Shown here: positions 1 through 40,542 of the stretch, in pieces
How the letters are laid out: each line of letters opens with the position of its first letter
Position numbering within the stretch: the first letter of the stretch is position 1
Source of the DNA: a virus
UHGV virus genome: UHGV-0192375
Reading direction: 5' to 3' (one strand)
Length of the DNA: 40,542 nucleotides
The notes under the pieces: generated by a model
Told to the model about the DNA's origin: nothing
The model's database searches: none
What the model saw: only the letters and a program-made list of their open reading frames with translations
Made by a program: the position numbers and the translations under genes

Positions 1-185
1 ATTTTTCGACTATGCGGCGGCAATCACTCAGATTTGGTTTGCGAGTGCCATTTTCATAGTTCGAGATGCGCGATTGGCGCCACCCAAACATCAACGCCAA
101 TTGCTCTTGTGTTAGTCCGAGAGATTGTCTCTCACTCGCTATATTGTTCATATTTGACCTCGTGCTTATCGATGGACGGAATTAA

Positions 186-246
186 AACACGCTACGTGTT
201 TGAATGTCAACACCATATGTTTTTGAGTGATAACACGCTACGTGGT
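186..246 (+). promoter_or_regulatory. Two copies of a 13-bp palindromic operator (ACACGCTACGTGT at 187-199, ACACGCTACGTGG at 233-245) bracketing a putative promoter of the repressor gene
   Basis: Exact direct repeat of AACACGCTACGTG; each copy has inverted arms ACACG/CGTGT around a CTA centre; centres are 46 bp apart and the second copy ends 12 bp before the ATG at 258. Confidence 0.55.
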
Positions 247-257
247 AAAAAGAATTT

Positions 258-638
258 ATGAATACAAATGAACGAATTGCTGCGCGGCTTAAACAAGCCA
301 GAGAACAAAAGGGACTGTCTCAGAAGGCACTCGCAGAGCTGTGTGGGTGGGCTCAATCTCGGATTGGCAATTATGAATCGGCTAGCAGAGCTATTGGTAT
401 TGATGATGCGATCGCTCTGGCAAAAGCTCTACGAATACCACCGGCAGAGCTAATATTTGGGCCCGAATCAACTCAGGAGTGGATAACTCCGCAACATAGA
501 AAATTGATTGATTTGTTTGATCAGCTGCCTGAAGCCGAGCAAGAAAGGATGATCGATTTGTTTCAGGTTCGATTGAAAGAAATTGATGACTATGTGGAAA
601 AGTATCTGCGTGGTCGTTTTAAATCTTCTGAAGACTGA
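258..638 (+). CDS. XRE-family helix-turn-helix transcriptional regulator, probably the prophage A immunity repressor (126 aa, no S24 peptidase domain)
   Basis: N-terminal HTH_XRE signature (LKQAREQKGLSQKALAELCGWAQSRIGNYE); position and strand match a cI-like gene upstream of the pL-exo-xis-int operon; operators upstream. Confidence 0.75.
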   Translation: MNTNERIAARLKQAREQKGLSQKALAELCGWAQSRIGNYESASRAIGIDDAIALAKALRIPPAELIFGPESTQEWITPQHRKLIDLFDQLPEAEQERMIDLFQVRLKEIDDYVEKYLRGRFKSSED

Positions 639-656
639 TCGCCCTTAGCATCACTG

Positions 657-688
657 CAACCAGCCTGACGGCTGGTTTTTTTTGTTTC
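657..688 (+). terminator. Rho-independent terminator after the repressor gene
   Basis: GC stem AACCAGCC-TGAC-GGCTGGTT followed by a TTTTTTTT run. Confidence 0.8.
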
Positions 689-724
689 TTAACGCCCTAC
701 CTCAAAAAAATTTACCCGCCAAAA

Positions 725-770
725 ACACATCACGTGTTGACACAATATCACGACTTGGGTTTTACTATAA
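725..770 (+). promoter_or_regulatory. pL-like early promoter (TTGACA at 737-742) overlapped by an operator-like site ACACATCACGTGT (725-737)
   Basis: Consensus -35 hexamer; the operator-like site shares the ACAC...ACGTGT arms of the two operators upstream of the repressor; the -10 element is not confidently placed. Confidence 0.4.
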
Positions 771-909
771 ACACAGCACGGTCATCAAGGCAGGACGCCC
801 ACGAAGTAGCTGCCGGCGGCATACGAAACACCGGATGAGATGACAATACAATCGCGCAGCAGGTTTACCGTTCCGCCAGCCTGGCGTTAAAGGCACACAG
901 GAGTTAACC

Positions 910-1032
910 ATGATCGATTTCGCACGCAAAAAAACTGGCTGCCAAGCCGTTCGCTTAAATCTTTTTGAAGTACTGGTTCGTAAGCTTTGCTACTTACTGG
1001 CGCAAAAAGGCAATCCAGAGCTAAAAGCATGA
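910..1032 (+). CDS. Small basic ORF (40 aa), first gene of the early-left operon
   Basis: Strong SD AGGAG 6 nt upstream of the ATG; not in the supplied ORF track because <60 aa; its TGA stop overlaps the ATG of the next ORF (ATGA). Confidence 0.35.
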   Translation: MIDFARKKTGCQAVRLNLFEVLVRKLCYLLAQKGNPELKA

Positions 1033-1211
1033 GCTCGTTCTTTGCCCTGATCGTTACCGTCTGCGCCCTCACCGGGGAATGCTCAGACATCATGCTCGGT
1101 GTATACCAGACCAAATCTGGTTGTGATGCAGCTGCTAAAGAGCAGCACGTTAAAGGAGAGTGTTACCCGTACAAATCGGCTGACGACCAGCGGCCAGCCT
1201 TTAAGTTTTAA
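1029..1211 (+). CDS. Small cysteine-rich protein with N-terminal hydrophobic signal-like segment (60 aa)
   Basis: MSSFFALIVTVCALTG... hydrophobic N-terminus, 5 Cys; translationally coupled (ATGA) to the upstream 40-aa ORF; the competing ORF on the opposite strand (887..1114) is less protein-like. Confidence 0.4.
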   Translation: MSSFFALIVTVCALTGECSDIMLGVYQTKSGCDAAAKEQHVKGECYPYKSADDQRPAFKF

Positions 1212-1228
1212 TCGAGTTTTGACCAATG
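1209..1228 (+). repeat. Copy 1 of conserved 20-bp linker TAATCGAGTTTTGACCAATG (stop codon + 14 nt + ATG)
   Basis: Identical or near-identical sequence at 1732-1750 (+), 38351-38370 (-) and 39903-39922 (-). Confidence 0.8.
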
Positions 1229-1338
1229 GCTGTTACCAGCCTTATGCCAGGTGCACATGGCATCGTGATGGTAATACTGCCATCGCAACCAGACAGGAGA
1301 CGATGACCTGTTCTGGTTAAATTGGAAAAGTTAACTTT

Positions 1339-1367
1339 GCCCGCATCCAGTTGCGGGCCCTTTTTCC
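1339..1367 (+). terminator. Rho-independent terminator/attenuator just upstream of the 98-aa gene
   Basis: GCCCGCA-TCCAGT-TGCGGGC stem followed by CCTTTTTCC; the GGAGG RBS of the next gene follows immediately. Confidence 0.55.
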
Positions 1368-1376
1368 GGAGGGTAT

Positions 1377-1673
1377 ATGTCAGCAAACGATCTGGCACTG
1401 AAATTCAGCACTGCGCCAGCAGAACAGTTAATCGGCGTGTTGCCTGTACTTGAAGTTAAAGAGGCTCTCTACGATGAGGTTTCTGACGATGTGATGAATG
1501 AGGTTTGTACTGAGCACGGGTTTGAAATCGAATTTATCGAGCAGACCTGCAACGCCTTCGCCACAGCAATGAAACTTGCTATTAAGCAACCAGCCAAAGA
1601 AGCTCGCGCCACACTGAAAGCAGCATTAGAAGAGTACCCAGGATACGGGCGAGATCCAGACGTGTACTCTTAA
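1377..1673 (+). CDS. Hypothetical acidic phage early protein (98 aa)
   Basis: GGAGG RBS 5 nt upstream; reasonable codon usage; no recognisable domain. Confidence 0.6.
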   Translation: MSANDLALKFSTAPAEQLIGVLPVLEVKEALYDEVSDDVMNEVCTEHGFEIEFIEQTCNAFATAMKLAIKQPAKEARATLKAALEEYPGYGRDPDVYS

Positions 1674-1731
1674 AGCACAAAACCCGCGCAAGGCGGGTTA
1701 AGTACCCGGTCAGCCGACCAAAGCTTTCCGG

Positions 1732-1750
1732 AATCGAGTTTTGACCAATG
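1732..1750 (+). repeat. Copy 2 of conserved linker (G)AATCGAGTTTTGACCAATG
   Basis: 19/20 identical to copy 1; its ATG opens only a 9-codon ORF (ATGACCACT...). Confidence 0.8.
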
Positions 1751-1813
1751 ACCACTACCCAAGGCGGCAATCATTAGCTGCGGGTATCTTACAACCAAAA
1801 TTAAGGACCCGAT

Positions 1814-4378
1814 ATGGAATTTTTCTATTTTATTAAAGCAACCCAGAAATCAGGCAAAGAGGATGCCGTGATCTGGTTCACCGCTAAATCAGAAGCCCGC
1901 GCCAATTTGCAGTTGGATGTTGAGCTGGAAGATGCAGGCATTGAAACCGGCCGCGGCAAGGATTATGTCAAGCCTGTCCGCACCGATTTTCCGGTGTATA
2001 ACGACCTGCCTGAAGAAAGTGCAGTAGATTACACATGGTGCAAACGCTACGAATTGCAGGACGATGGACGCACCTGGCTGCCGAAGGCAACTGCTGAGTC
2101 TGTTGGAGCCGTGGACAATACTACCGCTCCGGAAACGACCGTTAAAGTTGAAACTATCGACGAGAGTGTGACGCTTGAAAACCGCACTCCAGCGGTACGT
2201 TTTGCCTTCCATCTGACCAGCGACAAATATCAGACGCATATCAGTAAAGAGCAGCAGCTGGCTGCCAGCGAAATATCACTGGATGAAGGCAACACCTATC
2301 TCCAGAATCTGCTACTGGCGAAGAATGACACCCCTGAAGTTGCCGAACTTAGCCTGAACGCTGAGTGGAAACTGATTCAGGCGATTAAGCAGGTATTCGC
2401 GCCAGATGAAGAGCACGAAGTAAAGCTACTTGCTACTTTCATGGCCGACTGGTTGAGAGTAGATGCCGGCGACCGCAATGAGTTAGTGAGAGAGTGGAGG
2501 AGCGGAAAGCTTACTCTGCTCAAATCAGAAAGAACCAGCGACGCCGGGGTTGAAACTGGTCATCATCTCGCAACTCATGATGGTATCCAGATCGGCGAGC
2601 ACGATGATGAAAACACCCGTTATCCAGTGTGCAGAATGCCGTTCCGTAAGCAGCTTCTTGCTCAGTTCACCACCGACGAACTGCGCCACCACGTAACCCG
2701 CGAAGAATACGAAGCTATCAGCGCGCTGGAGATGGACACTGACAACAGCTATGTTCAGAACCTGCTGCTGGCGGCAGAAAACTGCGAGGAAATTAAGGGT
2801 TACGATACCAAAGACCTCTGGCGCTACACCGACGCCATTCGCAAGGTGTTCAGCCAGGAGAAGCGTCACGAACTCGCTTTGGTTCTCCGTTTCACCAGAA
2901 TCTGGGCAGAGACAGATTACATAGATCGTGGCCTGCTGATTAAAGAATGGGGTAAGGGTAATCGGGTGAGCACGATTAATCGAACACCTTCCGGCGCGAA
3001 TGCTGGCGGCGGTAATAAAACCGACCGACTGACACCATTAACTAAAACGGGTCGAGATTACGAATTAGCAATGGGGCTACTGGCGCGTCGGTTTGAGTTT
3101 GATATTTACGCTCCATCTCTTGAAATTGACGTAAAAGCCAATGCCATCATGAACCTCAACTGGCCTGGCGAAGATGATGTTCTGGACGAGTTTCTGGCGA
3201 CATGCAAACTGTTTGACCAAATGCCAGGGGGTATGGATTATTCCCGCGCCTGTAACGTTGCAACAGTAAAAACCACCCCAGAAAATCTCTGGAAAGATCC
3301 GGTTAAACACCTCGAATATCTTAATCGTGTCATGACTGAAACCGATCATGCGCACCCTGATCAAACATTGGTTGATATCGCCTGTGGCCGCTCCTCCTTG
3401 CCTGTACCAATGGCTGATGTGGCGCAACCATCAACAGATGATGTTGATCGCCAGCTTGCTGTCGGTCGTGGGGAGTTCGTCCCAGGCATCAGTGACCGAG
3501 CAGATCCAAAATGGGACAGTGCCCACCGCCAACTGACCGCAACTCACGAAGAAAATTTACAGCGGGTTCGTGAAGAAGGCGCCCTTCAGCGGGCTAACGC
3601 TGTAACTAAAATATCAGCAGAAGAAATTCAGGAAGTGGAGACCACCAGCAATGTGCAGATGGAAGAAACTGGCAATGATGAAACCACGAACGACACTCCG
3701 TTATCAGAGGGCCAGGAAGAAGTTATCGCAGGCGAAAGCTCTACTGAAATTGATAGCAACGCAACTGCCCTAAATAATAATTCCGGTCATCATAATGATG
3801 ATGCGGCTGATATGCTCTTTACGCACCTTATGGTAGATGTTGAAAGCCTGGGCAAAAAGCCCGACGCGCCAATAGTTTCCATCGGAGCGGTATTCTTCGA
3901 CCCAGCATCGGGCCAGACGGGACCTGAGTTTTATAAGGTGATCTCTCTCGAATCGGCTATGGAATGGGGCGGCGTTCCTGATGCCTCTACGATCCTCTTC
4001 TGGTTGAAAGCAACTCCTGAAGCTCGCTCAGAGATTGTTATGGATCATGCCATCCCACTGGATGATGCCCTCCTCCAGTTCAAGGATTTTATCGCCGAGA
4101 ATGCAGCGAACGGCAAGGATTCAGTACAGGTCTGGGGAAATGGATCCAGCTTCGATAACGTCCTGCTTGAAAATTCATACGACCGAACCGGGATCCCTCG
4201 CCCCTGGAAATTCTGGAACAATCGTGACGTAAGAACCATCGTCGAACTGGGTAAAGCTGTGGGTTGTACGCCTCGCTACGAGATCCCTTTTGAAGGAGAA
4301 CCGCATAAGGCTATTTCAGACGCACTTCACCAGGTCAAATACGTGTCAGCAATCTGGCAACGTCTGATTTCAAACTGA
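1814..4378 (+). CDS. Large exonuclease (854 aa): RecE (exodeoxyribonuclease VIII) N-terminal-region homolog with an internal ~95-aa duplication, fused to a C-terminal DnaQ-like DEDDh 3'-5' exonuclease domain
   Basis: The C-terminal 200 aa carry the Exo I (MVDVESLG), Exo II (WGNGSSFDNVLLE) and Exo III (HKAISDALHQ) motifs. The N-terminal region shows RecE-like blocks (DYIDRGLLIKEWGKGNRVSTINRTPSGANAGGGN; DIACGRSS; GRGEFVPGISDRADPKW), recalled from memory and not aligned. Two internal repeats begin TYLQNLLLA and SYVQNLLLA. It occupies the exo/bet slot upstream of xis-int. Confidence 0.8.
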   Translation: MEFFYFIKATQKSGKEDAVIWFTAKSEARANLQLDVELEDAGIETGRGKDYVKPVRTDFPVYNDLPEESAVDYTWCKRYELQDDGRTWLPKATAESVGAVDNTTAPETTVKVETIDESVTLENRTPAVRFAFHLTSDKYQTHISKEQQLAASEISLDEGNTYLQNLLLAKNDTPEVAELSLNAEWKLIQAIKQVFAPDEEHEVKLLATFMADWLRVDAGDRNELVREWRSGKLTLLKSERTSDAGVETGHHLATHDGIQIGEHDDENTRYPVCRMPFRKQLLAQFTTDELRHHVTREEYEAISALEMDTDNSYVQNLLLAAENCEEIKGYDTKDLWRYTDAIRKVFSQEKRHELALVLRFTRIWAETDYIDRGLLIKEWGKGNRVSTINRTPSGANAGGGNKTDRLTPLTKTGRDYELAMGLLARRFEFDIYAPSLEIDVKANAIMNLNWPGEDDVLDEFLATCKLFDQMPGGMDYSRACNVATVKTTPENLWKDPVKHLEYLNRVMTETDHAHPDQTLVDIACGRSSLPVPMADVAQPSTDDVDRQLAVGRGEFVPGISDRADPKWDSAHRQLTATHEENLQRVREEGALQRANAVTKISAEEIQEVETTSNVQMEETGNDETTNDTPLSEGQEEVIAGESSTEIDSNATALNNNSGHHNDDAADMLFTHLMVDVESLGKKPDAPIVSIGAVFFDPASGQTGPEFYKVISLESAMEWGGVPDASTILFWLKATPEARSEIVMDHAIPLDDALLQFKDFIAENAANGKDSVQVWGNGSSFDNVLLENSYDRTGIPRPWKFWNNRDVRTIVELGKAVGCTPRYEIPFEGEPHKAISDALHQVKYVSAIWQRLISN

Positions 4379-4445
4379 TTATCAAAAATCAATATTCGCC
4401 AGCTGCCTCAACTATGATCGCAGCTGGCTGTCGAGAGTGATGGCT

Positions 4446-4709
4446 ATGAGCGAACAATATCTGATACCCCTGGCGGAGTGGAAGTCCGGACGATTCGGAT
4501 TTGAGATCACAAATACCACGCTGGTTAAGTATGGGAAGCTTGGCTATATCAATCCCAAACCTGAAAAAGTCCGTGGGCGATGGTGTGTTGACCGCAGCGC
4601 GATCTACGTCGGGCCAAGTGCTGCCGGGGTAGCTCCCGAAATTCACGAGGACGACGATGAAGCGTTGAAGGAGATCCTAAATCATGTCACCAAGGCCACG
4701 AAAAAATAG
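4446..4709 (+). CDS. xis: Excisionase (Xis)-like DNA-binding protein
   Basis: Small basic protein immediately upstream of int and overlapping it; SD GAGAG 8 nt upstream of the ATG at 4446 (the supplied ORF track starts at a GTG at 4437). Confidence 0.65.
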   Translation: MSEQYLIPLAEWKSGRFGFEITNTTLVKYGKLGYINPKPEKVRGRWCVDRSAIYVGPSAAGVAPEIHEDDDEALKEILNHVTKATKK

Positions 4710-5802
4710 CATATCTATACCCGGGCTTTATGCCCGGTTTGACCGCCGCACGGACAAAACTTATTACCAGTACAAAAATCCTGTCACCGGCAAATTCCAC
4801 GGGCTTGGTACCGACAAAGCCAAAGCGGAGAAAATCGCTGCTACAGCCAACCAGAGAATTGCAGCTGCTGAAGCCGATTACTTCCTTAAACAGATTGATG
4901 AAAAACCGGCAGCCAATAAAACTCGGGGAATTAGCCTTAAAGGCTGGGTCGTCAGGTACGAGAAAGTCCAGCGAACCAGGGTGAGCAATGGGGAGTTATC
5001 GGAAGGACGTTTCAAAGAAAAAATGAGGATGGCAAATTTGCTGGCAGAACGGCTGGGGAATCATCCATTGCGCAGCCTGGAGGTTCGTGATTTTTCCCTT
5101 CTCCTGGAAGAGTGGCTTGATAAAGGCCAAGCGAGTACAGCGCTGAATAATCGCGTGGTGTGGATAGATCTTTACCGTGAAGCGCAACATGCCGGTGAGG
5201 TACCGCCCGGCTGGAATCCCCCTGAGGCGACGCGTAAGCCAATACCAAAGGTTTCCCGCGCACGATTGAGCATTGAGGACTGGAAAGCGATTTTCAGCGT
5301 CGCTCCGGAAGGGCATTATATCCGCAACGCCATGTTGCTCGCATTGGTAGCCGGCCAGCGAAGAGAGGACATAGTCAGGATGAAATTCTCTGATGTGTGG
5401 GATGATCACTTACACGTGATCCAGGGAAAAACAGGGATGCGGCTGGCGTTACCGCTCTCACTTTACAGCGAAGCGGTCGGGATGACTCTCAGGGAAGTAA
5501 TCGCAGGTTGCCGGGACCGAATAGTAAGCCCGTATCTGATTCATAGCCAGCTACAGAAGAAAGGCCAGCCAATGAGCAAAGATAACCTGAGTGATTATTT
5601 TGCTGAAGCCAGGGATAAGGCGGGCATTAAACCACCGGAGGGAAAAACCCCAACAACATTTCACGAACAGCGCTCCCTGTCTGAACGTCTATATCGTGCT
5701 CAGGGGATCGACACGAAAACTCTGCTGGGTCATAAAGTACAGGCAACCACCGATAAATATAATGACACACGCGGGCAGGAATGGATCAAACTGGTCATTT
5801 GA
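4684..5802 (+). CDS. int: Tyrosine recombinase, lambda-family phage integrase
   Basis: C-terminal catalytic region (R...HEQRSLSERLY...LLGH...Y..D.RGQEW) closely resembles lambda Int; N-terminal arm-binding domain present; overlaps xis. Confidence 0.95.
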   Translation: MSPRPRKNSISIPGLYARFDRRTDKTYYQYKNPVTGKFHGLGTDKAKAEKIAATANQRIAAAEADYFLKQIDEKPAANKTRGISLKGWVVRYEKVQRTRVSNGELSEGRFKEKMRMANLLAERLGNHPLRSLEVRDFSLLLEEWLDKGQASTALNNRVVWIDLYREAQHAGEVPPGWNPPEATRKPIPKVSRARLSIEDWKAIFSVAPEGHYIRNAMLLALVAGQRREDIVRMKFSDVWDDHLHVIQGKTGMRLALPLSLYSEAVGMTLREVIAGCRDRIVSPYLIHSQLQKKGQPMSKDNLSDYFAEARDKAGIKPPEGKTPTTFHEQRSLSERLYRAQGIDTKTLLGHKVQATTDKYNDTRGQEWIKLVI

Positions 5803-5888
5803 ATGGCCGTTTTTTCCCGATCACGAGAAAAATTATTGTAAAATGCGCGGCCTTAGTGATGGTCGCTCTGTTCTACATCGGTCATTGG

Positions 5889-5925
5889 TTTTGGTGAAAA
5901 GTTTTGGAGAGATTTTGGAGAAGAG
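5889..5925 (+). repeat. Three tandem direct repeats TTTTGG(A/T)GA(A/G)A about 90-120 bp after int: candidate P'-arm integrase arm-type sites in the att region
   Basis: TTTTGGTGAAAA / TTTTGGAGAGA / TTTTGGAGAAG with 11-13 bp period; position is analogous to lambda P'1-P'3 between the core and int. Confidence 0.35.
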
Positions 5926-6073
5926 AAAAAATTGAATATTTTCAAGGCTCTGAAAACATCACGCCTTCTGAATAAGAAGGTGAGCGAGATCGACAATTAA
6001 TCATTATAAATCAAAACATTAAGCCGCATTTTTTAGCTTAAAACCATTGCTAATAAACGTTTTCCAAAAACTA

Positions 6074-6104
6074 CCAAACTCAAGCACTTACGCTTGAGTT
6101 TTGG
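6074..6104. other. Near-perfect inverted repeat CCAAACTCAAGC-ACTTAC-GCTTGAGTTTTGG in an AT-rich intergenic region (possible bidirectional terminator or att-associated structure)
   Basis: 12/13-bp arms with a 6-nt loop. Confidence 0.4.
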
Positions 6105-6138
6105 AGAACGGTTTTCGTAGATTCTAGCCCTCAAAATG

Positions 6139-6199
6139 AATAACCCCAATAACCCCAAAAGGGTTTGACTCTCCTCTGAGAAGGGGTTATTATAACCCC
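6139..6199 (+). promoter_or_regulatory. hicAB promoter (TTGACT 6165-6170, 17-nt spacer, TATTAT 6188-6193) embedded in AATAACCCC direct repeats (6139-6156) and a 17-bp near-palindrome GGGGTTATTATAACCCC (6183-6199) overlapping the -10
   Basis: Near-consensus sigma70 hexamers with optimal spacing about 30 nt upstream of the RBS; the palindrome is a likely HicB (RHH) operator. Confidence 0.6.
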
Positions 6200-6225
6200 A
6201 TCAAGACAACACAGAGAGCCGGAGG

Positions 6226-6405
6226 ATGGATAGCAGGAATGCAATAGCAATGATAGAAGCCGATGGGTGGTATCTGGTGAGAGTTAAAGGCAGTCATCAC
6301 CAGTTCAAACACCCAACGAAAAAGGGGCTGGTAACGGTAAAGCATCCACAGAAAGACATACCGTTACCAACACTGAAAAGCATCAAAAAACAGGCGGGGC
6401 TCTAA
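6226..6405 (+). CDS. hicA: HicA family mRNA-interferase toxin (59 aa)
   Basis: GGAGG RBS; MDSRNAIAMIEADGWYLVRVKGSHHQFKHP... shows the HicA fold signature (G-S-H-H); absent from the supplied ORF track because <60 aa. Confidence 0.85.
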   Translation: MDSRNAIAMIEADGWYLVRVKGSHHQFKHPTKKGLVTVKHPQKDIPLPTLKSIKKQAGL

Positions 6406-6426
6406 GCCCCCCTACTGGAGGTTTAC

Positions 6427-6837
6427 ATGTTGTACCCTGTTGCTATTGATAAAGGCGATTCATCCTTCGGCGTTCGCGTACCTGATATTCCTGGCTGCTT
6501 CTCTGGCGGTGATGATTATCAGGACGCGATTGAAAGCGTACGTGAAGCGATCGAAGCACATATTGAGTTGCTGGTTGAAGATGGCGAGGCCGTGCCCGAA
6601 GCAACGACCATCGAAAACTGGCTTTCCGATCCTGAATATGCCGGTGTGGTATGGGCCCTGGTTGATGTGGATATAACGCGCCTGATGGGGAAAGCGGAAA
6701 AAATCAATGTTACACTTCCGTCTCTGTTGATCCGTCGTATCGATCAGTTCGTGGCCGCGCATCCAGAATACGGCAGTCGGTCTGGCTTCCTGTCCCGCGT
6801 CGCAGCAGATAAAGTTGTCGGACTACAAAAACGATAA
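6427..6837 (+). CDS. hicB: HicB family antitoxin with C-terminal ribbon-helix-helix DNA-binding domain
   Basis: N-terminal HicB-like fold (MLYPVAIDKGDSSFGVRVPDIPGCFSGGDDYQDAIESVREAIEAHIE) and C-terminal RHH (INVTLPSLLIRRIDQFV); starts 22 nt after hicA. Confidence 0.85.
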   Translation: MLYPVAIDKGDSSFGVRVPDIPGCFSGGDDYQDAIESVREAIEAHIELLVEDGEAVPEATTIENWLSDPEYAGVVWALVDVDITRLMGKAEKINVTLPSLLIRRIDQFVAAHPEYGSRSGFLSRVAADKVVGLQKR

Positions 6838-6860
6838 GCCTCGAAAGAGGCTTTTGATTT
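6837..6860 (+). terminator. Rho-independent terminator after hicB
   Basis: AGCCTC-GAAA-GAGGCT stem followed by TTTGATTT. Confidence 0.7.
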
Positions 6861-6950
6861 GGTGCCAGCGTTACTGATAAGTTAGCATAGAGCAATTACT
6901 ACGTACTGGCGAAAGCGCCGAAATGCGCGCAAATTATAAGGATTTACACA

Positions 6951-7817
6951 ATGATTTATGACTGCTTTCTCTATTACGATGAAGATATGTTGTTAGACAT
7001 TCGTCTACACACTTTGGCTAATGTTGTAGATAAGTTTGTTATTGTTGAATCAAAGTTCACTTTTACGGGTCGCCCAAAACCACTCAATTTCAATATTGAG
7101 AAATTCAAGGCATTTGCCGATAAAATCATTTATGTTGTAAACGACACTGAACCGACGAAATTACCAGGAACAAAATACAGTCCTGATTATGAAGTTGACC
7201 CATGGGAAGTGGAAGCGAACCATCGTAATAGTATTATGCAAGGTCTGGTAGATGCAAAGCCTGACGATATAATAATTGTTTCTGACGTTGATGAAATCTT
7301 CAAACCAGAAGCGATTAAAAAAATAAACCCGCGTCATTTGTGCACTACCATCCATCAAGATTTCTATAACTATCAGTTCAACATGCAAGTGTTCAACAAA
7401 GATGGTTCTCCGCGCAAGTGTACACTTCCAAGAGCAACAACATACAAAAACCTGTTGGATTTTTTTGACGGTGAACCTGAGACCTTCAGGAATGTCAAGC
7501 GTAATCGTTTATTTAAAAAATGGTCGTGGTTCAAATGGAATTGGTTTAAGTTCAATAATAAAGTTATTGATAATGGTGGTTGGCATTTCTCGTGGGTGAT
7601 GACACCTGAACGTATTTCTGAAAAGATGTCTACTATCTCGCACCAAGAATATAATACGCCTGATTTCAATAACCCAGATCACATTTTGAAAGTGTTAGAG
7701 AACGCAGAAGATATCTGGGGGCGAGATAGAAAACTAGTCAAGCAAGAACTTAAAAAGCCCGAATTCCCGGATTATCTAGTCGACAATAAAGAAAAATTTA
7801 AAATGTTTGTCATTTAA
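6951..7817 (+). CDS. Glycosyltransferase family 17 (GnT-III-like) protein, AT-rich moron (288 aa)
   Basis: MIYDCFLYYDEDMLLDIRL...VDKFVIVESKFTFTGRPKPL N-terminus and DVDE motif are typical of bacterial Glyco_transf_17 members; GC content is much lower than the flanks; the stop overlaps convergently with the tail-fibre assembly gene. Confidence 0.7.
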   Translation: MIYDCFLYYDEDMLLDIRLHTLANVVDKFVIVESKFTFTGRPKPLNFNIEKFKAFADKIIYVVNDTEPTKLPGTKYSPDYEVDPWEVEANHRNSIMQGLVDAKPDDIIIVSDVDEIFKPEAIKKINPRHLCTTIHQDFYNYQFNMQVFNKDGSPRKCTLPRATTYKNLLDFFDGEPETFRNVKRNRLFKKWSWFKWNWFKFNNKVIDNGGWHFSWVMTPERISEKMSTISHQEYNTPDFNNPDHILKVLENAEDIWGRDRKLVKQELKKPEFPDYLVDNKEKFKMFVI

Positions 7818-8329
7818 TCTCTCACAGGCTTATCAGGCCATGCTATATCGGGTGCTTTCGTAATATCGACTCTATTTAGAAGCACCCGGTACTTTTTCCA
7901 CTCGAGCAGTAACGCCGCTTCTGCATCGGTAGCCATTCCTAAATCAACGGCATCCTGAAGCGGGGCAATAGCTCTTTCCGCAACCGCCATTAATTCACTT
8001 TTCTTTTGCTCCGCAACGTCGGCATCGCTTGGGCGGATATCAATAAAAACACCCTCCGAAAACTTGAAATTCCCTAACACATTAGCCGGGATGTCAGCTG
8101 GGTTTATCTCATATACATTTCGCCCTTCCTGCATACCCATAAATGAGACATCACTCTCACAGGCAACTACTATTCCATTCTCATCGGTAGCTACCGCACC
8201 TTTCCAAGTGCGCAGAGTTTCATACCAGTCCCTCCCGCTTTCATCCTGAAAATACAGTCCAGTCCTGAGCATGCCTTCAATTTCTGCTTGCTCTTTTTTA
8301 TATATTACCGGATTGATAAACTTATCCAT
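7814..8329 (-). CDS. Tail fibre assembly protein (Tfa; P2 gpG/lambda Tfa-like)
   Basis: Position immediately after the tail-fibre gene; typical Tfa composition and size. Confidence 0.75.
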   Translation of the reverse strand: MDKFINPVIYKKEQAEIEGMLRTGLYFQDESGRDWYETLRTWKGAVATDENGIVVACESDVSFMGMQEGRNVYEINPADIPANVLGNFKFSEGVFIDIRPSDADVAEQKKSELMAVAERAIAPLQDAVDLGMATDAEAALLLEWKKYRVLLNRVDITKAPDIAWPDKPVRD

Positions 8330-8331
8330 TA

Positions 8332-10449
8332 TTAATCTCCAACATTGACCCAGGCATTTGTTTGTTTATTTAAATACTGTAATTGACGATAGTAGACACC
8401 TAGCTTTCGGCCATCACTTCTGTTTTCCATATTCACCCCTGTGAGAACGCATCCAGCAGGTGATTCCCAGTTTCCAAACCAGGCATCTGTCGGATTTCGA
8501 ACCTGTTGACCGCCTCGGCGTAGGCCATTTACCACACCATAACGCGCATCACTCTGTGCTTTGGTATAAGCTTCACCCGCAGGGGTGTAACTCCCTTTCG
8601 GCTGAAAACGCCCGTCACTTTCCGACTTCGTGTATGCCTGACCAGCAGGGGTGTAACTCCCCTTAGGCTGAAAACGTCCGTCACTTTCAGCTTTGGTGTA
8701 TGCGCCTGTTTTTGGCATATATCCCGCATCTGATTGTGCTTTGGTGTAATAACGGTTATCAAAATTGGCATAGCTGCCCGGATTAACCTGACCCGGCGCG
8801 TTAAAGTTGCCATTAGTGTCCCATTTAAAATTAACCTCTGATCCGCCACTGCCTTTCATGTGCAGATGCCATGAAAGTTCGGTTCCCGCGACCAGAGACC
8901 CAAACGAAAAAGCCCAGGAGTTTTTACTCGCGATTGTCGCCTGTTGCTTGATAACCGGGTGGTATTCGCTCTCGCCGGTTGTTGAATATGAATTAAAAAA
9001 TGGTGCTTTCGTTTTATACTGTTCTACCCACGCAAACGCCCCGCTATAACCTGCTGTAATTTCTTTAGAGGCATAGACCGTATTACCGACGGTAAGTGGC
9101 GTTTCAGATTGAAGTGCTCCTGTTTCAAGGCTTACACGCAATGGTCGAAGCGCGTTGTAGGCTCCGTAAGAGTCTCCCTTATTGGTCAGCATGAGATACA
9201 GGTTGCTGCCGTCATTTCGCCAGAATGAGCCGTAGTCACCATAGGCAATGCGGAAATTGTTTGCGATGGTACTCTGAATTTCTGCATCAGCCTTGAGTAC
9301 GCCACTCATGGTGTCGCCGCTTTTATTCACGGCACCAATATCAGCCGGGGACGGTTTATTGACGGAATCATATCGTTTGGCCCAGGCAGTCCATGCGCCC
9401 GTTGAATACTGGCTGCGAGTGTAGGCACGAGAACTGTTATAAACCAGATAAACTTGTGTCACGCCCGCATTTTTGTAAACCAGCAGCGTTCCGGCGTTAT
9501 TTTCTGGATAGTGCCTCGCGGCTGAAGTATTGGCATTTATTGGCTGAAAATAAATACCCGGCGTTTTTAACGTATCCAGATCCTCGGTCGAAAGCCCGAT
9601 AGCCTGGTCGTTGAAGATATCCTGAGACGTTACGCTGGTATCGTCTGTCAGTGCGTGACCATTTATCTTACGCCCAGACGGTACACGCCCATTAGCATTA
9701 TCATTAGCTGCTTTGACAGCTTTCGGCGTAGCCGCCAGCGATTCACTGTCACTGTCAGTTGCGCTACTGAGCTGGACAATCCCCTTTTGTGCTGTGGTGG
9801 CGTTCTGAGCAGTATATTTCCCTTTTGCAAGATCATATGCATCTTTAACTGCCTTTGGTGTGGCCGCCAGCCCCTCCGACTTACTGTCGGTCGCATTACT
9901 GAGCTGCACCAGCCCCTTACGTAATGTAGTCGCATCGACGACGTCTATCGCTTCCCGCGCGCTTTTTTGTGCACTTGGGCCATTCTCAGCGATCTCCCCG
10001 AGATTTCGGTCGAGCCGCAGAAAAAGACCATCGCCCGTAGCCACTTTTAATTCAACTGCCGCCGTCTCTGATACCGCAAGTCGGTATTGTAGATTTACAC
10101 TGACACCGTTTTCAGGCTTTTCAATGGCGGCACAATTCGCAACAGAATACAGTTCGCCAGCATCTGTCAGCAGGCCAACTTCCCTGACTACGAATCCACC
10201 AACGTTAACCGGAAGGACCAGCTGAGCAATAAACTGGTTCGCCTGATCCGGAGAAATCTGTAGTGCAGAAATTGCGCTGCGATAGACCTCACGCACCAGC
10301 TTCGTCTGCGCAGGAGCCGGTTTAACGGACTGCCCGTTCCCGTCCCCCACAACAAAATCTTTGATGATGACGGGCTTCCCGGTTGCAGAGGATTGCGTCT
10401 CCAGCTCCTTGCCCCGGTTTGTCAGAATGCTGTAATACTTCTCAGCCAT
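8332..10449 (-). CDS. Tail fibre protein (P2 gpH-like) with tandem C-terminal repeats
   Basis: N-terminal gpH-like attachment region, repeated ...KGIVQLSSATDS...ATPKAVK collar motifs, and repeated SDGRFQPKGSYTPAG units. Confidence 0.85.
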   Translation of the reverse strand: MAEKYYSILTNRGKELETQSSATGKPVIIKDFVVGDGNGQSVKPAPAQTKLVREVYRSAISALQISPDQANQFIAQLVLPVNVGGFVVREVGLLTDAGELYSVANCAAIEKPENGVSVNLQYRLAVSETAAVELKVATGDGLFLRLDRNLGEIAENGPSAQKSAREAIDVVDATTLRKGLVQLSNATDSKSEGLAATPKAVKDAYDLAKGKYTAQNATTAQKGIVQLSSATDSDSESLAATPKAVKAANDNANGRVPSGRKINGHALTDDTSVTSQDIFNDQAIGLSTEDLDTLKTPGIYFQPINANTSAARHYPENNAGTLLVYKNAGVTQVYLVYNSSRAYTRSQYSTGAWTAWAKRYDSVNKPSPADIGAVNKSGDTMSGVLKADAEIQSTIANNFRIAYGDYGSFWRNDGSNLYLMLTNKGDSYGAYNALRPLRVSLETGALQSETPLTVGNTVYASKEITAGYSGAFAWVEQYKTKAPFFNSYSTTGESEYHPVIKQQATIASKNSWAFSFGSLVAGTELSWHLHMKGSGGSEVNFKWDTNGNFNAPGQVNPGSYANFDNRYYTKAQSDAGYMPKTGAYTKAESDGRFQPKGSYTPAGQAYTKSESDGRFQPKGSYTPAGEAYTKAQSDARYGVVNGLRRGGQQVRNPTDAWFGNWESPAGCVLTGVNMENRSDGRKLGVYYRQLQYLNKQTNAWVNVGD
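8555..8760 (-). repeat. About 2.5 tandem copies of a 66-bp repeat inside the tail fibre gene (22-aa units YTKAESDGRFQPKGSYTPAGxA)
   Basis: AGGGGTGTAACTCC recurs at 8581 and 8647 with flanks conserved. Confidence 0.8.
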
Positions 10450-10451
10450 GG

Positions 10452-11003
10452 TTAAACTCCTGCCTCAATAACAACGTCAATCCAGGCGGTAACAGCGCCG
10501 CCGGCATAATAAGTTCCCTTCGCACCCAGATCGGCGATCACATCGATAGTGGTCAACAGGCTGCGGAGGTTTTTGGCTTTATCGACCTGGCGCCGTATGC
10601 GCTGGTAAAGCGCTTCGTCAACAGCTTGTAAGCTGTAAACCTCCACGCGGAAGGTGTAGGGATCCTTGCGCGGTGTATCCTCCCACCACTCAATCACAGT
10701 GGTCGGGAGGCTGACGGCGCTCAGCGACCGCCTGACCGCCCCGGCGGTGCCCCGATGCTGATGGACATAAGCGGCATCCCTGATCACCTGCCTTTTTTCT
10801 TCCTCGGTCCAGGCCTCCTCCCATGAATCCACCGCGAATTCCCAGGCCAGCCATGGCAGCAAATGTGCGGGACAAGTATCAGGATTTTTCACCTTACGTA
10901 CCATGTCAGTATCCAGCGCCGTGATCAGCTCTGTGCTTGTCTGTTCCTGCGCCCGTTCCGGTTGAATAGCTGAAGGCGGAAGCAGAGATCGAAATTTATC
11001 CAC
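10452..11003 (-). CDS. Baseplate wedge protein, P2 gpI-like
   Basis: LLPPS...PDTCPAHLLPWLAWEFAVDSWEEAW motif block typical of gpI. Confidence 0.85.
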   Translation of the reverse strand: MDKFRSLLPPSAIQPERAQEQTSTELITALDTDMVRKVKNPDTCPAHLLPWLAWEFAVDSWEEAWTEEEKRQVIRDAAYVHQHRGTAGAVRRSLSAVSLPTTVIEWWEDTPRKDPYTFRVEVYSLQAVDEALYQRIRRQVDKAKNLRSLLTTIDVIADLGAKGTYYAGGAVTAWIDVVIEAGV

Positions 11004-11907
11004 TCACTCCTCCTTTACGGGTGACGTTTATCGCGCTGCACCACGGGGCCTGTCCTGCTGCCGCTTCCAGATCAGCCGTCGGGCTGAGCAACTTAACTCT
11101 GGATACGCCGGGCTGCTGAAGTGCTGAGTAAATAGAGGAAAGCGGTACGATGGCATTAATGCGATGGGAAAGCTGTGTGTAGCTCGTCAGCGTACTTATC
11201 GCGTTTTCCAGTACCGTCTGTGCATCCGGACCGTCTGGTATTTCAAGTTCAGCCTTTACGGTATAGCTGGCGATACTGGCACTCTTCACACTGACAAAAT
11301 CGGTGAGCGGCCTGACTTCATCCGCGCTCAGTTTATTCATCACTTTTTCGATCAGGATATCCCCGGCCTCGCCGTTGCCGGTTCGCGAGAGCACGTATAC
11401 ATCCACCTCGCCGGGCCGGTTATGGGTTTCAGGCCCGTAGGCGTCCGCATCCAGCACATCGTTATCCGCTGATTTGGCATGAAAGCGATAAGCGTTACGC
11501 GCGCCGGCCGTATTCAGCTGCGCCCACGAAAGCTGTATACGTTCCCGGAAAGCGTCGTCGTCTTCATAAACAGGGTCGACAGGGGGAACCGCATCCGGAT
11601 CGCCGGGATTAATCACCAGACGGGAAACATTAAAGGCCGCGCCCAGCTGGTCGAGATCGGCCTCTCTGGCACTGGCAAGGAAAACAGCCCTTACAGCGTC
11701 ATTAACGCGCTGGAACGCCAGAGTGAGCTGGTAGGCGTTGATTTCACCCTGTTTATACGCCGGGTCAGATTCCACCAGCGCATCAAATTCCGGATCCAGT
11801 TCGCGCAGGCGCGCCAGCCAGCGGGTAAAAATGTCAGCGGCATCCGGTACCACGATGGCATCCGGCACCGCCAGGGCGGACAGGTTAATTACGTCATAGC
11901 TGCTTGC
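10996..11907 (-). CDS. Baseplate assembly protein J (P2 gpJ-like); start reassigned to the internal Met (MASSYDVINLSALAVPD)
   Basis: Collinear similarity to P2 gpJ begins at this Met; the ORF-track start (12012) would overlap gpW by about 120 nt. Confidence 0.8.
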   Translation of the reverse strand, partial: ASSYDVINLSALAVPDAIVVPDAADIFTRWLARLRELDPEFDALVESDPAYKQGEINAYQLTLAFQRVNDAVRAVFLASAREADLDQLGAAFNVSRLVINPGDPDAVPPVDPVYEDDDAFRERIQLSWAQLNTAGARNAYRFHAKSADNDVLDADAYGPETHNRPGEVDVYVLSRTGNGEAGDILIEKVMNKLSADEVRPLTDFVSVKSASIASYTVKAELEIPDGPDAQTVLENAISTLTSYTQLSHRINAIVPLSSIYSALQQPGVSRVKLLSPTADLEAAAGQAPWCSAINVTRKGGVSG

Positions 11908-12247
11908 CATAAATCGGTATGCCTCCGGTGCTGACAGGAAGATTGTTCTCTTTGTTAATCCCTTCGATATCCACCACACACCCCGTTTTGTCAGCCGGGA
12001 AAGAAACGACAACGCGCGTGACCTTAAGCCGGGGTTCCCAGCGTGCCAGCGCCGAGGCGGTCGCGGCGATGATGCGAAGCCTGGTCAGGTCATCACGAGG
12101 GTTATCAACCAGCGAAAACAGGTCACTGCCATAATCACGGATCAGTACACGGCTGCCGACGGGCGTGGAGAGAATATCGCTGACGGACTGGCGCAGATGA
12201 TCGCTACCGGACAGGTGTTTCCCGGTCCGGCTGTTTACACCGTTCAT
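11894..12247 (-). CDS. Baseplate assembly protein W (gp25-like)
   Basis: Size, position and the GSRVLIRDYGSDL... motif of the GPW/gp25 family. Confidence 0.8.
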   Translation of the reverse strand: MNGVNSRTGKHLSGSDHLRQSVSDILSTPVGSRVLIRDYGSDLFSLVDNPRDDLTRLRIIAATASALARWEPRLKVTRVVVSFPADKTGCVVDIEGINKENNLPVSTGGIPIYGKQL

Positions 12248-12283
12248 AGTATTTTCCGTATCTGTTTGTCGGATGGCTGAGAG

Positions 12284-13414
12284 TTATCCGAAGTAATCCG
12301 GGCCGGTCTTATCCTTGCTGCCGGATTTTTTTGAGGATTTCGCAGGCTTGCGAATATCAACCACCAGGTTGTATGTGAAACTGAAACCCGCAGGTGTCAG
12401 GGAAAACACCAGCGACTCAACCACCCAGGCGCGATCTTCCCGTTCGCCAAAGCCGGACGTGGATACGCCAGACTCTGCCGTAAGAGGAACGTGTCTGGGT
12501 CGGCAGGGCCCCGTTACTGTCATTTTTTGTTCATTGCGGCGGGCCTGCGTTTTTTTCGCTTTGGCCTGCTGATCGGCATTAGCTTTTACAGGCTGGGTAT
12601 ACGGGTTAGCCATTGAGGGACCATCATGATCAACCGTGGTGGTTTTGGTCTTCCCGTCAGCCTCATCGTAATAACGTACGCCGATTTTGCCTGAAGACTT
12701 ACCACTGCTGGCGGTGGCCTTCCCTGTCGAACTGCCCCGCTCTCCTTCGCTGTAAGACCAGTTTGACACCTCTTCTGGTGTGATAATCAGAGCTGCGGTC
12801 TGTTCGCCGGAAGCATTTGCCGTGGCTCCCTGACGCAGAAAGAGCCAGTATCCGCCCGACGGTTTACTGACAGCATTCCATGTTCGGGCCAGGCGCGTCA
12901 GCAGATTGGCGTCCGATTCTGCCACCTGGTCAACGTGGTCGATATGAATGTCGGCCAGCTCTGCGGCCACTTTTGGTACCAGTCCGTTTTCTTTCGCTAC
13001 CGTTTTAACCAAATCCGCCAGTCGCAGGTTATCCCAGCTGCGTGTTTTCTGGCTGATCACATCACCCGGTTGTTTTTGCGCGTTCATTGGCGCAGCGGTG
13101 GCATAAATTTCGATACGACGTGGCGGACCGCTGCTGGCCACGCCGGAAACCACGAACCAGCCCTTATCCACCAGATGATCATTAAAACCCAGCGCCACGC
13201 GAAGACGAGCGCCTTTTGTCGGAAGGGGGAGCGTTTCCGAGAGCAGGGTGATTTTCAGCTCATCTGCTTTTGCCGTGGCACCGCCGTAATCAGTCAGCGT
13301 CAGCTCTGCCAGGCATTGTTGCAGCGCACGGGTAATATCTTTTCCTTCAGCGCTGACGCTGAAAGCGGGAGCATATTCCGGTTTAACAATCTGATCTGCC
13401 ATTTTTAATCCCAC
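12284..13414 (-). CDS. Tail protein D (P2 gpD-like late control/tail protein)
   Basis: Size and position after X/U; gpD-like N-terminal region. Confidence 0.75.
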   Translation of the reverse strand: MGLKMADQIVKPEYAPAFSVSAEGKDITRALQQCLAELTLTDYGGATAKADELKITLLSETLPLPTKGARLRVALGFNDHLVDKGWFVVSGVASSGPPRRIEIYATAAPMNAQKQPGDVISQKTRSWDNLRLADLVKTVAKENGLVPKVAAELADIHIDHVDQVAESDANLLTRLARTWNAVSKPSGGYWLFLRQGATANASGEQTAALIITPEEVSNWSYSEGERGSSTGKATASSGKSSGKIGVRYYDEADGKTKTTTVDHDGPSMANPYTQPVKANADQQAKAKKTQARRNEQKMTVTGPCRPRHVPLTAESGVSTSGFGEREDRAWVVESLVFSLTPAGFSFTYNLVVDIRKPAKSSKKSGSKDKTGPDYFG

Positions 13415-13620
13415 AGGCTGTATGCAGAAGCCTGAACCGGCGGAGCCAGATCCGGTAAAGTGATAAACAGACCTGAAGGATAAACGGCCCCACGGTCAGC
13501 CAGTCCAGGATTCGCCTCAAGAACCTGCGTCACAATATAAGAGAGGTTCTCCGTGCCGTAATGCGTCGCGCAGATCGCATCCAGCACATCACCGTCACGG
13601 GTTTGATATGTCATCGGCAT
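13405..13620 (-). CDS. Tail protein X (P2 gpX-like, LysM-like)
   Basis: 71 aa; position between U and D; DAICATHYG motif. Confidence 0.7.
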   Translation of the reverse strand: MPMTYQTRDGDVLDAICATHYGTENLSYIVTQVLEANPGLADRGAVYPSGLFITLPDLAPPVQASAYSLWD

Positions 13621-14065
13621 AATGTTTCAGCGTCATCGTCCAGTTTTTGTTTCGGTGGCCGCCGCCCGGCAGGAATCGGCTGGTCGTATCTGAGAAGTCG
13701 ATCACCACCCACCAGCCCAGGACATCTCCTTCACCGCTGACCAGCTGCTGAGGCTGATTCTGGTCTGCCAGGTTGAAGAGATCGTTAACAGCATCCACCC
13801 CATTGCGAAAGAAAGCATGCGATTCCCCTTCAAGCCGGACGGTTCGCCCGGGCTTGCCGGTATACTGCAATAAATCCTGCTTCCCGATCCGCTCCTGTTC
13901 GCTCCATCGCCAGCTGGCCTCGCGGGTCAGCTGGTTGTATGCCGTGGTGTCGATCGAAAAGGCAAAATCGCCCAGCATCATCATCACCCGGGCGGCCTGA
14001 GCCCCCCGAACAGCGCTGGACTGAAACTGCCCGTAGTCTTCAAAGACAGGAATAATTTCACTCAC
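13595..14065 (-). CDS. Tail protein U (P2 gpU-like)
   Basis: Position immediately after the tape measure gene; size. Confidence 0.65.
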   Translation of the reverse strand: MSEIIPVFEDYGQFQSSAVRGAQAARVMMMLGDFAFSIDTTAYNQLTREASWRWSEQERIGKQDLLQYTGKPGRTVRLEGESHAFFRNGVDAVNDLFNLADQNQPQQLVSGEGDVLGWWVVIDFSDTTSRFLPGGGHRNKNWTMTLKHYADDISNP

Positions 14066-16152
14066 CAGATTTGTCCTCCGTCCAGCATGCTGCTGTCACC
14101 GTTAAATACCGGACTGGTTTTAGTCACCGCGACAACTTCATCCCCGATCGCCCTTTCATCCTGACCAGGTGCGCCATGTATCTCATAATGAAATTCGAAA
14201 CGACGGTTGTCGGTCAGTTGTCGGGGAGGTGGCGCTTTGTCCGCAAAATCCAGCTTCTGAAGTAATGTTTCCCAGTAGCTGCTTTCCTCTTCACCTGACA
14301 GTTCTGCCGGTCTGCCTGGAACAGGATCAGGAGACTGTCGGGAGTTAATCTCAGGCGGTAAGTGCAAGACGTCTGCGCTTTTATCCCTGTAACGTTCGTT
14401 ACCCCTGAATGAACCCTGCGCGTTGTCAGTACCCGGTAACGAATCGACATCAACATTCACATCCGGGATACGCTGTGCCGGGTATTTTGAATTCCCCTCA
14501 GATCTTTCCTCTGCTGCTGTCCAGTTGAGGGAAGGATAAACATCGACATTGACCACCGGCTTATCCGGTGAGATGTTGCCTGCGGATCCCTTCGGTTTTT
14601 CCGCTGCGGGCCAGACGCTACTTTTTTCAAACGAGGGAAAGGAAGGCAGTCTGTAATTATTCCAGGCGCCGGCAGTGCTGTCGGATGTTTCATGTCCCGG
14701 TTGCACAGACGTCTCCTGGTTCTGGTTCAGTGCTGAATCCCAGGAGAACGGCGCGCCGTTGCTTTCCGGCGCCACGTATTTATCGAGCGTACTGTTAAAG
14801 GTGTCATCGTCGTCGCGGAAAAATCCCCGGGTGTCCCGGTACGATTTTTTCACATCATCAGGCAGGTCCGGCTTTTCCTTCAGTTGCTGCTCAAACCATT
14901 CGCCCTGACCGTTGCGCTGCGCCGTCATGCGCGCAATATCAACTGAGCCAGTCATCGCCAGCGATTTGAGTACGTCCCGCTGATCGCTTCTCTCATCCGG
15001 TAAAAGCCAGGACAGTTTTTTTGCCAGCGCGTAGGCCACTTTCCCGACGAACACAATGCCCTGGCCGAACGTCAGCACGCCGGGGTAAAGATCATTACGC
15101 AGGAAACTGACAATGCGTTTGATCCCGCCCCCCTTAAACCACTCCGCCATATCATCCGTCAGCCGGCGGATATCCGGTGCCAGCTCGTTTCCCAGCTGCC
15201 CTGAGATTTCCGCTACAGCGGAGGAGAAGACCGTGCGCAGGCTGGTGATGGCGCGGTTGCCCTCCATCGCCCCTTCAGCCCCCTCTTTCGTGACGAGGTT
15301 ATATCGACGCTGCTCGTCCATCAGATCACGGTAGCTTTTGCCGGACTGCTTCAGCAACATCAGCAGTTTGCTGGCCTCGCCGCCAAACAGCGAATCCAGT
15401 GCAAACGACGCTTTCGACTCGTCCTGCATGCTGAGCGCACGCTCGACGATTTTTTCGAACTGCGCCATATCGCTGAGGCCCGCAAAATCCCCCGCCTTAA
15501 ATCCCAGCGTTTCAAACGCATCCTGAAGAGAACCCTGCTTGCCGTTCTGCTTGTACTCTCCCGCCTTGTGAAGGTACTCCTCGAACAGGTCGCCGATGTT
15601 CTCCCCGTTCATGTCGTACTGCTTCGCGAGCGTATCCCAGGCATCAAACGTCGGGATATCGACGCCATAGCTTTTCGCCACGCCTGCCCGTCGGGCCGTT
15701 TCTGCGTTGGTGGCCGCAGGTGCAATCAGGGTGCCCAGGGCGGAAGCCACCACGCCACCGCCCCCAATCGCCAGCCCGGGAGCCACCATCCCGCCCAGTT
15801 GTCCGGCCATACCGAGCCCACGGCGAAACAGCCCTTTCCCTGCCCCCTTGAAGGCGGCCAGCCGTTGCGTCTTCTGCATCTGCTGATTCAGCTTCTGCTG
15901 TTCGGCCTCCGTCTTGCGGATTTCACGGGAGACGTCACTGTAACGCCGTTTAAGATCGCCAAGACTTTGCCCGGCCAGCTTCGCGCGCTTAATCTCAGCC
16001 GCCAGCCTGGCCTGGTCTTTCGTCAGTTTTTCTGACTGCTTTCCGACGTCCTTCAGGCTTTTTTGCAGGCTGTTCGCTGAACGGCTCCAGGAGCTGTCGA
16101 TACTGCCGCCAAAGGTAATGACGGCCTTAAGGTTCTGGCTTAATCCGGCCAC
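14062..16152 (-). CDS. Tail tape measure protein
   Basis: 696 aa; coiled-coil N-terminus; Gly-rich hydrophobic segment; located after the E/E' chaperone pair. Confidence 0.85.
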   Translation of the reverse strand: MAGLSQNLKAVITFGGSIDSSWSRSANSLQKSLKDVGKQSEKLTKDQARLAAEIKRAKLAGQSLGDLKRRYSDVSREIRKTEAEQQKLNQQMQKTQRLAAFKGAGKGLFRRGLGMAGQLGGMVAPGLAIGGGGVVASALGTLIAPAATNAETARRAGVAKSYGVDIPTFDAWDTLAKQYDMNGENIGDLFEEYLHKAGEYKQNGKQGSLQDAFETLGFKAGDFAGLSDMAQFEKIVERALSMQDESKASFALDSLFGGEASKLLMLLKQSGKSYRDLMDEQRRYNLVTKEGAEGAMEGNRAITSLRTVFSSAVAEISGQLGNELAPDIRRLTDDMAEWFKGGGIKRIVSFLRNDLYPGVLTFGQGIVFVGKVAYALAKKLSWLLPDERSDQRDVLKSLAMTGSVDIARMTAQRNGQGEWFEQQLKEKPDLPDDVKKSYRDTRGFFRDDDDTFNSTLDKYVAPESNGAPFSWDSALNQNQETSVQPGHETSDSTAGAWNNYRLPSFPSFEKSSVWPAAEKPKGSAGNISPDKPVVNVDVYPSLNWTAAEERSEGNSKYPAQRIPDVNVDVDSLPGTDNAQGSFRGNERYRDKSADVLHLPPEINSRQSPDPVPGRPAELSGEEESSYWETLLQKLDFADKAPPPRQLTDNRRFEFHYEIHGAPGQDERAIGDEVVAVTKTSPVFNGDSSMLDGGQIW

Positions 16153-16346
16153 GATTTACCGCCTCCACTTCGTCGGTGAGAAAATCCGAAAACACACTGA
16201 ACGGCATATCCAGGTATTCCGTCATGGGAAAATGCAGGCGCCGTCCCAGAAAACGTATCGCCCGCATCAGCCCTCTTTCGGTCGCTTCTCGGGCGGGAGC
16301 ATAAAAACATTAAACGCGTCCAGCAGCTGGGCATAATCTGCCGCAG
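16140..16346 (-). other. +1-frame extension (E') overlapping the 3' end of the tail chaperone gene and the 5' end of the tape measure gene; candidate programmed translational frameshift
   Basis: The frame is open from 16346 to 16140 and bridges the gap between E (stop 16267) and T (start 16152); the -1 frame is closed by a TAA; conserved E/E'(G/GT) architecture. Confidence 0.45.
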
Positions 16347-16554
16347 TCAGTTGCCAGATATCCTGTTCGCTGAGGTTGCACAGCAGCGCAATCATGCGCG
16401 CCTCTTTTTCTTCTTCACTGCCGCGGTCTTTGGAAAAAGCAATGCGGTCACGCACCAGCGGCTCGCGCAGCGTCACCTGTTCGAGCAGGCCACCGTTCTC
16501 AAAGGAAACAGGGGAATACAGTTTGATAACGCGTGTTTCACCAGGAAAAGACAT
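16267..16554 (-). CDS. Tail assembly chaperone (P2 gpE-like); start at the Met with a GGAGA SD
   Basis: Position between the tube and tape measure genes; small acidic protein; overlapping shifted ORF. Confidence 0.7.
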   Translation of the reverse strand: MSFPGETRVIKLYSPVSFENGGLLEQVTLREPLVRDRIAFSKDRGSEEEKEARMIALLCNLSEQDIWQLTAADYAQLLDAFNVFMLPPEKRPKEG

Positions 16555-16566
16555 GTTGATCTCCAT

Positions 16567-16589
16567 AAAAAAACGGCCCGCAGGCCGTT
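16567..16589 (-). terminator. Intrinsic terminator/attenuator between the tail tube and chaperone genes
   Basis: Minus strand ACGGCCTGCGGGCCGT hairpin followed by TTTTTTT. Confidence 0.6.
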
Positions 16590-16605
16590 GTAAGATTGTT
16601 TGAGT

Positions 16606-17112
16606 TTAAAGCCGTACTTTTGCCGCCAGACCGGAAAGAACATCCACGCCATTCACCCGGCGCGAGAAGCGCTCAGTATCAATCTCAAAGAGCTCGCGAC
16701 CGTCCTTGGTCTGACGGTAATAGCTCACGGCAATTTCGACCGTGACGGCATTTTCGGACAGGCTGTCCTTGCCACGCGCGTCGGGAGTGACGGTCTGCAC
16801 AAAGCCTTCGATCTCCTCGATAGTACCCAGCGCGGTACCGTTAGCCAGATAGCCCTGATAGGCCGTAAAGCGCGGACGGCTGCCGCTGACAAAACCGAAG
16901 GCGGTCAGCATATCCACGTCCACACCGTAAAACTTCAGCTGACAGGTGAGTGCTTCCATGCCGTCATCAACGGGGGACGGCGCATCCTGTGCGCCGGTAC
17001 GCAAATCCGTTTTGACAATGGACAATGCCGGCGGAGTAAATTCATGCGCCCCCTGTATGCGGATCCCCTGCCGGAAGAAGGTCCAGACGCGTAATGTGTT
17101 TTTTTCGCTCAT
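16606..17112 (-). CDS. Tail tube protein (P2 FII-like)
   Basis: Size and position directly after the sheath gene. Confidence 0.8.
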   Translation of the reverse strand: MSEKNTLRVWTFFRQGIRIQGAHEFTPPALSIVKTDLRTGAQDAPSPVDDGMEALTCQLKFYGVDVDMLTAFGFVSGSRPRFTAYQGYLANGTALGTIEEIEGFVQTVTPDARGKDSLSENAVTVEIAVSYYRQTKDGRELFEIDTERFSRRVNGVDVLSGLAAKVRL

Positions 17113-18578
17113 GCTGCCAGCATCTCCTCAAGCGCATAGTTGTTATTCACCCGGACGCGCAGGCTGATAAGCTCAGTCGGCGATTTCGGACCAAAGTCAT
17201 AGTTGATGTACAGCACACCAGCCGCCATGCTCTCAGCGGTGTTAAGTTCTTCATCCAGCCAGGCGCGACCACCGAAAATGGCGCCAAGGCCGACCAGCTG
17301 GCGCATATAGGCGTTGATGGTGCCGATAATGTCGTCGGCATTCTCCCGGTCCAGCGGACGGTCAACGTATTCCAGCATCGTTTCCTGAATACTGTCCTCG
17401 ATGACGTCTGCGGTTCGGCGAACCGATTCGAAGCGCCACTGTGGATCGGTACCGCACAGACGGTTGCCCCAGTGCTTAAACCCTGCCCGGCGGATGATGG
17501 TAGAGACGTTCTGCATGTTGAGCAGGTTTGCGTCGCAGTTTTCATCGCCGAGAATGAACTCGTCGACCTGTTCCACCCCGAGGATGTTATTGATGTCCTG
17601 GTTGGATTTACTCCACCACCAGCCCTTCTCAAAGTCGATTCGGGCACGCAACCCCGCCGCAAACGCAGAGTAAGGACGATAGATCAGCTGGCCGTCGGCA
17701 TTGCTGACCTGTACGCGCGGGCGCAGCAGTTCGGTGCGGGTACCATAGGACTGTCTGCGCTGGACCACTTCCTGTAGTGTCGCACCGGATTCGCAGTCAA
17801 CATACGCCACCGCCCGCAGCTTGCCGGCAACGGTTTCCAGAGCCTTACCCACGGCATCATCCTCACTGAACCCGGGCGCGATGACGATACGGGGCTGGTA
17901 AGTTGTCACGGAGCGAGCAGATGACAGCGCGCCGATCCCGGTCAGCACCGCCGCACGCTGTTTAGCTGTATCGTTAACCTCAGCCACGCGTACCAGCACC
18001 GTCAGGGCATTTCGCTGATCATTGATTTCCATCAGGGCCTGCTTCAGCGTGCCTTTTTCACCGAGCCGGGAAAGCATCGATGTACCGACAATCGCGACAG
18101 GAGTATTCAGCGGAAAAGGTTCATCTTCGCCGCCTGCCAGCTGCAACCGGAACGGTGTGACCATGCCACTCCCGCTTCCCGTTGCGGTGACTTTCACATC
18201 ATCCACCGCGCCCACGGCAGTGGCCACGGCTGAAGGGGTTGCCGTCAGCTTGCCCGTATCATCGCAGCCAAGCGTGATAGTCAGCGTTAATGCCTCCGCA
18301 TTCCAGGCAGCAGAAGTCTCAATCGCTGCGGGATTTTCTTCATTCGGGATGCCGGCTACAGCCTCAACCACCACCACGTTTCCTGCCCTGCCAGCAACTG
18401 TCGCGGCAAAATCCACAACGTTATCCAGAATCGGGGTTCCTGTGCTGGCACTCGCCGGCGTTCCGGCAGAGGCATCAGGCGCAGTACCCACCAGGCCGAT
18501 AATGGCCGTCTGGATCGTCGTGACCGCGACCGTACCGGATGTCAGTTCGATCGTTTCCACACCATGTAAATTCGCCAT
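17109..18578 (-). CDS. Contractile tail sheath protein (P2 FI-like)
   Basis: 489 aa; sheath-family C-terminal region; followed by the tube gene. Confidence 0.85.
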   Translation of the reverse strand: MANLHGVETIELTSGTVAVTTIQTAIIGLVGTAPDASAGTPASASTGTPILDNVVDFAATVAGRAGNVVVVEAVAGIPNEENPAAIETSAAWNAEALTLTITLGCDDTGKLTATPSAVATAVGAVDDVKVTATGSGSGMVTPFRLQLAGGEDEPFPLNTPVAIVGTSMLSRLGEKGTLKQALMEINDQRNALTVLVRVAEVNDTAKQRAAVLTGIGALSSARSVTTYQPRIVIAPGFSEDDAVGKALETVAGKLRAVAYVDCESGATLQEVVQRRQSYGTRTELLRPRVQVSNADGQLIYRPYSAFAAGLRARIDFEKGWWWSKSNQDINNILGVEQVDEFILGDENCDANLLNMQNVSTIIRRAGFKHWGNRLCGTDPQWRFESVRRTADVIEDSIQETMLEYVDRPLDRENADDIIGTINAYMRQLVGLGAIFGGRAWLDEELNTAESMAAGVLYINYDFGPKSPTELISLRVRVNNNYALEEMLAA

Positions 18579-18616
18579 TTATTTTCTCCAGGCATAAAAA
18601 AACCTGCCGCGGCAGG

Positions 18617-19240
18617 TCACATTTTTTGATTGGGGGGATTCGTGGTTCCGCCGCCATCACCATTTTCTTTATGGTCATGGCCGTTGTAGGTTTCGCGGAT
18701 CCCGCTCATTTTCCCGGTACCGTCCGAAATTTCCTGAGTTGCACCGATGTTTCCCTTCACATTCGTGTCGGAATTGATTTGCGTAACGCCCTGAACTGTG
18801 AGGGTGTCGGTGATTTCCACCGGACCATCGAGCGTTCCCTTTCCGATAATTTTGTAGGTCCCGCCCTCCGCCAGCGTGATGGTCAGGGCATGCGCGGCGC
18901 GGTCATACCGGATCTCGGTACCGTCACCGTAGCGGGTGATATGTTCGCTGTCGCTGCCCTCCGGTACCGGCAGACCGCCGGTATTCCAGCCGGGAAACAC
19001 CCGGCCATTATTAAGCTCGCCCGCCTCCGACAGCACCGTGACAGCATCCCCGACCGCATACGGATTGGAGTCAGCCCGGTTTGCCCCGGAAAATCCCTGG
19101 CAAAGCGGCAGCCAGGTAGTGGTGATGTCGCCCAGATCCACCCGGCACTTCGGTATACCGTCATGCTTAACGGAATGAATAACCCCGCGCCGCACAATAT
19201 TCGCCAGGCGACGCTGTAAATCGCCCTCGATATCACTCAT
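18617..19240 (-). CDS. Baseplate spike/puncturing protein (P2 gpV-like)
   Basis: Collinear motif matches to P2 gpV, including the C-terminal apex HxH...GGGTT (NGHDHKENGDGGGTTNPP). Confidence 0.85.
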   Translation of the reverse strand: MSDIEGDLQRRLANIVRRGVIHSVKHDGIPKCRVDLGDITTTWLPLCQGFSGANRADSNPYAVGDAVTVLSEAGELNNGRVFPGWNTGGLPVPEGSDSEHITRYGDGTEIRYDRAAHALTITLAEGGTYKIIGKGTLDGPVEITDTLTVQGVTQINSDTNVKGNIGATQEISDGTGKMSGIRETYNGHDHKENGDGGGTTNPPNQKM

Positions 19241-19787
19241 CGGGTTTCGCCTCGTAAATCAGCTGATAATCGTCCACATGCGCGCGCCCGATATCCGGAG
19301 CCTTACCAAGCCAGACGCCGTTCAGCGGAGAATTAATCTGCGCAAACGGATCCGCACCAAAGGCTGCTGATTGTGTGAAGGAGATCCGCCAGACCAGGTA
19401 ATCATCCATGCGCGGATCAAACTCATCGCGTGACGCATCGATAAAGACGGCTGGCTCAAGACTGGTCAGGCCGAACTGCTGGCCGTCAATCCACTGAGTG
19501 ATATCCGCCGCCGCCGTGCGCAGGAAAATTTCGGGTCGGCTGATGCCAGCGCCTGCCGCGTCCACCACAACGAACAAATCGCAGGACAGATTCACATTAA
19601 GCTGTCCCTCGTTGCCGCCGCCCTGCTCCCAGCCGTTAATGGAGAAATAGACCGCCGGGGTGGCCAGTCCGGTAAAGCGGGGCACGTTTTTTTCCGGGTA
19701 GGCATCGGCGTCACGCACCCACGCAATTTTTTTCAGCGCGCCGGTGACAGCATCGTGATACTGCCCCAGCAGTAATGGCTCAGCCAT
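19233..19787 (-). CDS. Tail completion/virion morphogenesis protein (P2 S/R-like, uncertain)
   Basis: Position between the head and tail modules. Confidence 0.45.
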   Translation of the reverse strand: MAEPLLLGQYHDAVTGALKKIAWVRDADAYPEKNVPRFTGLATPAVYFSINGWEQGGGNEGQLNVNLSCDLFVVVDAAGAGISRPEIFLRTAAADITQWIDGQQFGLTSLEPAVFIDASRDEFDPRMDDYLVWRISFTQSAAFGADPFAQINSPLNGVWLGKAPDIGRAHVDDYQLIYEAKPDE

Positions 19788-19795
19788 AGTCCACC

Positions 19796-20458
19796 TCAGA
19801 CAGAAATACGGGCTTTCACACGCCCGCGCAGATCGGTTTCAAAGTGATGCATAAAAATCTCCATCGCCTCCGCAAAGGCGTTATCTTCGATGTAATTCAG
19901 CATCGGCTCATAAATATCGACTTCCGCTTCGCGTGTACGGCGGGTATCCGGATCGCGAATAACCACCGTCCGGCGGTTTTCACGGCGGGAGCGCGCCACT
20001 TCCCCGTTTTCAAATGTGCGCGGGGAAAGCAGGCTGCCCTTTGGGGTGAATCCGGCGTTTTCTGCCTGGCGCCGCGCCTTTATATACCGCCCGGTGGATT
20101 TATCCCGCCGGGTATGGTGAGGCCTCACCCGCCCGTTAATCCTGCCTTTCAGGTCTTTTACCTTGATGGCATTGAGACCAAACCAGAGACGAAAATTATC
20201 CAGTTGTGACTGAGAAGCGCGATCAAGACGAAAGGAAAGCAGACGCCGGCGCACCAGATCCAGGCTGCGCGGCGCCAGCCCGTCTTTCAGGTCAGCCATC
20301 GCTTTTTTACGTAAGGTAGCGGCGGTACGCTTCAGCGCACGGGAATACGCTGCCCGAAACTGTTTATGGGTAGCACCGATGTGCTCCGCTATCCGCCAGA
20401 TGGCATCCACATCGATATCGACGGGCAAATCCCGCCGCAGTCTGGACTCACGCGCCAT
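19796..20458 (-). CDS. Arg-rich head-tail region structural protein; start reassigned to MARESRL
   Basis: The start abuts the upstream gene (20460); the track's longer ORF overlaps it. Confidence 0.45.
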   Translation of the reverse strand: MARESRLRRDLPVDIDVDAIWRIAEHIGATHKQFRAAYSRALKRTAATLRKKAMADLKDGLAPRSLDLVRRRLLSFRLDRASQSQLDNFRLWFGLNAIKVKDLKGRINGRVRPHHTRRDKSTGRYIKARRQAENAGFTPKGSLLSPRTFENGEVARSRRENRRTVVIRDPDTRRTREAEVDIYEPMLNYIEDNAFAEAMEIFMHHFETDLRGRVKARISV

Positions 20459-20459
20459 A

Positions 20460-20816
20460 TCAGCTCCACTTATTGATGTCCGGCTGCACCTTACCCGGTG
20501 CGCCATACGCCAGCGTGACGCGGGTGCGGCCTTCTTCATCAGCACCAATGTGCGTCACACGATAAGCCGTGCCGTTGATCTCCACGCCGTGGTGCTTCTC
20601 AAGCCCCACGATATCAGCGGTCATCGCGCTGAAGGCCGGAGAGCGATCCTGAATTTGCCCCCCTCCGGGCACGTCAACCGGGACATCAGGTGTCTCGAAA
20701 ATCACAGTAACAGGACGCAACTCAGCGCCGACAGACAGGACAGCAGGCACCTCTTCGGCAAATGCCCGGGATATCCGGGCATCCGCGTTTAACAGGCGTT
20801 GCCGAAAGCGGTTCAT
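20460..20816 (-). CDS. Head-tail joining protein (Phage_H_T_join-like)
   Basis: 118 aa; position after the decoration-like protein; family-like pattern VTVIFETPDVPVDVPGG...VTLAYG. Confidence 0.5.
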   Translation of the reverse strand: MNRFRQRLLNADARISRAFAEEVPAVLSVGAELRPVTVIFETPDVPVDVPGGGQIQDRSPAFSAMTADIVGLEKHHGVEINGTAYRVTHIGADEEGRTRVTLAYGAPGKVQPDINKWS

Positions 20817-21151
20817 CAGTAACCAAGCCGGACCGGAACAGAATCCGCATCCGCCGCCGCCTCAGCCCAGGCCGTGCCCGCCAGAGGATTCGGAGCCGCC
20901 GCCTCACCCGCTTCCGCAGTCAGTTTACCGTCTGCCAGATAGAGCTTCTGGCCGACAGTAACCGCTTCCGCTGCTTTTGGCAGAACGAACACCCCCGTGG
21001 TATGCAGCACACCCCACAACCCTGCCGGAATGTCGTCGTGAGCAACGCCCACCAGCGCACCTGAAAGCACGGCGTCACCCGAATGAATATCGGTCGCACC
21101 GGTATTCTGGAAATCAAGGGTGTTGCCATCCTGCTGATAATTTTTCGCCAT
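20816..21151 (-). CDS. DUF2190-family head protein (putative decoration/cement protein)
   Basis: MAKNYQQDGNTLDF... with a Gly/Ala-rich core; directly downstream of the capsid gene. Confidence 0.6.
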   Translation of the reverse strand: MAKNYQQDGNTLDFQNTGATDIHSGDAVLSGALVGVAHDDIPAGLWGVLHTTGVFVLPKAAEAVTVGQKLYLADGKLTAEAGEAAAPNPLAGTAWAEAAADADSVPVRLGY

Positions 21152-21219
21152 TTTTCTCTCCAGACAAAAAAGGAGCAGCCCGCGCCGCCCCGTAATAAAA
21201 AACCGTCAGATGACGGTCG

Positions 21220-23280
21220 TTATTTTTTGGTGACTTTAACCATGCCGCGCCAGTCAAGCGGTGCCACCCCGGCATCGATGCGTACCTTGAACGCGGCACC
21301 GTCAACGGTGAAGCCCTGCTGCTGCTCAAGGTATGGCGTATCAATACCGTCCAGATACGCCACCTCAATGGTGTCGCGTCCCTGTGCGGCGGTCAGGTAG
21401 TAATCCGCCGGGCTGCTGTCATCGAGGCGAGCCTCAGAGGAAACCGTCACAAAGTTCTGGATCGGGTTAACGATACCGCTGTTCGCGTCCGCGCCCGGTA
21501 CGCTTGCAGATTTGATCAGCTGGTTAGCGCGGGACTCGATGGCCACTGGCGTCAGCATGTAGGCCGGGCGAATGTTCAGACGGCGGTCGCCTGATTTTTG
21601 CAGCAGCATCGCCTTACGCGCCGTATCGAGGCCTTCGATACTCAGATCGGCGGAGACCAGGTTGCCATGATCGGCGTGGAACAGCGGCTTGCCGTCGGAC
21701 ATTTTTGGGTTGCTGGTCAGAACTGCCCACACCAGATCGCCCACGGTGGCACGCGCTGCAAGGCCCATTGCCTGCGGGATACGGGTCAGCATGTCCAGGT
21801 CATCATTAATGATGGTCTGGCGGTCAATGCTGAAAAGTTCGCCGTAGGTCGCAAGCGCAATCGGCTCGCCGCGATCTTTGATGGTGACATATTTATATTC
21901 CGCCCCGGCGCGGACCTTGCGAAGCGATGCAAGTGATTCCAGACCGACGCGGTGCGCGGTTTTGAAATCAGTCAGGGTACCTTTACGGGTCCACTGTTCG
22001 AATGATTCAGTGGCCTCGTCCCAGCCCATCAGTGCCGCCTTGTGCGCCACATCCATCAGGATATTGCCGAAATCGCTGCTGCTGTGGGTAAACGCAAGGC
22101 CGACCATCGCCTGTGCTGTCCCTGCGCCTGAAATACCGATCCCGCGATCCACAAGGGAAGCTCGCGCCAGTTCTCGCAGGGTATAACCGTTGTAGGCATT
22201 ATCTTTTTCAGCCTGCGCATAGCCCGCGCGGCTCATTACCGCAGCACGGATGGAGTCACCGACCAGATTGCCGTTTCCGGCGTAAAGATGAATAGCACCC
22301 GGACCGGCACTCGGCGTAGTTCCTGCCGCCAGCGCCTGGAGGAGTCTGTCACGGGCTTTTTCCGCCGTGCAGGAGAAGTCGGCCAGACATTCCGCCTTCA
22401 GTGTCGCGAAGGTCGGGAACGCCTCAAAAACAGCGGAAACCGTGTTTACGCGTTCCGCGTTTGCCGTCTGCATCTGCTGTTGCAGCTGCTGGGCCAGCGC
22501 AGTGATATCGATATTAGTCATCTGCTGCGCGGGCTGCTGTGGCGCTGGCGGGTTAAGGTTCGCCTGTACCGGCGCTGGCTGCTGTGGCTGATTCACCGGA
22601 GCTTCGGCGCGCGGCGCAAAAAGAGTTTTAATCTGTTCTGGCATGTTCTGGTAATCCTTCAGTTTATTTTCATTCACACAGGCCGCAGCCTGTAGTTCAG
22701 GTTCAAGCGTGTCAGCGAAACCTTTCTCCACTGCCTCGGCCCCGTTAAGCCAGGTCTCCGCTTTCAGCATCGCTTCCAGCTCCTCCTGCCCCAGTCCGGT
22801 TTTATTCATATAGGCGCTGAGCATCAGGGCTTCGTTACGATCAAGCCACGCGGCGTATTCGCGCATATCGTCAGAATCCCCGGCGATCCCGCCCCACGGT
22901 TTGTGGACCATAATCCAGGCGTTTTCCGGCATGTGCACCGTGGCGCTAGGCAGGCAGACAATCATTGAGGCCATGCTGGCCGCCACCCCGTCCACCCAGA
23001 TATCCACTTTCGCTTTCAGCCGCGACAGGGTGTTGTAAATGGCAAATCCCTGCATGACATCGCCGCCGGGGCTGTGGATATGTAAATCCACCGCGCTGGC
23101 GTCAAACACCCCGGCTTCTTTACAGTCCGCGACGAACTGCTGGGCTGTGATGCCCCAGCCGCCGATCACGTCATAGAGGAAGATTTCGACGCGCCCGGCG
23201 GACAGCGCACGGATTTCGTACCAGCACTGACCGTTTGCCGCATCGACACCCGCCAGGCTGGCGCGGGGGTTAATCATCAT
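21220..23280 (-). CDS. Tripartite capsid gene: ClpP/S49-like prohead protease + scaffold + HK97-fold major capsid protein fusion (Gifsy-2 type)
   Basis: N-terminal ClpP-like domain (HIHSPGGDV...MIVCLPSATVHMPENAWIMVHKP), a central Q/A/P-rich scaffold linker, and a C-terminal MCP domain; the ATGATG start overlaps the portal stop. Confidence 0.85.
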   Translation of the reverse strand: MMINPRASLAGVDAANGQCWYEIRALSAGRVEIFLYDVIGGWGITAQQFVADCKEAGVFDASAVDLHIHSPGGDVMQGFAIYNTLSRLKAKVDIWVDGVAASMASMIVCLPSATVHMPENAWIMVHKPWGGIAGDSDDMREYAAWLDRNEALMLSAYMNKTGLGQEELEAMLKAETWLNGAEAVEKGFADTLEPELQAAACVNENKLKDYQNMPEQIKTLFAPRAEAPVNQPQQPAPVQANLNPPAPQQPAQQMTNIDITALAQQLQQQMQTANAERVNTVSAVFEAFPTFATLKAECLADFSCTAEKARDRLLQALAAGTTPSAGPGAIHLYAGNGNLVGDSIRAAVMSRAGYAQAEKDNAYNGYTLRELARASLVDRGIGISGAGTAQAMVGLAFTHSSSDFGNILMDVAHKAALMGWDEATESFEQWTRKGTLTDFKTAHRVGLESLASLRKVRAGAEYKYVTIKDRGEPIALATYGELFSIDRQTIINDDLDMLTRIPQAMGLAARATVGDLVWAVLTSNPKMSDGKPLFHADHGNLVSADLSIEGLDTARKAMLLQKSGDRRLNIRPAYMLTPVAIESRANQLIKSASVPGADANSGIVNPIQNFVTVSSEARLDDSSPADYYLTAAQGRDTIEVAYLDGIDTPYLEQQQGFTVDGAAFKVRIDAGVAPLDWRGMVKVTKK

Positions 23281-24790
23281 CGTCCGGCTCGCGCCGATCG
23301 TCTTTTGGTTTTGCCGTTGCATCTGGCATAGCTCCTTTGTCGTTGGCGGCGTCGGAATCAAACACCAGCCCGTGTTGACGGTTAAATTCGGTTTCACGCA
23401 GTCGCTGGCGTTTAACCTCCTGCGGGTTTTTACCCCTCGCCCGTGCCCATTCCGCTTCGGTACCAGCACCGCCACGAACAATGGCTTTCCAGGCATTAGC
23501 CTCTTTCCCCGGATCAATCCACGGCATCACCGGGCCGAGATAAAGCGCGTTATAGAGAGAATTTGGATCCACATCCGGCGGCACTTCAACGCCACTCAGC
23601 AACGCCATCGCCAGCCATGCGCGGTAAACGGGCCGGCTGTGCTGGCCGACAAACCACTGTTGCAGGACGTTGTACCCTTCGAAGCTCTCCACCAGCTCCT
23701 GACGCTGGGAGCTGTAGGTGCCGTTATAGTCCCGGGCAATGCTGGAATAGCTGCCGCGCGTGCCTGCGGCCACGGCCCGCATCTGTCCGTTTCGGAATTC
23801 ATAGAGGTGAACATTCGGGCGATTTGATTCCACCATGCCCAGGTCTTCACCCGGGCGCAGATCGTCGTAAATCATGCCCGGGGCGATATCGTAATGACGC
23901 TGGCCGCCGGGAGGTGAAAACTCCCCATCGTCACCAAGAGACTGCGCATCACCGCGCTTGATATAGAACCCCAGCGCGGCGGCAATACGGGCGGCGACGC
24001 GTTCACTCTCTTCATAATCCTTGATGTCAGAAAGACGGGTAATGACGCCGTGGATCAGGCTGATACCGCGCAGCTGGTGCAGACGCTTGCGCTGCGCAAG
24101 GTGAAGCATGTTTTCAGCTGAGACGGTTTTAAGTTCAGCGCTGAACCGCGTCATATTTGCCGGGTGGTACTTGTAAACGCGGTAGCCGACGGGACGCCCC
24201 CAGTCGTTCACGATGATGCCCTGGCGAACCTGCTGGCCGGCGGTGCTGTTAAGGTTGAACGGAACAAAATCCGCCTCCAGCATTTCCAGCGAGAACGGTA
24301 CGGAGGTGGAATGTTGCAGACCCGGCAACTTCCCCCTGACCAGTTGCGTGAACACTTCCCCGTCACGCAGTGCTGAACGCAGCAGCAGGCGTTCGGCTTC
24401 CGGGCGGGTGAACATGCCAGTCACCTCAGGACGCACGGACCATTCAGCCCAGAGCGCCGAAAGTTTCCCGGCGAAATCGGAATGAAGATTCCCCTCCAGA
24501 TCGAGGGGCTGAGGCTCAACATGGATCCCGTGGGCACCAATCACCCGGTCTTCCATTTTGTCGAACAGGCCGATCACCAGATCATGGTTTTCATCAAGCC
24601 ACCGGGCCTGTTCCCGCAGGGACTGACCTGCTGCAAACACAGCGGTGTCCGCCGACTGGCTTTGCTTTTTCGCCTTGTGCAGCCGTGACGGATTTGCCGC
24701 TTCATAAGCATTAAGCCGGAGACGATCCCGCTCGCGTGCCGCGGCCCACCCGGGGGAAATTGCCCTCAGTGTTCTTTCAAGAATGCCCAT
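23270..24790 (-). CDS. Portal protein (lambda gpB family)
   Basis: Size; position between gpW and the protease; lambda-B-like. Confidence 0.9.
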   Translation of the reverse strand: MGILERTLRAISPGWAAARERDRLRLNAYEAANPSRLHKAKKQSQSADTAVFAAGQSLREQARWLDENHDLVIGLFDKMEDRVIGAHGIHVEPQPLDLEGNLHSDFAGKLSALWAEWSVRPEVTGMFTRPEAERLLLRSALRDGEVFTQLVRGKLPGLQHSTSVPFSLEMLEADFVPFNLNSTAGQQVRQGIIVNDWGRPVGYRVYKYHPANMTRFSAELKTVSAENMLHLAQRKRLHQLRGISLIHGVITRLSDIKDYEESERVAARIAAALGFYIKRGDAQSLGDDGEFSPPGGQRHYDIAPGMIYDDLRPGEDLGMVESNRPNVHLYEFRNGQMRAVAAGTRGSYSSIARDYNGTYSSQRQELVESFEGYNVLQQWFVGQHSRPVYRAWLAMALLSGVEVPPDVDPNSLYNALYLGPVMPWIDPGKEANAWKAIVRGGAGTEAEWARARGKNPQEVKRQRLRETEFNRQHGLVFDSDAANDKGAMPDATAKPKDDRREPDDDD

Positions 24791-24798
24791 AGAACGCC

Positions 24799-25014
24799 TT
24801 ACAGAAAGTTAGCGAGTTTGTACGAACCACCACGGCTGTTGACCGCGCGCCAGCGACGCTCCCAGTATTCGAGCTCATCGCGCAGCGCCTTCGGATCGTG
24901 GTTGGTAATGGCGCGACCGTTTACGCCGGTGAAAGAGATACTCTTGCCGTCCAGCGAGTCCTGGTAGGCCTGGCGCACCATCACCAGCGTTCTCCAGATG
25001 TCGTCTTTCTTCAC
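24799..25014 (-). CDS. Head-tail joining protein gpW
   Basis: 71 aa between terminase large subunit and portal, as in lambda. Confidence 0.8.
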   Translation of the reverse strand: MKKDDIWRTLVMVRQAYQDSLDGKSISFTGVNGRAITNHDPKALRDELEYWERRWRAVNSRGGSYKLANFL

Positions 25015-27131
25015 AGCCAGCCTCCTCCCCTACCGGAAGATCCCAGCCAGCTGCCGGAAAGCGTGTTTTCTTTCTCAGGCTCAGCCCTGACTTGTGGCTG
25101 AACGGTTTTGTTTTTTTTCACGGTTATCTCCCTGGGGCGTTCCCCTTCATGAATATTTGGGTTGAGATCCTGCGGCTCAGCCCATGCAGGAGGTTTTTCC
25201 CAGTCGCGAATTTTTTCGTAGCCGCGCAGAACCGCGACGGCGTGGGCATAGCAGAACAGGTCAAAGGCTTCGTTGGCGCCCTTGCCTGGCTTACGCCATT
25301 TGCCATCCACGCCGCGCTCTTCGTAGGTGAGTTCCTCGTAGAACCACTCCCCCAGCCAGTCGGGAAAATGGATATAGCCTGCTCCGGGAGTCTCACGATC
25401 AAGGTTATTGCTGAGCTGATCCTTGAGCAGGTCGGTTTGCAGCAGATACACCGGCACCTCGCCACGCGCATCAGCGCGACGGTCACTGCGTTCGGTATTA
25501 TTCGGGTGAGTTTTGGTAATAATTTTCTGGCGTTTTGTGCTGTCGCCCTTGATCAGATAGACACGTTTACCCAGACCATCCCGGCGACACTGGCGCCAGA
25601 ATTTATAGGCATTATCTGTCACCCCTTCCTCACCGCCGCTGTCGACGGCCATGGCCAGCACCGGCATACGCCGCGTCGGGTCAGAATGAAGTGTGTAAGT
25701 TTTTTCCAGCACATCGGAGACAAGCAACTGCCAGTCCTCCGGATACGCGCCGGGGTGAACTGGCTCCGCCTCGCCATGTTCATTGCAGCGCAGGGACTGG
25801 CGGATGTTGTAGCGATCCACCAGCCAGCGTTCACCGTTTTCGCCATAACCAATTATCTGCACGACGAAACGGCGCTTTTTCCCGCCCTGAACGTCGACGG
25901 CTGCCAGCAGGAAACGCACCTTCGGCGGAACCATGCGTTTACCGTAATCCTCCGCACGCTGCATCAGCACATCGGCGCGTCGCTGTTCGCTGGCCGAGCG
26001 CGGCAGGTATGGCAGCCCCCAGTCGGTGTTGATAACCGCCTTGAGGGTTTCTTCGCTGCCGGTAGCCTCATACTCCTGCTCAGCAGTCAGCAGTTTGTAC
26101 ACCAGCTGCGCCCAGGTCTGGTACGCGGCTGCGGGCCCCTCCATCCAGAACGACGCTATGCGCGAACGGCGTGGCTCACCGGAGATCTTGCCGTCCCGGT
26201 CAATACTCTGACCTTCACGCAACCAGACACCCACCCCGTTGAGCTCGCGCTTTTTATCTGCGGTGATAATGGTGCTGCAATGCGGACAAAGCAGATGAGC
26301 CGACTCACTGGCTTTTACCGGATCAGGTTCATCGCGGTATCCGGTCATCGCCTCCATCGCAGGCTGAAAATATTCACCACAATGCGGGCACGGCCAGTAC
26401 CAGCGACGGCGATCTCCACGGTTGTACAGCGAAAGCGCGCCTGTCGTTGGTGGTGCTTCATGGGGAGATTTTCGGCGCCATTTGCTGTCGCGAATGTCCC
26501 GGCCTGGCGAACACTCCACCAGAGTCATCCCGGCGGACATAAAGGTGGTGGTACGCTTGGAAGCCAGGGTAAAACCGTCACCCTCGCCATCAATGTCCTC
26601 AGGGAAGCGGTCATAATCGGTGAGCGCTACACACTTGAAATCTGACGAGGACATGATGTTGATGGAAGGCCAGCCAATCTTGAGATAGTTGCCCGCCAGA
26701 AAAGTACGATCATGCACGTTGTTGTCGTTTCGCAACGGGCTCAGGCGTTTCGCCACTTCAGGACTGACACGAAACGTTCTCGCCAGACGTTTTTTAGAGT
26801 GTTCACGCGCTTTCTCTTCGGTCATCTGAACGACGAGCATATCGGACGGGTCACAGACAATGTTGTATACAACCCAGCCATCCACCAGGCCTATCGTTTT
26901 CCCCGTTCGTGCCGGTCCAACAAACACCACCGCATCGTATTCACGCATCGCGAGGCAGTTCATCGGCTCTATCACATAGGGAGCGACAGCAGGGTCCCAC
27001 GGTACCGAGTTACCGGCTCCCATAGGTACGCGCATAAATTTTTGAACCGCCTCAGCCACAGGCATACGGCGCGGGGCTTTGAGAATGGCGGAAGCGTTAC
27101 GCCTGACTTCCGCTGCCGTGGCCTGTCGCAT
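25011..27131 (-). CDS. Terminase large subunit (lambda gpA family)
   Basis: 706 aa; Walker A-like VGPARTGKT; gpA-family architecture. Confidence 0.92.
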   Translation of the reverse strand: MRQATAAEVRRNASAILKAPRRMPVAEAVQKFMRVPMGAGNSVPWDPAVAPYVIEPMNCLAMREYDAVVFVGPARTGKTIGLVDGWVVYNIVCDPSDMLVVQMTEEKAREHSKKRLARTFRVSPEVAKRLSPLRNDNNVHDRTFLAGNYLKIGWPSINIMSSSDFKCVALTDYDRFPEDIDGEGDGFTLASKRTTTFMSAGMTLVECSPGRDIRDSKWRRKSPHEAPPTTGALSLYNRGDRRRWYWPCPHCGEYFQPAMEAMTGYRDEPDPVKASESAHLLCPHCSTIITADKKRELNGVGVWLREGQSIDRDGKISGEPRRSRIASFWMEGPAAAYQTWAQLVYKLLTAEQEYEATGSEETLKAVINTDWGLPYLPRSASEQRRADVLMQRAEDYGKRMVPPKVRFLLAAVDVQGGKKRRFVVQIIGYGENGERWLVDRYNIRQSLRCNEHGEAEPVHPGAYPEDWQLLVSDVLEKTYTLHSDPTRRMPVLAMAVDSGGEEGVTDNAYKFWRQCRRDGLGKRVYLIKGDSTKRQKIITKTHPNNTERSDRRADARGEVPVYLLQTDLLKDQLSNNLDRETPGAGYIHFPDWLGEWFYEELTYEERGVDGKWRKPGKGANEAFDLFCYAHAVAVLRGYEKIRDWEKPPAWAEPQDLNPNIHEGERPREITVKKNKTVQPQVRAEPEKENTLSGSWLGSSGRGGGWL

Positions 27132-27134
27132 GAT

Positions 27135-27650
27135 TTACTCCTCTTCTGGCATATCCTCCTGTTCTGGTGAGTCGGCCTGCTCAACTTTGAGGGCTATCTG
27201 GTCGCGCAGATCGTCAATAACCTGCTGCACCCTGACAACTGCGGAAGGGGTCATGGCGCAGTCTCGTTCAAGAATGTCGGGTAACGTCTCCAGCACCTGA
27301 ACCATTGCTTTTGCCATGGAGGAAAATTCTCTGGTGACTTCTGACGCCGGGATCAGCTCCCCTGTTTCCTGCTGAAATTTGAGCCTTTCACGCTCCGACT
27401 GAAACCAGGCTTTACGATCAGGGGGAAGCATTTTATCGACGTCCACCAGCTCCGACGGTGTGGTACTCGTCAGCAACTCCCTGAGGATATCGGTGATGGC
27501 ATAAAGCTTATGTTTCGGATTGCTGCCCGGTGCCGGCTGAACATTTGCAAGCTTGCTCGCGACCGTCTGGCGGTGCAGATCGGTAATGGCTGCCAGCTGC
27601 GTGATATTCAGCCGAAAATTTTTGAGTTCGTTATCCATGATGGTGAACAA
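27135..27650 (-). CDS. Terminase small subunit (Nu1-like, N-terminal HTH)
   Basis: Position upstream of gpA; HTH LNITQLAAITDLHRQTVASKL; acidic C-terminus. Confidence 0.8.
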   Translation of the reverse strand: MFTIMDNELKNFRLNITQLAAITDLHRQTVASKLANVQPAPGSNPKHKLYAITDILRELLTSTTPSELVDVDKMLPPDRKAWFQSERERLKFQQETGELIPASEVTREFSSMAKAMVQVLETLPDILERDCAMTPSAVVRVQQVIDDLRDQIALKVEQADSPEQEDMPEEE

Positions 27651-28042
27651 AAAATAGTCATTTCGACATCCTGCTAATGATCAGGACCGAAATATCAAGA
27701 GGTTAAACAGATGATGATGAAACCCATAAAATGCAAAAAACTAGCCGTTTCCCGCGTGTCCTCGCCCCCTCGGTGTTCCAAATCACCAGGAGTACCTTTT
27801 ACAAATGAGAGCCATTTTCATCTGCACCGTGATGCCAGGAGAGCGGCACCCTTGCTGATCGCTGCCGCCAGAGCTTCAGCAAGCAGTTCCGACGGTATGC
27901 CTGGTAATCGGACAACCCAGTAAGCCCTGGCTCACAGCTGAAAGACTTTCTTCGGTGTGCGCGTGCGATGCGCATGAAAAAACTACCCGCGAGTGTGTGA
28001 CACAATGATATTCTTCCCATTTCTAAACAAGAGAGGTTAAAC

Positions 28043-28276
28043 ATGGAAATTGAACCATTTACTGTCAACGATACTGCCGTTAGAAATAGCGCGTTAGAAG
28101 TCGTTGTGCGTAGCCTGCTCGCTACATTGGATGCTCAGCAGGCGAAGGATCTCATGGCAAATTTAGAGAAAACCTTTGCTGTCATCGAAAAAGTGCAACC
28201 AGAAGCGACAATACAGATTAATGAAGTTGTTCGTCAGGCTGCTTTTGATATTGCTTCAGCAGCAACTGATCGTTAG
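28043..28276 (+). CDS. Moron gene (77 aa) antisense to the late operon in the Rz-cos (lambda bor) slot
   Basis: Own GAGAGG RBS, upstream promoter-like sequence and downstream terminator; no recognisable domain. Confidence 0.6.
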   Translation: MEIEPFTVNDTAVRNSALEVVVRSLLATLDAQQAKDLMANLEKTFAVIEKVQPEATIQINEVVRQAAFDIASAATDR

Positions 28277-28323
28277 ATGTAGCTGCTGAAGCACTGCGCT
28301 GATTGTAATTGTCTAATACTGAA

Positions 28324-28351
28324 GGGGCCGTATTACTGGCCTCTTTTTTTC
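28324..28351 (+). terminator. Terminator for the antisense moron
   Basis: GGCC-N8-GGCC hairpin followed by CTCTTTTTTT. Confidence 0.5.
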
Positions 28352-28554
28352 TGGCAGTTCGCCTGCCACGCTTTGTTATGCGCCAGAATGTCGCGCTTGG
28401 TTTGCTTATCCAGGACGTCAATATCGTGGTTTGTCACGTAGATAATCCGGGTCCACAGGCAGCCCGTATCAATCACCTCCGGGACGGGTGAAGTTTCCGC
28501 GCAGCTCGCGATCAACATCGTCATCAGGCATGTGATTAACAGTCTGCTGGACAT
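28333..28554 (-). CDS. o-spanin (Rz1-like outer-membrane lipoprotein), +1 frame overlapping Rz
   Basis: MSSRLLITCLMTMLIASC lipobox signal; Pro-rich mature part; overlaps the Rz 3' end. Confidence 0.65.
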   Translation of the reverse strand: MSSRLLITCLMTMLIASCAETSPVPEVIDTGCLWTRIIYVTNHDIDVLDKQTKRDILAHNKAWQANCQKKRGQ

Positions 28555-28747
28555 TACTGGCCTCTTTAGTGACTTCCGCTTTACGTTCTGACGCCGCAAC
28601 GGCAGCCGCTGCGTTCTCTTCGGTGCGCTGCTGTTTGGCTTTTGCTTCTGCTTTTCCGCGACCGCGTACATTCCCGGCCAAAAAACCACTGAGCGCGACG
28701 GCCACCAGCGCAGCAATACCGCCTAATATCATTTCGATGATGCTCAT
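28469..28747 (-). CDS. i-spanin (Rz-like)
   Basis: N-terminal TMD (IIEMILGGIAALVAVALSGFLA) then a charged coiled-coil region; GAGGTG RBS. Confidence 0.75.
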   Translation of the reverse strand: MSIIEMILGGIAALVAVALSGFLAGNVRGRGKAEAKAKQQRTEENAAAAVAASERKAEVTKEASNVQQTVNHMPDDDVDRELRGNFTRPGGD

Positions 28748-28754
28748 AGCCACC

Positions 28755-29384
28755 TCAGACCAGCACTGATTTAGCAAGGTTGAATAGCTTCCGCCGCTTT
28801 TCCAGCCCGTTACTGCCGCCGTTGATAAGCAGCGTTACGCGTTCCACATCGCCGGAGTGAAGCAGGCAACCTCGGGAAACATAAAACCACGCAGCTGAGC
28901 GAGCGGCGTTCTCGTCCACCTCCAGCAATTCAGGCTGTGTCACCAAATCCAGCTTCAGCGCCTGACCGCAGCTGCGGTAGTTGCTCAGCCCGGTAATTTG
29001 CTTCAGCCCGCGCCCGCGATATTTCCAGCCGTCGCCCGCTATCTGATTACCCAGATTCTTTTTCCCCCACTCGCCACCGTAGACAAGATTGGCGATCGCT
29101 TTCTGGTTGGCCGGTTGCGTTGCCGTTCTGCCGAGCGCGGCGGCCTGCTGGGGAGTGATGCGGTGCCCGCCGAATGTGGGGACCAGGTTCTCCGCCGCAT
29201 AGTTCAGGCTTTCCACCAGCCGGGTAAACCCGCCGGATTCATGCCCCATTTGTGCGATAAACATGGCCTGATCGAGCGGCGCGGTAATGCCGAATTCCCT
29301 CATAACCTTGTCAATCTGCGGAAACCAGCGCGCAGCCAGCCCGGCGCTGATACCTGCCGCCTTTTGAAATTGTGTTTGGTTCAC
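28755..29384 (-). CDS. Endolysin, glycoside hydrolase family 19 (chitinase-like lysozyme)
   Basis: FIAQMGHESGGF and GRGLKQITGLSNY motifs of GH19 phage endolysins. Confidence 0.85.
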   Translation of the reverse strand: MNQTQFQKAAGISAGLAARWFPQIDKVMREFGITAPLDQAMFIAQMGHESGGFTRLVESLNYAAENLVPTFGGHRITPQQAAALGRTATQPANQKAIANLVYGGEWGKKNLGNQIAGDGWKYRGRGLKQITGLSNYRSCGQALKLDLVTQPELLEVDENAARSAAWFYVSRGCLLHSGDVERVTLLINGGSNGLEKRRKLFNLAKSVLV

Positions 29385-29677
29385 GTTGTGCTCTCTCCAG
29401 TAATGCGAGCGATATTGCCGCCCGCACGCCAGACAGCAACGCAGACAACAACATTGATGAGGATTTCACCGTAATCGACCTGAACGTAGTCACCATGCCA
29501 GATTCGAAAGGCTGTATAGGCTGGTGCCAGAATGAGGGCGTAAGCGAGGAGTTCCATTAGCCGCCGACGCCGCATACCCCGTTTCCTGAAGAACATCAGA
29601 CGTATCGGGATCATGATGCAGGCCACTGCGTTAAGGTGAAGCAGCAGCCATGGAAAGTTCTGCATTAGCCACGTCAT
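29381..29677 (-). CDS. Lysis-associated membrane protein (second holin/antiholin candidate)
   Basis: 98 aa; 2-3 TMDs; between the holin and endolysin genes. Confidence 0.5.
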   Translation of the reverse strand: MTWLMQNFPWLLLHLNAVACIMIPIRLMFFRKRGMRRRRLMELLAYALILAPAYTAFRIWHGDYVQVDYGEILINVVVCVAVWRAGGNIARITGESTT

Positions 29678-30078
29678 TCTTCCCCCTTCAGACCGGGTAA
29701 GTTTCCGGTCCGTGAGCGCTTGAGCACCCTGAGCAGAACAGTCACTGAAACCGTGGATGCCGCCAGCGCGCCAATCGCAGGTGAAACTTTTATGCTGACA
29801 GGCGGGCTAAGCTGATTCAGTCCGGCGTTGATAAGGGCGGCGATAATTTCTGAAGCAGTACCGGCACAGTAAACACCACCGATGAAAGAAATCAGCGCAA
29901 AAATAATCTGCTTCCAGATTTTATGGTCCTCAGAACTGAGGATGTACAGCGCCGCCCCAGCGAGTGAGCAAACCATTACCGCAGGTGTGGCTTCAGGAAA
30001 CAGCGTGGCGAAAGTAATTCCGGTAGTACCGGCGGCCACGCCTGCCGTTACCGTTGCAGATATTGGTTCTGCGGACAT
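29674..30078 (-). CDS. Holin
   Basis: 134 aa; multiple TMDs; charged C-terminus; first gene after pR'/tR'. Confidence 0.7.
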   Translation of the reverse strand: MSAEPISATVTAGVAAGTTGITFATLFPEATPAVMVCSLAGAALYILSSEDHKIWKQIIFALISFIGGVYCAGTASEIIAALINAGLNQLSPPVSIKVSPAIGALAASTVSVTVLLRVLKRSRTGNLPGLKGEE

Positions 30079-30252
30079 TTAGCCCCCTCTTCTTGCTGTG
30101 GATCCTCTCAGAAAAATTGAGGGGAAAGAAAAAAGGCCACCGGATGGCAGCCTTCTGAAAGATATTTGAATTGGTAAATCAGGTGAGATCGACGATATGA
30201 CAGGGGTACTGGTGCAATGCACCTTCGCGAATACCCCTGTCGTATCGCCGGA

Positions 30253-30279
30253 TAACAAAAAACCCCGGCAGGCGGGGTT
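30253..30279 (-). terminator. tR'-like intrinsic terminator downstream of the Q gene (target of late antitermination)
   Basis: Minus strand CCCCGCCTGCCGGGG hairpin followed by TTTTTTGTT; lies between Q and the lysis genes. Confidence 0.7.
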
Positions 30280-30416
30280 TCAAGTTTTTTCAAATTGTCG
30301 CTTTACATCGCTGCCATCGTGGCGCAGCTCTGCCAAGCATGAATAGATTATCTGATTTTCTGGCCCGTTTTCAATGTTTCATCGCACAAATAGCACTTTT
30401 TGCTAAACCGTGACGC

Positions 30417-31025
30417 TCATGAAATTTCTTTCAGAGCATTCCGCGCTGACAAAAAAACCTTTGCCCTGAATATTTCCAGGCACCAGCGCACCCGCTTTCT
30501 GGCTTCCGAATCTGTCAACCACGGTGCCAGATGCTGCAAATCTCTGGTGATGTCCGCTATTTTCTTACGCGTGGTGTAATACTGACGTCCAACGATATAA
30601 ACAGGATCTTTCAAATCAAACGCCAGAAGAATAACGTTCTCCATGAATTTAGCGTCATCACTGCTCATAGCCTGGTCAATTACACTGACCGGGGATTCAG
30701 GCCAGAGTATTGAGCGCGCGCGCCTCATTGCCTGCTCGCCACGGTAACCTTCCTCCCTTGCCTGGTTCAAAGCCGCGGTAAAACGCTCCAGTGCTTTATC
30801 AGACCAATTCTTGCCTCTGAGCACATTCCAGCACGAATGACCACACGGTTTCGCTGGGGCCGTACCGCCGCGAACAAATTCGCCCCATACAGTCAGAAGC
30901 GATTTAATCCACCCGGACTGAATATCATTAAGGAGAATACTTTTACCCAGCCAGCTCTTACGTGGGGCCATTGCTGCTTTACCCAGCGCTTCAATATGAT
31001 TACGGCGTTGACGTGGTGTCATCAT
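30417..31025 (-). CDS. Late-gene antiterminator Q-like protein
   Basis: Position between the nin-like region/DUF968 gene and the lysis cassette; Cys/His cluster; AAGGA RBS. Confidence 0.55.
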   Translation of the reverse strand: MMTPRQRRNHIEALGKAAMAPRKSWLGKSILLNDIQSGWIKSLLTVWGEFVRGGTAPAKPCGHSCWNVLRGKNWSDKALERFTAALNQAREEGYRGEQAMRRARSILWPESPVSVIDQAMSSDDAKFMENVILLAFDLKDPVYIVGRQYYTTRKKIADITRDLQHLAPWLTDSEARKRVRWCLEIFRAKVFLSARNALKEIS

Positions 31026-31034
31026 CTTTAATCC

Positions 31035-32054
31035 TTACGCCAGAACGCCGAGCGCGTAGGCCCGGTCCAGCACTTTAATAATCATCTCCGGCTGCGAGCC
31101 ATATTTACGCTCGAATGCCCGCCGGTCGTTATGCAGTTCGTTATGATGTTTACGGCAGAGTGGGATCGCGAAAATGTCATGGGCTTTGGTTGCCATGCCA
31201 CCCTGCCCCCATCCAATTAAGTGGTGTGGGTCATCTGACTGCTGCTGGCAGCATTCGCATGGTTGAGTTTTCACCCAATCAAGATATTCGCGACACTCCC
31301 AGCGCAGACGTTTAGGGCGACGCATGAAGGACTGCGGAGGAGCAGGATCCACCAGCACACCCACCAGCGGTTCGGCCATGATGTCAGGTACGTCAACAGC
31401 GGCGACTTTCTCAGCGAGAATGCTGGTGGCCGGTATCCCTGGCGTTATATCACTTTCGCGCCCAATCTTGCTGTCCTCCGGCAGGCGAAGCGCTTCACGG
31501 GCCGCAAATTCGGGAAGTGCTTCAGTAACGCCGGCACGAACTGCCCACCAGCTGAGTTCTGCGAGCGAGATCTCCCTGGCCTTGTCCATGCCAAGAGAAA
31601 TACGGACAGAATCGAGAACAAATGCGATTACATTCCGGCACGCCAGCTCAGCCAGTGCCTCAGTGTGTTGATCACGTAACTCATTGTCGCAGTAGCCGCA
31701 TAGCAGAATCGAGCCGGGTTCATGATGCATTACGGTCATCTCATGATAGTGATAATCGCCATGAGGGTTCTGGCACTTGCCCCCACCGTAGTGGAGCAAC
31801 CAGTAATCAAGCCCACGTATACCGCCCGCAGCACGAATGACATTCTCATTCAGAAAGAAAGTTCTTAGTTGCTCGTTTTCAGCTAACGGTTGCCGTGCAT
31901 CAGGAACGCGGCCTGTCTGGTATCCCGACATGCTTGCAGGCTGACGTTCGATCAAGACTCTTCCGCTCCCAAACAAACTCAGCAGCTCCTTGCCTGGCTT
32001 CAGCAACACAACACCTAATTCACGAACAATCACCGGATGTAACAGAGCGCGCAT
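31035..32054 (-). CDS. DUF968-family prophage protein (YdfU-like) with C-terminal HNH/zinc-finger-like motif
   Basis: C-terminal CECC...HHLIGW...AIPLCRKHHNELH block; sits beside the Q gene as ydfU does in the E. coli Qin prophage. Confidence 0.65.
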   Translation of the reverse strand: MRALLHPVIVRELGVVLLKPGKELLSLFGSGRVLIERQPASMSGYQTGRVPDARQPLAENEQLRTFFLNENVIRAAGGIRGLDYWLLHYGGGKCQNPHGDYHYHEMTVMHHEPGSILLCGYCDNELRDQHTEALAELACRNVIAFVLDSVRISLGMDKAREISLAELSWWAVRAGVTEALPEFAAREALRLPEDSKIGRESDITPGIPATSILAEKVAAVDVPDIMAEPLVGVLVDPAPPQSFMRRPKRLRWECREYLDWVKTQPCECCQQQSDDPHHLIGWGQGGMATKAHDIFAIPLCRKHHNELHNDRRAFERKYGSQPEMIIKVLDRAYALGVLA

Positions 32055-32061
32055 CCCTATT

Positions 32062-32262
32062 TTACCTCCGCCCGCGTGAACGCATGTTTTGCTGTGCTCT
32101 CTGCGATGAGACGAACTGAGGAAGATATGCGCTGACTAACCAGAACCGCGGATCTATATCGAGGCTTTTCTCGACGGTTACGCCATTGGATTCGTAGCGA
32201 GCTACCAGCTCATTAGCTTCTTCCGTTGTCAGTCCGGTGTGGGTGAACCAGCTTTTTTTCAT
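32062..32262 (-). CDS. Hypothetical protein (66 aa)
   Basis: ORF tightly packed in the operon; start overlaps the stop of the upstream gene. Confidence 0.45.
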   Translation of the reverse strand: MKKSWFTHTGLTTEEANELVARYESNGVTVEKSLDIDPRFWLVSAYLPQFVSSQRAQQNMRSRGRR

Positions 32263-32660
32263 TGGATGGCCCCGGATAATTTCAGATATTCAATTGCACG
32301 AGCCCGGGCGCCGGGTTCGTTGTTGAGCAGCTCACGCAGTAACTGAACGGCCATAACCGGTTCTTTACGCCCGTTAATGCGGATCCCGCGAGAGGTTCCT
32401 GGTGCCAGTGTGATAATGCGTTTTCGCTCTAATGCACGGAGGTGGGTCAGCGCTGCGTTAGGTGAAGCAACACCAAGCAGATTCGCCAGTTCCTGACAGG
32501 TTGGAGGGTAGCCATGCGTATTCACAAAATCCACGAGCAGATCCAACACTTCCTGTTGTCTCGGGGTAAGTTGTGTCTCAGGGGATATAGTTAAGCCGGC
32601 GCAGCCTGAAAGCTCGCCAGCAGGAATTGAGTTCAATTTTGTCTTGGTTGTTTGCGCCAT
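32259..32660 (-). CDS. LexA-like protein consisting only of a LexA N-terminal winged-helix DNA-binding domain (133 aa); no S24 peptidase/dimerisation domain and no Ala-Gly cleavage site
   Basis: aa 31-100 LTPRQQEVLDLLVDFVNTHGYPPTCQELANLLGVASPNAALTHLRALERKRIITLAPGTSRGIRI align closely with E. coli LexA 4-70 ([64 protein letters not shown]); GGAGA RBS. Confidence 0.8.
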   Translation of the reverse strand: MAQTTKTKLNSIPAGELSGCAGLTISPETQLTPRQQEVLDLLVDFVNTHGYPPTCQELANLLGVASPNAALTHLRALERKRIITLAPGTSRGIRINGRKEPVMAVQLLRELLNNEPGARARAIEYLKLSGAIQ

Positions 32661-32704
32661 GGTTTTTCTCCAGTGGCGCAGCAGGTGCCGGTTGTTCAGG
32701 CCAG

Positions 32705-32938
32705 CTACGAGAGTATACCAGAGGGCGGAGAAGGACGGTAGCCAGCCTTCTCCAGCATTTTGGTGAAGAGGGACGGAGAGCCAACTATCTCATCTTCTCT
32801 GAGAGGCATGAACGAAAACATGTCCCCTTTGCGATACATCAGGGCGCGGTCGCACCGAGGGAAGTTTTCAAAGTAAGCTATAACCGCCCTGTCCGCACAA
32901 CGAATTAACGCAAAACCGGTATCCGGTAGATCCTCCAT
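32705..32938 (-). CDS. Hypothetical protein (77 aa)
   Basis: ORF between recA and the LexA-like gene. Confidence 0.45.
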   Translation of the reverse strand: MEDLPDTGFALIRCADRAVIAYFENFPRCDRALMYRKGDMFSFMPLREDEIVGSPSLFTKMLEKAGYRPSPPSGILS

Positions 32939-32976
32939 GCCCCCTCCTCTTAATCTTTCTCTCTACCAGTTCCGCA

Positions 32977-34086
32977 TTACTCGTTTTCAAAGGTGTCAGT
33001 CACTTCTAAGGTTTCCTCGACTGAAGCGCTCTGAATTGCGGTTAAATCAGGATCGTTGTTAAGTGCTTTTTCCCGGATCTGCCCCTCAATTTCAGCAGCT
33101 ATATCGGGATGCTCGTTAAGCCAGGTGACGGCGTTATTACGGCCATTACCAAGCTTTTCACCAAGGTAGTCGTACCATGCACCTGTTTTATTTATCAATT
33201 TAAGCTTCACGCCAAGCTCAAGAATTTCATCGGAACGAGAAATCCCTTGACCGAACATGAGACGGTAGGATGCCTGTTTGAATGGTGGTGAAACTTTATT
33301 TTTGACGACTTTTATCGTGGTGTCTTTACCGGTGATCTGGTCACCTTCTTTGATGGTTCGTGATCTGACGTCGAGGCGAACGGAGGCGTAAAATTTAAGG
33401 GCGTTTCCGCCGGTAGTAGTTTCAGGATTACCGAACATGACCCCTATTTTCATGCGTAACTGGTTGATGAAAATAACGATGGTTTTTGTTTTACTGACCT
33501 CTCCCGCAAGTTTGCGCATGGCTTGCCCCATCATTCGCGCCTGAAGTCCCATCTGCGCATCCCCTATTTCACCTTCAAGCTCAGACTTAGGCACCAGGGC
33601 AGCCACGGAATCTACGACAATCAGGCCAACGGCTCCGGAACGAACCAGCGCATCTGTAATTTCAAGTGCCTGTTCGCCGGTGTCAGGCTGGGATATGAGC
33701 AAATTATCAATATCCACACCTAACTGCTGTGCATATCGGGGATCAAGAGCATGCTCAGCATCGATGAAAGCACACTGTCGGCCTTCACGCTGTGCGCTGG
33801 CAATCGCAGAAAGCGCTACCGTAGTTTTACCAGATGACTCTGGGCCGTAAATTTCAGAGATACGCCCAACCGGAAAACCACCACCCAGGGCAATATCCAA
33901 CCCGAGGGAACCAGTTGGAACCATTTCAACATTTAAATGTGAACCGTCACCAAGACGCATAATGGCTCCCTTGCCAAAGGCTTTTTCGATCTGTCCCATT
34001 GCAGCTGTGAGCGCCTTTTCTTTTTCTTCCCTTGTTGATGGTTTTGTTTTGTCGGACAGAACAGGTTTTTTCTTATCAACGGCCAT
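32977..34086 (-). CDS. recA: RecA recombinase paralog encoded by the prophage
   Basis: Full-length collinear similarity to E. coli RecA, including Walker [11 protein letters not shown]1/L2 loops and C-terminal acidic tail; GAGGAG RBS. Confidence 0.95.
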
Positions 34087-34115
34087 AGCAGAATCTCCTC
34101 ATCTCACACGAATAG

Positions 34116-34150
34116 CTGTATGAATATACATACTGGATATAAAAACAGTA
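34116..34150 (-). promoter_or_regulatory. SOS (LexA) box(es) in the recA promoter: TACTGTTTTTATATCCAGTA (minus strand, 34131-34150) and the adjacent weaker ATGTATATTCATACAG (34116-34131)
   Basis: CTG-N10-CAG core with an AT-rich spacer, 17/20 match to the TACTGTATATATATACAGTA consensus; sits between a TTGATC -35-like hexamer and the RBS, as in the E. coli recA promoter. Confidence 0.7.
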
Positions 34151-34237
34151 CACCCAAAAATAAAAATGATCAACCCGCATAAAGCACTTTTTGCCAAAGC
34201 CAGTTATATGTTTCTCATGGATTTTTTTTCGTACAGA

Positions 34238-34263
34238 CATAAAAAACCCGCCTGTGGCGGGTT
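34238..34263 (-). terminator. Intrinsic terminator downstream of the C5-methyltransferase gene, upstream of the recA promoter
   Basis: Minus strand AACCCGCCACAGGCGGGTT hairpin followed by TTTTTTAT. Confidence 0.65.
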
Positions 34264-34307
34264 CTTAGTAAAGTTGTTTTGAGGATTAAAAACTAACAGC
34301 ATATGCT

Positions 34308-36191
34308 TCACGCAGCGCGTACTTTTGGCATGCATAATTCTGGCAGATTTGCCCTCACCAGCGCCTCAGCGAATGGCGGAGGAACTGCATTTCCACAACG
34401 TGCCACCTGCTTATCCTTTGCGTACTTCACGCCCCGGAAATCCTGGTCGATGATGTACCACTCCGGGAAGCCCTGCGCCCGGTATAGCTCATGCGGTTGC
34501 AGCATGCGCATGCCAATATCAACGATGCGATAAACTACCCCATCCAGCGTCACCAGGCCAGTGCTGTCCGGGCCACAATATTCGCGCAGGAACTCCAGCA
34601 CCTGCTGCGCGCGCTGCTCGTCATACCCGTCTACGGCCAGCATGGTTTTCACCTCTCCCACATGCGTGCCACCAGCGGTAATGGTCGGCATTGGCTGGTC
34701 GGTGCGCTGTCCGTCCCGACAGGTTCCACGCAGCTTCACCAGATGAGAGGTTACCGCGGCATGATGATCGACGGTTGTCACAGAGTGCATCGGTTCGTCC
34801 ATGTCCACGCCAGCGCCCTGGTAATTCCCGCCGTAGTGCTTCGCCAGGAACGCGCTCACAGTGGCGAATTTATTGCCGCCTGCCGTAACGGTACCCAGCG
34901 GGTTATCCAGTTGCAGCACGCGCGGCTCCTGCCCCAGACGTTCGCCATAGCCCATCTGAATGAGCGTGGGCATAACCAGCTGCGATTTACCGCCGCCACC
35001 AGCGGTGATTGTCGCACTTGGTTCATCTGCCCGATGTCCTACGCTGGCGCCGAACTGACGACCAACAAAAGGTGTAAGCGCGGCTTCTACCATGCCCAGT
35101 GCATGCCCGTTGCCGCCCGGACGCTTCGATGTACCTGCGGTGATCGTCGGTACCGGTTCAGTTACTTCCTGCCCGGTAGCACCCGTGCGGAACTTCGTCA
35201 GGTGCGGTACTGCGATTGCGTAGCCGTGTTTTTTTGTGATGGTCTGCAAGGGCTCATTCAGGCTCTGGCCTCTGAAACAGTCATAACCCGAACGGGTGCT
35301 GGTGTGGTTACACTTCACGATGAACGGCGTCGGATTGTCCAGGACGAAACGCTGAATTCCCCGGGCGATTCGCTTAAGCGTGTTTTCTGCCAGCGGCTTT
35401 TTACGGCCAAAAATTGACGGCGCGGCAATTGACCAATCGATGCATTCAGCAGCTGTTCGCCATGGTGCCAGCTTACCAGCCTGAACTGCTGGAGATTTCG
35501 GATCCGCGTGGGTTACTTCCGGCCAGGTCACAGGCACGCCGTCGCAGCGCATCACCATGAAGAACCGCTTCCGGATGGTCGGTGCACCAAAGTCGCAGGC
35601 GCGCAGTTCGCGGTAATCGACTGCATAACCCAGCCCGGCCACCAGCTGCTGCGCCAGCATGCCGTCGGCGGCAATGCCCAGGAACTCGCAGCACTCCTCC
35701 AGCGCCGGATGCCCGGCGGGGATACCTCCGGACAACATGCCGCAGAACGCTTCAAAGGTTTCGCCTGCGCGTTCCGGGTCCGGGCGCTGCCCACCGTCAG
35801 CCGATACGATTAGCGGACCCCACGTTTTGAACTCCTCCACGTTCTCCAGCATCATCACGCGCGGTCGCACCGCCAGCGCCCAACGAATGACGATCCACGC
35901 CAGACCGCGAATCTCTTTCTCCACCGGCTTCGAGCCTTTGGCTTTCGAGAAGTGGCGACAGTCCGGGGAGAACCACGCCAGCCCCACCGGGCGGCCAGCG
36001 GTCGCCAGCTGAGGGTTTACGTCAAACACGGATTCGCAATAGTGCAGCGTATCGGGGTGGTTGGTGGTGTGCATCGCAACGGCGTTCGGGTCGTGGTTGA
36101 TCGCAATATCCACACTGCGCCCGATAGCCATTTCAATGCCTGTACTCGCCCCGCCGCCGCCGGCAAAGTTATCGACAATAATTTCTCTCAC
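34308..36191 (-). CDS. DNA (cytosine-5)-methyltransferase, orphan, with an extended variable region carrying four repeated TITAG(G) target-recognition-like modules (putatively multispecific)
   Basis: Motif I VDNFAGGGGAS, IV SPDCRHFSKAKG, VI MLENVEEF, VIII PTIRKRF, IX/X GNAVPPPF; about 390 aa between VIII and IX containing PVPTITAGT, PSATITAGGG, PLGTVTAGGN, PMPTITAGGT repeats; no adjacent restriction endonuclease. Confidence 0.85.
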   Translation of the reverse strand: MREIIVDNFAGGGGASTGIEMAIGRSVDIAINHDPNAVAMHTTNHPDTLHYCESVFDVNPQLATAGRPVGLAWFSPDCRHFSKAKGSKPVEKEIRGLAWIVIRWALAVRPRVMMLENVEEFKTWGPLIVSADGGQRPDPERAGETFEAFCGMLSGGIPAGHPALEECCEFLGIAADGMLAQQLVAGLGYAVDYRELRACDFGAPTIRKRFFMVMRCDGVPVTWPEVTHADPKSPAVQAGKLAPWRTAAECIDWSIAAPSIFGRKKPLAENTLKRIARGIQRFVLDNPTPFIVKCNHTSTRSGYDCFRGQSLNEPLQTITKKHGYAIAVPHLTKFRTGATGQEVTEPVPTITAGTSKRPGGNGHALGMVEAALTPFVGRQFGASVGHRADEPSATITAGGGGKSQLVMPTLIQMGYGERLGQEPRVLQLDNPLGTVTAGGNKFATVSAFLAKHYGGNYQGAGVDMDEPMHSVTTVDHHAAVTSHLVKLRGTCRDGQRTDQPMPTITAGGTHVGEVKTMLAVDGYDEQRAQQVLEFLREYCGPDSTGLVTLDGVVYRIVDIGMRMLQPHELYRAQGFPEWYIIDQDFRGVKYAKDKQVARCGNAVPPPFAEALVRANLPELCMPKVRAA

Positions 36192-36940
36192 GCGTATTCC
36201 TCCATGGCGGCGGCCAGCGAACGGGCAGCAACGACAATTGACGGTACCGGCAACTTCTCAAGCCACATCCGGTTGATGTGATGTTTCAGGCGACGCTGGT
36301 GGTGTGCCGGGAGATCCCCGGCGTTTTCAATCTGGCTGTATACCATTCCGACTTCGTCAGGCCAGACGGTATCCTGCACGTCCACCAGCAGGAGGTTTTC
36401 CAGCTCGATAATTCGTTTCGTGGCGTACTGCAATTGCGGGTCAAAGTTGTCCTGTGGCTCACCGTCTTTAACGAAGGATATCCAGTGGGTTTTGTCATTT
36501 TTCCCGGTACGCTGACCAATGATTGGTTTTACATCCGTCAGCGCCAGAACCTGGCTAACTGGAATCTGAGTTTCGTTCCATTTGAAAATGAGTACACCGT
36601 GTGGCCGCAATACTCGGAATGCCTCTTTGAAACCGGCGCGCAGGTCAGAACGCCACGTTTTTTTGTTCAATCGCCCATATTTTTTACCCATCCAGGCAGC
36701 TTCACCAACTCGTTCAAGATGAGGAGGGTCGAAAACCACTACGGGGAAGGTGTTATCAGCAAACGGCAGCGCGCGAAAGTCAGCAATGAAATCAGGACTG
36801 ATAACCAGACGGCGGCCATCGCAAAGCTCATGCTCCTCACTGCGAATGTCGGTAAAGACAGCGCGAGAGTCGCATTTGTTTAACCAGAACATGCGGGAAC
36901 CGCAGCACATATCGAGTATTATTTTCTCGGACATGTTCAC
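36188..36940 (-). CDS. DNA N6-adenine (or N4-cytosine) methyltransferase, orphan
   Basis: Motif I ILDMCCGS followed by motif IV VVFDPPH; 250 aa; overlaps the start of the C5-MTase. Confidence 0.8.
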   Translation of the reverse strand: MNMSEKIILDMCCGSRMFWLNKCDSRAVFTDIRSEEHELCDGRRLVISPDFIADFRALPFADNTFPVVVFDPPHLERVGEAAWMGKKYGRLNKKTWRSDLRAGFKEAFRVLRPHGVLIFKWNETQIPVSQVLALTDVKPIIGQRTGKNDKTHWISFVKDGEPQDNFDPQLQYATKRIIELENLLLVDVQDTVWPDEVGMVYSQIENAGDLPAHHQRRLKHHINRMWLEKLPVPSIVVAARSLAAAMEEYA

Positions 36941-37344
36941 TCTCCTTTTGCGGCAGCGCGGCAGACATTCCAGATTTTCTGTGCCAAAAATTTATCGCCA
37001 ATGTTATGCGCCAACAGGCTGACAATCTGACCGGCCAGGCCTTTTGGCATTTCCTCCGGCAACATCAGCGCTGGCGGAGCGGTGTAAACAACACTTTCAA
37101 TCCAGTGCGCGCCATCCTCATTGCAATGGCACTTCGACTCTAATGGCTCGTCCAAACCCTCTGCGCCACACGCGCTACAGGTAAAAAGTTTACGGCTCCT
37201 TGCTTCGAGCGATGCCAACGCCAGTTTCATCGCAGCCAGCGCCATAGTCGCATCTTCGTTTACTGCGCCTGGCGTCGCATCGCGCTCTTCTTCAAGCTCC
37301 ACAATAGTCTGATTTAGCCATTCTCTTAGGGGCGCATTCATCAC
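36937..37344 (-). CDS. Hypothetical Cys-containing protein (135 aa)
   Basis: ORF with overlapping start/stop in the operon; CSACG...CHCNEDGAHW cluster. Confidence 0.5.
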   Translation of the reverse strand: MMNAPLREWLNQTIVELEEERDATPGAVNEDATMALAAMKLALASLEARSRKLFTCSACGAEGLDEPLESKCHCNEDGAHWIESVVYTAPPALMLPEEMPKGLAGQIVSLLAHNIGDKFLAQKIWNVCRAAAKGE

Positions 37345-37673
37345 TTCAATCCCTCCAGCATTGGTAGCCGGTACACAGGTACCGCTTTGTATTCCTCTCC
37401 CGGTGATTCTGCCATTTCGTTGAGGGCGCTAATTTCTGAGACTAAGGCATCCTCGCCATAAGCAACGCAGAACTCATCTAAATGCGCCTCGCCTTCCGAA
37501 TCAGCTATGGCATACAGGAACGGCTCGGCCTTCAACACTGCCTGCGCAATTTTAGCCAGGCATTTATCCATCTGCGCCAGCTTGCTCTCAGGGAATCCGG
37601 CAACCATAGCGAGTCGCATTTCTGTACGCGCAATCAACTGCTCTTTGGTGAATTCTTTGGTAATTGTGCTCAT
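37341..37673 (-). CDS. Hypothetical protein (110 aa)
   Basis: ORF in operon context. Confidence 0.5.
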   Translation of the reverse strand: MSTITKEFTKEQLIARTEMRLAMVAGFPESKLAQMDKCLAKIAQAVLKAEPFLYAIADSEGEAHLDEFCVAYGEDALVSEISALNEMAESPGEEYKAVPVYRLPMLEGLK

Positions 37674-37930
37674 GCAGCCGCCTTGTTGTGCGAAAAACGT
37701 TTCAGGTCAAAGTCGATTGTTGCCCGCAGGTCACGGAAGATACCGCAGCGCCCGTGACGAACCAGGCCACCCTGCTCTACCGCTACGCGAAGATATTTCT
37801 CCGCCGTGGTCCGGTGCAGGCCGAACATCGCAACGACATCATTCGTGGTGATGCGTCCCTGCTCCTTCACCAGTTCGATAATCCGGTTGATGATCAGGGT
37901 GCGTTCTTTGTCGGTTTTCTTTCTTGCCAT
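37670..37930 (-). CDS. Small winged-HTH DNA-binding protein (86 aa), paralogous to the N-terminus of the next gene
   Basis: Shared pattern E..I.....G.IT..DV......TA.KYLR.....G.LVR. Confidence 0.55.
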   Translation of the reverse strand: MARKKTDKERTLIINRIIELVKEQGRITTNDVVAMFGLHRTTAEKYLRVAVEQGGLVRHGRCGIFRDLRATIDFDLKRFSHNKAAA

Positions 37931-37933
37931 CGG

Positions 37934-38353
37934 TTACGCCCTCCCTGCCATGCGAAGACAAACTTTCCGGCGCTTCGCTATTCGAGCTACCTCTACAGCG
38001 CTGCCGGCGATCCCAAACATGTCGGTGTACACAGCTGCTGCTCGCCGCCATAACCCCTTTTCCTCAAGTGCTTTCGCTTTCTGCTCTGCGGATTGCATCC
38101 TGACCGGATCGCTTTTTTCCACCATGCAGGGAAGGATCACATCCGGAATAACGGCATCTGGTGCCGCGGTGTACATAAACTGGCCCCCGCTACGCGCACG
38201 AACTAACACGCCTTCATTACTTAACTCACGCAGTAACTTCCCTGATGCAGCGCTGGACATATCCAGTGCTTCGCAAATGTCGCCAACTGCGCAGTTCGGT
38301 TGGTAGCGCACGAAAATCGCCACCTGCTCTTTCTGGGTTAATGGTTTGGTCAT
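37934..38353 (-). CDS. Winged-HTH + PerC/Pch-like transcriptional activator fusion (139 aa)
   Basis: C-terminal ALEEKGLWRRAAAVY...CLRMA resembles the PerC/Pch core (EAAGLWRRAA); N-terminal wHTH; its start codon is part of linker copy 4. Confidence 0.55.
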   Translation of the reverse strand: MTKPLTQKEQVAIFVRYQPNCAVGDICEALDMSSAASGKLLRELSNEGVLVRARSGGQFMYTAAPDAVIPDVILPCMVEKSDPVRMQSAEQKAKALEEKGLWRRAAAVYTDMFGIAGSAVEVARIAKRRKVCLRMAGRA

Positions 38354-38370
38354 TGGTCAAATCTCGATTA
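38351..38370 (-). repeat. Copy 4 of conserved linker TAATCGAGATTTGACCAATG (stop of P-like gene + 14 nt + start of PerC-like gene)
   Basis: 19/20 identical to copies 1 and 3. Confidence 0.8.
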
Positions 38371-39039
38371 GTTGGTTAAACCTGCCGCTTTGCGGCGCTT
38401 GTACTCTTCCATCAGCAGCTGTGCCGGAGTTGGCCCTGCCGGATGCTGCGGTGCAGCAAGCTGGCGACGGATTGGTGGAACCGACAACCCGTTGCTCACG
38501 TGCTTCGTCCATTTGGTCAATAACTTCTCAGCGAGTTTCTTCAGTTCCCCCTCAGTCATCTGGCGCTCTACGCCAGTCCTGCGCATTTCGATGCAGATGT
38601 GGTACAAAACCGGCTGCGGCCACGGGTATTTATCACTTCCCGAAAAACGATATGACTCGCTACGCCAACGGCGGTATTCAGTCATCACCCGATCCGATGT
38701 AAGCCCGAACGGGTTAGCCCCACTCTCAGAAACCAGCGATACGAACTCAGCCAGATCAGGAGGCCATGTGTTACCTACCGCGCAGCGCTCCATGCACTGC
38801 TGGCAAACCAGTTTAATCTGGGCCTCAGTCATCGAACCTATCTGAGCTATCCAGAGGGCCGTAGGCTCTGCCCCATTCTTCTGTGTCCATCGGTTCGAGA
38901 AGATTTCCCCCATCACCTGCCATAGCCGCCATGCCGTTTCCGTCGCCATCAAGTCCGTTCCGGCGTCGCCACTCTGCGTGTGCTGATTGAATTTGCTGAA
39001 CAGCTCGGGATGCTGTTGGTTCTGATCGAACTGCTGCAT
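38368..39039 (-). CDS. Replication-module protein in the P position (putative helicase-loader/replication protein P-like; function unverified)
   Basis: Strong GGAGG RBS; directly follows, and overlaps by about 215 nt out of frame, the O-like initiator gene. Confidence 0.5.
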
Positions 39040-39883
39040 TGTCGGTACCTCCGGATTGTGGTTTTGTCTGGACCTTTGCGCGATCCAGATGGCGGGCCAA
39101 TTTTTGCTCCCACTGGATTTGATGAAAAACTTTCCCTTCGGCTTGCCAGTAAGCGATGAAACTACTCAGTTCCGCTTCAAAATTTATTCCCGCCTTCAAC
39201 GGCATCCCCCACAAAACCGCCTGACGTTCAAAATCGACTGATGGTTTCCAGGCCTGATGCATCTGGAATTTCCCGAATGATTGCTGTGGTCCAAATCCGA
39301 TACCGGGTTGGTTCGGATAATCTGGAATAGCAGGTTCGACCAGTTCGCTATGTGTGGGGTTTAGATCTTTATGGTTCCTTGGTAGATTCCGTGTCCCGTT
39401 TTTGGGACTGTTTAAAGGGAAAAACGGTACTCTTTGGTTAAAATTCGAACTATTAACAATCCCGATTTTGGTATTGTTATCCTCGTTAACAGTCCCGTTA
39501 ATGGTACTGTTCGCATTAACAGTTCCGTTATCGGGATCATTTCGTTGAACAGTCCCCTTTTTGGTACCGTTTAAACGGTACCGATTTCGGGCTTGTTCTG
39601 CATCGGGGATGCTTTCTTCAACGCCCACCAGCCTGTAAACAGGTATTTGTTTAGTCCTGCCACGCCGTTCCCCGGTGTCCACAACAAGGCCGATTTCCTG
39701 TAGATGCTGCAATCCTGCAAGCACAGTCTTTCTGTCCATCTCAGTAGCCTCTGCAAGCGCAGCGACAGATGGATAAGCGCATAAGTCAGCACCGCACATA
39801 TCAGCCAGCCAGGTTAATATCGCCTTGCTGGAAGATTTTCCGGTTTTAACTTTTTTGGCCCACCGCATTGCATCAATGCTCAT
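38825..39883 (-). CDS. Replication initiator (lambda O-like N-terminal HTH + DnaT-like C-terminal domain) containing the origin iterons
   Basis: [12 protein letters not shown]...[11 protein letters not shown]-terminus typical of phage replication initiators; C-terminal DnaT-like segment; iterons within the coding sequence; GGAGG RBS. Confidence 0.8.
39391..39570. repeat. Origin-like iterons: four direct repeats of TTAACAGTCCCGTT with 29-33 bp spacing, an inverted copy (GGGACTGTT) and a flanking AT-rich stretch inside the O-like gene
   Basis: Copies at about 39453, 39486, 39517 and 39546; they encode the N-rich NGTVN repeats of the initiator; analogous to lambda ori within O. Confidence 0.7.
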
Positions 39884-39902
39884 GAAGCCTCCGGGTTGAA
39901 TT

Positions 39903-39922
39903 CATTGGTCAAAACTCGATTA
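39903..39922 (-). repeat. Copy 3 of conserved linker TAATCGAGTTTTGACCAATG (stop of CII-like gene + 14 nt + ATG of a 10-codon uORF preceding O)
   Basis: Identical to copy 1. Confidence 0.8.
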
Positions 39923-40474
39923 AAAAAATTGCGGCGCTACGGCGCTAATACTCGCCAGTAGTGGTCCCGCCGTCTCAGCTGGTAGCATGTTGAATAAGGC
40001 GATTGCCGCTTCACGTATTTCTTTCTCAAGCTTCTGTAACGGAGCACCGAGAAGTTTCGCCTGGTGTGCCTCGCTGCATTCTTTGATTGCGCTCGCCACC
40101 AATTCGGTTTCTGTCTTTGCCTTACTGAGACCGTGCTTTCGGGCGATCTGAATAGGCATGGCAGCAATGATTGCGCCAGAAAGTTGCATGACGTAAGCGG
40201 TGTATTTATCAGACCCACTTTCGTTTTTCAGGTACCGGAAAAGATTCTGCTTATTAACCGCGATGCCGCGCCCACCACGCTTCGACCACTGCTCAGCCAC
40301 CAGTTGCGCGATCTTTTCCTGAGCCTGTCCTGGTAACGTTGACTCCCACTCCCGAACAGCCTCAAAGATGGTGCGACTGCGTATCGAGTCTCTTCGAGTA
40401 GGAGCAAACTGATTATTTGTTTTCAAAGAAATAAAAGTCTGGGGAATAGAATGTTCATAAGGGATCTGTTGCAT
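39920..40474 (-). CDS. CII-like regulatory protein (position-based; possibly Phage_CP76 family)
   Basis: 184 aa; AAGGAG RBS; located immediately upstream of the O-P replication genes as cII is in lambda. Confidence 0.45.
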   Translation of the reverse strand: MQQIPYEHSIPQTFISLKTNNQFAPTRRDSIRSRTIFEAVREWESTLPGQAQEKIAQLVAEQWSKRGGRGIAVNKQNLFRYLKNESGSDKYTAYVMQLSGAIIAAMPIQIARKHGLSKAKTETELVASAIKECSEAHQAKLLGAPLQKLEKEIREAAIALFNMLPAETAGPLLASISAVAPQFF

Positions 40475-40542
40475 GCCTCACTCCTTATGTGAGTTAGGTG
40501 GAAAAATGCTATCGAGGGTACATTGAGACCCGAGCTCATTAA

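Follow-up and report, generated by a model that had tools for sequence, protein, structure and literature searches.

A 20-nt sequence that recurs in the early region of a temperate phage genome belongs to a 19–24-nt element found at gene junctions in related prophages, and our main reading, to which a probability of about 45% is given, is that an IsrB-like small RNA (sRNA), predicted from a conserved unit before recE, targets these conserved junctions, which would double as recombination linkers. The window, that is, the whole stretch of DNA that was analysed (40,542 nt), contains four copies of the sequence, and none was counted in 100 dinucleotide-preserving shuffles of it; the four-copy recurrence is genuine and far above chance. 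The copies and the genes around them are as follows.

1029–1211, plus strand: DUF1482 gene, ending in the first junction copy
1209–1228, plus strand: junction copy of the pL-like operon; the DUF1482 gene terminates at its TAA
1339–1358: intrinsic terminator, 110 nt after the first copy
1377–1673, plus strand: 98-aa ORF preceding the conserved unit
1731–1750, plus strand: motif copy within the conserved unit before recE; its minus strand is the 5′ half of the predicted sRNA
1814–4378, plus strand: RecE-like gene, with an Exonuc_VIII N-terminus and a C-terminal Rv2179c-like 3′–5′ exonuclease domain
37934–38353, minus strand: PerC/MarR-like regulator gene, beginning at the ATG of a junction copy
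38351–38370, minus strand: junction copy of the pR-like operon; the P-like gene terminates at its TAA and the PerC/MarR-like gene begins at its ATG
38368–39039, minus strand: replication protein P-like gene, ending in the junction copy
39903–39922, minus strand: junction copy of the pR-like operon; TAA is the stop of the YdaT-family gene
39920–40474, minus strand: YdaT-family gene, a functional CII analogue (PMC9986795), ending in the junction copy

All four copies are co-oriented with local transcription, as the first-pass annotation of this DNA had stated, and they lie in the divergent pL-like (plus-strand) and pR-like (minus-strand) early operons. Their assignment to two different prophages does not hold, and two tandem prophages are ruled out by the joining of the window ends. 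All 21 of the 30-mers that span the end-to-start join are present in the E. coli prophage NZ_CP129240, the 300 nt preceding the join are 98.3% identical to that prophage, and a cro-like HTH gene of 216 bp crosses the join (151..1 plus 40542..40478); the window is therefore the single, circularly permuted genome of a temperate lambdoid (Rac/Gifsy-like) phage. The host is an enterobacterial genus other than E. coli, and the conserved unit before recE is nearly absent from E. coli (2 of 5,426 genomes).

At three copies the TAA is indeed the stop codon of the upstream gene, namely the DUF1482 gene (previously called the Cys-rich ORF), the P-like gene and the YdaT-family (CII-like) gene, and it is separated from the ATG by 14 nt. 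The ATG of the copy at 1209–1228 opens a 26-codon ORF (1226–1306); that of the copy at 38351–38370 is the sole possible start of the PerC/MarR-like gene, which confirms the start proposed earlier; and that of the copy at 39903–39922 opens a 10-codon ORF (39905..39873) overlapping the O-like start at 39883, again as first described. The spacer had been said to hold no Shine–Dalgarno sequence, which needs qualification, since a weak Shine–Dalgarno-like GAG is located 9 nt before the ATG. For the second copy the earlier description has to be changed in several respects: the places and strands given for the four copies stand, except that this one begins at 1731 rather than 1732, with G in place of T as its first base; with the upstream gene ending about 60 nt before it, it does not qualify as a stop-to-start linker; and it is not equivalent to the others but differs in kind, lying inside a conserved structured unit of about 110 nt.

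The element, with the core AATCGAGTTTTGACCAATG(A/G)CC, belongs to one group of Rac/Gifsy-like temperate phages of Enterobacterales. The core recurs in more than 118 IMG/VR viral contigs among the matches listed, many of them with 2–4 copies, and 357 motif matches (≤4 mismatches) were found in 1.06 Mb of the listed IMG/VR loci, as against 0–2 for reversed or shuffled motifs. A search of 185,579 species genomes gave 33 matches, about 28 of them at Enterobacterales prophage loci; nearly all lie in such prophages and no scatter over host chromosomes was found, so the motif is not a sequence common at random chromosomal positions, which had been named as the finding that would refute its significance. 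Over a hundred prophages of about ten enterobacterial genera carry the element, relatives having 3–6 copies, and the slots are always the same few: after DUF1482, after YdaT, after a P or DnaC gene, and roughly 65 nt upstream of recE. Klebsiella pneumoniae ATCC 13883 (NZ_KN046818), Leclercia adecarboxylata NCTC13032 and Citrobacter phage Chris1 are examples of hosts or phages of this kind. When the 250 non-redundant copies were mapped to gene boundaries, an ORF of at least 50 codons ended within −40 to +8 of the motif in 207, TAA abutted the core in 150 (its two As being core positions 1–2), and ATG terminated the motif in 232. Two invariant boxes flank a variable 4-nt spacer, the variable part remaining A/T-rich; GACCA before the AUG and AATC before the GAG are invariant, and the ATG is followed by a conserved RCY at positions +4 to +6.

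Comparison of mosaic breakpoints between relatives, which had been suggested as a check, places a boundary at the motif: in 65% of informative locus pairs the motif marks a fall in identity from at least 80% to below 45%, as against 0.2–23% of informative pairs for the same break at anchors displaced by 150–900 nt. The flanks reassort independently, 13 gene families occurring upstream and 22 downstream; YdaT is linked via the motif to at least nine downstream gene families, the PerC-like gene is preceded by P or by DnaC-like genes, and recE by several different genes. As a pattern, the motif is a true mosaic boundary. The proposal that it is a module-boundary sequence promoting mosaic recombination thus stands as far as the boundary is concerned, and for the recombination itself we infer from the pattern that crossovers may have occurred within the 20-mer. 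It could be argued that the motif is a pure recombination linker with no regulatory role, kept uniform by frequent homologous exchange, e.g., via a phage RecE-type system or host recombination, in which case the copy beside recE would mark just another border between modules, overlapping an antisense RNA by accident. The sharp break and the reassorting flanks agree with this, as do the position of each copy at the head of a functional module (post-DUF1482 genes, recE, replication, PerC/nin-like genes), the RecE-like exonuclease encoded by the phage, and a precedent in lambdoid phages given in PMC3029335. Nevertheless, we consider it unlikely that exchange accounts for everything, since selection for evolvability seems too weak to hold 19–24 nt near-invariant over more than 250 distinct contexts; the sharp edges, invariant boxes and variable centre resemble a recognition site; modules were not seen moving between slots or arms, as ectopic copy-to-copy exchange predicts; and the recE copy, the least variable of the copies and part of a structured single-copy unit, is left unexplained.

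Boundary (linker) sequences of lambdoid phages were reportedly described by Susskind and Botstein in 1978 and, for HK620, by Clark et al. in 2001. To our knowledge, such sequences, proposed decades ago as sites of module exchange, have rarely been found and have had no function attached to them. The motif resembles them in being a short conserved sequence that borders interchangeable modules with reassorting flanks, and differs from them in that one defined 19–24-mer stands at all borders of both early operons, in that it contains stop and start codons, and in its complementarity to a probable regulatory RNA, which would be a reason for conservation other than recombination.

The second role suggested by the first-pass annotation, translational re-initiation or coupling, is plausible. 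Of 260 non-redundant contexts, 104 have a long ORF beginning at the motif ATG and another 138 a mini-ORF, often one that stops at the start of the next gene; in 16 of 43 spacer types these mini-ORFs end within −3 to +12 of the true start, and unrelated spacers before the same gene preserve the mini-ORF frame. It is a further step to regard the motif as a compact initiation region for coupled translation that passes ribosomes between modules, composed of a stop codon, the weak GAG, an A/U-rich spacer, the AUG and a favourable second codon (ACC or GCC) without a strong Shine–Dalgarno sequence, with complementarity to an sRNA being secondary. The frequencies of the abutting TAA and the terminal ATG, the conserved RCY and the A/T-rich variable part fit this description, and the PerC-like family always begins at the motif ATG without another Shine–Dalgarno sequence. 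That restart is the whole explanation is, however, quite unlikely: it requires no fixed 14-nt sequence, yet the GACCA and AATC blocks are invariant; 18 copies have ATA, ATT or AAA in place of ATG and retain the rest of the motif, which also tells against the restart role in general; no ORF ends at the recE copy, and the mini-ORF of that copy is not conserved; and other junctions within both operons make use of ordinary Shine–Dalgarno sequences or overlapping stop–start codons.

The main reading depends on the unit before recE, for which the following features are predicted.

1672–1779, minus strand: predicted IsrB-like antisense sRNA of about 108 nt, its 5′ end estimated as 7 nt past the −10 box and its 3′ end as the T-run after the terminator
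1786–1791, minus strand: −10-like hexamer TAAGAT, with T1, A2 and T6 invariant
1742–1731, minus strand: accessible seed AAAACUCGAUUC, a 12-nt unpaired stretch adjoining the 3′ arm of the 5′ helix
1681–1699, minus strand: intrinsic-terminator stem-loop, AACCCGCcttgcGCGGGTT followed by TTGTGCTTT

This unit is conserved from the minus-strand terminator and T-run up to the −10 hexamer; it is present once in 101 of 122 loci and twice in none, the remaining loci being truncated. The layout predicted for the sRNA is a 5′ helix, the single-stranded seed, a hairpin presenting CUUUGGUCGG, and the terminator, with three helices in all. In this structure 94.6% of cells pair, compared with 28–46% in slid controls; the middle hairpin stem shows a compensatory switch from CCGG/CCGG to CCAACGCU/AGCGUUGG around a loop, CUUUGGUCGG, that is fixed among 21 distinct variants; the terminator is predicted to function on the minus strand only and has compensatory changes in relatives; and the seed has an unpaired probability of 0.84–1.0 across 29 predicted sRNAs. 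RNAalifold energies are alike on the two strands (−18.95 and −16.59) and do not tell them apart, and the strand was assigned from a named helix, the 12-bp 5′ helix, which is canonical in 92.6% on the minus strand as against 55.8% on the plus strand. The −10 hexamer varies as TAAGAT, TAAAAT, TACAAT, TAGGAT, TAGAAT and TAGACT, and it conforms to TAnnnT in 31 of 31 distinct units; no −35 box was recognisable before the unit, and a simple promoter scan of it was negative. The unit is thus conserved and structured, and it is most likely, judged from its sequence, the gene for an IsrB-like sRNA antisense to the pL operon, transcription being predicted from these signals. Because its plus strand forms a small hairpin supported by G·U pairs, the unit may additionally or instead be a leader element of recE.

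A scan of the whole window against Rfam at the gathering threshold gave no known RNA family. The best match of the unit is isrB (RF01386), on the minus strand at 1756..1677 and over the full length of the model, with 19.2 bits (E = 0.16 on 191 nt), below the gathering threshold of 35 bits; both the hairpin of the isrB model, which presents GCUUUGGUCGG, and the Rho-independent terminator that follows it were found in the unit. Conversely, the top matches of a profile built from the unit were the Gifsy-2 IsrB locus and the syntenic site of HK225, with nhmmer E-values of 0.03–0.04. In Salmonella, IsrB, which belongs to the Gifsy-1 and Gifsy-2 prophages, has been seen on northern blots as an RNA of 88/94 nt, and its gene lies between sbcA (recE) and STM1010, antisense to both (PMC2330248); it is expressed from the prophage (PMC7067206), and it is associated with ProQ and has been ascribed "likely roles in lysogeny maintenance" (PMC5391140). 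Similarly, the unit lies between the 98-aa ORF and recE with its signals on the minus strand, which is the layout of Gifsy-2 IsrB, so that position and orientation between recE/sbcA and an upstream small gene, antisense to both, are common to the two. The 5′ ends mapped for Gifsy-2 IsrB (PMC2330248) are preceded by TAGAAT at the same −10 position as TAAGAT in the unit, and both share a hairpin presenting CUUUGGUCGG, an intrinsic terminator and a size of about 90–110 nt. It can be seen that the unit is syntenic with and, as far as these matches indicate, weakly homologous to the IsrB of Salmonella Gifsy prophages. The 5′ halves, in contrast, are unrelated in sequence: that of the unit matches three junctions, whereas those of Gifsy-2 and HK225 IsrB have no dispersed copies. 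Gifsy-2 and HK225 contained no site of at least 14 nt (one mismatch allowed) for the 5′ halves of their own IsrB, and a lone 10-mer match in Gifsy-2, where STM1016 starts, is within chance; since these RNAs lack copies in trans, dispersed targets are no general property of the family.

The pairing potential of the predicted sRNA is confined to the junctions. The copy at 1210–1228 is a perfect complement over 19 nt, the copy at 39903..39922 is one over 20 nt, and 38369..38347 offers a complement of 23 nt with one mismatch in the T-run; with one mismatch allowed, a search of the 40.5-kb genome for complements of 14 nt or more gave these three junction copies only. In silico, the prediction is of a small RNA complementary to early-transcript sites that cover a translation start or a gene end. 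A duplex-energy scan of the genome with the whole sRNA was swamped by spurious GC-rich duplexes and was uninformative. Among 76 distinct sets of sRNA and junctions, 66 carry the exact consensus in the sRNA copy, the least variable one, and the junction copies deviate singly, mostly by T-to-A substitutions in the T-run. No covariation between sRNA copy and junction copies was found within genomes, units with GAACAAT, TTTCGAG or AATA retain consensus junction sites, and substitutions in the junction copies show no wobble-compatible bias. As to a shared regulator, the third role put forward earlier, the best candidate found is not a protein but the predicted antisense sRNA over 1731–1750.

It is proposed that pairing between sRNA and junction over 19–23 nt would mask the stop codon, the weak GAG and the restart ATG, and that this would reduce translational restart or provoke cleavage of the early mRNA; the replication genes, the PerC-like regulator and the genes after DUF1482 would be affected, and the sRNA could act in cis on the leader of recE, its antisense partner. 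It would work like lambda OOP, P1 c4 or P4 CI RNA, most likely silencing early functions in the lysogen. Being kept identical at the borders of modules, the sites may double as short homologies for exchange between related phages. Two considerations weaken the sRNA model: a ribosome terminating at the TAA would unwind the duplex formed there, and two invariant boxes with a variable 4-nt spacer would fit recognition by a protein or a ribosome as well.

It is very unlikely that the motif is a site that a protein reads, in a single orientation in the two early operons, on DNA or nascent RNA, be it a stoperator-like roadblock, a nut- or ops-like loading site or an unusual type of YdaT site. Such a site would explain why the motif is asymmetric, intergenic and co-oriented in both divergent operons; lambda nut sites are likewise asymmetric, intergenic and co-oriented with transcription, and Brown et al. 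in 1997 reportedly found L5 stoperators to be asymmetric and intergenic, with one orientation relative to transcription. Stoperators often overlap stop and start codons. PMC9283540 and PMC3029335 also describe L5-type stoperators as asymmetric sites in short intergenic spaces, in one orientation and in more than one operon. The stoperators of cluster A mycobacteriophages (L5 gp71, Bxb1 gp69) share these properties with the motif, but they are DNA sites of the immunity repressor with the sequence of the operator, number 20–30 and are spread over early and late operons; the motif has just 3–6 sites, all in early operons, and its candidate ligand is an RNA. It is also unlike the operator-like palindromes of this phage, which are AACAC-N5-GTGTT repeats beside the divergent promoters (185–201, 231–247 and 724–738), and without a match there an immunity-repressor site was rejected.

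The bipartite conservation with a variable 4-nt centre, the intrinsic terminator 110 nt past the first copy, and the small GC hairpins that follow many of the copies after DUF1482 and YdaT, as boxB follows boxA, would suit a loading site. Several copies, among them the window copies at 39903 and 38351, have no such hairpin after them, and stems and loops vary. The boxA consensus is CGCTCTTA / TGCTCTTTAACA; it is absent from the motif, where by eye CGAGTTTTGACC matches about 7 of 12–13 positions. Furthermore, an arginine-rich N-like protein was not recognised, the product of the first pL gene being 40 aa long without a Pfam match; no protein family was found to be special to the motif-bearing phages; and HK225, whose annotated CII-like gene is similar in size, and Gifsy-2, which has small pL genes, both lack the motif. 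With respect to YdaT, whose box is TTGATT-N6-AATCAA (PMC9986795, PMC11879457), the motif has AATCGA and TTGACC, which are similar to the two half-sites but stand in the everted, wrong order with a 3-nt spacer, unlike the inverted repeat with its 6-nt spacer.

The sRNA reading has precedents among small phage RNAs. Antisense RNAs are known as P4 CI RNA (seqB against seqA/seqC), c4 of P1/P7 (targets a2/b2) and lambda OOP. The likeness is that of one small phage RNA complementary to repeated sites in the transcripts that it controls; in addition, one of the sites occupies the region that lambda OOP covers, the 3′ end of the CII analogue with the CII–O junction, and the sites cover translation starts, as with c4. 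The predicted sRNA differs from those of P4 and P1 in having its own antisense promoter in the other early operon instead of being processed from the target transcript, from OOP in not being cis-encoded at its target, and from all three in having targets in both divergent operons and in being known here in silico only. The start-associated sequences (SAS) of cluster K mycobacteriophages are reportedly a short motif just before the start codons of a subset of genes, include the ribosome-binding region and occur 10–19 times across the genome; we know of no RNA complementary to them. They are like the motif in being short and conserved at starts, and unlike it in sequence and host phylum.

Whatever the outcome for pairing, the motif is a clear and widespread case of a boundary sequence, sharply defined and containing stop and restart codons, and this sequence matches the exposed part of a probable IsrB-related prophage sRNA. 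Real pairing would add to lysogeny control in Rac/Gifsy-like phages a level of RNA regulation extending to both early operons, and it would explain why the linkers are conserved; without it, the element is still among the best-documented mosaic junction sequences. A bolder version, doubtful though conceivable, makes an IsrB-type RNA the master gate in trans of both early operons through one linker at every border, ahead of the replication genes, ahead of the PerC/nin-type genes, behind DUF1482 and, in cis, ahead of recE, with these sites also being where modules cross over. Were it true, any module recombined in at the linker would fall at once under the control of the resident RNA, which would supply a selective reason for the Susskind–Botstein linker and a function for IsrB-type RNAs.

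Some minor observations concern other readings and repeats. A promoter with TTGACC as its −35 box was rejected, as there is no conserved −10 box downstream, the ATG lies within the motif and the scan was negative; a literature search by sequence returned unrelated primer matches only. GAGUUUUGACC resembles what we take to be the complement of 16S rRNA near position 910, a likeness judged near chance and structurally implausible. The window has one other, weak match to the motif, at 17004–17020 with three errors, and the replication iterons lie within the O-like gene and have a sequence unlike the motif.

The window represents a single 40.5-kb genome of a temperate phage, complete but circularly permuted and lambda-like in its arrangement, and not parts of two different prophages as the first-pass annotation had it. 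A prophage of E. coli (NZ_CP129240) matches positions 1-1241 at 95% and carries, directly left of that match, the cro-like HTH, YdaT (the CII analogue), DnaT-domain O, P and PerC genes found at the far end of the window; all 21 of the 30-mers that run across the window end into its start occur in NZ_CP129240, the 300 nt preceding the join are 98.3% identical, and the two ends meet within a 216-bp cro-like HTH gene (1-151 with 40478-40542). The four copies of the 20-base motif, which were returned by a search with TAATCGAGWTTTGACCAATG at up to three mismatches (0 matches in 100 shuffles), are therefore divided between the two early operons, which diverge from each other within a single phage, and each is on the sense strand.

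Motif copies and early-region features of the window
1209-1228, plus strand, motif copy
1731-1750, plus strand, motif copy with first base G (the recE copy)
38351-38370, minus strand, motif copy
39903-39922, minus strand, motif copy
258-638, CI-like gene with its own terminator
plus strand, pL-like operon, in the order 40-aa gene, DUF1482 gene, 98-aa gene, recE-like gene, xis, int (4684-5802)
minus strand, pR-like operon, in the order cro-like gene, YdaT, O, P, PerC-like gene, further genes
185-201, 231-247 and 724-738, operator-like palindromes AACAC-N5-GTGTT beside the divergent early promoters

A weak fifth match, AATCCGTTTTGACAATG at 17004-17020 (plus strand), differs by one substitution plus two deletions, is well removed from the early operons and probably arose by chance. 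The third palindrome overlaps a TTGACA -35 box at 737-742.

An IMG/VR scan with AATCGAGNTTTGACCAATG returned at least 118 loci, many with 2-4 copies on both strands; within 1.06 Mb of fetched loci there were 190, 73, 31, 14 and 49 matches at 0, 1, 2, 3 and 4 mismatches, against 0-2 matches at up to four mismatches for reversed or shuffled control motifs. Among 185,579 species, each represented by one genome, 33 loci were found, about 28 of them prophages, in Kluyvera, Enterobacter, Klebsiella, Citrobacter, Leclercia, Pectobacterium, Dryocola, Buttiauxella, Pluralibacter, Scandinavium and Sodalis; the four lone matches in unrelated phyla are consistent with chance (our estimate is ~17 for 18 fixed bases and 1.2e12 positions). 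Only two cultured phages carry the motif, Citrobacter phage Chris1 and Klebsiella phage Kp4865-4, and the element was found neither by a literature search by sequence nor in Rfam at curated thresholds. The database search suggested in the first-pass annotation thus places the 20-mer in Enterobacterales prophage loci, and it is not a host-chromosome repeat.

An alignment of 207 non-redundant copies gives AATCGAG-TTTT-GACCAATG as the conserved block, followed after the ATG by R-C-Y at 1.0-1.3 bits. The block ends abruptly on both sides; CGAG and GACCAAT hardly vary, while the T-run does, mainly from T to A. The leading T, part of the TAA stop, lies outside the core and is G in one copy class, and the stop codon may be 1-6 nt further upstream. 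The motif is confined to a few fixed slots: behind the first small pL gene or DUF1482, some 65 nt ahead of recE, behind YdaT, and behind P or a DnaC-like gene. Its neighbours belong to 13 gene families on the upstream side and 22 on the downstream side, with YdaT alone linked through it to at least 9 different downstream families. For all pairs of non-redundant copies, 60 nt on either side of a 24-nt block were compared, and a break was scored where one side had at least 80% identity and the other less than 45%. Although the pairs are not independent of one another, the difference is large: 65% of informative pairs break at the motif, against 0.2-23% at anchors displaced by 150-900 nt. The motif is a mosaic boundary, in line with the module-boundary idea put forward earlier. 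A pure recombination linker would account for this mosaic pattern but leaves unexplained the sharp, recognition-like conservation and the special recE copy; a linker function as the sole role appears rather unlikely.

The gene context described earlier also holds, in that the TAA of the upstream gene opens three copies (DUF1482, P-like and YdaT-family genes), the ATG of one copy is the start of the PerC/MarR-like gene, and a 10-codon ORF from that of another runs into the start of the O-like gene. In 207 of 250 usable contexts the motif comes after an ORF of 50 codons or more that ends within -40..+8, with TAA immediately before the core in 150 of those 207, and 232 of the 250 finish in ATG; across 260 contexts, this ATG opens a long reading frame 104 times and a mini-ORF 138 times, with ATA, ATT or similar in its place in the remaining 18. 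Before replication genes, the mini-ORFs of 16 of 43 spacer types stop within -3..+12 of the next gene's start, and unrelated spacers retain the mini-ORF frame; although the statistics are soft, these observations suggest that translation does begin at the motif ATG. That the motif is a translational restart cassette and nothing more, which would explain TAA, ATG and RCY but neither the fixed spacer nor the ATA variants, is unlikely.

At the recE copy no ORF terminates, and its flanks are kept over about 130 nt in all relatives, independent of the upstream gene and with either of two RecE N-termini downstream. One such unit is present in 101 of 122 loci and two in none; in the 21 loci without a unit, most of the motif copies listed are close to an end of the fetched DNA. 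Conservation begins at a stem-loop and T-run that form a terminator on the minus strand only and stops at a minus-strand hexamer, of which T1, A2 and T6 are kept in 31/31 distinct units (TAAGAT 25, TAAAAT 2, and TACAAT, TAGGAT, TAGAAT and TAGACT 1 each). The best match in a permissive Rfam scan was isrB (RF01386; minus strand 1756..1677, 19.2 bits against a threshold of 35), with a shared hairpin CCGG..GCUUUGGUCGG..CCGG and terminator, and a profile of the unit alignment gave as top matches the Gifsy-2 IsrB locus and a syntenic unannotated site in HK225 (E = 0.03-0.04). It has been reported that Salmonella IsrB-1/-2 is an 88/94-nt RNA detected by northern blots, encoded between sbcA (recE) and STM1010 and antisense to both (PMC2330248), that it is prophage-expressed (PMC7067206), and that it is ProQ-associated and thought to have a role in lysogeny maintenance (PMC5391140). 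The longer mapped 5' end of IsrB in Gifsy-2 is preceded, at a distance of 6-7 nt, by the hexamer TAGAAT.

The predicted IsrB-like antisense RNA (minus strand, putative ends 1672..1779) would fold into a 5' helix, a middle hairpin and the terminator. In this structure, 94.6% of cells pair, against 28-46% with slid partners, and six pairs are altered on both sides; the 12-bp 5' helix is canonical in 92.6% on the minus strand against 55.8% on the plus strand, with changes from A-U to G.U and from U.G to C-G, and the middle stem CCGG/CCGG becomes CCAACGCU/AGCGUUGG in Pectobacterium and one viral contig with the loop CUUUGGUCGG and the motif unchanged. In 29 folded predicted RNAs, AAAACUCGAUUC, the complement of GAATCGAGTTTT (1731-1742), is unpaired with probability 0.84-1.0, and a transcript with any 5' end from 1779 to 1756 holds the full 20-mer complement. 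Such an RNA, if transcribed, would show complementarity through its 5' half over 19 nt (1210-1228), 20 nt (39921-39902) and, with one mismatch, 23 nt (38369-38347); only these three sites in the genome reach at least 14 nt (one mismatch allowed). Each spans a stop codon, a weak GAG and a restart ATG, and one is the end of the CII analogue with its junction to the O-like gene, the region covered in lambda by OOP RNA.

We give a probability of roughly 45% to this predicted RNA pairing with the junction sites, a reading that is readily testable. Among all copies, variation is lowest in that of the sRNA (exact consensus in 66 of 76 distinct sets), and junction copies depart from consensus one at a time. 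Several points count against it: the isrB scores are below threshold, the predicted RNA has no clear -35 box, compensatory changes between sRNA and junction copies within genomes and a wobble bias in junction substitutions are both absent, and the layout of two invariant boxes flanking a variable middle would be compatible with recognition by a protein or the ribosome as well, although weak A-U pairs amid a long duplex may simply matter least. A protein site would agree with the orientation rule, but the operators are different palindromes unrelated to the 20-mer, which speaks against a stoperator, a nut-like site would lack boxA, and the boxes AATCGA and TTGACC, which resemble half-sites of the published YdaT box TTGATT-N6-AATCAA (PMC9986795, PMC11879457), are everted with a 3-nt spacer instead of N6, in the wrong order and spacing; such a site is improbable. 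All four readings are mutually compatible. Each component has precedents (IsrB, boundary sequences, phage antisense RNAs); the novelty is their combination in an IsrB-type unit with a 5' half, predicted to be exposed, that matches a single, identical junction element at the module borders of both early operons.

The unannotated IsrB-like element upstream of recE in HK225 (L123 5260-5381; NC_019717 29259-29380) carries an identical hairpin loop together with a terminator and the -10 box TAGAAT, but its 5' half differs. Neither HK225 nor Gifsy-2 has trans copies of its own IsrB 5' half, unlike the window with its dispersed motif, which is a further point against the pairing reading; dispersed sites are thus an innovation of the phage group studied here. 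In Gifsy-2 (L122 9804-9835), STM1016 follows the replication genes, and its opening codons include CCGACC...CAAAGCGAAC, which could pair as a complement with the conserved hairpin region of IsrB; this 10-mer match is within chance, its position suggestive.

Just after the recE copy, a small plus-strand hairpin (1751-1785) is kept in relatives by G.U-compatible changes, and the recE leader may itself be structured, apart from the antisense RNA. The RecE-like protein (1814-4378, 854 aa) has Exonuc_VIII at its N-terminus fused to an Rv2179c-like 3'-5' exoribonuclease domain at its C-terminus, and its gene is not followed by a RecT gene, whereas Gifsy-2 and HK225 have one. The pL-like operon leader (782-909), which precedes the first small gene, is long and GC-rich with visible self-complementarity (GTCATC...GATGAC). 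Directly after the first junction copy, the intergenic stretch 1229-1376 folds very strongly (-64.9 kcal/mol, z = -4.7, four hairpins), closes with a plus-strand intrinsic terminator at 1339-1358, and may represent a terminator region of the tL1 type or some other RNA element. Within the O-like gene, at least four iteron-like repeats GGRACTGTTMA (about 39430-39560, minus strand) probably mark the replication origin.

Follow-up and report, generated by a model that had tools for sequence, protein, structure and literature searches.

A phage-encoded LexA DNA-binding domain with a helical tail and no protease domain in a LexA-controlled antirepressor operon

Introduction

Many enterobacterial prophages use LexA-controlled antirepressors for induction rather than repressor cleavage, among them Gifsy-like Salmonella phages and relatives in Klebsiella phage Kp4865-4 and Enterobacter genomes. 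The determinants of the timing and reversibility of this switch are poorly understood. In the Gifsy phages, the LexA-controlled dinI-antirepressor operon has been defined experimentally, a terminator ahead of it has been described, the antirepressors act in trans between prophages, and deletion of the neighboring dinI or irsA left induction unchanged (PMC3121763, Lemire et al. 2011). That paper does not mention a variant of the operon carrying a LexA DNA-binding domain (DBD).

Truncated forms of LexA are known from two settings. The protein gp6 of phage GIL01 is a characterized truncated LexA homolog that activates the late promoter P3, within which its binding site was mapped (PMC6182141). 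The N-terminal fragment of cellular LexA still binds and represses SOS boxes, and its clearance by ClpXP is needed for SOS induction (PMC10584840); the fragment is short-lived, as cleavage uncovers a degron for ClpX. As for DNA recognition, PMC13416735, citing Knegtel 1995, gives Ser39, Asn41, Ala42, Glu44, and Glu45 as the helix-3 contact residues of E. coli LexA, and lexA duplicates have been reported to gain new motifs (PMC8565304).

Here we analyze a 40,542-nucleotide stretch of viral DNA (UHGV virus genome UHGV-0192375; hereafter the window), in which a preliminary description had singled out a gene for a LexA DBD without a protease domain.

Results

A LexA DNA-binding domain followed by a short helical tail

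The LexA-DBD gene (32259..32660 on the minus strand, including the stop codon) encodes 133 amino acids, starts with ATG, and has a GGAG 7 nt upstream; its assignment draws on the open reading frame listing, Pfam, PHROG 362, and dN/dS. Pfam LexA_DNA_bind (PF01726) matches residues 29-92 (E = 6.3e-22; 77.6 bits against a cutoff of 23.7), and the E. coli LexA DBD structures 1lea and 3jso align to residues 30-101 with an E value of about 1e-16. The AlphaFold2 model, with a pLDDT of about 90 for residues 33-95, superimposes on DNA-bound LexA (3jsp_A) with an rmsd of 0.8 Å over 66 residues and 55% identity. These matches bear out the LexA N-terminal winged-helix domain proposed in the preliminary description.

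The N-terminal extension (residues 1-28; 32577..32660, minus strand) is disordered and poorly conserved by pLDDT and dN/dS (pLDDT of <50 for residues 1-26 in the AlphaFold2 model) and is missing in a subfamily of 104-113 aa, e.g., SfV orf42. The LexA-type winged helix-turn-helix domain (residues 29-97; 32370..32576, minus strand), delimited from Pfam, PDB matches, the model, and dN/dS, contains the recognition helix SPNAALTHL (32439-32465, minus strand). The C-terminal tail (residues 98-133; 32262..32369, minus strand) is, from the model, conservation, and dN/dS, a candidate dimerization hairpin, with helices at residues 102-112 and 118-128 flanking a conserved PGAR turn (AlphaFold2 pLDDT of 75-90), and is conserved across subfamilies. 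The suggestion that the tail might offer a dimerization surface thus gains a confidently modeled hairpin that could serve as one, and the protein may dimerize through it. A sequence search with the tail alone gave no match in PDB or Pfam. Foldseek with the full model returned, outside LexA, only weak matches to YtrA-type GntR and BlaI/MecI proteins, in which a winged helix-turn-helix is followed by two C-terminal helices. Structure 8trg is also among the matches to the LexA-DBD protein.

The gene is intact and has no S24 domain

Pfam finds no Peptidase_S24 match in the protein, and the NCBIfam lexA equivalog TIGR00498 scores 71.3 against a cutoff of 110.95, with only model positions 2-91 of 203 covered. 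A tblastn search of all frames of the window for the LexA, UmuD, and lambda CI C-terminal domains gave only noise at E<=10, and so revealed no S24 domain in an extended or frameshifted frame, the finding that the preliminary description had named as contrary to its reading. The position of the LexA Ala-Gly cleavage site reads Arg-Lys in the alignment. Lacking the Ala-Gly site, the Ser/Lys dyad, and the S24 fold, the protein cannot autocleave, in agreement with what had been proposed for a DBD with only a short tail.

The gene's stop codon and the ATG of the conserved open reading frame that follows overlap (ATGA), which leaves no space for a lost domain. dN/dS for the gene is 0.13-0.2 overall, being 0.05-0.17 in the DBD, 0.1-0.3 in the tail, and 0.5-0.9 in the N-terminal extension, and the open reading frame is intact at 130-136 aa in all 83 related loci. 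As domain and tail are both under purifying selection, the gene is not a pseudogene; a frameshifted or degraded full-length lexA is ruled out by the S24-negative frames, the ATGA coupling to a conserved open reading frame, and a dN/dS well below 1. The gene is best explained as a functional LexA paralog in which the self-cleaving and dimerizing S24 domain has been replaced by a 35-residue helical hairpin.

Recognition-helix residues are partly conserved

Aligned to E. coli LexA, the LexA-DBD protein keeps Ser39, Asn41, and Ala42 and has Leu in place of Glu44 and Thr in place of Glu45. The earlier view that most helix-3 contacts are conserved therefore holds for the first three but not for the two specificity glutamates, and the protein does not carry the full set of five gammaproteobacterial LexA recognition-helix residues. 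Across the family, positions 44 and 45 are hypervariable and clade specific (LL, AE, LT, FS, and VT), whereas Ser39, Asn41, Ala42, His46, and the SRGI wing are invariant. Since both glutamates are replaced and variable, SOS-box binding is plausible but not assured; the invariance of the other residues and of the wing means that contacts to the TGT core, at least, could persist. Variation at 44/45, although all clades lie behind one canonical box, fits relaxed or diverged specificity better than a conserved reading of CTGT. Relatives consisting only of DBDs carry this tail or else are double DBDs in tandem, which is consistent with a need for two DBDs per operator.

The gene belongs to a Gifsy-type antirepressor operon

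Read in order, the operon has a terminator and then a promoter with an overlapping canonical host-LexA box, followed by recA (dinI in other loci), the gene for a GfoA-family antirepressor, the LexA-DBD gene, and orf66. LexA-DBD is thus the third gene, or the second where neither dinI nor recA is present. The first gene in this phage encodes a RecA paralog (32977..34086, minus strand), which scores 509.7 bits to TIGR02012 recA against a cutoff of 325 and matches E. coli RecA chains at E = 1e-147. In 70 of 80 loci the first gene is dinI; recA is found only in the window and in the related loci L047 and L048, and otherwise the position is empty. The preliminary description had named the recA operon and missed the antirepressor. 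With three loci in all, the recA linkage is incidental, and the conserved context is a Gifsy-type LexA-controlled antirepressor operon.

Directly upstream of the LexA-DBD gene lies orf77 (77 aa; 32705..32938, minus strand; PHROG 1813), a homolog of the Gifsy-1 antirepressor GfoA. By BLASTP it shares 34% identity over 73 aa (E = 4e-14) with the GfoA-type open reading frame of the Gifsy-type locus L011. The latter was found via the published gfoA primers, of which the 5' primer matched; an exact-match search of IMG/VR with the 3' primer found nothing. Of the 80 IMG/VR loci, 79 have a GfoA-type open reading frame ahead of the LexA-DBD gene, and the remaining one (L052) is without upstream sequence. 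Identity of orf77 with GftA, the Gifsy-2 antirepressor, was rejected, there being no similarity and a different PHROG. As a predicted antirepressor, orf77 is the likely induction trigger of the phage.

The start codon of orf66 (66 aa; 32062..32262, minus strand; PHROG 1212) is the one that overlaps the LexA-DBD stop. This gene follows LexA-DBD in 80/80 loci, and a homolog follows irsA in L011. Farther downstream on the same strand are a DUF968/HNH gene (31035-32054) and a Q-like antiterminator gene (30417-31025), identified by Pfam and PHROG, with no convincing terminator in the interval from recA to Q. This order is shared by all related loci, though only some of them gave a match to the Q of the window.

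LexA-DBD is not the Gifsy protein IrsA, an identification that was rejected: the irsA homolog is a 200-aa NinB-like protein whose slot the LexA-DBD gene fills. In Gifsy and SPN3UB this slot holds a ninB-like gene, and in Chris1 only a 29-codon open reading frame. By such comparison of gene content, LexA-DBD is dispensable in evolution.

The gene order of the window is that of a vegetative phage, with neither a host flank nor an immunity region within it; of the earlier term "prophage-encoded," the temperate phage therefore stands and the prophage status does not. The repressor candidate of related locus L005 is a 128-aa helix-turn-helix protein without an S24 domain. Megablast against phages and E. 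coli genomes yielded only short matches, a scan of genome contigs retrieved only distant LexA genes, and the nearest relatives that carry a name are from Enterobacter.

Promoter, SOS boxes, and RNA structure

The near-consensus SOS box reported earlier ahead of the recA paralog, at the head of the operon, is recovered. This box 1, TACTGTTTTTATATCCAGTA (34131..34150, minus strand), covers the -10 inferred for the operon promoter, is the sole site in the window that matches the consensus with 3 mismatches (0 expected), and is the top position weight matrix (PWM) site of the 40.5-kb window, at 25.5 bits. Of 83 related loci, 76 (L003, L004, and L005 included) have an equivalent box ahead of the operon, the remainder being truncated or carrying insertions. 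A second, imperfect box, ATGT-N8-ACAG (34116..34131, minus strand), is seen in the sequence 17 bp downstream of box 1; the form ATG(T/G)-N8-ACAG is common to all three recA-type promoters, with a differing spacer. By PWM, the second box of the window is weak, at 11 bits.

By analogy with the Gifsy dinI promoter (PMC3121763), TTGATC (34168..34173, minus strand) is the inferred -35 hexamer of the SOS-controlled promoter. It is invariant in the window, L047, and L048 and also present in L004, and was missed by a consensus promoter scan because the -10 is weak. Upstream, after a methyltransferase gene, is an intrinsic terminator (34242..34266, minus strand) formed by the inverted repeat AACCCGCC/GGCGGGTT and a T run. 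The same arrangement occurs in L047, L048, Gifsy-2, and Kp4865-4, and it would insulate the SOS operon against upstream early transcription.

By folding, the LexA-DBD gene has its Shine-Dalgarno sequence and AUG enclosed in an RNA hairpin (32654..32679, minus strand; minimum free energy of -15.6 kcal/mol, z = -2.7); L004 and L005 have the same stem, as does L011 where irsA starts. Among four diverged loci, no other conserved palindrome or operator was evident around the operon beyond the SOS box, the terminator, and this hairpin.

Discussion

Protein architecture, selection on domain and tail, operon structure, and the SOS box are read directly from the DNA. Given that its gene shares a host-LexA-controlled operon with the adjacent likely induction trigger, the LexA-DBD protein probably feeds back on the DNA damage switch. 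The form that we favor, while holding it at rather less than an even chance, is that the protein is made only after host LexA has been cleaved, is insensitive to RecA*, and binds LexA-type boxes again, which would place the antirepressor operon, and perhaps other SOS promoters, under delayed negative feedback. In the lysogen, host LexA would hold the operon shut. Upon DNA damage and LexA cleavage, antirepressor and LexA-DBD protein would be produced together, and the antirepressor would inactivate the phage repressor. The LexA-DBD protein, not cleavable by RecA* and without the ClpX degron exposed on cleaved LexA, would dimerize via its tail and settle first on its own promoter, at box 1 and the adjacent ATGT box. 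Synthesis of antirepressor and of RecA or DinI would thereby be limited after a delay, and host SOS promoters and the LexA-controlled operons of co-resident prophages might also be re-silenced while damage persists.

Several results lead us to favor delayed feedback: the identity of domain and fold, the absence of S24 from the window, and selection on DBD and tail; the canonical SOS box upstream, the GfoA homolog next door, and the Gifsy-like layout; the invariant Ser39, Asn41, Ala42, and SRGI wing, together with SOS-box binding by the LexA fragment (PMC10584840); and the tails or tandem DBDs of DBD-only relatives, with weak fold matches to two-helix winged helix-turn-helix proteins. Others count against it. 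Glu44 and Glu45 are replaced and clade variable, and lexA duplicates gain new motifs (PMC8565304); gp6, the only characterized truncated LexA, is an activator (PMC6182141); the gene is dispensable, and Gifsy dinI and irsA deletions had no effect on induction (PMC3121763); and no SOS box precedes the genes of the SfV/Stx-phage subfamily. More tentatively, we propose a broader picture, in which a phage-made, RecA*-proof LexA surrogate in a host-LexA-guarded operon re-closes its own box, and possibly the host regulon and rival prophages, so that induction becomes a self-limiting pulse, the phage sets the end of the SOS response, and residues 44/45 tune which boxes are read.

The main alternative, which we regard as possible though doubtful, is a regulator of diverged specificity that has the LexA fold but recognizes a non-SOS operator, repressing or activating a phage promoter as an SOS-delayed timing factor in the manner of gp6. 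The clade-specific substitutions at both recognition-helix positions 44 and 45 argue for it, as do the precedent of gp6 (PMC6182141), the tendency of lexA duplicates toward new motifs (PMC8565304), and the same-strand position of the gene just ahead of DUF968 and Q; in the recA-type promoters, the altered site could be the conserved second box, ATGT-N8-ACAG. However, no conserved alternative palindrome lies around the operon, the invariant Ser39, Asn41, Ala42, His46, and wing could keep the TGT core contacts, and Q already supplies late-gene control in these phages.

A role in competition between phages seems improbable. Here an uncleavable LexA surrogate would keep LexA-controlled antirepressor operons shut during SOS in Gifsy-like phages that are co-resident or superinfecting, along with colicin or tailocin genes, and would have little part in induction of its own phage. 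Its biochemical premise is that of the feedback model; the gene occupies a variable accessory slot in which it is often replaced, Gifsy antirepressors act in trans between prophages (PMC3121763), and regulator-based prophage interference has been reported (bioRxiv 10.1101/2025.01.01.630987). Yet the protein would be expressed only after LexA cleavage, at the moment when competitors also fire, so timing gives little head start, and its SOS-box specificity is that of a candidate.

Very unlikely is a protein-protein decoy, in which the tail mimics the LexA segment just past the cleavage site (KEPVMAVQLL versus GEPLLAQQHI) and binds RecA* or LexA instead of DNA. MAFFT and the lexA HMM do align the start of the tail to LexA residues 85-94, and the operon partners RecA and DinI act on RecA filaments. 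But the similarity covers 9 residues, the modeled segment is helical where LexA has a strand-loop, and the DNA-binding domain is the part most strongly constrained. LexA touches RecA* mainly via its C-terminal domain, which is absent here. Least credible of all is that the gene is a decaying remnant of full-length lexA or a functionless chance open reading frame: although it is missing or replaced in related phages, down to the 29 codons of Chris1, this is refuted by the intact open reading frames in 83/83 loci (130-136 aa), dN/dS values much less than 1 for DBD and tail alike, and the S24-negative tblastn, and also opposed by the good ribosome-binding site, translational coupling to the following gene, and the whole-length match to PHROG 362.

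An uncleavable LexA-type binder cotranscribed with an antirepressor, beside DinI or RecA, points to a phage module for processing the SOS signal itself. Should SOS boxes be re-closed as the feedback model predicts, antibiotic-induced prophage induction, cross talk between co-resident prophages, and SOS mutagenesis in lysogens would be affected. Should the specificity prove new, the family would provide a natural series of LexA-domain variants at two contact residues, useful for studying LexA motif evolution.

Comparison with known systems

Like the LexA cleavage fragment (residues 1-84), the phage protein consists of the DNA-binding domain alone; unlike the fragment, it is a primary translation product with a different C terminus, a structured tail, and altered residues 44/45. 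Winged helices followed by a short helical module also occur in YtrA-type GntR and BlaI/MecI proteins, but these weak Foldseek matches offer an analogy only, with no sequence relationship and a whole-chain rmsd of >11 Å.

The architecture is common, being represented by PHROG 362, SfV orf42, Stx phages, and 228 IMG/VR relatives. PHROG 362 ("transcriptional repressor") is matched end to end (E = 2.5e-42; residues 29-131 to profile positions 2-104 of 106). Its SfV orf42 and Stx-phage "repressor, lexA family" members (104-113 aa) have the same DBD and helical tail at 42-47% identity and lie in the nin region of lambdoid phages, between dam and rusA; unlike our protein, they have no N-terminal extension, SOS box, or upstream antirepressor gene, and they keep Glu45. 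A literature search for functional studies of this enteric family found only catalogue mentions.

GIL01 gp6, from a Bacillus thuringiensis tectivirus, is likewise a temperate-phage LexA DBD without S24 (32% identity over 50 aa, E = 7e-8) that is phage encoded, made after SOS induction, and acts at phage promoters together with host LexA (PMC6182141). It differs in its length of 66 aa, in having neither C-terminal hairpin nor N-terminal extension, in its Gram-positive tectiviral origin, and in lying outside antirepressor operons. With gp6 characterized and the enteric family widely annotated, the initial claim that no phage protein of this architecture had been characterized does not hold.

The operon itself most resembles the dinI-antirepressor-irsA operon of Gifsy-1/2/3 of Salmonella, with which it shares the terminator, LexA-box promoter, small antirepressor, orf66-like gene, nuclease gene, and Q, as well as a position downstream of replication genes and an antirepressor homologous to GfoA. 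As in the Gifsy-type L011, a hairpin covers the ribosome-binding site and start of the gene after the antirepressor. Unlike in Gifsy, the LexA-DBD gene takes the place of irsA (ninB-like, 200 aa), and in this phage a full recA replaces dinI.

The LexA-domain protein lacks a self-cleavage domain

The gene at 32259-32660 (minus strand) begins with ATG, preceded by GGAG, and encodes 133 aa; its stop codon and the start of orf66, the next conserved ORF, overlap (ATGA). Residues 29-92 match Pfam LexA_DNA_bind (E=6.3e-22), and residues 30-101 match solved LexA DNA-binding domains (E about 1e-16). An AlphaFold2 monomer model, with 13 family members as input, has a disordered N terminus (residues 1-26), a confident winged helix (residues 33-95, pLDDT about 90), and a tail with two more helices (102-112 and 118-128, pLDDT 75-90). 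By Foldseek, the winged helix superimposes on E. coli LexA in complex with DNA (3jsp_A) with an rmsd of 0.8 Å over 66 residues and 55% identity. Peptidase_S24, the self-cleaving LexA C-terminal domain, finds no Pfam match in the protein, the NCBIfam lexA model scores below cutoff with its match ending at model position 91 of 203, and tblastn queries with the LexA, UmuD, and lambda CI C-terminal domains found nothing in any frame of the window. From the domain match, the absence of S24, and the ATGA overlap, the preliminary description of a LexA winged helix with a short tail and no protease is therefore correct, and the protein is uncleavable.

Searches of Pfam and PDB with the tail sequence gave no match. 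Its start, KEPVMAVQLL (32262-32369, minus strand), aligns with GEPLLAQQHI, residues 85-94 of E. coli LexA, the segment right after the Ala84-Gly85 cleavage site. This likeness may reflect an origin from a full-length LexA.

The gene lies in a Gifsy-type antirepressor operon

Gifsy prophages of Salmonella have short uncleavable repressors and are induced by small antirepressors (Lemire et al., PMC3121763). Their antirepressor operon, located downstream of the replication genes, opens with a terminator and LexA box, after which come dinI, the antirepressor gene, and irsA (PMC3121763). The operon studied here has the same plan: terminator (34242-34266, minus strand), -35 hexamer (TTGATC), SOS box (TACTGTTTTTATATCCAGTA, 34131-34150, minus strand), recA, GfoA homologue, LexA-domain gene, orf66, DUF968, and Q. 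The proposed SOS link is borne out by this canonical box, which outscores every other LexA site in the window (25.5 bits, with a matrix of known E. coli boxes). At three mismatches, it is the sole match to the consensus, with none expected by chance.

To identify the GfoA homologue, the gfoA primer sequences of Lemire et al. 2011 (Table S1, PMC3121763) were used to recover a Gifsy-type locus, L011, with the order SOS box, dinI, an 82-aa TTG-initiated ORF matching the primers, and irsA. The 77-aa ORF directly upstream of the LexA-domain gene (32705-32938, minus strand; PHROG 1813) shares 34% identity with this GfoA variant over 73 residues (E=4e-14).

We compared 83 related loci, 80 from IMG/VR and three from other sources. 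Where enough flank is present, the order is dinI, recA, or nothing, then gfoA-like, LexA-domain gene, orf66, (rusA), and DUF968, with Q next in those loci where a match to it was obtained. In 76/83 loci, a strong SOS box is found no more than 2.5 kb upstream, the seven exceptions being truncated or carrying insertions. Insertions of ~2 kb occur inside the operon between the antirepressor and LexA-domain genes (L054) and between the SOS box and dinI (L085 and L114). In Citrobacter phage Chris1 (L008, 2330-2419), only an annotated 29-codon ORF, which may be a deletion remnant, separates the GfoA-like gene from orf66.

The preliminary emphasis on the protein's own recA operon needs correction, as the conserved neighbor is the GfoA-like ORF and not recA. 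The recA paralogue (32977-34086, minus strand) stands where most relatives have dinI, which is the first operon gene in 70 related loci; recA heads the operon only here and in two others (L047 and L048). A LexA-controlled recA of its own is in itself unusual for a temperate lambdoid phage. A second, imperfect box (ATGTATATTCATACAG, 34116-34131, minus strand) abuts the first, and ATG(T/G)-N8-ACAG is kept in all three recA-type promoters 17 bp after box 1, with a variable spacer. From its sequence, this element may bind LexA with low affinity or serve as a target of the phage LexA-domain protein.

In Gifsy phages and SPN3UB, the exact position of the LexA-domain gene is occupied by the NinB-like irsA. 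At the start of the gene after the antirepressor gene is an RNA hairpin (UGCGCCA...UGGCGCA; 32654-32679, minus strand), whose loop contains the Shine-Dalgarno sequence and whose 3' arm contains AUG; it is also found in L004 (about 5982-6008), L005 (5983-6008), and L011 (about 3058-3086). The hairpin may act in translational control, mark a module junction used in gene replacement, or both. Because this junction, hairpin plus first codons Met-Ala, is common to the LexA-domain and irsA versions, the LexA-domain gene resembles a cassette swapped at the edge of a module.

The window is a phage genome in vegetative order or circularly permuted (1-7900, 39900-40542), with a recE-like exonuclease (1814-4378, plus strand) and an integrase (4684-5802, plus strand), and then, on the minus strand, tail, head, terminase, lysis, Q, nin, P, O, and cII. 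Host flank and immunity region are both absent, cIII-N-cI-cro falling outside. The repressor candidate of L005 is a 128-aa HTH protein without S24, the type expected if induction depends on an antirepressor. Immediately upstream of the terminator are two adjacent DNA methyltransferase genes (34308-36940, minus strand; a 627-aa C5-cytosine type and a 250-aa protein). PHROG 29443 matches the N terminus of the first and part of the LexA-domain protein, which hints at fused or misclustered versions. An SOS-like site inside the O-like replication gene (TACTGTTCGCATTAACAGTT, 39505-39524, 16 bits) could be due to chance, as ~0.3 sites scoring ≥12 bits would be expected in each shuffled window.

Proposed function and alternatives

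The best-supported mechanism, which we advance tentatively, is delayed re-closure of LexA-type boxes that is insensitive to activated RecA (RecA*). As the SOS box overlaps the promoter, the protein would be made only after cleavage of host LexA, along with the antirepressor. Lacking S24, it cannot respond to RecA*, and it also lacks the C terminus by which ClpXP recognizes the cellular LexA fragment. On its own, the LexA N-terminal fragment is reported to still bind SOS boxes and repress, so that cells have to degrade it (PMC10584840). Ser39, Asn41, Ala42, His46, and the SRGI wing do not vary across the family, and the conserved helical hairpin of the model is the obvious candidate for joining two DNA-binding domains; the suggested new dimer surface in the tail is thus possible. 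Timing, lack of S24 and of the ClpXP mark, invariant contacts, and hairpin together point to re-closure, which would start at the operon's own promoter. Since DinI or RecA act on the same signal pathway, the operon may be read as an SOS-signal-processing module built around the antirepressor.

A serious rival, somewhat less probable, is that the protein is a regulator whose specificity has diverged. Of the five helix-3 residues listed as contacts in E. coli LexA (PMC13416735), two, Glu44 and Glu45, are replaced by Leu and Thr, and the pair varies by clade (LL, AE, LT, FS, or VT) although the same canonical box precedes every clade. Duplicates of lexA drift to new motifs (PMC8565304), and GIL01 gp6, described as a truncated LexA homologue (66 aa), both binds the late promoter P3, at a mapped site, and activates it (PMC6182141). 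This rival and the replaced glutamates temper our confidence in re-closure, as do three further points: dimerization is putative; the gene is evolutionarily dispensable; and the shorter SfV/Stx subfamily proteins, unlike the one studied here, are not under SOS-box control. In Gifsy phages, deletion of dinI or irsA leaves induction unaffected (PMC3121763).

A pseudogene is excluded, as the ORF is intact in 83/83 loci (130-136 aa, 53 distinct sequences) and dN/dS (Nei-Gojobori) is 0.05-0.17 for the DNA-binding domain and 0.1-0.3 for the tail, in line with the negative search of all frames. Domain and tail are thus both constrained, while the N-terminal extension is nearly free (0.5-0.9).

Relationship to known truncated LexA proteins

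A LexA DNA-binding domain plus tail is not very unusual. PHROG 362 ("transcriptional repressor") matches the protein end to end (E=2.5e-42), and tblastn finds relatives in 64 phage records, including SfV orf42, SfII, SfIV, mEp460, mEp390, phage cdtI, and many Stx2 phages, in which the gene bears the annotation "repressor, lexA family" and is located between dam and rusA. For this enteric family, our literature search found catalogue entries and no functional study. From 1.84 billion cluster representatives, the best 150 matches were analyzed: 102 are ≤175 aa, some of which may be gene fragments, 19 match through the tail, and 36 have two tandem LexA domains (two matched stretches). Relatives without the helical hairpin often have two domains in one chain. 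Three tandem proteins without S24 (P0129, P0123, and P0143; 160-260 aa) look, by sequence, like single-chain LexA pseudo-dimers.

The claim that no phage protein of this architecture had been characterized does not hold, given GIL01 gp6, which shares 32% identity with our protein over 50 residues. The preliminary interpretation is thus partly supported, for an uncleavable, SOS-linked protein with a possible new dimer surface, and the protein belongs with the phage truncated LexA homologues. Its place inside a Gifsy-type LexA/antirepressor operon is previously undescribed, and its tail is distinctive.

What the first reader, a model, noticed from the sequence alone, without database searches (positions are those of the whole stretch)
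32062..34265. Phage SOS module: recA paralog under a LexA box, co-transcribed with the truncated LexA and small ORFs, feeding into DUF968-Q
A full-length RecA (about 60% identity to E. coli RecA by eye) sits behind a promoter carrying a near-consensus SOS box (TACTGTTTTTATATCCAGTA) and is insulated upstream by a terminator. Downstream in the same orientation, with overlapping stops and starts, are a 77-aa ORF, the LexA-DBD-only gene, a 66-aa ORF, a DUF968 protein and Q. A phage carrying its own DNA-damage sensor (RecA) and an SOS-box binder, both placed under host LexA control, is a compact regulatory circuit. It could tune prophage induction, or superinfecting-phage recombination, independently of the host.
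Basis: partly seen in the sequence, partly recalled or inferred. Interest (0 to 1): 0.8.

Follow-up and report, generated by a model that had tools for sequence, protein, structure and literature searches.

The report
SOS-controlled prophage induction operon carrying recA
This is the DNA-damage switch of an Enterobacter prophage, of the type known from Salmonella Gifsy phages (a host-LexA-repressed operon encoding a small antirepressor), but unusual because it also carries a full-length recA and a LexA protein reduced to its DNA-binding domain.

Summary
On the minus strand lie an intrinsic terminator, a sigma-70 promoter overlapped by the SOS box TACTGTTTTTATATCCAGTA (34131-34150) and an abutting weaker box, then recA, orf77, a LexA DNA-binding-domain-only gene (lexA'), orf66, DUF968 and Q, with no convincing internal terminator.

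Its family always sits in an SOS-box operon, usually just after dinI, in the slot of the Gifsy antirepressors. Its C-terminus matches GfoA's. The phage repressor (258-638) has 126 aa, no peptidase domain, and a GfoR-like C-terminus.

So this is most likely a Gifsy-type LexA-controlled antirepressor operon. recA takes or precedes the dinI slot: relatives carry recA-dinI-gftA-irsA and recA-dinI-orf77-lexA'. lexA' takes the irsA slot.

- **recA:** 65-67% identical to E. coli RecA, all catalytic and LexA-contact residues intact, dN/dS 0.05-0.1.
- **lexA':** has a LexA-like winged helix plus two extra C-terminal helices.
- **Distribution:** widespread in Enterobacter and Klebsiella prophages.
- **Open:** the roles of RecA and LexA' are inferred, not shown.

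I found no published description. It is a new variant of a known kind.

The parts
34241..34266 (-). Intrinsic terminator that insulates the operon from the upstream methyltransferase genes
   Evidence: Folds as an 11-bp GC-rich stem (AAGAACCCGCC/GGCGGGUUUUU) followed by a U tract, -18.3 kcal/mol, z = -2.5. Equivalent hairpins are visible in most relatives. Lemire et al. describe the same arrangement for Gifsy prophages.
34145..34173 (-). Sigma-70-type promoter: -35 TTGATC (34168..34173), 17-nt spacer, -10 TACTGT (34145..34150)
   Evidence: Read from the sequence. TTGAT and TACTGT are invariant across 10 diverged relatives (alignment A2). The simple consensus scan did not list it, so the assignment is an inference. 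No transcription start site was mapped.
34131..34150 (-). SOS (LexA) box 1, TACTGTTTTTATATCCAGTA, overlapping the -10 and the expected transcription start
   Evidence: The only perfect pattern match in the window. CTG...CAG is invariant, at the same distance (61-71 nt) from the recA ATG, in all relatives.
34114..34133 (-). SOS box 2 (degenerate), GTATGTATATTCATACAGCT, overlapping box 1 by 3 nt
   Evidence: TGT...CAG is invariant in alignment A2. Relatives L017 and L022 have a full CTGT-N8-ACAG here.
32977..34086 (-). recA: full-length RecA, 369 aa, with a 15-aa Lys-rich N-terminal extension
   Evidence: Pfam RecA 1.4e-130 plus RecA_C. 65-67% identical to E. coli RecA. K72, E96, D144, Q194, loop L1 (nearly) and loop L2 (fully), F203/M202, K248 and K250 are conserved. 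dN/dS 0.05-0.1. The exact protein occurs in 229 assembly blocks, mostly Enterobacter hormaechei.
32705..32938 (-). orf77: predicted GfoA-family antirepressor, the proposed effector of induction
   Evidence: phrog_1813. Homologues lie directly after dinI in Salmonella phage SPN3UB and an E. coli prophage. They sit behind an SOS box in 18 of the 20 genome loci scanned, with a second locus having the box directly upstream being a 1.1-kb fragment. The C-terminus ...AGYRPSPPSGI matches GfoA's ...LGYRVTPPSDI, deduced from published tagging primers. dN/dS 0.04-0.14.
32259..32660 (-). lexA': LexA DNA-binding-domain-only protein, 133 aa, no S24 peptidase domain and no cleavage site
   Evidence: Pfam LexA_DNA_bind 6e-22; phrog_362. 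The AF2 model shows a disordered N-terminus (1-25), a winged helix (33-95) that superimposes on E. coli LexA DBD at about 1 Å, and two extra helices (102-112, 118-128). S39, N41 and A42 equivalents are invariant; E45 is T here. dN/dS 0.10-0.20.
32062..32262 (-). orf66: conserved backbone gene of unknown function
   Evidence: phrog_1212. 40% identical to Gifsy-1 STM2620.1n (E = 7e-16) and 51% to SPN3UB_61. It holds the same position after irsA or lexA'.
31035..32054 (-). DUF968 / HNH-like protein, in the slot NinG occupies in Gifsy
   Evidence: Pfam DUF968 1e-69; phrog_96. 98% identical in the E. coli prophage L001.
30417..31025 (-). Q-like late antiterminator, the last gene of the string
   Evidence: phrog_753, 5e-65. 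It is followed by a promoter-like site at 30347..30374 and terminator-like hairpins at 30259..30281 and 30131..30156, ahead of the holin genes.
258..638 (+). Prophage repressor (126 aa, HTH_3 only, no peptidase domain): the proposed target of orf77
   Evidence: Pfam HTH_3 3.9e-16. The window is circularly permuted, so this gene lies about 6.7 kb upstream of recA. Its C-terminus ...EKYLRGRFKSSED resembles GfoR's ...EKYMKGRIRTRED. The C-terminal half is conserved and the HTH half variable in every orf77-bearing phage examined. The cro-like gene runs across the window junction (about 40478..40542 plus 1..151, minus strand).

Best explanation
This is the DNA-damage induction module of a temperate Enterobacter phage. 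It is a Gifsy-type, host-LexA-repressed antirepressor operon that has picked up a recA gene and a LexA-DBD-only gene.

Proposed sequence of events:
1. In the lysogen, host LexA sits on two abutting SOS boxes that cover the -10 and the start site. The upstream terminator blocks read-through. (Architecture shown; binding inferred.)
2. DNA damage produces host RecA*, LexA cleaves itself, and the promoter fires. It transcribes recA-orf77-lexA'-orf66-DUF968-Q. (Inferred from gene packing and the absence of a convincing terminator.)
3. Orf77, a GfoA-family antirepressor, binds the short non-cleavable GfoR-like repressor (258..638), probably through its conserved C-terminal half, and lifts immunity. 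(Inferred from homology, synteny and co-occurrence.)
4. The phage RecA, which keeps every residue needed for filament formation and for LexA engagement, adds to the RecA* pool. It thereby sustains the otherwise reversible signal, the role attributed to the dinI slot. It may also supply recombinase activity to a phage in which I found no single-strand annealing protein. (Inference.)
5. LexA' cannot be cleaved and carries two extra helices that could allow it to dimerise. It is proposed to re-occupy SOS boxes later, shutting the operon and the host SOS regulon. (Speculative.)
For: **Promoter and insulation**
- Conserved SOS-box promoter plus upstream terminator.
- The layout Lemire et al. 2011 describe for Gifsy prophages is the same: a terminator and LexA box between the replication genes and Q, followed by dinI, a small antirepressor and irsA, with repressors that are not cleaved.

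**Synteny with Gifsy-1**
- Gifsy-1 runs dinI, antirepressor, DUF1367/irsA, a 66-aa ORF, NinG, Q. The window's orf66 is homologous to that 66-aa ORF (E = 7e-16).

**orf77 as the antirepressor**
- orf77 homologues lie right after dinI in SPN3UB, E. coli 1344_LBHALD and Klebsiella phage Kp4865-4.
- In 15 of 20 species-representative genomes they follow an SOS box and dinI. In three, the box sits directly upstream of orf77.
- C-terminal peptides deduced from the published tagging primers match. GfoA RRLGYRVTPPSDI matches the orf77 family at 7-9 of 13 positions. GfoR EKYMKGRIRTRED matches this phage's repressor EKYLRGRFKSSED at 7 of 13. Both peptides are true C-termini.
- The repressor is 126 aa with no S24 domain. 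Five different HTH types share one conserved C-terminal module in orf77-bearing phages.

**recA joins bona fide antirepressor operons**
- L020/L021 carry SOS box-recA-dinI-GftA homologue (68% to Gifsy GftA)-IrsA-orf66-NinG-Q. L022 carries recA-dinI-orf77-lexA'.

**The genes are real and functional**
- All three genes are under purifying selection.
- RecA functional residues, including L2 M202/F203, the main LexA contact (PMC11787620), are intact.
- LexA' fold.
Against: - Nothing was tested experimentally. LexA binding, co-transcription and the orf77-repressor interaction are all inferred.
- Homology of orf77 to GfoA rests on synteny and on 13 C-terminal residues. orf77 shows no detectable similarity to GftA.
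- The orf77 structure model was too poor to use (pLDDT 56).
- In Gifsy phages, deleting dinI or irsA did not change induction. Genes in those slots may therefore be irrelevant to the switch.
- A positive-feedback RecA and a negative-feedback LexA' in one transcript pull in opposite directions unless separated in time.
- LexA' has T in place of E45 in the recognition helix. It may not bind canonical SOS boxes at all.
Confidence: 0.72

Rival explanations
1. The phage's own RecA (as sensor) and truncated LexA (as SOS-box binder) are the core of an autonomous phage SOS circuit that sets induction. The small ORFs are incidental.
For: Both genes are conserved, under purifying selection, and kept together behind the SOS box in Enterobacter and Klebsiella prophages. 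A second, unrelated phage (Hafnia yong2) also has both an SOS-boxed recA and a LexA-DBD-only gene.
Against: Most operons of this type have neither gene, yet all have the small ORF. recA also heads operons without lexA' (L020/L021). lexA' is common in lambdoid nin regions without recA or an SOS box nearby (SfV, mEp460, Stx2c phages). The operon is repressed by host LexA and so cannot start without host RecA*.
Confidence: 0.12
2. recA is simply an SOS-inducible accessory (moron) gene parked behind a convenient LexA-controlled promoter. It benefits the lysogen through extra repair capacity, or the phage through recombination-dependent replication or genome repair. It has no role in the decision to induce.
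For: In Hafnia phage yong2 recA is a stand-alone gene with its own SOS box, between integrase and tail genes. The same slot in relatives holds other cargo: a colicin-like bacteriocin in E. coli 1344_LBHALD and a SIR2 protein in L079. The window has a RecE-N/Rv2179c-like exonuclease but no RecT/Bet/Erf detected. dinI deletion had no effect on Gifsy induction.
Against: This does not explain why recA repeatedly sits as the first gene of the antirepressor operon, rather than elsewhere, in three operon variants. It is compatible with, rather than exclusive of, the main explanation.
Confidence: 0.3
3. LexA' is not a repressor of SOS boxes. It is a transcription activator or a regulator with its own operator, like gp6 of the tectivirus GIL01.
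For: GIL01 gp6 is a truncated LexA that activates the late promoter through a distinct palindrome. The window protein has L and T where LexA has E44 and E45. The family sits among delayed-early nin genes in many phages.
Against: S39, N41, A42, H46 and L47 equivalents are invariant, and about half of the family keeps E45. Late genes here have a Q antiterminator. No candidate alternative operator was found. Sequence identity to E. coli LexA DBD is 51-55% with about 1 Å rmsd.
Confidence: 0.15
4. The recA and lexA' genes are decaying remnants of captured host genes with no function.
For: None beyond the truncation of lexA'.
Against: dN/dS is 0.05-0.2 over saturated synonymous divergence. The reading frames are intact in hundreds of assemblies. 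The conserved C-terminal helices of LexA' belong to a family-wide profile (phrog_362 covers positions 2-104 of 106).
Confidence: 0.02

Closest known systems
Gifsy-1/-2/-3 LexA-controlled antirepressor operon dinI-gfoA/gftA/gfhA-irsA (Lemire, Figueroa-Bossi & Bossi 2011, PMC3121763)
   Same: - Position between the replication genes and Q.
- Upstream terminator and a LexA box in the promoter.
- A small antirepressor ORF followed by an accessory gene, a 66-aa ORF, a NinG-slot gene and Q.
- A short repressor that lacks a cleavage domain.
- GfoA-like and GfoR-like C-termini.
   Different: - The leader gene is a full-length recA instead of dinI (or recA in front of dinI in relatives L020 to L022).
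- The irsA (DUF1367) slot holds a LexA-DBD-only gene.
- DUF968 replaces NinG.
- The host is Enterobacter or Klebsiella, and the virion module is myovirus-like.
GIL01 gp6, a truncated LexA homologue of a Bacillus tectivirus (Fornelos et al. 2018, PMC6182141)
   Same: A phage-encoded protein consisting essentially of the LexA winged-helix DNA-binding domain, with no autocleavage domain, in a phage whose switch depends on host LexA.
   Different: gp6 is an activator of a late promoter, with its own palindrome, and has no extra C-terminal helices. The protein here has a 25-aa disordered N-terminus and a conserved two-helix C-terminal extension. It sits in a lambdoid genome that has Q for late control. 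Its target is unknown.
Coliphage 186 Tum / phage N15 AntC (LexA-controlled antirepressors)
   Same: The logic is the same: host LexA represses a phage antirepressor gene, and SOS leads to non-proteolytic inactivation of the repressor. Tum is fused to a DinI-like half.
   Different: No detectable sequence relationship to orf77. The genomic position and the phage type differ.
Bacterial RecA (E. coli RecA, PDB 3CMU/2REB)
   Same: Full domain set. 65-67% identity. Identical Walker A and B motifs, identical L2 loop, and an acidic C-terminal tail.
   Different: - A Lys-rich 12-15-aa N-terminal insertion shared by all phage copies found.
- A one-residue deletion with G229R and R243T in the window's subclade.
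- Encoded on a prophage under the antirepressor promoter.
Listeria phage regulator AriS (PMC9043618)
   Same: Conceptual precedent only: a phage-encoded regulator that damps the bacterial SOS response and thereby controls co-resident phage elements.
   Different: An unrelated protein. I saw only the title and abstract and made no sequence comparison.

Membership tests
Gifsy-type LexA-controlled antirepressor operon | A LexA (SOS) box within a sigma-70 promoter, located between the replication genes and Q | tested here: met
   Box at 34131..34150 overlaps the -10. It lies downstream of the O/P-like genes (38368..39883) and upstream of Q (30417..31025). It is conserved in relatives.
Gifsy-type LexA-controlled antirepressor operon | A Rho-independent terminator-like palindrome immediately upstream of the LexA box | tested here: met
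   34241..34266, -18.3 kcal/mol with a U tract. Lemire et al. describe the same feature.
Gifsy-type LexA-controlled antirepressor operon | A small (about 70-80 aa) antirepressor gene homologous to GfoA, GftA or GfhA | tested here: inconclusive
   orf77 is in the right slot. Its family's C-terminus matches the 13 known C-terminal residues of GfoA at 7-9 of 13 positions. Relatives L020/L021 carry a clear GftA homologue behind the same recA.
Gifsy-type LexA-controlled antirepressor operon | A prophage repressor that is short and lacks the S24 autocleavage domain | tested here: met
   Window 258..638, 126 aa, HTH_3 only, with a GfoR-like C-terminus.
Gifsy-type LexA-controlled antirepressor operon | dinI homologue as the first gene of the operon | tested here: not met
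   There is no dinI in the window; recA is the first gene. dinI is present after recA in L020, L021 and L022. In Gifsy phages dinI is dispensable for induction. I therefore treat it as a usual feature rather than an essential one.
Gifsy-type LexA-controlled antirepressor operon | The antirepressor binds and inactivates the repressor, and induction is LexA-dependent | not testable with these tools
   This needs genetics or biochemistry.
RecA recombinase | RecA core plus C-terminal domain above Pfam thresholds | tested here: met
   PF00154 at 434.9 bits (cut-off 27) and PF21096 at 75.6 bits.
RecA recombinase | Walker A K72/T73, E96, Walker B D144, Q194, L1 and L2 DNA-binding loops, K248/K250 | tested here: met
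   All are identical to E. coli RecA. L2 is fully conserved (I195L only).
RecA recombinase | ATP-dependent strand exchange and coprotease activity | not testable with these tools
   Only the residues can be checked. The L2 M202/F203 LexA contacts are present.
LexA repressor (S24 peptidase family) | N-terminal LexA winged-helix DNA-binding domain | tested here: met
   PF01726 at 77.6 bits. The model superimposes on 1JHH/3JSO at 0.8-1.8 Å over 66-70 residues.
LexA repressor (S24 peptidase family) | C-terminal S24 peptidase/dimerisation domain with an Ala-Gly cleavage site and a Ser-Lys dyad | tested here: not met
   The protein ends at residue 133. There is no PF00717 hit. Two short helices take the place of the domain. 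It is therefore not a cleavable LexA. I file it as a LexA-DBD-only protein (phrog_362).
GIL01 gp6-like truncated LexA activators | A LexA DBD only, binding a distinct palindrome at a late promoter and activating it | tested here: inconclusive
   The DBD-only architecture is met. No alternative palindrome or late-promoter site was found. The protein carries extra C-terminal helices that gp6 lacks. Activation is not testable here.

The most novel reading that the evidence does not exclude
The phage encodes a two-part override of the host SOS response inside its induction operon.

- **First part:** its own RecA gives positive feedback that makes the reversible antirepressor switch decisive.
- **Second part:** the uncleavable, dimeric LexA-DBD protein then re-closes every SOS box in the cell. 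That includes the host SOS genes, SOS-controlled bacteriocins, and the LexA-controlled antirepressor operons of rival prophages.

The first prophage to fire in a polylysogen would thus lock the others out.
Probability: 0.15. Interest if true: 0.8.

Novelty: new variant of a known kind. Interest (0 to 1): 0.55.

Why it matters
LexA-controlled antirepressor switches govern induction of many enterobacterial prophages, including ones that carry virulence genes.

A version that also brings a working recA and an uncleavable LexA DNA-binding domain would mean some prophages modulate the SOS signal they listen to, rather than only reading it. That could change three things:
- how clinical Enterobacter and Klebsiella lysogens respond to DNA-damaging antibiotics;
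- how prophages in one cell compete;
- how much recombination capacity a lysogen has.

The analysis also gives a testable function (antirepressor) to a widespread 'hypothetical' 77-aa family. And it flags a second chromosomal 'recombinase RecA' annotation in these genomes as prophage-borne.

Tried and rejected
- **Nucleotide search of the phage collection:** no match for the 3.9-kb module. Only the Q-DUF968-orf66 backbone matched one E. coli genome.
- **Family searches:** Pfam found nothing for orf77, orf66 or GftA. PADLOC found no defence-system match for the module. Rfam and tRNA scans of the whole window were empty.
- **Full GfoA sequence:** I could not find it. The published primer fragments occur in none of the fetched loci. 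Only the N- and C-terminal peptides deduced from the primers could be used.
- **AF2 model of orf77:** pLDDT 56, too poor for a fold search, so none was run.
- **Fold search with LexA':** the only convincing hit was the LexA DBD. Similarities of the whole chain to small dimeric winged-helix repressors (YtrA-type GntR, MntR, BlaI) had rmsd of about 6-15 Å. They are not evidence.
- **SOS-like site at 39505..39524:** rejected as an operator. It is part of a run of AACAGTYCCGTTA iterons inside the O-like replication gene, presumably the origin. The sites at 8375 and 11274 each have two mismatches and lie inside structural genes.
- **The Zhang et al. 2010 LexA-DNA paper:** not held. Statements about which LexA residues read the CTGT bases rest on my own knowledge.
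- **Literature searches:** searches for a prophage recA or a LexA-DBD-only protein in enterobacterial phages found nothing relevant. One search was swamped by 'second recall'.
- **Co-folding orf77 with the repressor:** not attempted. The structure tool takes single chains and returns no interface measure.


Full report
**What is in the sequence**

All genes of the finding lie on the minus strand. In the direction of transcription they run as follows.
- A C5 cytosine methyltransferase gene ends at 34308.
- A hairpin with a U tract at 34241..34266 folds at -18.3 kcal/mol, z = -2.5.
- A -35 TTGATC (34168..34173) is followed after 17 nt by TACTGT, which is both the -10 and the left arm of the SOS box TACTGTTTTTATATCCAGTA (34131..34150).
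- A second, degenerate box (34114..34133) overlaps the first by 3 nt.
- A GAGGAG ribosome-binding site precedes the recA ATG at 34086.
- The ORFs are recA (369 aa), orf77, a 133-aa protein that matches only the LexA DNA-binding domain (lexA'), orf66, a DUF968/HNH-like protein, and a Q-like antiterminator.

Gaps between genes are 38, 44, -4, 7 and 9 nt. The only terminator-like hit inside the string is a 5-bp stem within orf77 with a poor T tract. Co-transcription down to Q is therefore plausible but not shown. The perfect box is the only one in 40.5 kb. Identity to E. coli RecA is 65-67%, not about 60%. Only one gene pair overlaps.

**Where it comes from**

The window is a circularly permuted, complete temperate phage genome. 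A chromosomal prophage copy (L007) aligns without a break across the window's end and start.

This matters because it puts the immunity region inside the window. There is a 126-aa HTH_3 repressor at 258..638 (+), a cro-like gene across the junction, then a YdaT-like gene and O/P-like replication genes.

The exact RecA protein occurs in 229 assembly blocks, mostly Enterobacter hormaechei. There it is annotated 'recombinase RecA', next to a 'LexA family protein' and 'hypothetical' proteins. A Klebsiella version of the same recA-orf77-lexA'-orf67-DUF968-Q string occurs in 264 blocks.

**Conservation**

Thirteen IMG/VR contigs carry relatives with RecA 70-94% identical. Ten of them keep recA-orf77-lexA' in the same order.

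In every one, an SOS box lies 61-71 nt before the recA start. The -35 TTGAT, the TACTGT and the CTG/CAG of both boxes are invariant, while the surrounding intergenic DNA diverges.

Pairwise dN/dS is 0.05-0.10 for recA, 0.04-0.14 for orf77 and 0.10-0.20 for lexA', at synonymous divergences up to saturation. These are working genes behind a working regulatory site, not relics.

**The key to the module is orf77**

Searching the phage collection with orf77 found homologues in only 14 records. In Salmonella phage SPN3UB the homologue lies immediately after dinI. The same holds in an E. coli prophage that shares the orf66-DUF968-Q backbone at 92% and in Klebsiella phage Kp4865-4.

That position is where Lemire, Figueroa-Bossi and Bossi (PMC3121763) mapped the antirepressors of the Gifsy prophages. 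They describe:
- a LexA box preceded by a terminator-like palindrome, downstream of the replication genes;
- an operon of dinI, a small antirepressor (gfoA, gftA or gfhA) and irsA;
- repressors that are not cleaved but are inactivated by the antirepressor.

The Gifsy-1 record shows dinI, a 73-aa ORF, DUF1367/irsA, a 66-aa ORF, NinG and Q. The window's orf66 is homologous to that 66-aa ORF (40% identity, E = 7e-16).

However, the paper's tagging primers give its termini. The GfoA C-terminus is RRLGYRVTPPSDI. The orf77 family ends in ...EKAGYRPSPPSDILA or ...ERAGYRLCPPSDIML (the window has ...EKAGYRPSPPSGILS). That is 7-9 of 13 identical, at the true C-terminus.

The same primers give the C-terminus of the Gifsy-1 repressor GfoR as EKYMKGRIRTRED. 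This phage's repressor ends in EKYLRGRFKSSED.

A scan of one genome per species with the orf77 family returned 20 loci:
- About 15 have SOS box-dinI-orf77-(orf66)-DUF968-Q.
- Three have the box directly in front of orf77.
- One has lexA' after orf77.
- None has recA.

So the constant payload of this SOS promoter is orf77.

Every orf77-bearing phage whose immunity region I could see has a 126-136-aa HTH repressor without a peptidase domain. The HTH half varies (five different types). The C-terminal half (LPE.E..RMID.F..RLKEIDDYVE.YLRGR) is conserved. That pattern fits an antirepressor that recognises the conserved half, and it fits the cross-reactivity reported for GfoA. This last step is inference.

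**How recA and lexA' fit**

Relatives give a series.
- **L020/L021:** SOS box-recA-dinI, then a clear GftA homologue (68% to the Gifsy protein), IrsA, orf66, NinG and Q, with no second box.
- **L022:** recA-dinI-orf77-lexA'-orf66-DUF968-Q.
- **Window clade and its Klebsiella counterpart:** dinI has been lost.

recA therefore entered between the promoter and dinI of bona fide antirepressor operons, with two unrelated antirepressor families. lexA' sits where irsA sits in Gifsy. The same slot holds a SIR2 gene in L079, and a colicin-like bacteriocin lies nearby in the E. coli relative. This is a cargo position.

lexA' itself belongs to phrog_362. That family is common in the nin region of lambdoid phages (SfV orf42, mEp460_046, Stx2c phages), next to dam and rusA, with no recA.

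**The RecA protein**

- It keeps Walker A (K72/T73), E96, D144, Q194 and K248/K250. L1 is nearly identical and L2 fully identical to E. coli.
- L2 M202/F203 are the main determinants of LexA engagement in the cryo-EM structures (PMC11787620). Coprotease competence is therefore likely.
- All phage copies, including the one in Hafnia phage yong2, share a Lys-rich 12-15-aa N-terminal insertion.
- The subclade that lost dinI also has a one-residue deletion with G229R and R243T. From my own knowledge, these positions were implicated genetically in repressor recognition. I did not test that.
- The phage copies are 65-72% identical to E. coli RecA, and about as far from each other between subclades. 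They are long-resident phage lineages, not recent captures.
- I found no RecT, Bet or Erf in the window. There is only an 854-aa RecE-N/Rv2179c-like exonuclease.

**The LexA' protein**

The AF2 model (pLDDT 77) shows three parts:
- a disordered first 25 residues;
- a winged helix that superimposes on E. coli LexA at about 1 Å (51-55% identity);
- two confident extra helices (102-112, 118-128) where LexA has its linker and peptidase domain.

There is no cleavage site or Ser-Lys dyad. The equivalents of S39, N41, A42, H46 and L47 are invariant in the family. E45 is kept in about half of the members and is T in the window's subclade.

The closest characterised protein is GIL01 gp6. It is a truncated LexA that activates a late promoter through its own palindrome (PMC6182141). 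gp6 lacks the extra helices.

**Most likely mechanism**

- Host LexA holds the promoter off.
- DNA damage removes LexA.
- Orf77 inactivates the uncleavable repressor and the prophage is induced.
- Q, at the end of the same transcript, may give late genes a head start.

I put 0.72 on this identity of the module.

The accessory roles are much less certain. RecA in the dinI position plausibly boosts or prolongs the RecA* signal, or supplies recombinase activity. LexA' plausibly acts as an uncleavable SOS-box binder that resets the operon and the host regulon. The known result that dinI and irsA deletions do not alter Gifsy induction warns that genes in these slots may not affect the switch.

**Novelty**

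The kind of system is known (Gifsy, 186 Tum, N15 AntC). I found no description of a recA-led antirepressor operon, of the enterobacterial LexA-DBD-only family's function, or of the orf77 family. The databases call orf77 'hypothetical'. I rate it a new variant of a known kind, of moderate interest.

Noticed in passing
window 1..40542 (junction 40542/1): The window is a circularly permuted complete phage genome. A chromosomal prophage copy (L007) aligns contiguously across the end and start, and a 71-aa cro-like gene spans the junction (about 40478..40542 plus 1..151, minus strand). The repressor is at 258..638 (+).
   Followed up: yes
window 39470..39560: A run of AACAGTYCCGTTA-like iterons lies inside the O/DnaT-like replication gene, presumably the origin. 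It creates a spurious perfect CTGT-N8-ACAG at 39507..39522. The stretch is almost identical in an E. coli prophage (L001 13585..13600).
   Followed up: partly
L001 8066..10732 (E. coli 1344_LBHALD prophage): On the same orf66-DUF968-Q backbone, this relative carries SOS box-dinI-orf77-like. It then has a second SOS box in front of a colicin-like tRNase bacteriocin with its immunity gene. A prophage-borne bacteriocin is thus wired into the same SOS region.
   Followed up: partly
L079 10264..12264: A 666-aa SIR2_2-domain gene sits directly after the dinI-orf77-like pair, in the slot held by lexA' or irsA elsewhere. This may be a defence gene placed under SOS control. L076 has an nSTAND1/AAA_16 gene between Q and the holin.
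   Followed up: no
CP026719.1 (source of L007): This Enterobacter genome holds two copies of the module about 46 genes apart (AVE74527-30 and AVE74573-76). One RecA is called at 340 aa rather than 369. That suggests tandem or double lysogeny by related phages.
   Followed up: no
window 1814..4378 (+): An 854-aa protein combines the N-terminal Exonuc_VIII (RecE) region with a C-terminal Rv2179c-like 3'-5' exonuclease domain. No RecT, Bet or Erf partner was seen. L079 has a 1018-aa version. Hafnia phage yong2 has a 3'-5' exoribonuclease gene next to its LexA-DBD-only gene.
   Followed up: partly
L002 (Hafnia phage yong2) 3868..4239 and 5958..7110: An unrelated temperate phage also carries both a LexA-DBD-only gene (123 aa, 31% identical) and an N-terminally extended recA. 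That recA has its own SOS box (TACTGTGTAAATCAACAGTG) and stands alone between the integrase and tail genes.
   Followed up: partly
window 34308..36940 (-): Two DNA methyltransferase genes lie directly upstream of the terminator: a 627-aa C5 cytosine methylase with a long insertion between motifs, and a 250-aa enzyme. The C5 methylase is conserved next to the SOS operon in many relatives.
   Followed up: no
window 30131..30374 (-): Downstream of Q there is a promoter-like site (TTGAAA-16-GATAAT) followed by two terminator-like hairpins before the holin genes. This is the expected Q-dependent late promoter and terminator arrangement.
   Followed up: no
window 6427..7817 (+): A HicB-like antitoxin gene and a family-17 glycosyltransferase-like gene lie between the integrase and the tail-fibre assembly gene. 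This is likely lysogenic-conversion cargo. I did not look for a HicA partner.
   Followed up: no
window 258..638 compared with L003 806..1192, L013 about 3038..3403, L076 1387..1776, L079 3767..4177: The repressors of orf77-bearing phages are modular. The N-terminal HTH halves are unrelated or only weakly related, while the C-terminal halves are conserved. L003 has a different HTH half yet an orf77 identical to the window's.
   Followed up: partly

Follow-up and report, generated by a model that had tools for sequence, protein, structure and literature searches.

A lambdoid prophage of Enterobacter hormaechei, found in the window analyzed (a stretch of 40,542 nucleotides from UHGV virus genome UHGV-0192375), probably encodes an orphan phage-borne DNA-modification cassette in its early, nin-like region. 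The sequence evidence supports the interpretation of its main product as a stacked-TRD, probably multispecific, orphan phage C5-cytosine DNA methyltransferase (C5-MTase), which would serve as a nin-region anti-restriction cassette. This multispecific anti-restriction reading, proposed in the initial annotation, is supported by the modules themselves, by variation within the family (clean single-module indels in relatives with 78–99% identical cores and recombined module types), and by broad-protection homologues (a group at 42–46% identity). Coordinates of the features are listed in Table 1.

Table 1. Features of the cassette locus. Coordinates refer to the window; amino acid (aa) positions refer to the encoded protein.
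Feature	Coordinates	Strand	Characteristics
250-aa MTase-like ORF	36188–36940	-	adjoins and precedes the C5-MTase gene
N-terminal domain of the 250-aa protein (aa 1–165)	36446–36940	-	putative small class-I SAM methyltransferase; LDMCCGS, FDPPH
C-terminal four-helix domain of 85 aa, 250-aa protein (aa 166–250)	36191–36445	-	directly before, overlapping the C5-MTase gene
GTGA overlap	36188–36191	-	TGA stop of the 250-aa gene over GTG start of the C5-MTase gene
C5-cytosine DNA methyltransferase gene (627 aa, GTG start)	34308–36191	-	ORF, Pfam, motifs, Foldseek of the AlphaFold2 domain
Catalytic part (aa 1–215)	35547–36191	-	motifs I, IV (catalytic Cys78), VI, VIII; AlphaFold2 pLDDT >90
Conserved leader of the variable region (aa 216–302)	35286–35546	-	ahead of module 1; in all family members; invariant or near-invariant columns
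Module 1, type F (aa 303–332)	35196–35285	-	YDCFRGQSLNEPLQTITKKHGYAIAVPHLT; 34.6 bits, independent module profile
Module 2, type M (aa 335–376)	35064–35189	-	RTGATGQEVTEPVPTITAGTSKRPGGNGHALGMVEAALTPFV; 21.9 bits
Module 3, type D (aa 380–410)	34962–35054	-	FGASVGHRADEPSATITAGGGGKSQLVMPTL; 28.4 bits
Module 4, type B (aa 420–449)	34845–34934	-	GQEPRVLQLDNPLGTVTAGGNKFATVSAFL; 24.6 bits
Module 5, type H (aa 456–485)	34737–34826	-	NYQGAGVDMDEPMHSVTTVDHHAAVTSHLV; 37.5 bits
Module 6, type C (aa 489–517)	34641–34727	-	GTCRDGQRTDQPMPTITAGGTHVGEVKTM; 28.5 bits
Degenerate seventh slot, pseudo-module (aa 518–550)	34542–34640	-	ungapped alignment to relatives with C-A
C-terminal catalytic part (aa 551–627)	34311–34541	-	motif IX RMLQPHELYRAQGFP, motif X GNAVPPPFA
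Intrinsic terminator	34236–34266	-	directly 3' of the C5-MTase stop codon; GAACCCGCC-ACA-GGCGGGUUUUUU

The 627-aa protein was 100% identical to proteins annotated as "DNA cytosine methyltransferase [Enterobacter hormaechei]". Its score with Pfam PF00145 was 74.1 bits (cut-off 22), while the long insert kept the score with NCBIfam dcm (53 bits) under the cut-off of 100.65. C5-MTases of PF00145 are recognized by motifs I (FxGxG), IV (PC with the catalytic Cys), VI (ENV), VIII (QxRxR), IX, and X (GN.V) following in this order, and the same order was found in the protein: I, FAGGGG at aa 9; IV, SPDCRHFS at aa 75; VI, ENV at aa 116; VIII, TIRKR at aa 205; IX, RMLQP at aa 562; and X, GNAV at aa 600. 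The proposed C5-MTase of 627 aa was thus confirmed; the gap between motifs VIII and IX, given initially as about 390 aa, was measured as about 352 aa. The catalytic domain of the AlphaFold2 model matched 3g7u, DNMT1, M.HaeIII, and M.HhaI (Foldseek E values from 6e-10 to 6e-7). The catalytic fold and the motif order are those of Dcm/M.HhaI/M.HaeIII-type enzymes; the latter, however, possess one TRD of about 80–100 aa, whereas six or seven mini-modules occupy the 352 aa of the enzyme studied here.

Two motif deviations, Asp between Pro and Cys in motif IV and Thr instead of Gln in motif VIII, were family-wide. The first of them, together with the degenerate terminal module slot, might point to a decaying or inactive prophage remnant, as might the inactivity in E. 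coli of the homologue Phi2LM21_p23 (PMC5537653) and a C5-MTase gene that was split or uncalled downstream of a stand-alone gene for the 85-aa domain at two of the eight genomic places examined. We regard decay as highly improbable: the ORF is intact, many E. hormaechei contigs carry copies that are identical or 96–99% identical, SPDC[KR]HFS is invariant in the whole family, including its experimentally active group, and the other catalytic motifs are intact.

The cassette is located between O/P-like replication genes on one side and a Q-like antiterminator on the other, in agreement with the nin-like placement suggested earlier. Within the early operon, the C5-MTase gene is 3' of the O-like and P-like genes, and the operon ends with the terminator. 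The terminator hairpin (34242–34266) was graded strong (dG −16.2 kcal/mol, z −5.2 in folding); it was missed by the consensus terminator scan, spotted by eye, and confirmed by folding. No restriction endonuclease gene was found at the locus beside either the C5-MTase gene or the 250-aa MTase-like gene, which agrees with the initial annotation. The claimed stop/start overlap of the two MTase genes was also present, in the opposite order: the 250-aa gene comes first, and the overlap is between its stop and the C5-MTase start. This GTGA overlap suggests that the two genes are translationally coupled.

The N-terminal domain of the 250-aa protein is predicted to be an amino (N6A or N4C) DNA MTase; its LDMCCGS and FDPPH motifs stand in a gamma-like order. 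The protein matched phrog_954 "DNA methyltransferase" (E 1e-85) and, weakly, Pfam Methyltransf_11/25 (Methyltransf_11 was marginal, 22.5 bits with a cut-off of 21.2); there was no match among PDB sequences. Homologues of this small MTase domain (about 155 aa) were present in 267 phage records. A conserved pair of small MTase and C5-MTase, like gp20/gp21 of ZF40, was rejected, since the small MTase domain was upstream in only 6 of 80 loci. The constant upstream element in these loci was the C-terminal 85-aa domain, found in 40 of them, all from the closer clade, and not found upstream of the C5-MTase gene in the more distant loci. In enterobacterial relatives, the 85-aa unit always directly preceded the C5-MTase gene, either as a stand-alone protein or fused to unrelated adenine MTases. 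The AlphaFold2 model of the domain had a pLDDT of 80.5; comparison with PDB by Foldseek yielded nothing significant (best E 2.5), and no match was found in Pfam. The domain is probably an accessory or adaptor of the C5 enzyme.

The variable region between motifs VIII and IX contained six repeat modules of about 30–42 aa and one degenerate slot, all within aa 303–550 and on a single catalytic core. The four repeated TITAG modules described initially were recovered as four T[IV]TAG motifs (aa 349, 394, 434, and 503); the module total was higher, owing to two diverged extra copies, EPLQTITKK (aa 313) and EPMHSVTTVD (aa 466), and the degenerate seventh slot. With a profile built solely from relatives of less than 55% identity, the six copies scored 21.9–37.5 bits, compared with a maximum of 8.7 bits in 2000 shuffles of that region, and pairwise module alignments reached z = 9. 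At the DNA level, no tandem repeat was found in the module array, and the best direct repeat was 45 nt with 73% identity; recent tandem duplication was therefore rejected, and the module copies are old at the DNA level.

The degenerate slot has the length of the near-constitutive terminal type-A module of relatives (PLHTVTTKDRFGLVT), which has been lost from the window enzyme; where the P..T.T core would be, the slot has a predicted helix (DEQRAQQVLEFLREY), placed by AlphaFold2 at aa 525–539. Inactive "pseudo" domains, reportedly described by the Trautner laboratory in Bacillus phage MTases, are comparable to this slot.

Each module has an invariant Pro-x-x-Thr core, a hydrophobic strand at its end, and two type-specific loops (module positions 1–7 and 17–23), the type-defining residues being clustered in two segments on either side of the invariant P12 and T15. 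The core coincides in position with the conserved T-L/V/I of C5-MTase TRDs. M.HhaI and M.HaeIII recognize DNA via two loops and a conserved TL dipeptide (PMC2790894), a layout mirrored in every module by the two type-specific loops around the invariant Thr. From this short motif and the overall architecture, the modules would correspond to TRDs. In the AlphaFold2 model of the full enzyme, calculated from a 126-sequence alignment, the catalytic domain was confident, and the array (aa 290–525) had a pLDDT of 22–57, which may partly result from MAFFT misalignment of the shuffled modules. A profile of 46 modules gave only chance-level matches in PDB (E ≥ 0.2), and a profile of the last module with motifs IX–X aligned to solved C5-MTases from motif IX onward only. 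Because AlphaFold2 gave no confident fold for the array, the correspondence of one module to one specificity is one that we infer. The activity of the window enzyme, its anti-restriction benefit, and the role of the 85-aa domain are likewise inferences.

The hydrophobic end strands could join a common sheet, and the array might then be one large structural-repeat DNA-binding domain with a single very short or degenerate specificity, e.g., for a dinucleotide context. The modules would in that case provide affinity or processivity, not discrete specificities, and the enzyme would still be broadly anti-restriction. We consider such an arrangement rather unlikely: module types are kept as units across distant hosts, and their type-specific residues lie in the two loop segments.

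Clustering at 50% identity gave 3207 clusters for the family, which was present on at least 584 viral contigs and had 3–12 modules per enzyme. It was found in phages of Enterobacterales, Rhodobacterales, Burkholderia, Vibrio, Pseudomonas, Gordonia, Mycobacterium, and Paenibacillus, i.e., with hosts among Proteobacteria, Actinobacteria, and Firmicutes. Proteins of E. hormaechei 87–99% identical to the window protein were 627, 659, 662, or 694 aa long and differed in length solely by clean inserts of 32 or 35 aa, each carrying one extra P..T.T module. Among the 80 IMG/VR loci, enzymes whose cores were 78–92% identical to that of the window enzyme had differing module strings (e.g., FMDBHC, FMeDBHC, FeDBHC, FMDBHJC, FMeDBHKC, FMeLDHCA, FDBHCA, and FDHCA). 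Single interior modules thus come and go between near-identical enzymes, as selection on a repertoire predicts and contrary to a structural-repeat domain. The first (F/G) and last (C-A) module types were near-constitutive in the family and, in favor of such a domain, resemble its caps.

In 279 relatives, 243 distinct architectures of 4–12 modules were distinguished, in which conserved module types were differently combined from enzyme to enzyme; type B was conserved as far as Paracoccus phage Pyei1. Modules of the same type from different proteins were 50–62% identical, compared with 32% for different types within one protein and 60–73% for the catalytic cores of the same protein pairs. These values bear on the idea that the enzyme is effectively monospecific, the module or modules beside motif IX acting as the TRD and the others being pseudo-domains, spacers, or interaction surfaces, e.g., for the 85-aa partner. 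Types C and A, proximal to motif IX, are indeed the most constant in the family, and in ordinary monospecific C5-MTases, motif IX is closely preceded by just one P-x-P-T-[IL]-T element (a sequence of this kind is given in PMC11954522). Monospecificity is nevertheless improbable, since interior modules keep an identity across phyla close to the catalytic-core level, unlike decaying pseudo-domains, and the window enzyme is intact in many E. hormaechei genomes despite the loss of its A module.

No description of the repeated-module architecture was found in the limited literature searched, an absence that is no proof. The closest characterized enzymes are MTases of relaxed specificity. JCM7686_0772 and JCM7686_2655, m5C MTases of about 700 aa from Paracoccus aminophilus prophages, partly protected DNA against AluI, BglI, BsuRI, EcoRII, Hin6I, HpaII, MspI, NciI, PvuII, TaiI, XhoI, and others (PMC3925955, Additional file 8), about 16 restriction enzymes being partly blocked by the group; no protection was recorded there against Bsh1236I, Bsp143I, BspLI, HinfI, NcoI, and others. 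Partly protected sites were GCGC, CCGG, AGCT, GGCC, and ACGT, and fully cut ones were CGCG, GATC, GGNNCC, CCWWGG, and CCATGG (PMC3925955). These data come from restriction-protection gels, in which the protection was partial, and were read by their authors as "relaxed specificity", not discrete multispecificity; the group was later summarized as acting on a CC motif (PMC5537653).

Partial protection at many sites and the CC summary favor a structural-repeat array with one degenerate specificity; the protection was, however, selective and not general, and AGCT, GCGC, and ACGT were partly protected, although they contain no CC. Protection of many unrelated sites by homologues with the same array also argues against monospecificity. 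The multispecific reading draws on these homologues through the following chain. Pyei1_p05 of Paracoccus phage vB_PyeM_Pyei1, reported as about 69% identical to the JCM7686 enzymes (PMC6536676), was 42% identical to the window protein over the full length (E 1.5e-165) and had eight modules; the link of the window enzyme to the JCM7686 enzymes rests on that published value. ARM81ld_p31 of Aeromonas phage phiARM81ld, cited as a relaxed-specificity enzyme (PMC5537653), was 46% identical (E 1e-138) and had five modules. All 38 Rhodobacterales full-length relatives of Pyei1_p05 contained 3–11 modules (mode 8–9), and it is from these proteins that a module count for the tested JCM7686 enzymes is deduced.

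Pyei1_p05 and ARM81ld_p31 share with the window enzyme the family, motif IV SPDC[KR]HFS, and the repeated module (5–8 copies, shared types such as B, M, C, and A among them); they are likewise orphan genes of temperate phages, often close to replication genes. They differ in module number and composition, in the terminal A module, missing from the window enzyme, and in the coupled 85-aa partner, which belongs to the enterobacterial clade. In the available parts of the published accounts of these MTases, a repeated TRD array goes unmentioned.

The proposed likeness to the MTases of phages SPR and phi3T held for function and architecture but not for sequence. The multispecific C5-MTases of temperate Bacillus phages in question are M.SPRI, M.Phi3TI, M.Rho11sI, M.SPbetaI/MtbP, and M.H2I, as well as M.(phi)BssHII. 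They also carry several short TRDs arrayed in the variable region of one catalytic core, and are orphan and phage-borne, with TRD combinations that differ between related phages; the gene of the window, in a lambdoid prophage and lacking a restriction endonuclease gene, is likewise an orphan temperate-phage gene with different unit combinations in related phages. A T-[LVI] core is present in each TRD; direct inspection of SPbeta MtbP showed it as one P-x-x-T-[LV]-x-T per part of the variable region (SPTLTTMGGGH and EPAFTVNTIDRHGVAI). This core was the sole variable-region feature shared by SPbeta MtbP and the window enzyme, and no homology was found between them outside the catalytic motifs. 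Matches to SPbeta MtbP were not significant either by BLASTP (E 0.08 or worse) or with the module profile (E 0.35); membership in the Bacillus phage MTase family was therefore rejected, and only the analogy was kept. Motif IV is PC in the Bacillus phage enzymes and SPDC in the window family. The former contain about 2–5 TRDs each, of about 40–50 aa, compared with six modules of about 30–42 aa in the window enzyme and 3–12 in its family. Multispecific MTases of Bacillus phages guard against several host R-M systems (EcoSal review, PMC12707154).

M.EcoGII, Hia5/Hin1523, and ARM81ld_p56/PhiOS31_p25, non-specific or relaxed orphan adenine MTases of phages and prophages, are also similar in having broad targets, and they are reported as silent in the lysogen. 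They differ in their N6-adenine chemistry, and the breadth of M.EcoGII-type enzymes comes from lacking specificity, not from stacked recognition modules.

On balance, a multispecific module-array MTase cassette is the likely explanation of the locus as a whole. One catalytic core would serve six target-recognition mini-modules arrayed between motifs VIII and IX in the order F-M-D-B-H-C and followed by the degenerate slot. Each functional module would bring a separate pair of recognition loops to DNA, before the one catalytic pocket that all modules share, and a single enzyme would thereby methylate several different short sequences. Phage DNA produced in lytic replication would thus withstand many type II restriction enzymes, and the repertoire would evolve as whole modules are gained, lost, and exchanged. 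The coupled upstream protein would add a second, amino-type MTase and the 85-aa helical domain. Heavy m5C methylation would expose phage DNA to restriction of the McrBC type, which counts against this reading.

A bolder and only tentative proposal is that the family forms a natural combinatorial library of dozens of recognition cassettes of about 30 aa, each with one short target, and that the enterobacterial clade needs the 85-aa partner. This partner, in some cases fused to interchangeable adenine MTases, could bring in a second MTase or decide which of the cassettes acts at the catalytic site. If this is true, the 3–12 cassettes per enzyme would far exceed those of the Bacillus phage enzymes, and natural variants could be used to match module types with motifs, which would yield a recognition code of cytosine MTases and open the way to programmable multi-site methylases.

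Multispecific cytosine MTases belong to the textbook anti-restriction devices, but detailed knowledge of them comes from only a few Bacillus phages studied in the 1980s and 1990s. The locus described here represents a far larger, sequence-unrelated family that appears to use the same principle with more and smaller modules. As m5C is poorly seen by PacBio sequencing, the activity of this family is largely invisible in current methylomes. Natural variants that differ by one module make it directly accessible to experiment how a DNA target can be specified by about 30 aa. The association of the 85-aa partner with these enzymes is clear at the genomic level; the protein itself is unannotated, and its fold has no known relative. 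The family may shape phage host range and prophage transfer among clinical strains of Enterobacter, Citrobacter, and Klebsiella, and may affect the success of phage therapy against R-M-rich strains.

The region 34308–36940 contained two minus-strand genes in the same orientation. The downstream gene product matched PF00145 with 74.1 bits (cut-off 22) and contained, in order, motifs I (FAGGGG, aa 9), IV (SPDCRHFS, aa 75), VI (ENV, aa 116), VIII (TIRKR, aa 205), IX (RMLQP, aa 562), and X (GNAV, aa 600), confirming its initial annotation as a C5-cytosine DNA methyltransferase (MTase). Proteins 100% identical to it, annotated as ‘DNA cytosine methyltransferase [Enterobacter hormaechei]’, were found on chromosome-sized contigs. 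Across the family, motif IV was S-P-D-C-x-H-F-S, with an additional Asp separating the canonical Pro from the catalytic Cys (window 35958–35981, minus strand, aa 71–78 region; family alignments A2 and A3), and motif VIII had Thr where Gln is usual (TIRKR); both residues were invariant or nearly so family-wide, including the experimentally active group.

Features of the methyltransferase locus and its surroundings
Feature	Position	Strand	Description
C5-cytosine DNA MTase gene	34308–36191	-	627 aa, GTG start; downstream gene of the pair
Upstream MTase gene	36188–36940	-	250 aa
C-terminal 85-aa domain, separate unit of the upstream protein	window 36191–36445; loci L007–L057, L087–L094	-	four-helix model
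recA, phage-encoded, full-length	32977–34086	-	369 aa; Pfam RecA E 1e-130
SOS-box-like sequence TACTGTTTTTATATCCAGTA	34131–34150	-	~45 nt upstream of recA; one mismatch to CTGT-N8-ACAG
Repressor-like gene (phrog_362) after recA	32259–32660		133 aa
O-like initiator ORF	38825–39883	-	matches phrog_15931
P-like loader ORF as listed	38368–39039	-	matches phrog_15931

Motifs VIII and IX were separated by about 352 aa, not by the ~390 aa initially estimated. All four T-I-T-A-G repeats of the initial annotation were present (aa 349, 394, 434 as TVTAG, and 503); alignment on this motif added two diverged copies, EPLQTITKK and EPMHSVTTVD, raising the count to six modules of about 30–42 aa each. Pairwise alignments between modules gave z values up to 9 against shuffles. 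The six modules scored 21.9–37.5 bits with a 30-position profile built solely from relatives less than 55% identical, whereas the top score among 2000 shuffles of the module region was 8.7 bits. We failed to find a tandem DNA repeat in this region, and the best direct DNA repeat among the module copies was only 45 nt long with 73% identity; thus, the copies are old at the DNA level.

The variable region alone, used as a query, retrieved 3207 clusters (50% identity level) at E ≤ 1e-3 and 605 at E ≤ 1e-30. It also matched 219 phage records, including those of Gordonia, Pseudomonas, Mycobacterium, Vibrio, Aeromonas, Burkholderia, Klebsiella, Escherichia, Myxococcus Mx4, Rhodobacter RcapNL, Pectobacterium ZF40, and Bacillus phi105 phages, and relatives were encoded by at least 584 IMG/VR contigs. 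The module, with the consensus GGGSRGQSLDEPLGTVTAGGRHALVAAHLV, occurred in 4–12 copies per protein in 279 relatives. Only positions P12 and T15 were universal; positions 1–7, 14, and 17–23 were conserved within a module type and different between types, and positions 8–11 varied freely. Clustering yielded recurrent types, labelled A–Z and beyond, according to which the window enzyme is F-M-D-B-H-C. The 279 proteins comprised 243 distinct strings, most of which had F, G, or a similar type in first place and C-A at the end. Modules of the same type from different proteins were 50–62% identical (60–73% for the motif I–VI core of the same protein pairs), and different types inside one protein were only 32% identical.

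Close relatives differed by whole modules. E. hormaechei proteins 87–99% identical to the window enzyme were 627, 659, 662, or 694 aa long, and these differences corresponded to two clean inserts of one extra module apiece: 32 aa (…DQPMHTITTGN…, type J) and 35 aa (…EKPAHTILKQ…, type e). IMG/VR enzymes with catalytic cores 78–92% identical to that of the window had many different strings (FMeDBHC, FeDBHC, FMDBHC, FMDBHJC, FMeDBHJC, FMeDBHKC, FMeDBHJCA, FMeLDHCA, FMeBLDHCA, FDBHCA, FDHCA, and FMeDHJC). Judging from these sequences, the modules appear to behave as cassettes. The slot of the terminal A module (PLHTVTTKDRFGLVT), near-constitutive in relatives, was occupied in the window enzyme by a segment of equal length (aa 518–550), predicted to be helical and devoid of the P..T.T core; we read this segment as a pseudo-module.

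Regarding the proposed resemblance to the SPR/phi3T-type enzymes of Bacillus phages, the variable region of SPbeta MtbP, taken from its genome record, contained SPTLTTMGGGH and EPAFTVNTIDRHGVAI and shared the P-x-x-T-[LV]-x-T core with the window family. The overall similarity to MtbP was not significant (E 0.35 with the module profile; BLASTP E 0.08 or worse); therefore, the window enzyme lies outside the family of the Bacillus enzymes, although presumably working like them. An unannotated module-array homologue (46% identity in two pieces) was detected in the record of Bacillus phage phi105 (KY197768.1, 29416–29991); the family thus exists in Bacillus temperate phages too, beside the classical SPR/SPbeta type.

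DNA recognition by M.HhaI and M.HaeIII involves a pair of loops together with a conserved T-L dipeptide (PMC2790894). Two type-specific segments flank the invariant Thr of the window modules, mimicking this layout. No alignment of the modules to any solved target-recognition domain was obtained, so their equivalence to such domains is proposed at the motif level. In the AlphaFold2 model (diverse 126-sequence alignment), the catalytic domain had pLDDT above 90 and matched solved C5-MTases; aa 290–525 reached just 22–57.

Activity has been reported for homologues. According to Dziewit et al. 2014 (PMC3925955), the Paracoccus aminophilus prophage m5C MTases JCM7686_0772 and JCM7686_2655, expressed in E. 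coli, had ‘relaxed substrate specificity’: partial protection was recorded against AluI, BglI, Bme1390I, BsuRI, CaiI, EcoO109I, EcoRII, Hin6I, HpaII, HpyF10VI, MspI, NciI, PauI, PvuII, TaiI, and XhoI, and complete cleavage by Bsh1236I, Bsp68I, Bsp143I, BspLI, Eco130I, FspBI, Hin1II, HinfI, MbiI, MluI, NcoI, and PamDI. Pyei1_p05, given as ~69% identical to the Paracoccus enzymes in PMC6536676, had 8 modules and 42% full-length identity to the window enzyme (E 1.5e-165); ARM81ld_p31, cited as a relaxed-specificity enzyme in another follow-up paper (PMC5537653), had 5 modules and 46% identity (E 1e-138). All three share the unusual motif IV SPDC[KR]HFS. Among Rhodobacterales, the 38 full-length relatives of Pyei1_p05 each had 3–11 modules, those of ~700 aa having 8–9. 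The protected sites may be explained by roughly 6–8 tetranucleotide-class targets (candidates are AGCT, GGCC, CCNGG, CCGG, GCGC, ACGT, and TCGA-containing sites), a number of the same order as that of the modules. A single relaxed recognition domain could also account for such broad protection; this explanation is rather unlikely, since protection is selective (in the same published data, GCGC was partly protected and CGCG fully cut), which argues against a context-free enzyme. That the window enzyme is effectively monospecific seems quite improbable, and that its gene is inactive more improbable still. Module variation among relatives and the broad protection by homologues support the multispecific, anti-restriction role initially suggested: a broad, module-encoded target repertoire serving anti-restriction is probable, and strict correspondence of one module to one specificity has about even chances.

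The minus-strand gene order was as follows: cII-like, O-like initiator, P-like helicase loader, small ORFs, small MTase, C5 MTase, strong terminator, recA, LexA-like repressor gene, HNH gene (phrog_96), Q-like antiterminator, two holins, endolysin, terminase, and portal. This order places the MTase cassette, closed by the terminator, in the nin-like early region, as initially annotated; the orphan status also held, no restriction endonuclease partner being present. Apparently, this prophage encodes a recA of its own under SOS control. The O-like and P-like ORFs (38368–39883) overlapped by 215 nt, and phrog_15931 is a 482-position family; probably, the real P-like start is further downstream, or O and P are fused in some phages. 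In the proposed mechanism, lytic growth would bring expression of the C5 MTase as part of the early rightward operon, and the enzyme would methylate cytosine C5 at several short targets, one module per target docking against a single catalytic cleft. Progeny DNA would thereby be pre-protected from multiple type II systems, with further modification contributed by the upstream amino-MTase.

The TGA stop of the upstream gene and the GTG start of the C5 gene overlap within the sequence GTGA, so the initially annotated order, with the C5 gene first, was reversed. In the upstream protein, residues 1–165 constitute a small SAM-dependent MTase of class I that contains the motifs LDMCCGS and FDPPH, matching phrog_954 (‘DNA methyltransferase’, E 1e-85), only marginally Pfam families, and no PDB entry; ~155-aa homologues occurred in 267 phage records. 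We interpret this domain as a putative amino-type DNA MTase. Pectobacterium phage ZF40 (locus L006, 2472–5098) shows a 4-nt overlap between gp20, a small MTase of the same type as the N-terminal domain in the window but lacking the 85-aa tail, and gp21, a C5 MTase of 717 aa with multiple modules; gp27, a third MTase, is encoded 2.4 kb downstream.

The 85-aa domain was encoded on an ORF ending at or overlapping the C5 start in 40 of 80 IMG/VR loci: almost every locus whose core was at least ~76% identical, together with a few others. In enterobacterial prophages, its coding sequence always lay directly upstream of the multi-module C5 MTase gene and overlapped it. It occurred alone (ORF of ~86–95 aa) or fused to Dam (PF05869), MT-A70 (PF05063), PAPS-reductase plus Dam, or, as in the window, the small MTase (6 loci). 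In the reverse check with P0496, a stand-alone 85-aa gene product, a PF00145 gene of 624–659 aa followed with a 4-nt overlap in six of eight genomic places. The domain had no match in Pfam, and its model (pLDDT 80.5) had no relative among PDB folds. From synteny, we propose it as a candidate accessory or adaptor subunit of the C5 enzyme. In the other two places (Citrobacter/Enterobacter; L094, 3755–5637, and L089, 3755–6088), the C5 gene was split in two ORFs or uncalled, which suggests occasional inactivation in lysogens, possibly caused by toxicity or McrBC-type conflict.

Multispecific phage C5-MTases are a known kind of system, and broad protection has already been shown for members of this family. 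The locus represents no new principle. The searched literature contained no description of the repeated-module array, its type structure, the cassette-like variation, or the 85-aa partner. The locus represents a large, overlooked, and experimentally tractable system, relevant to how C5-MTases read DNA and to the spread of phages and prophages among clinical Enterobacterales.
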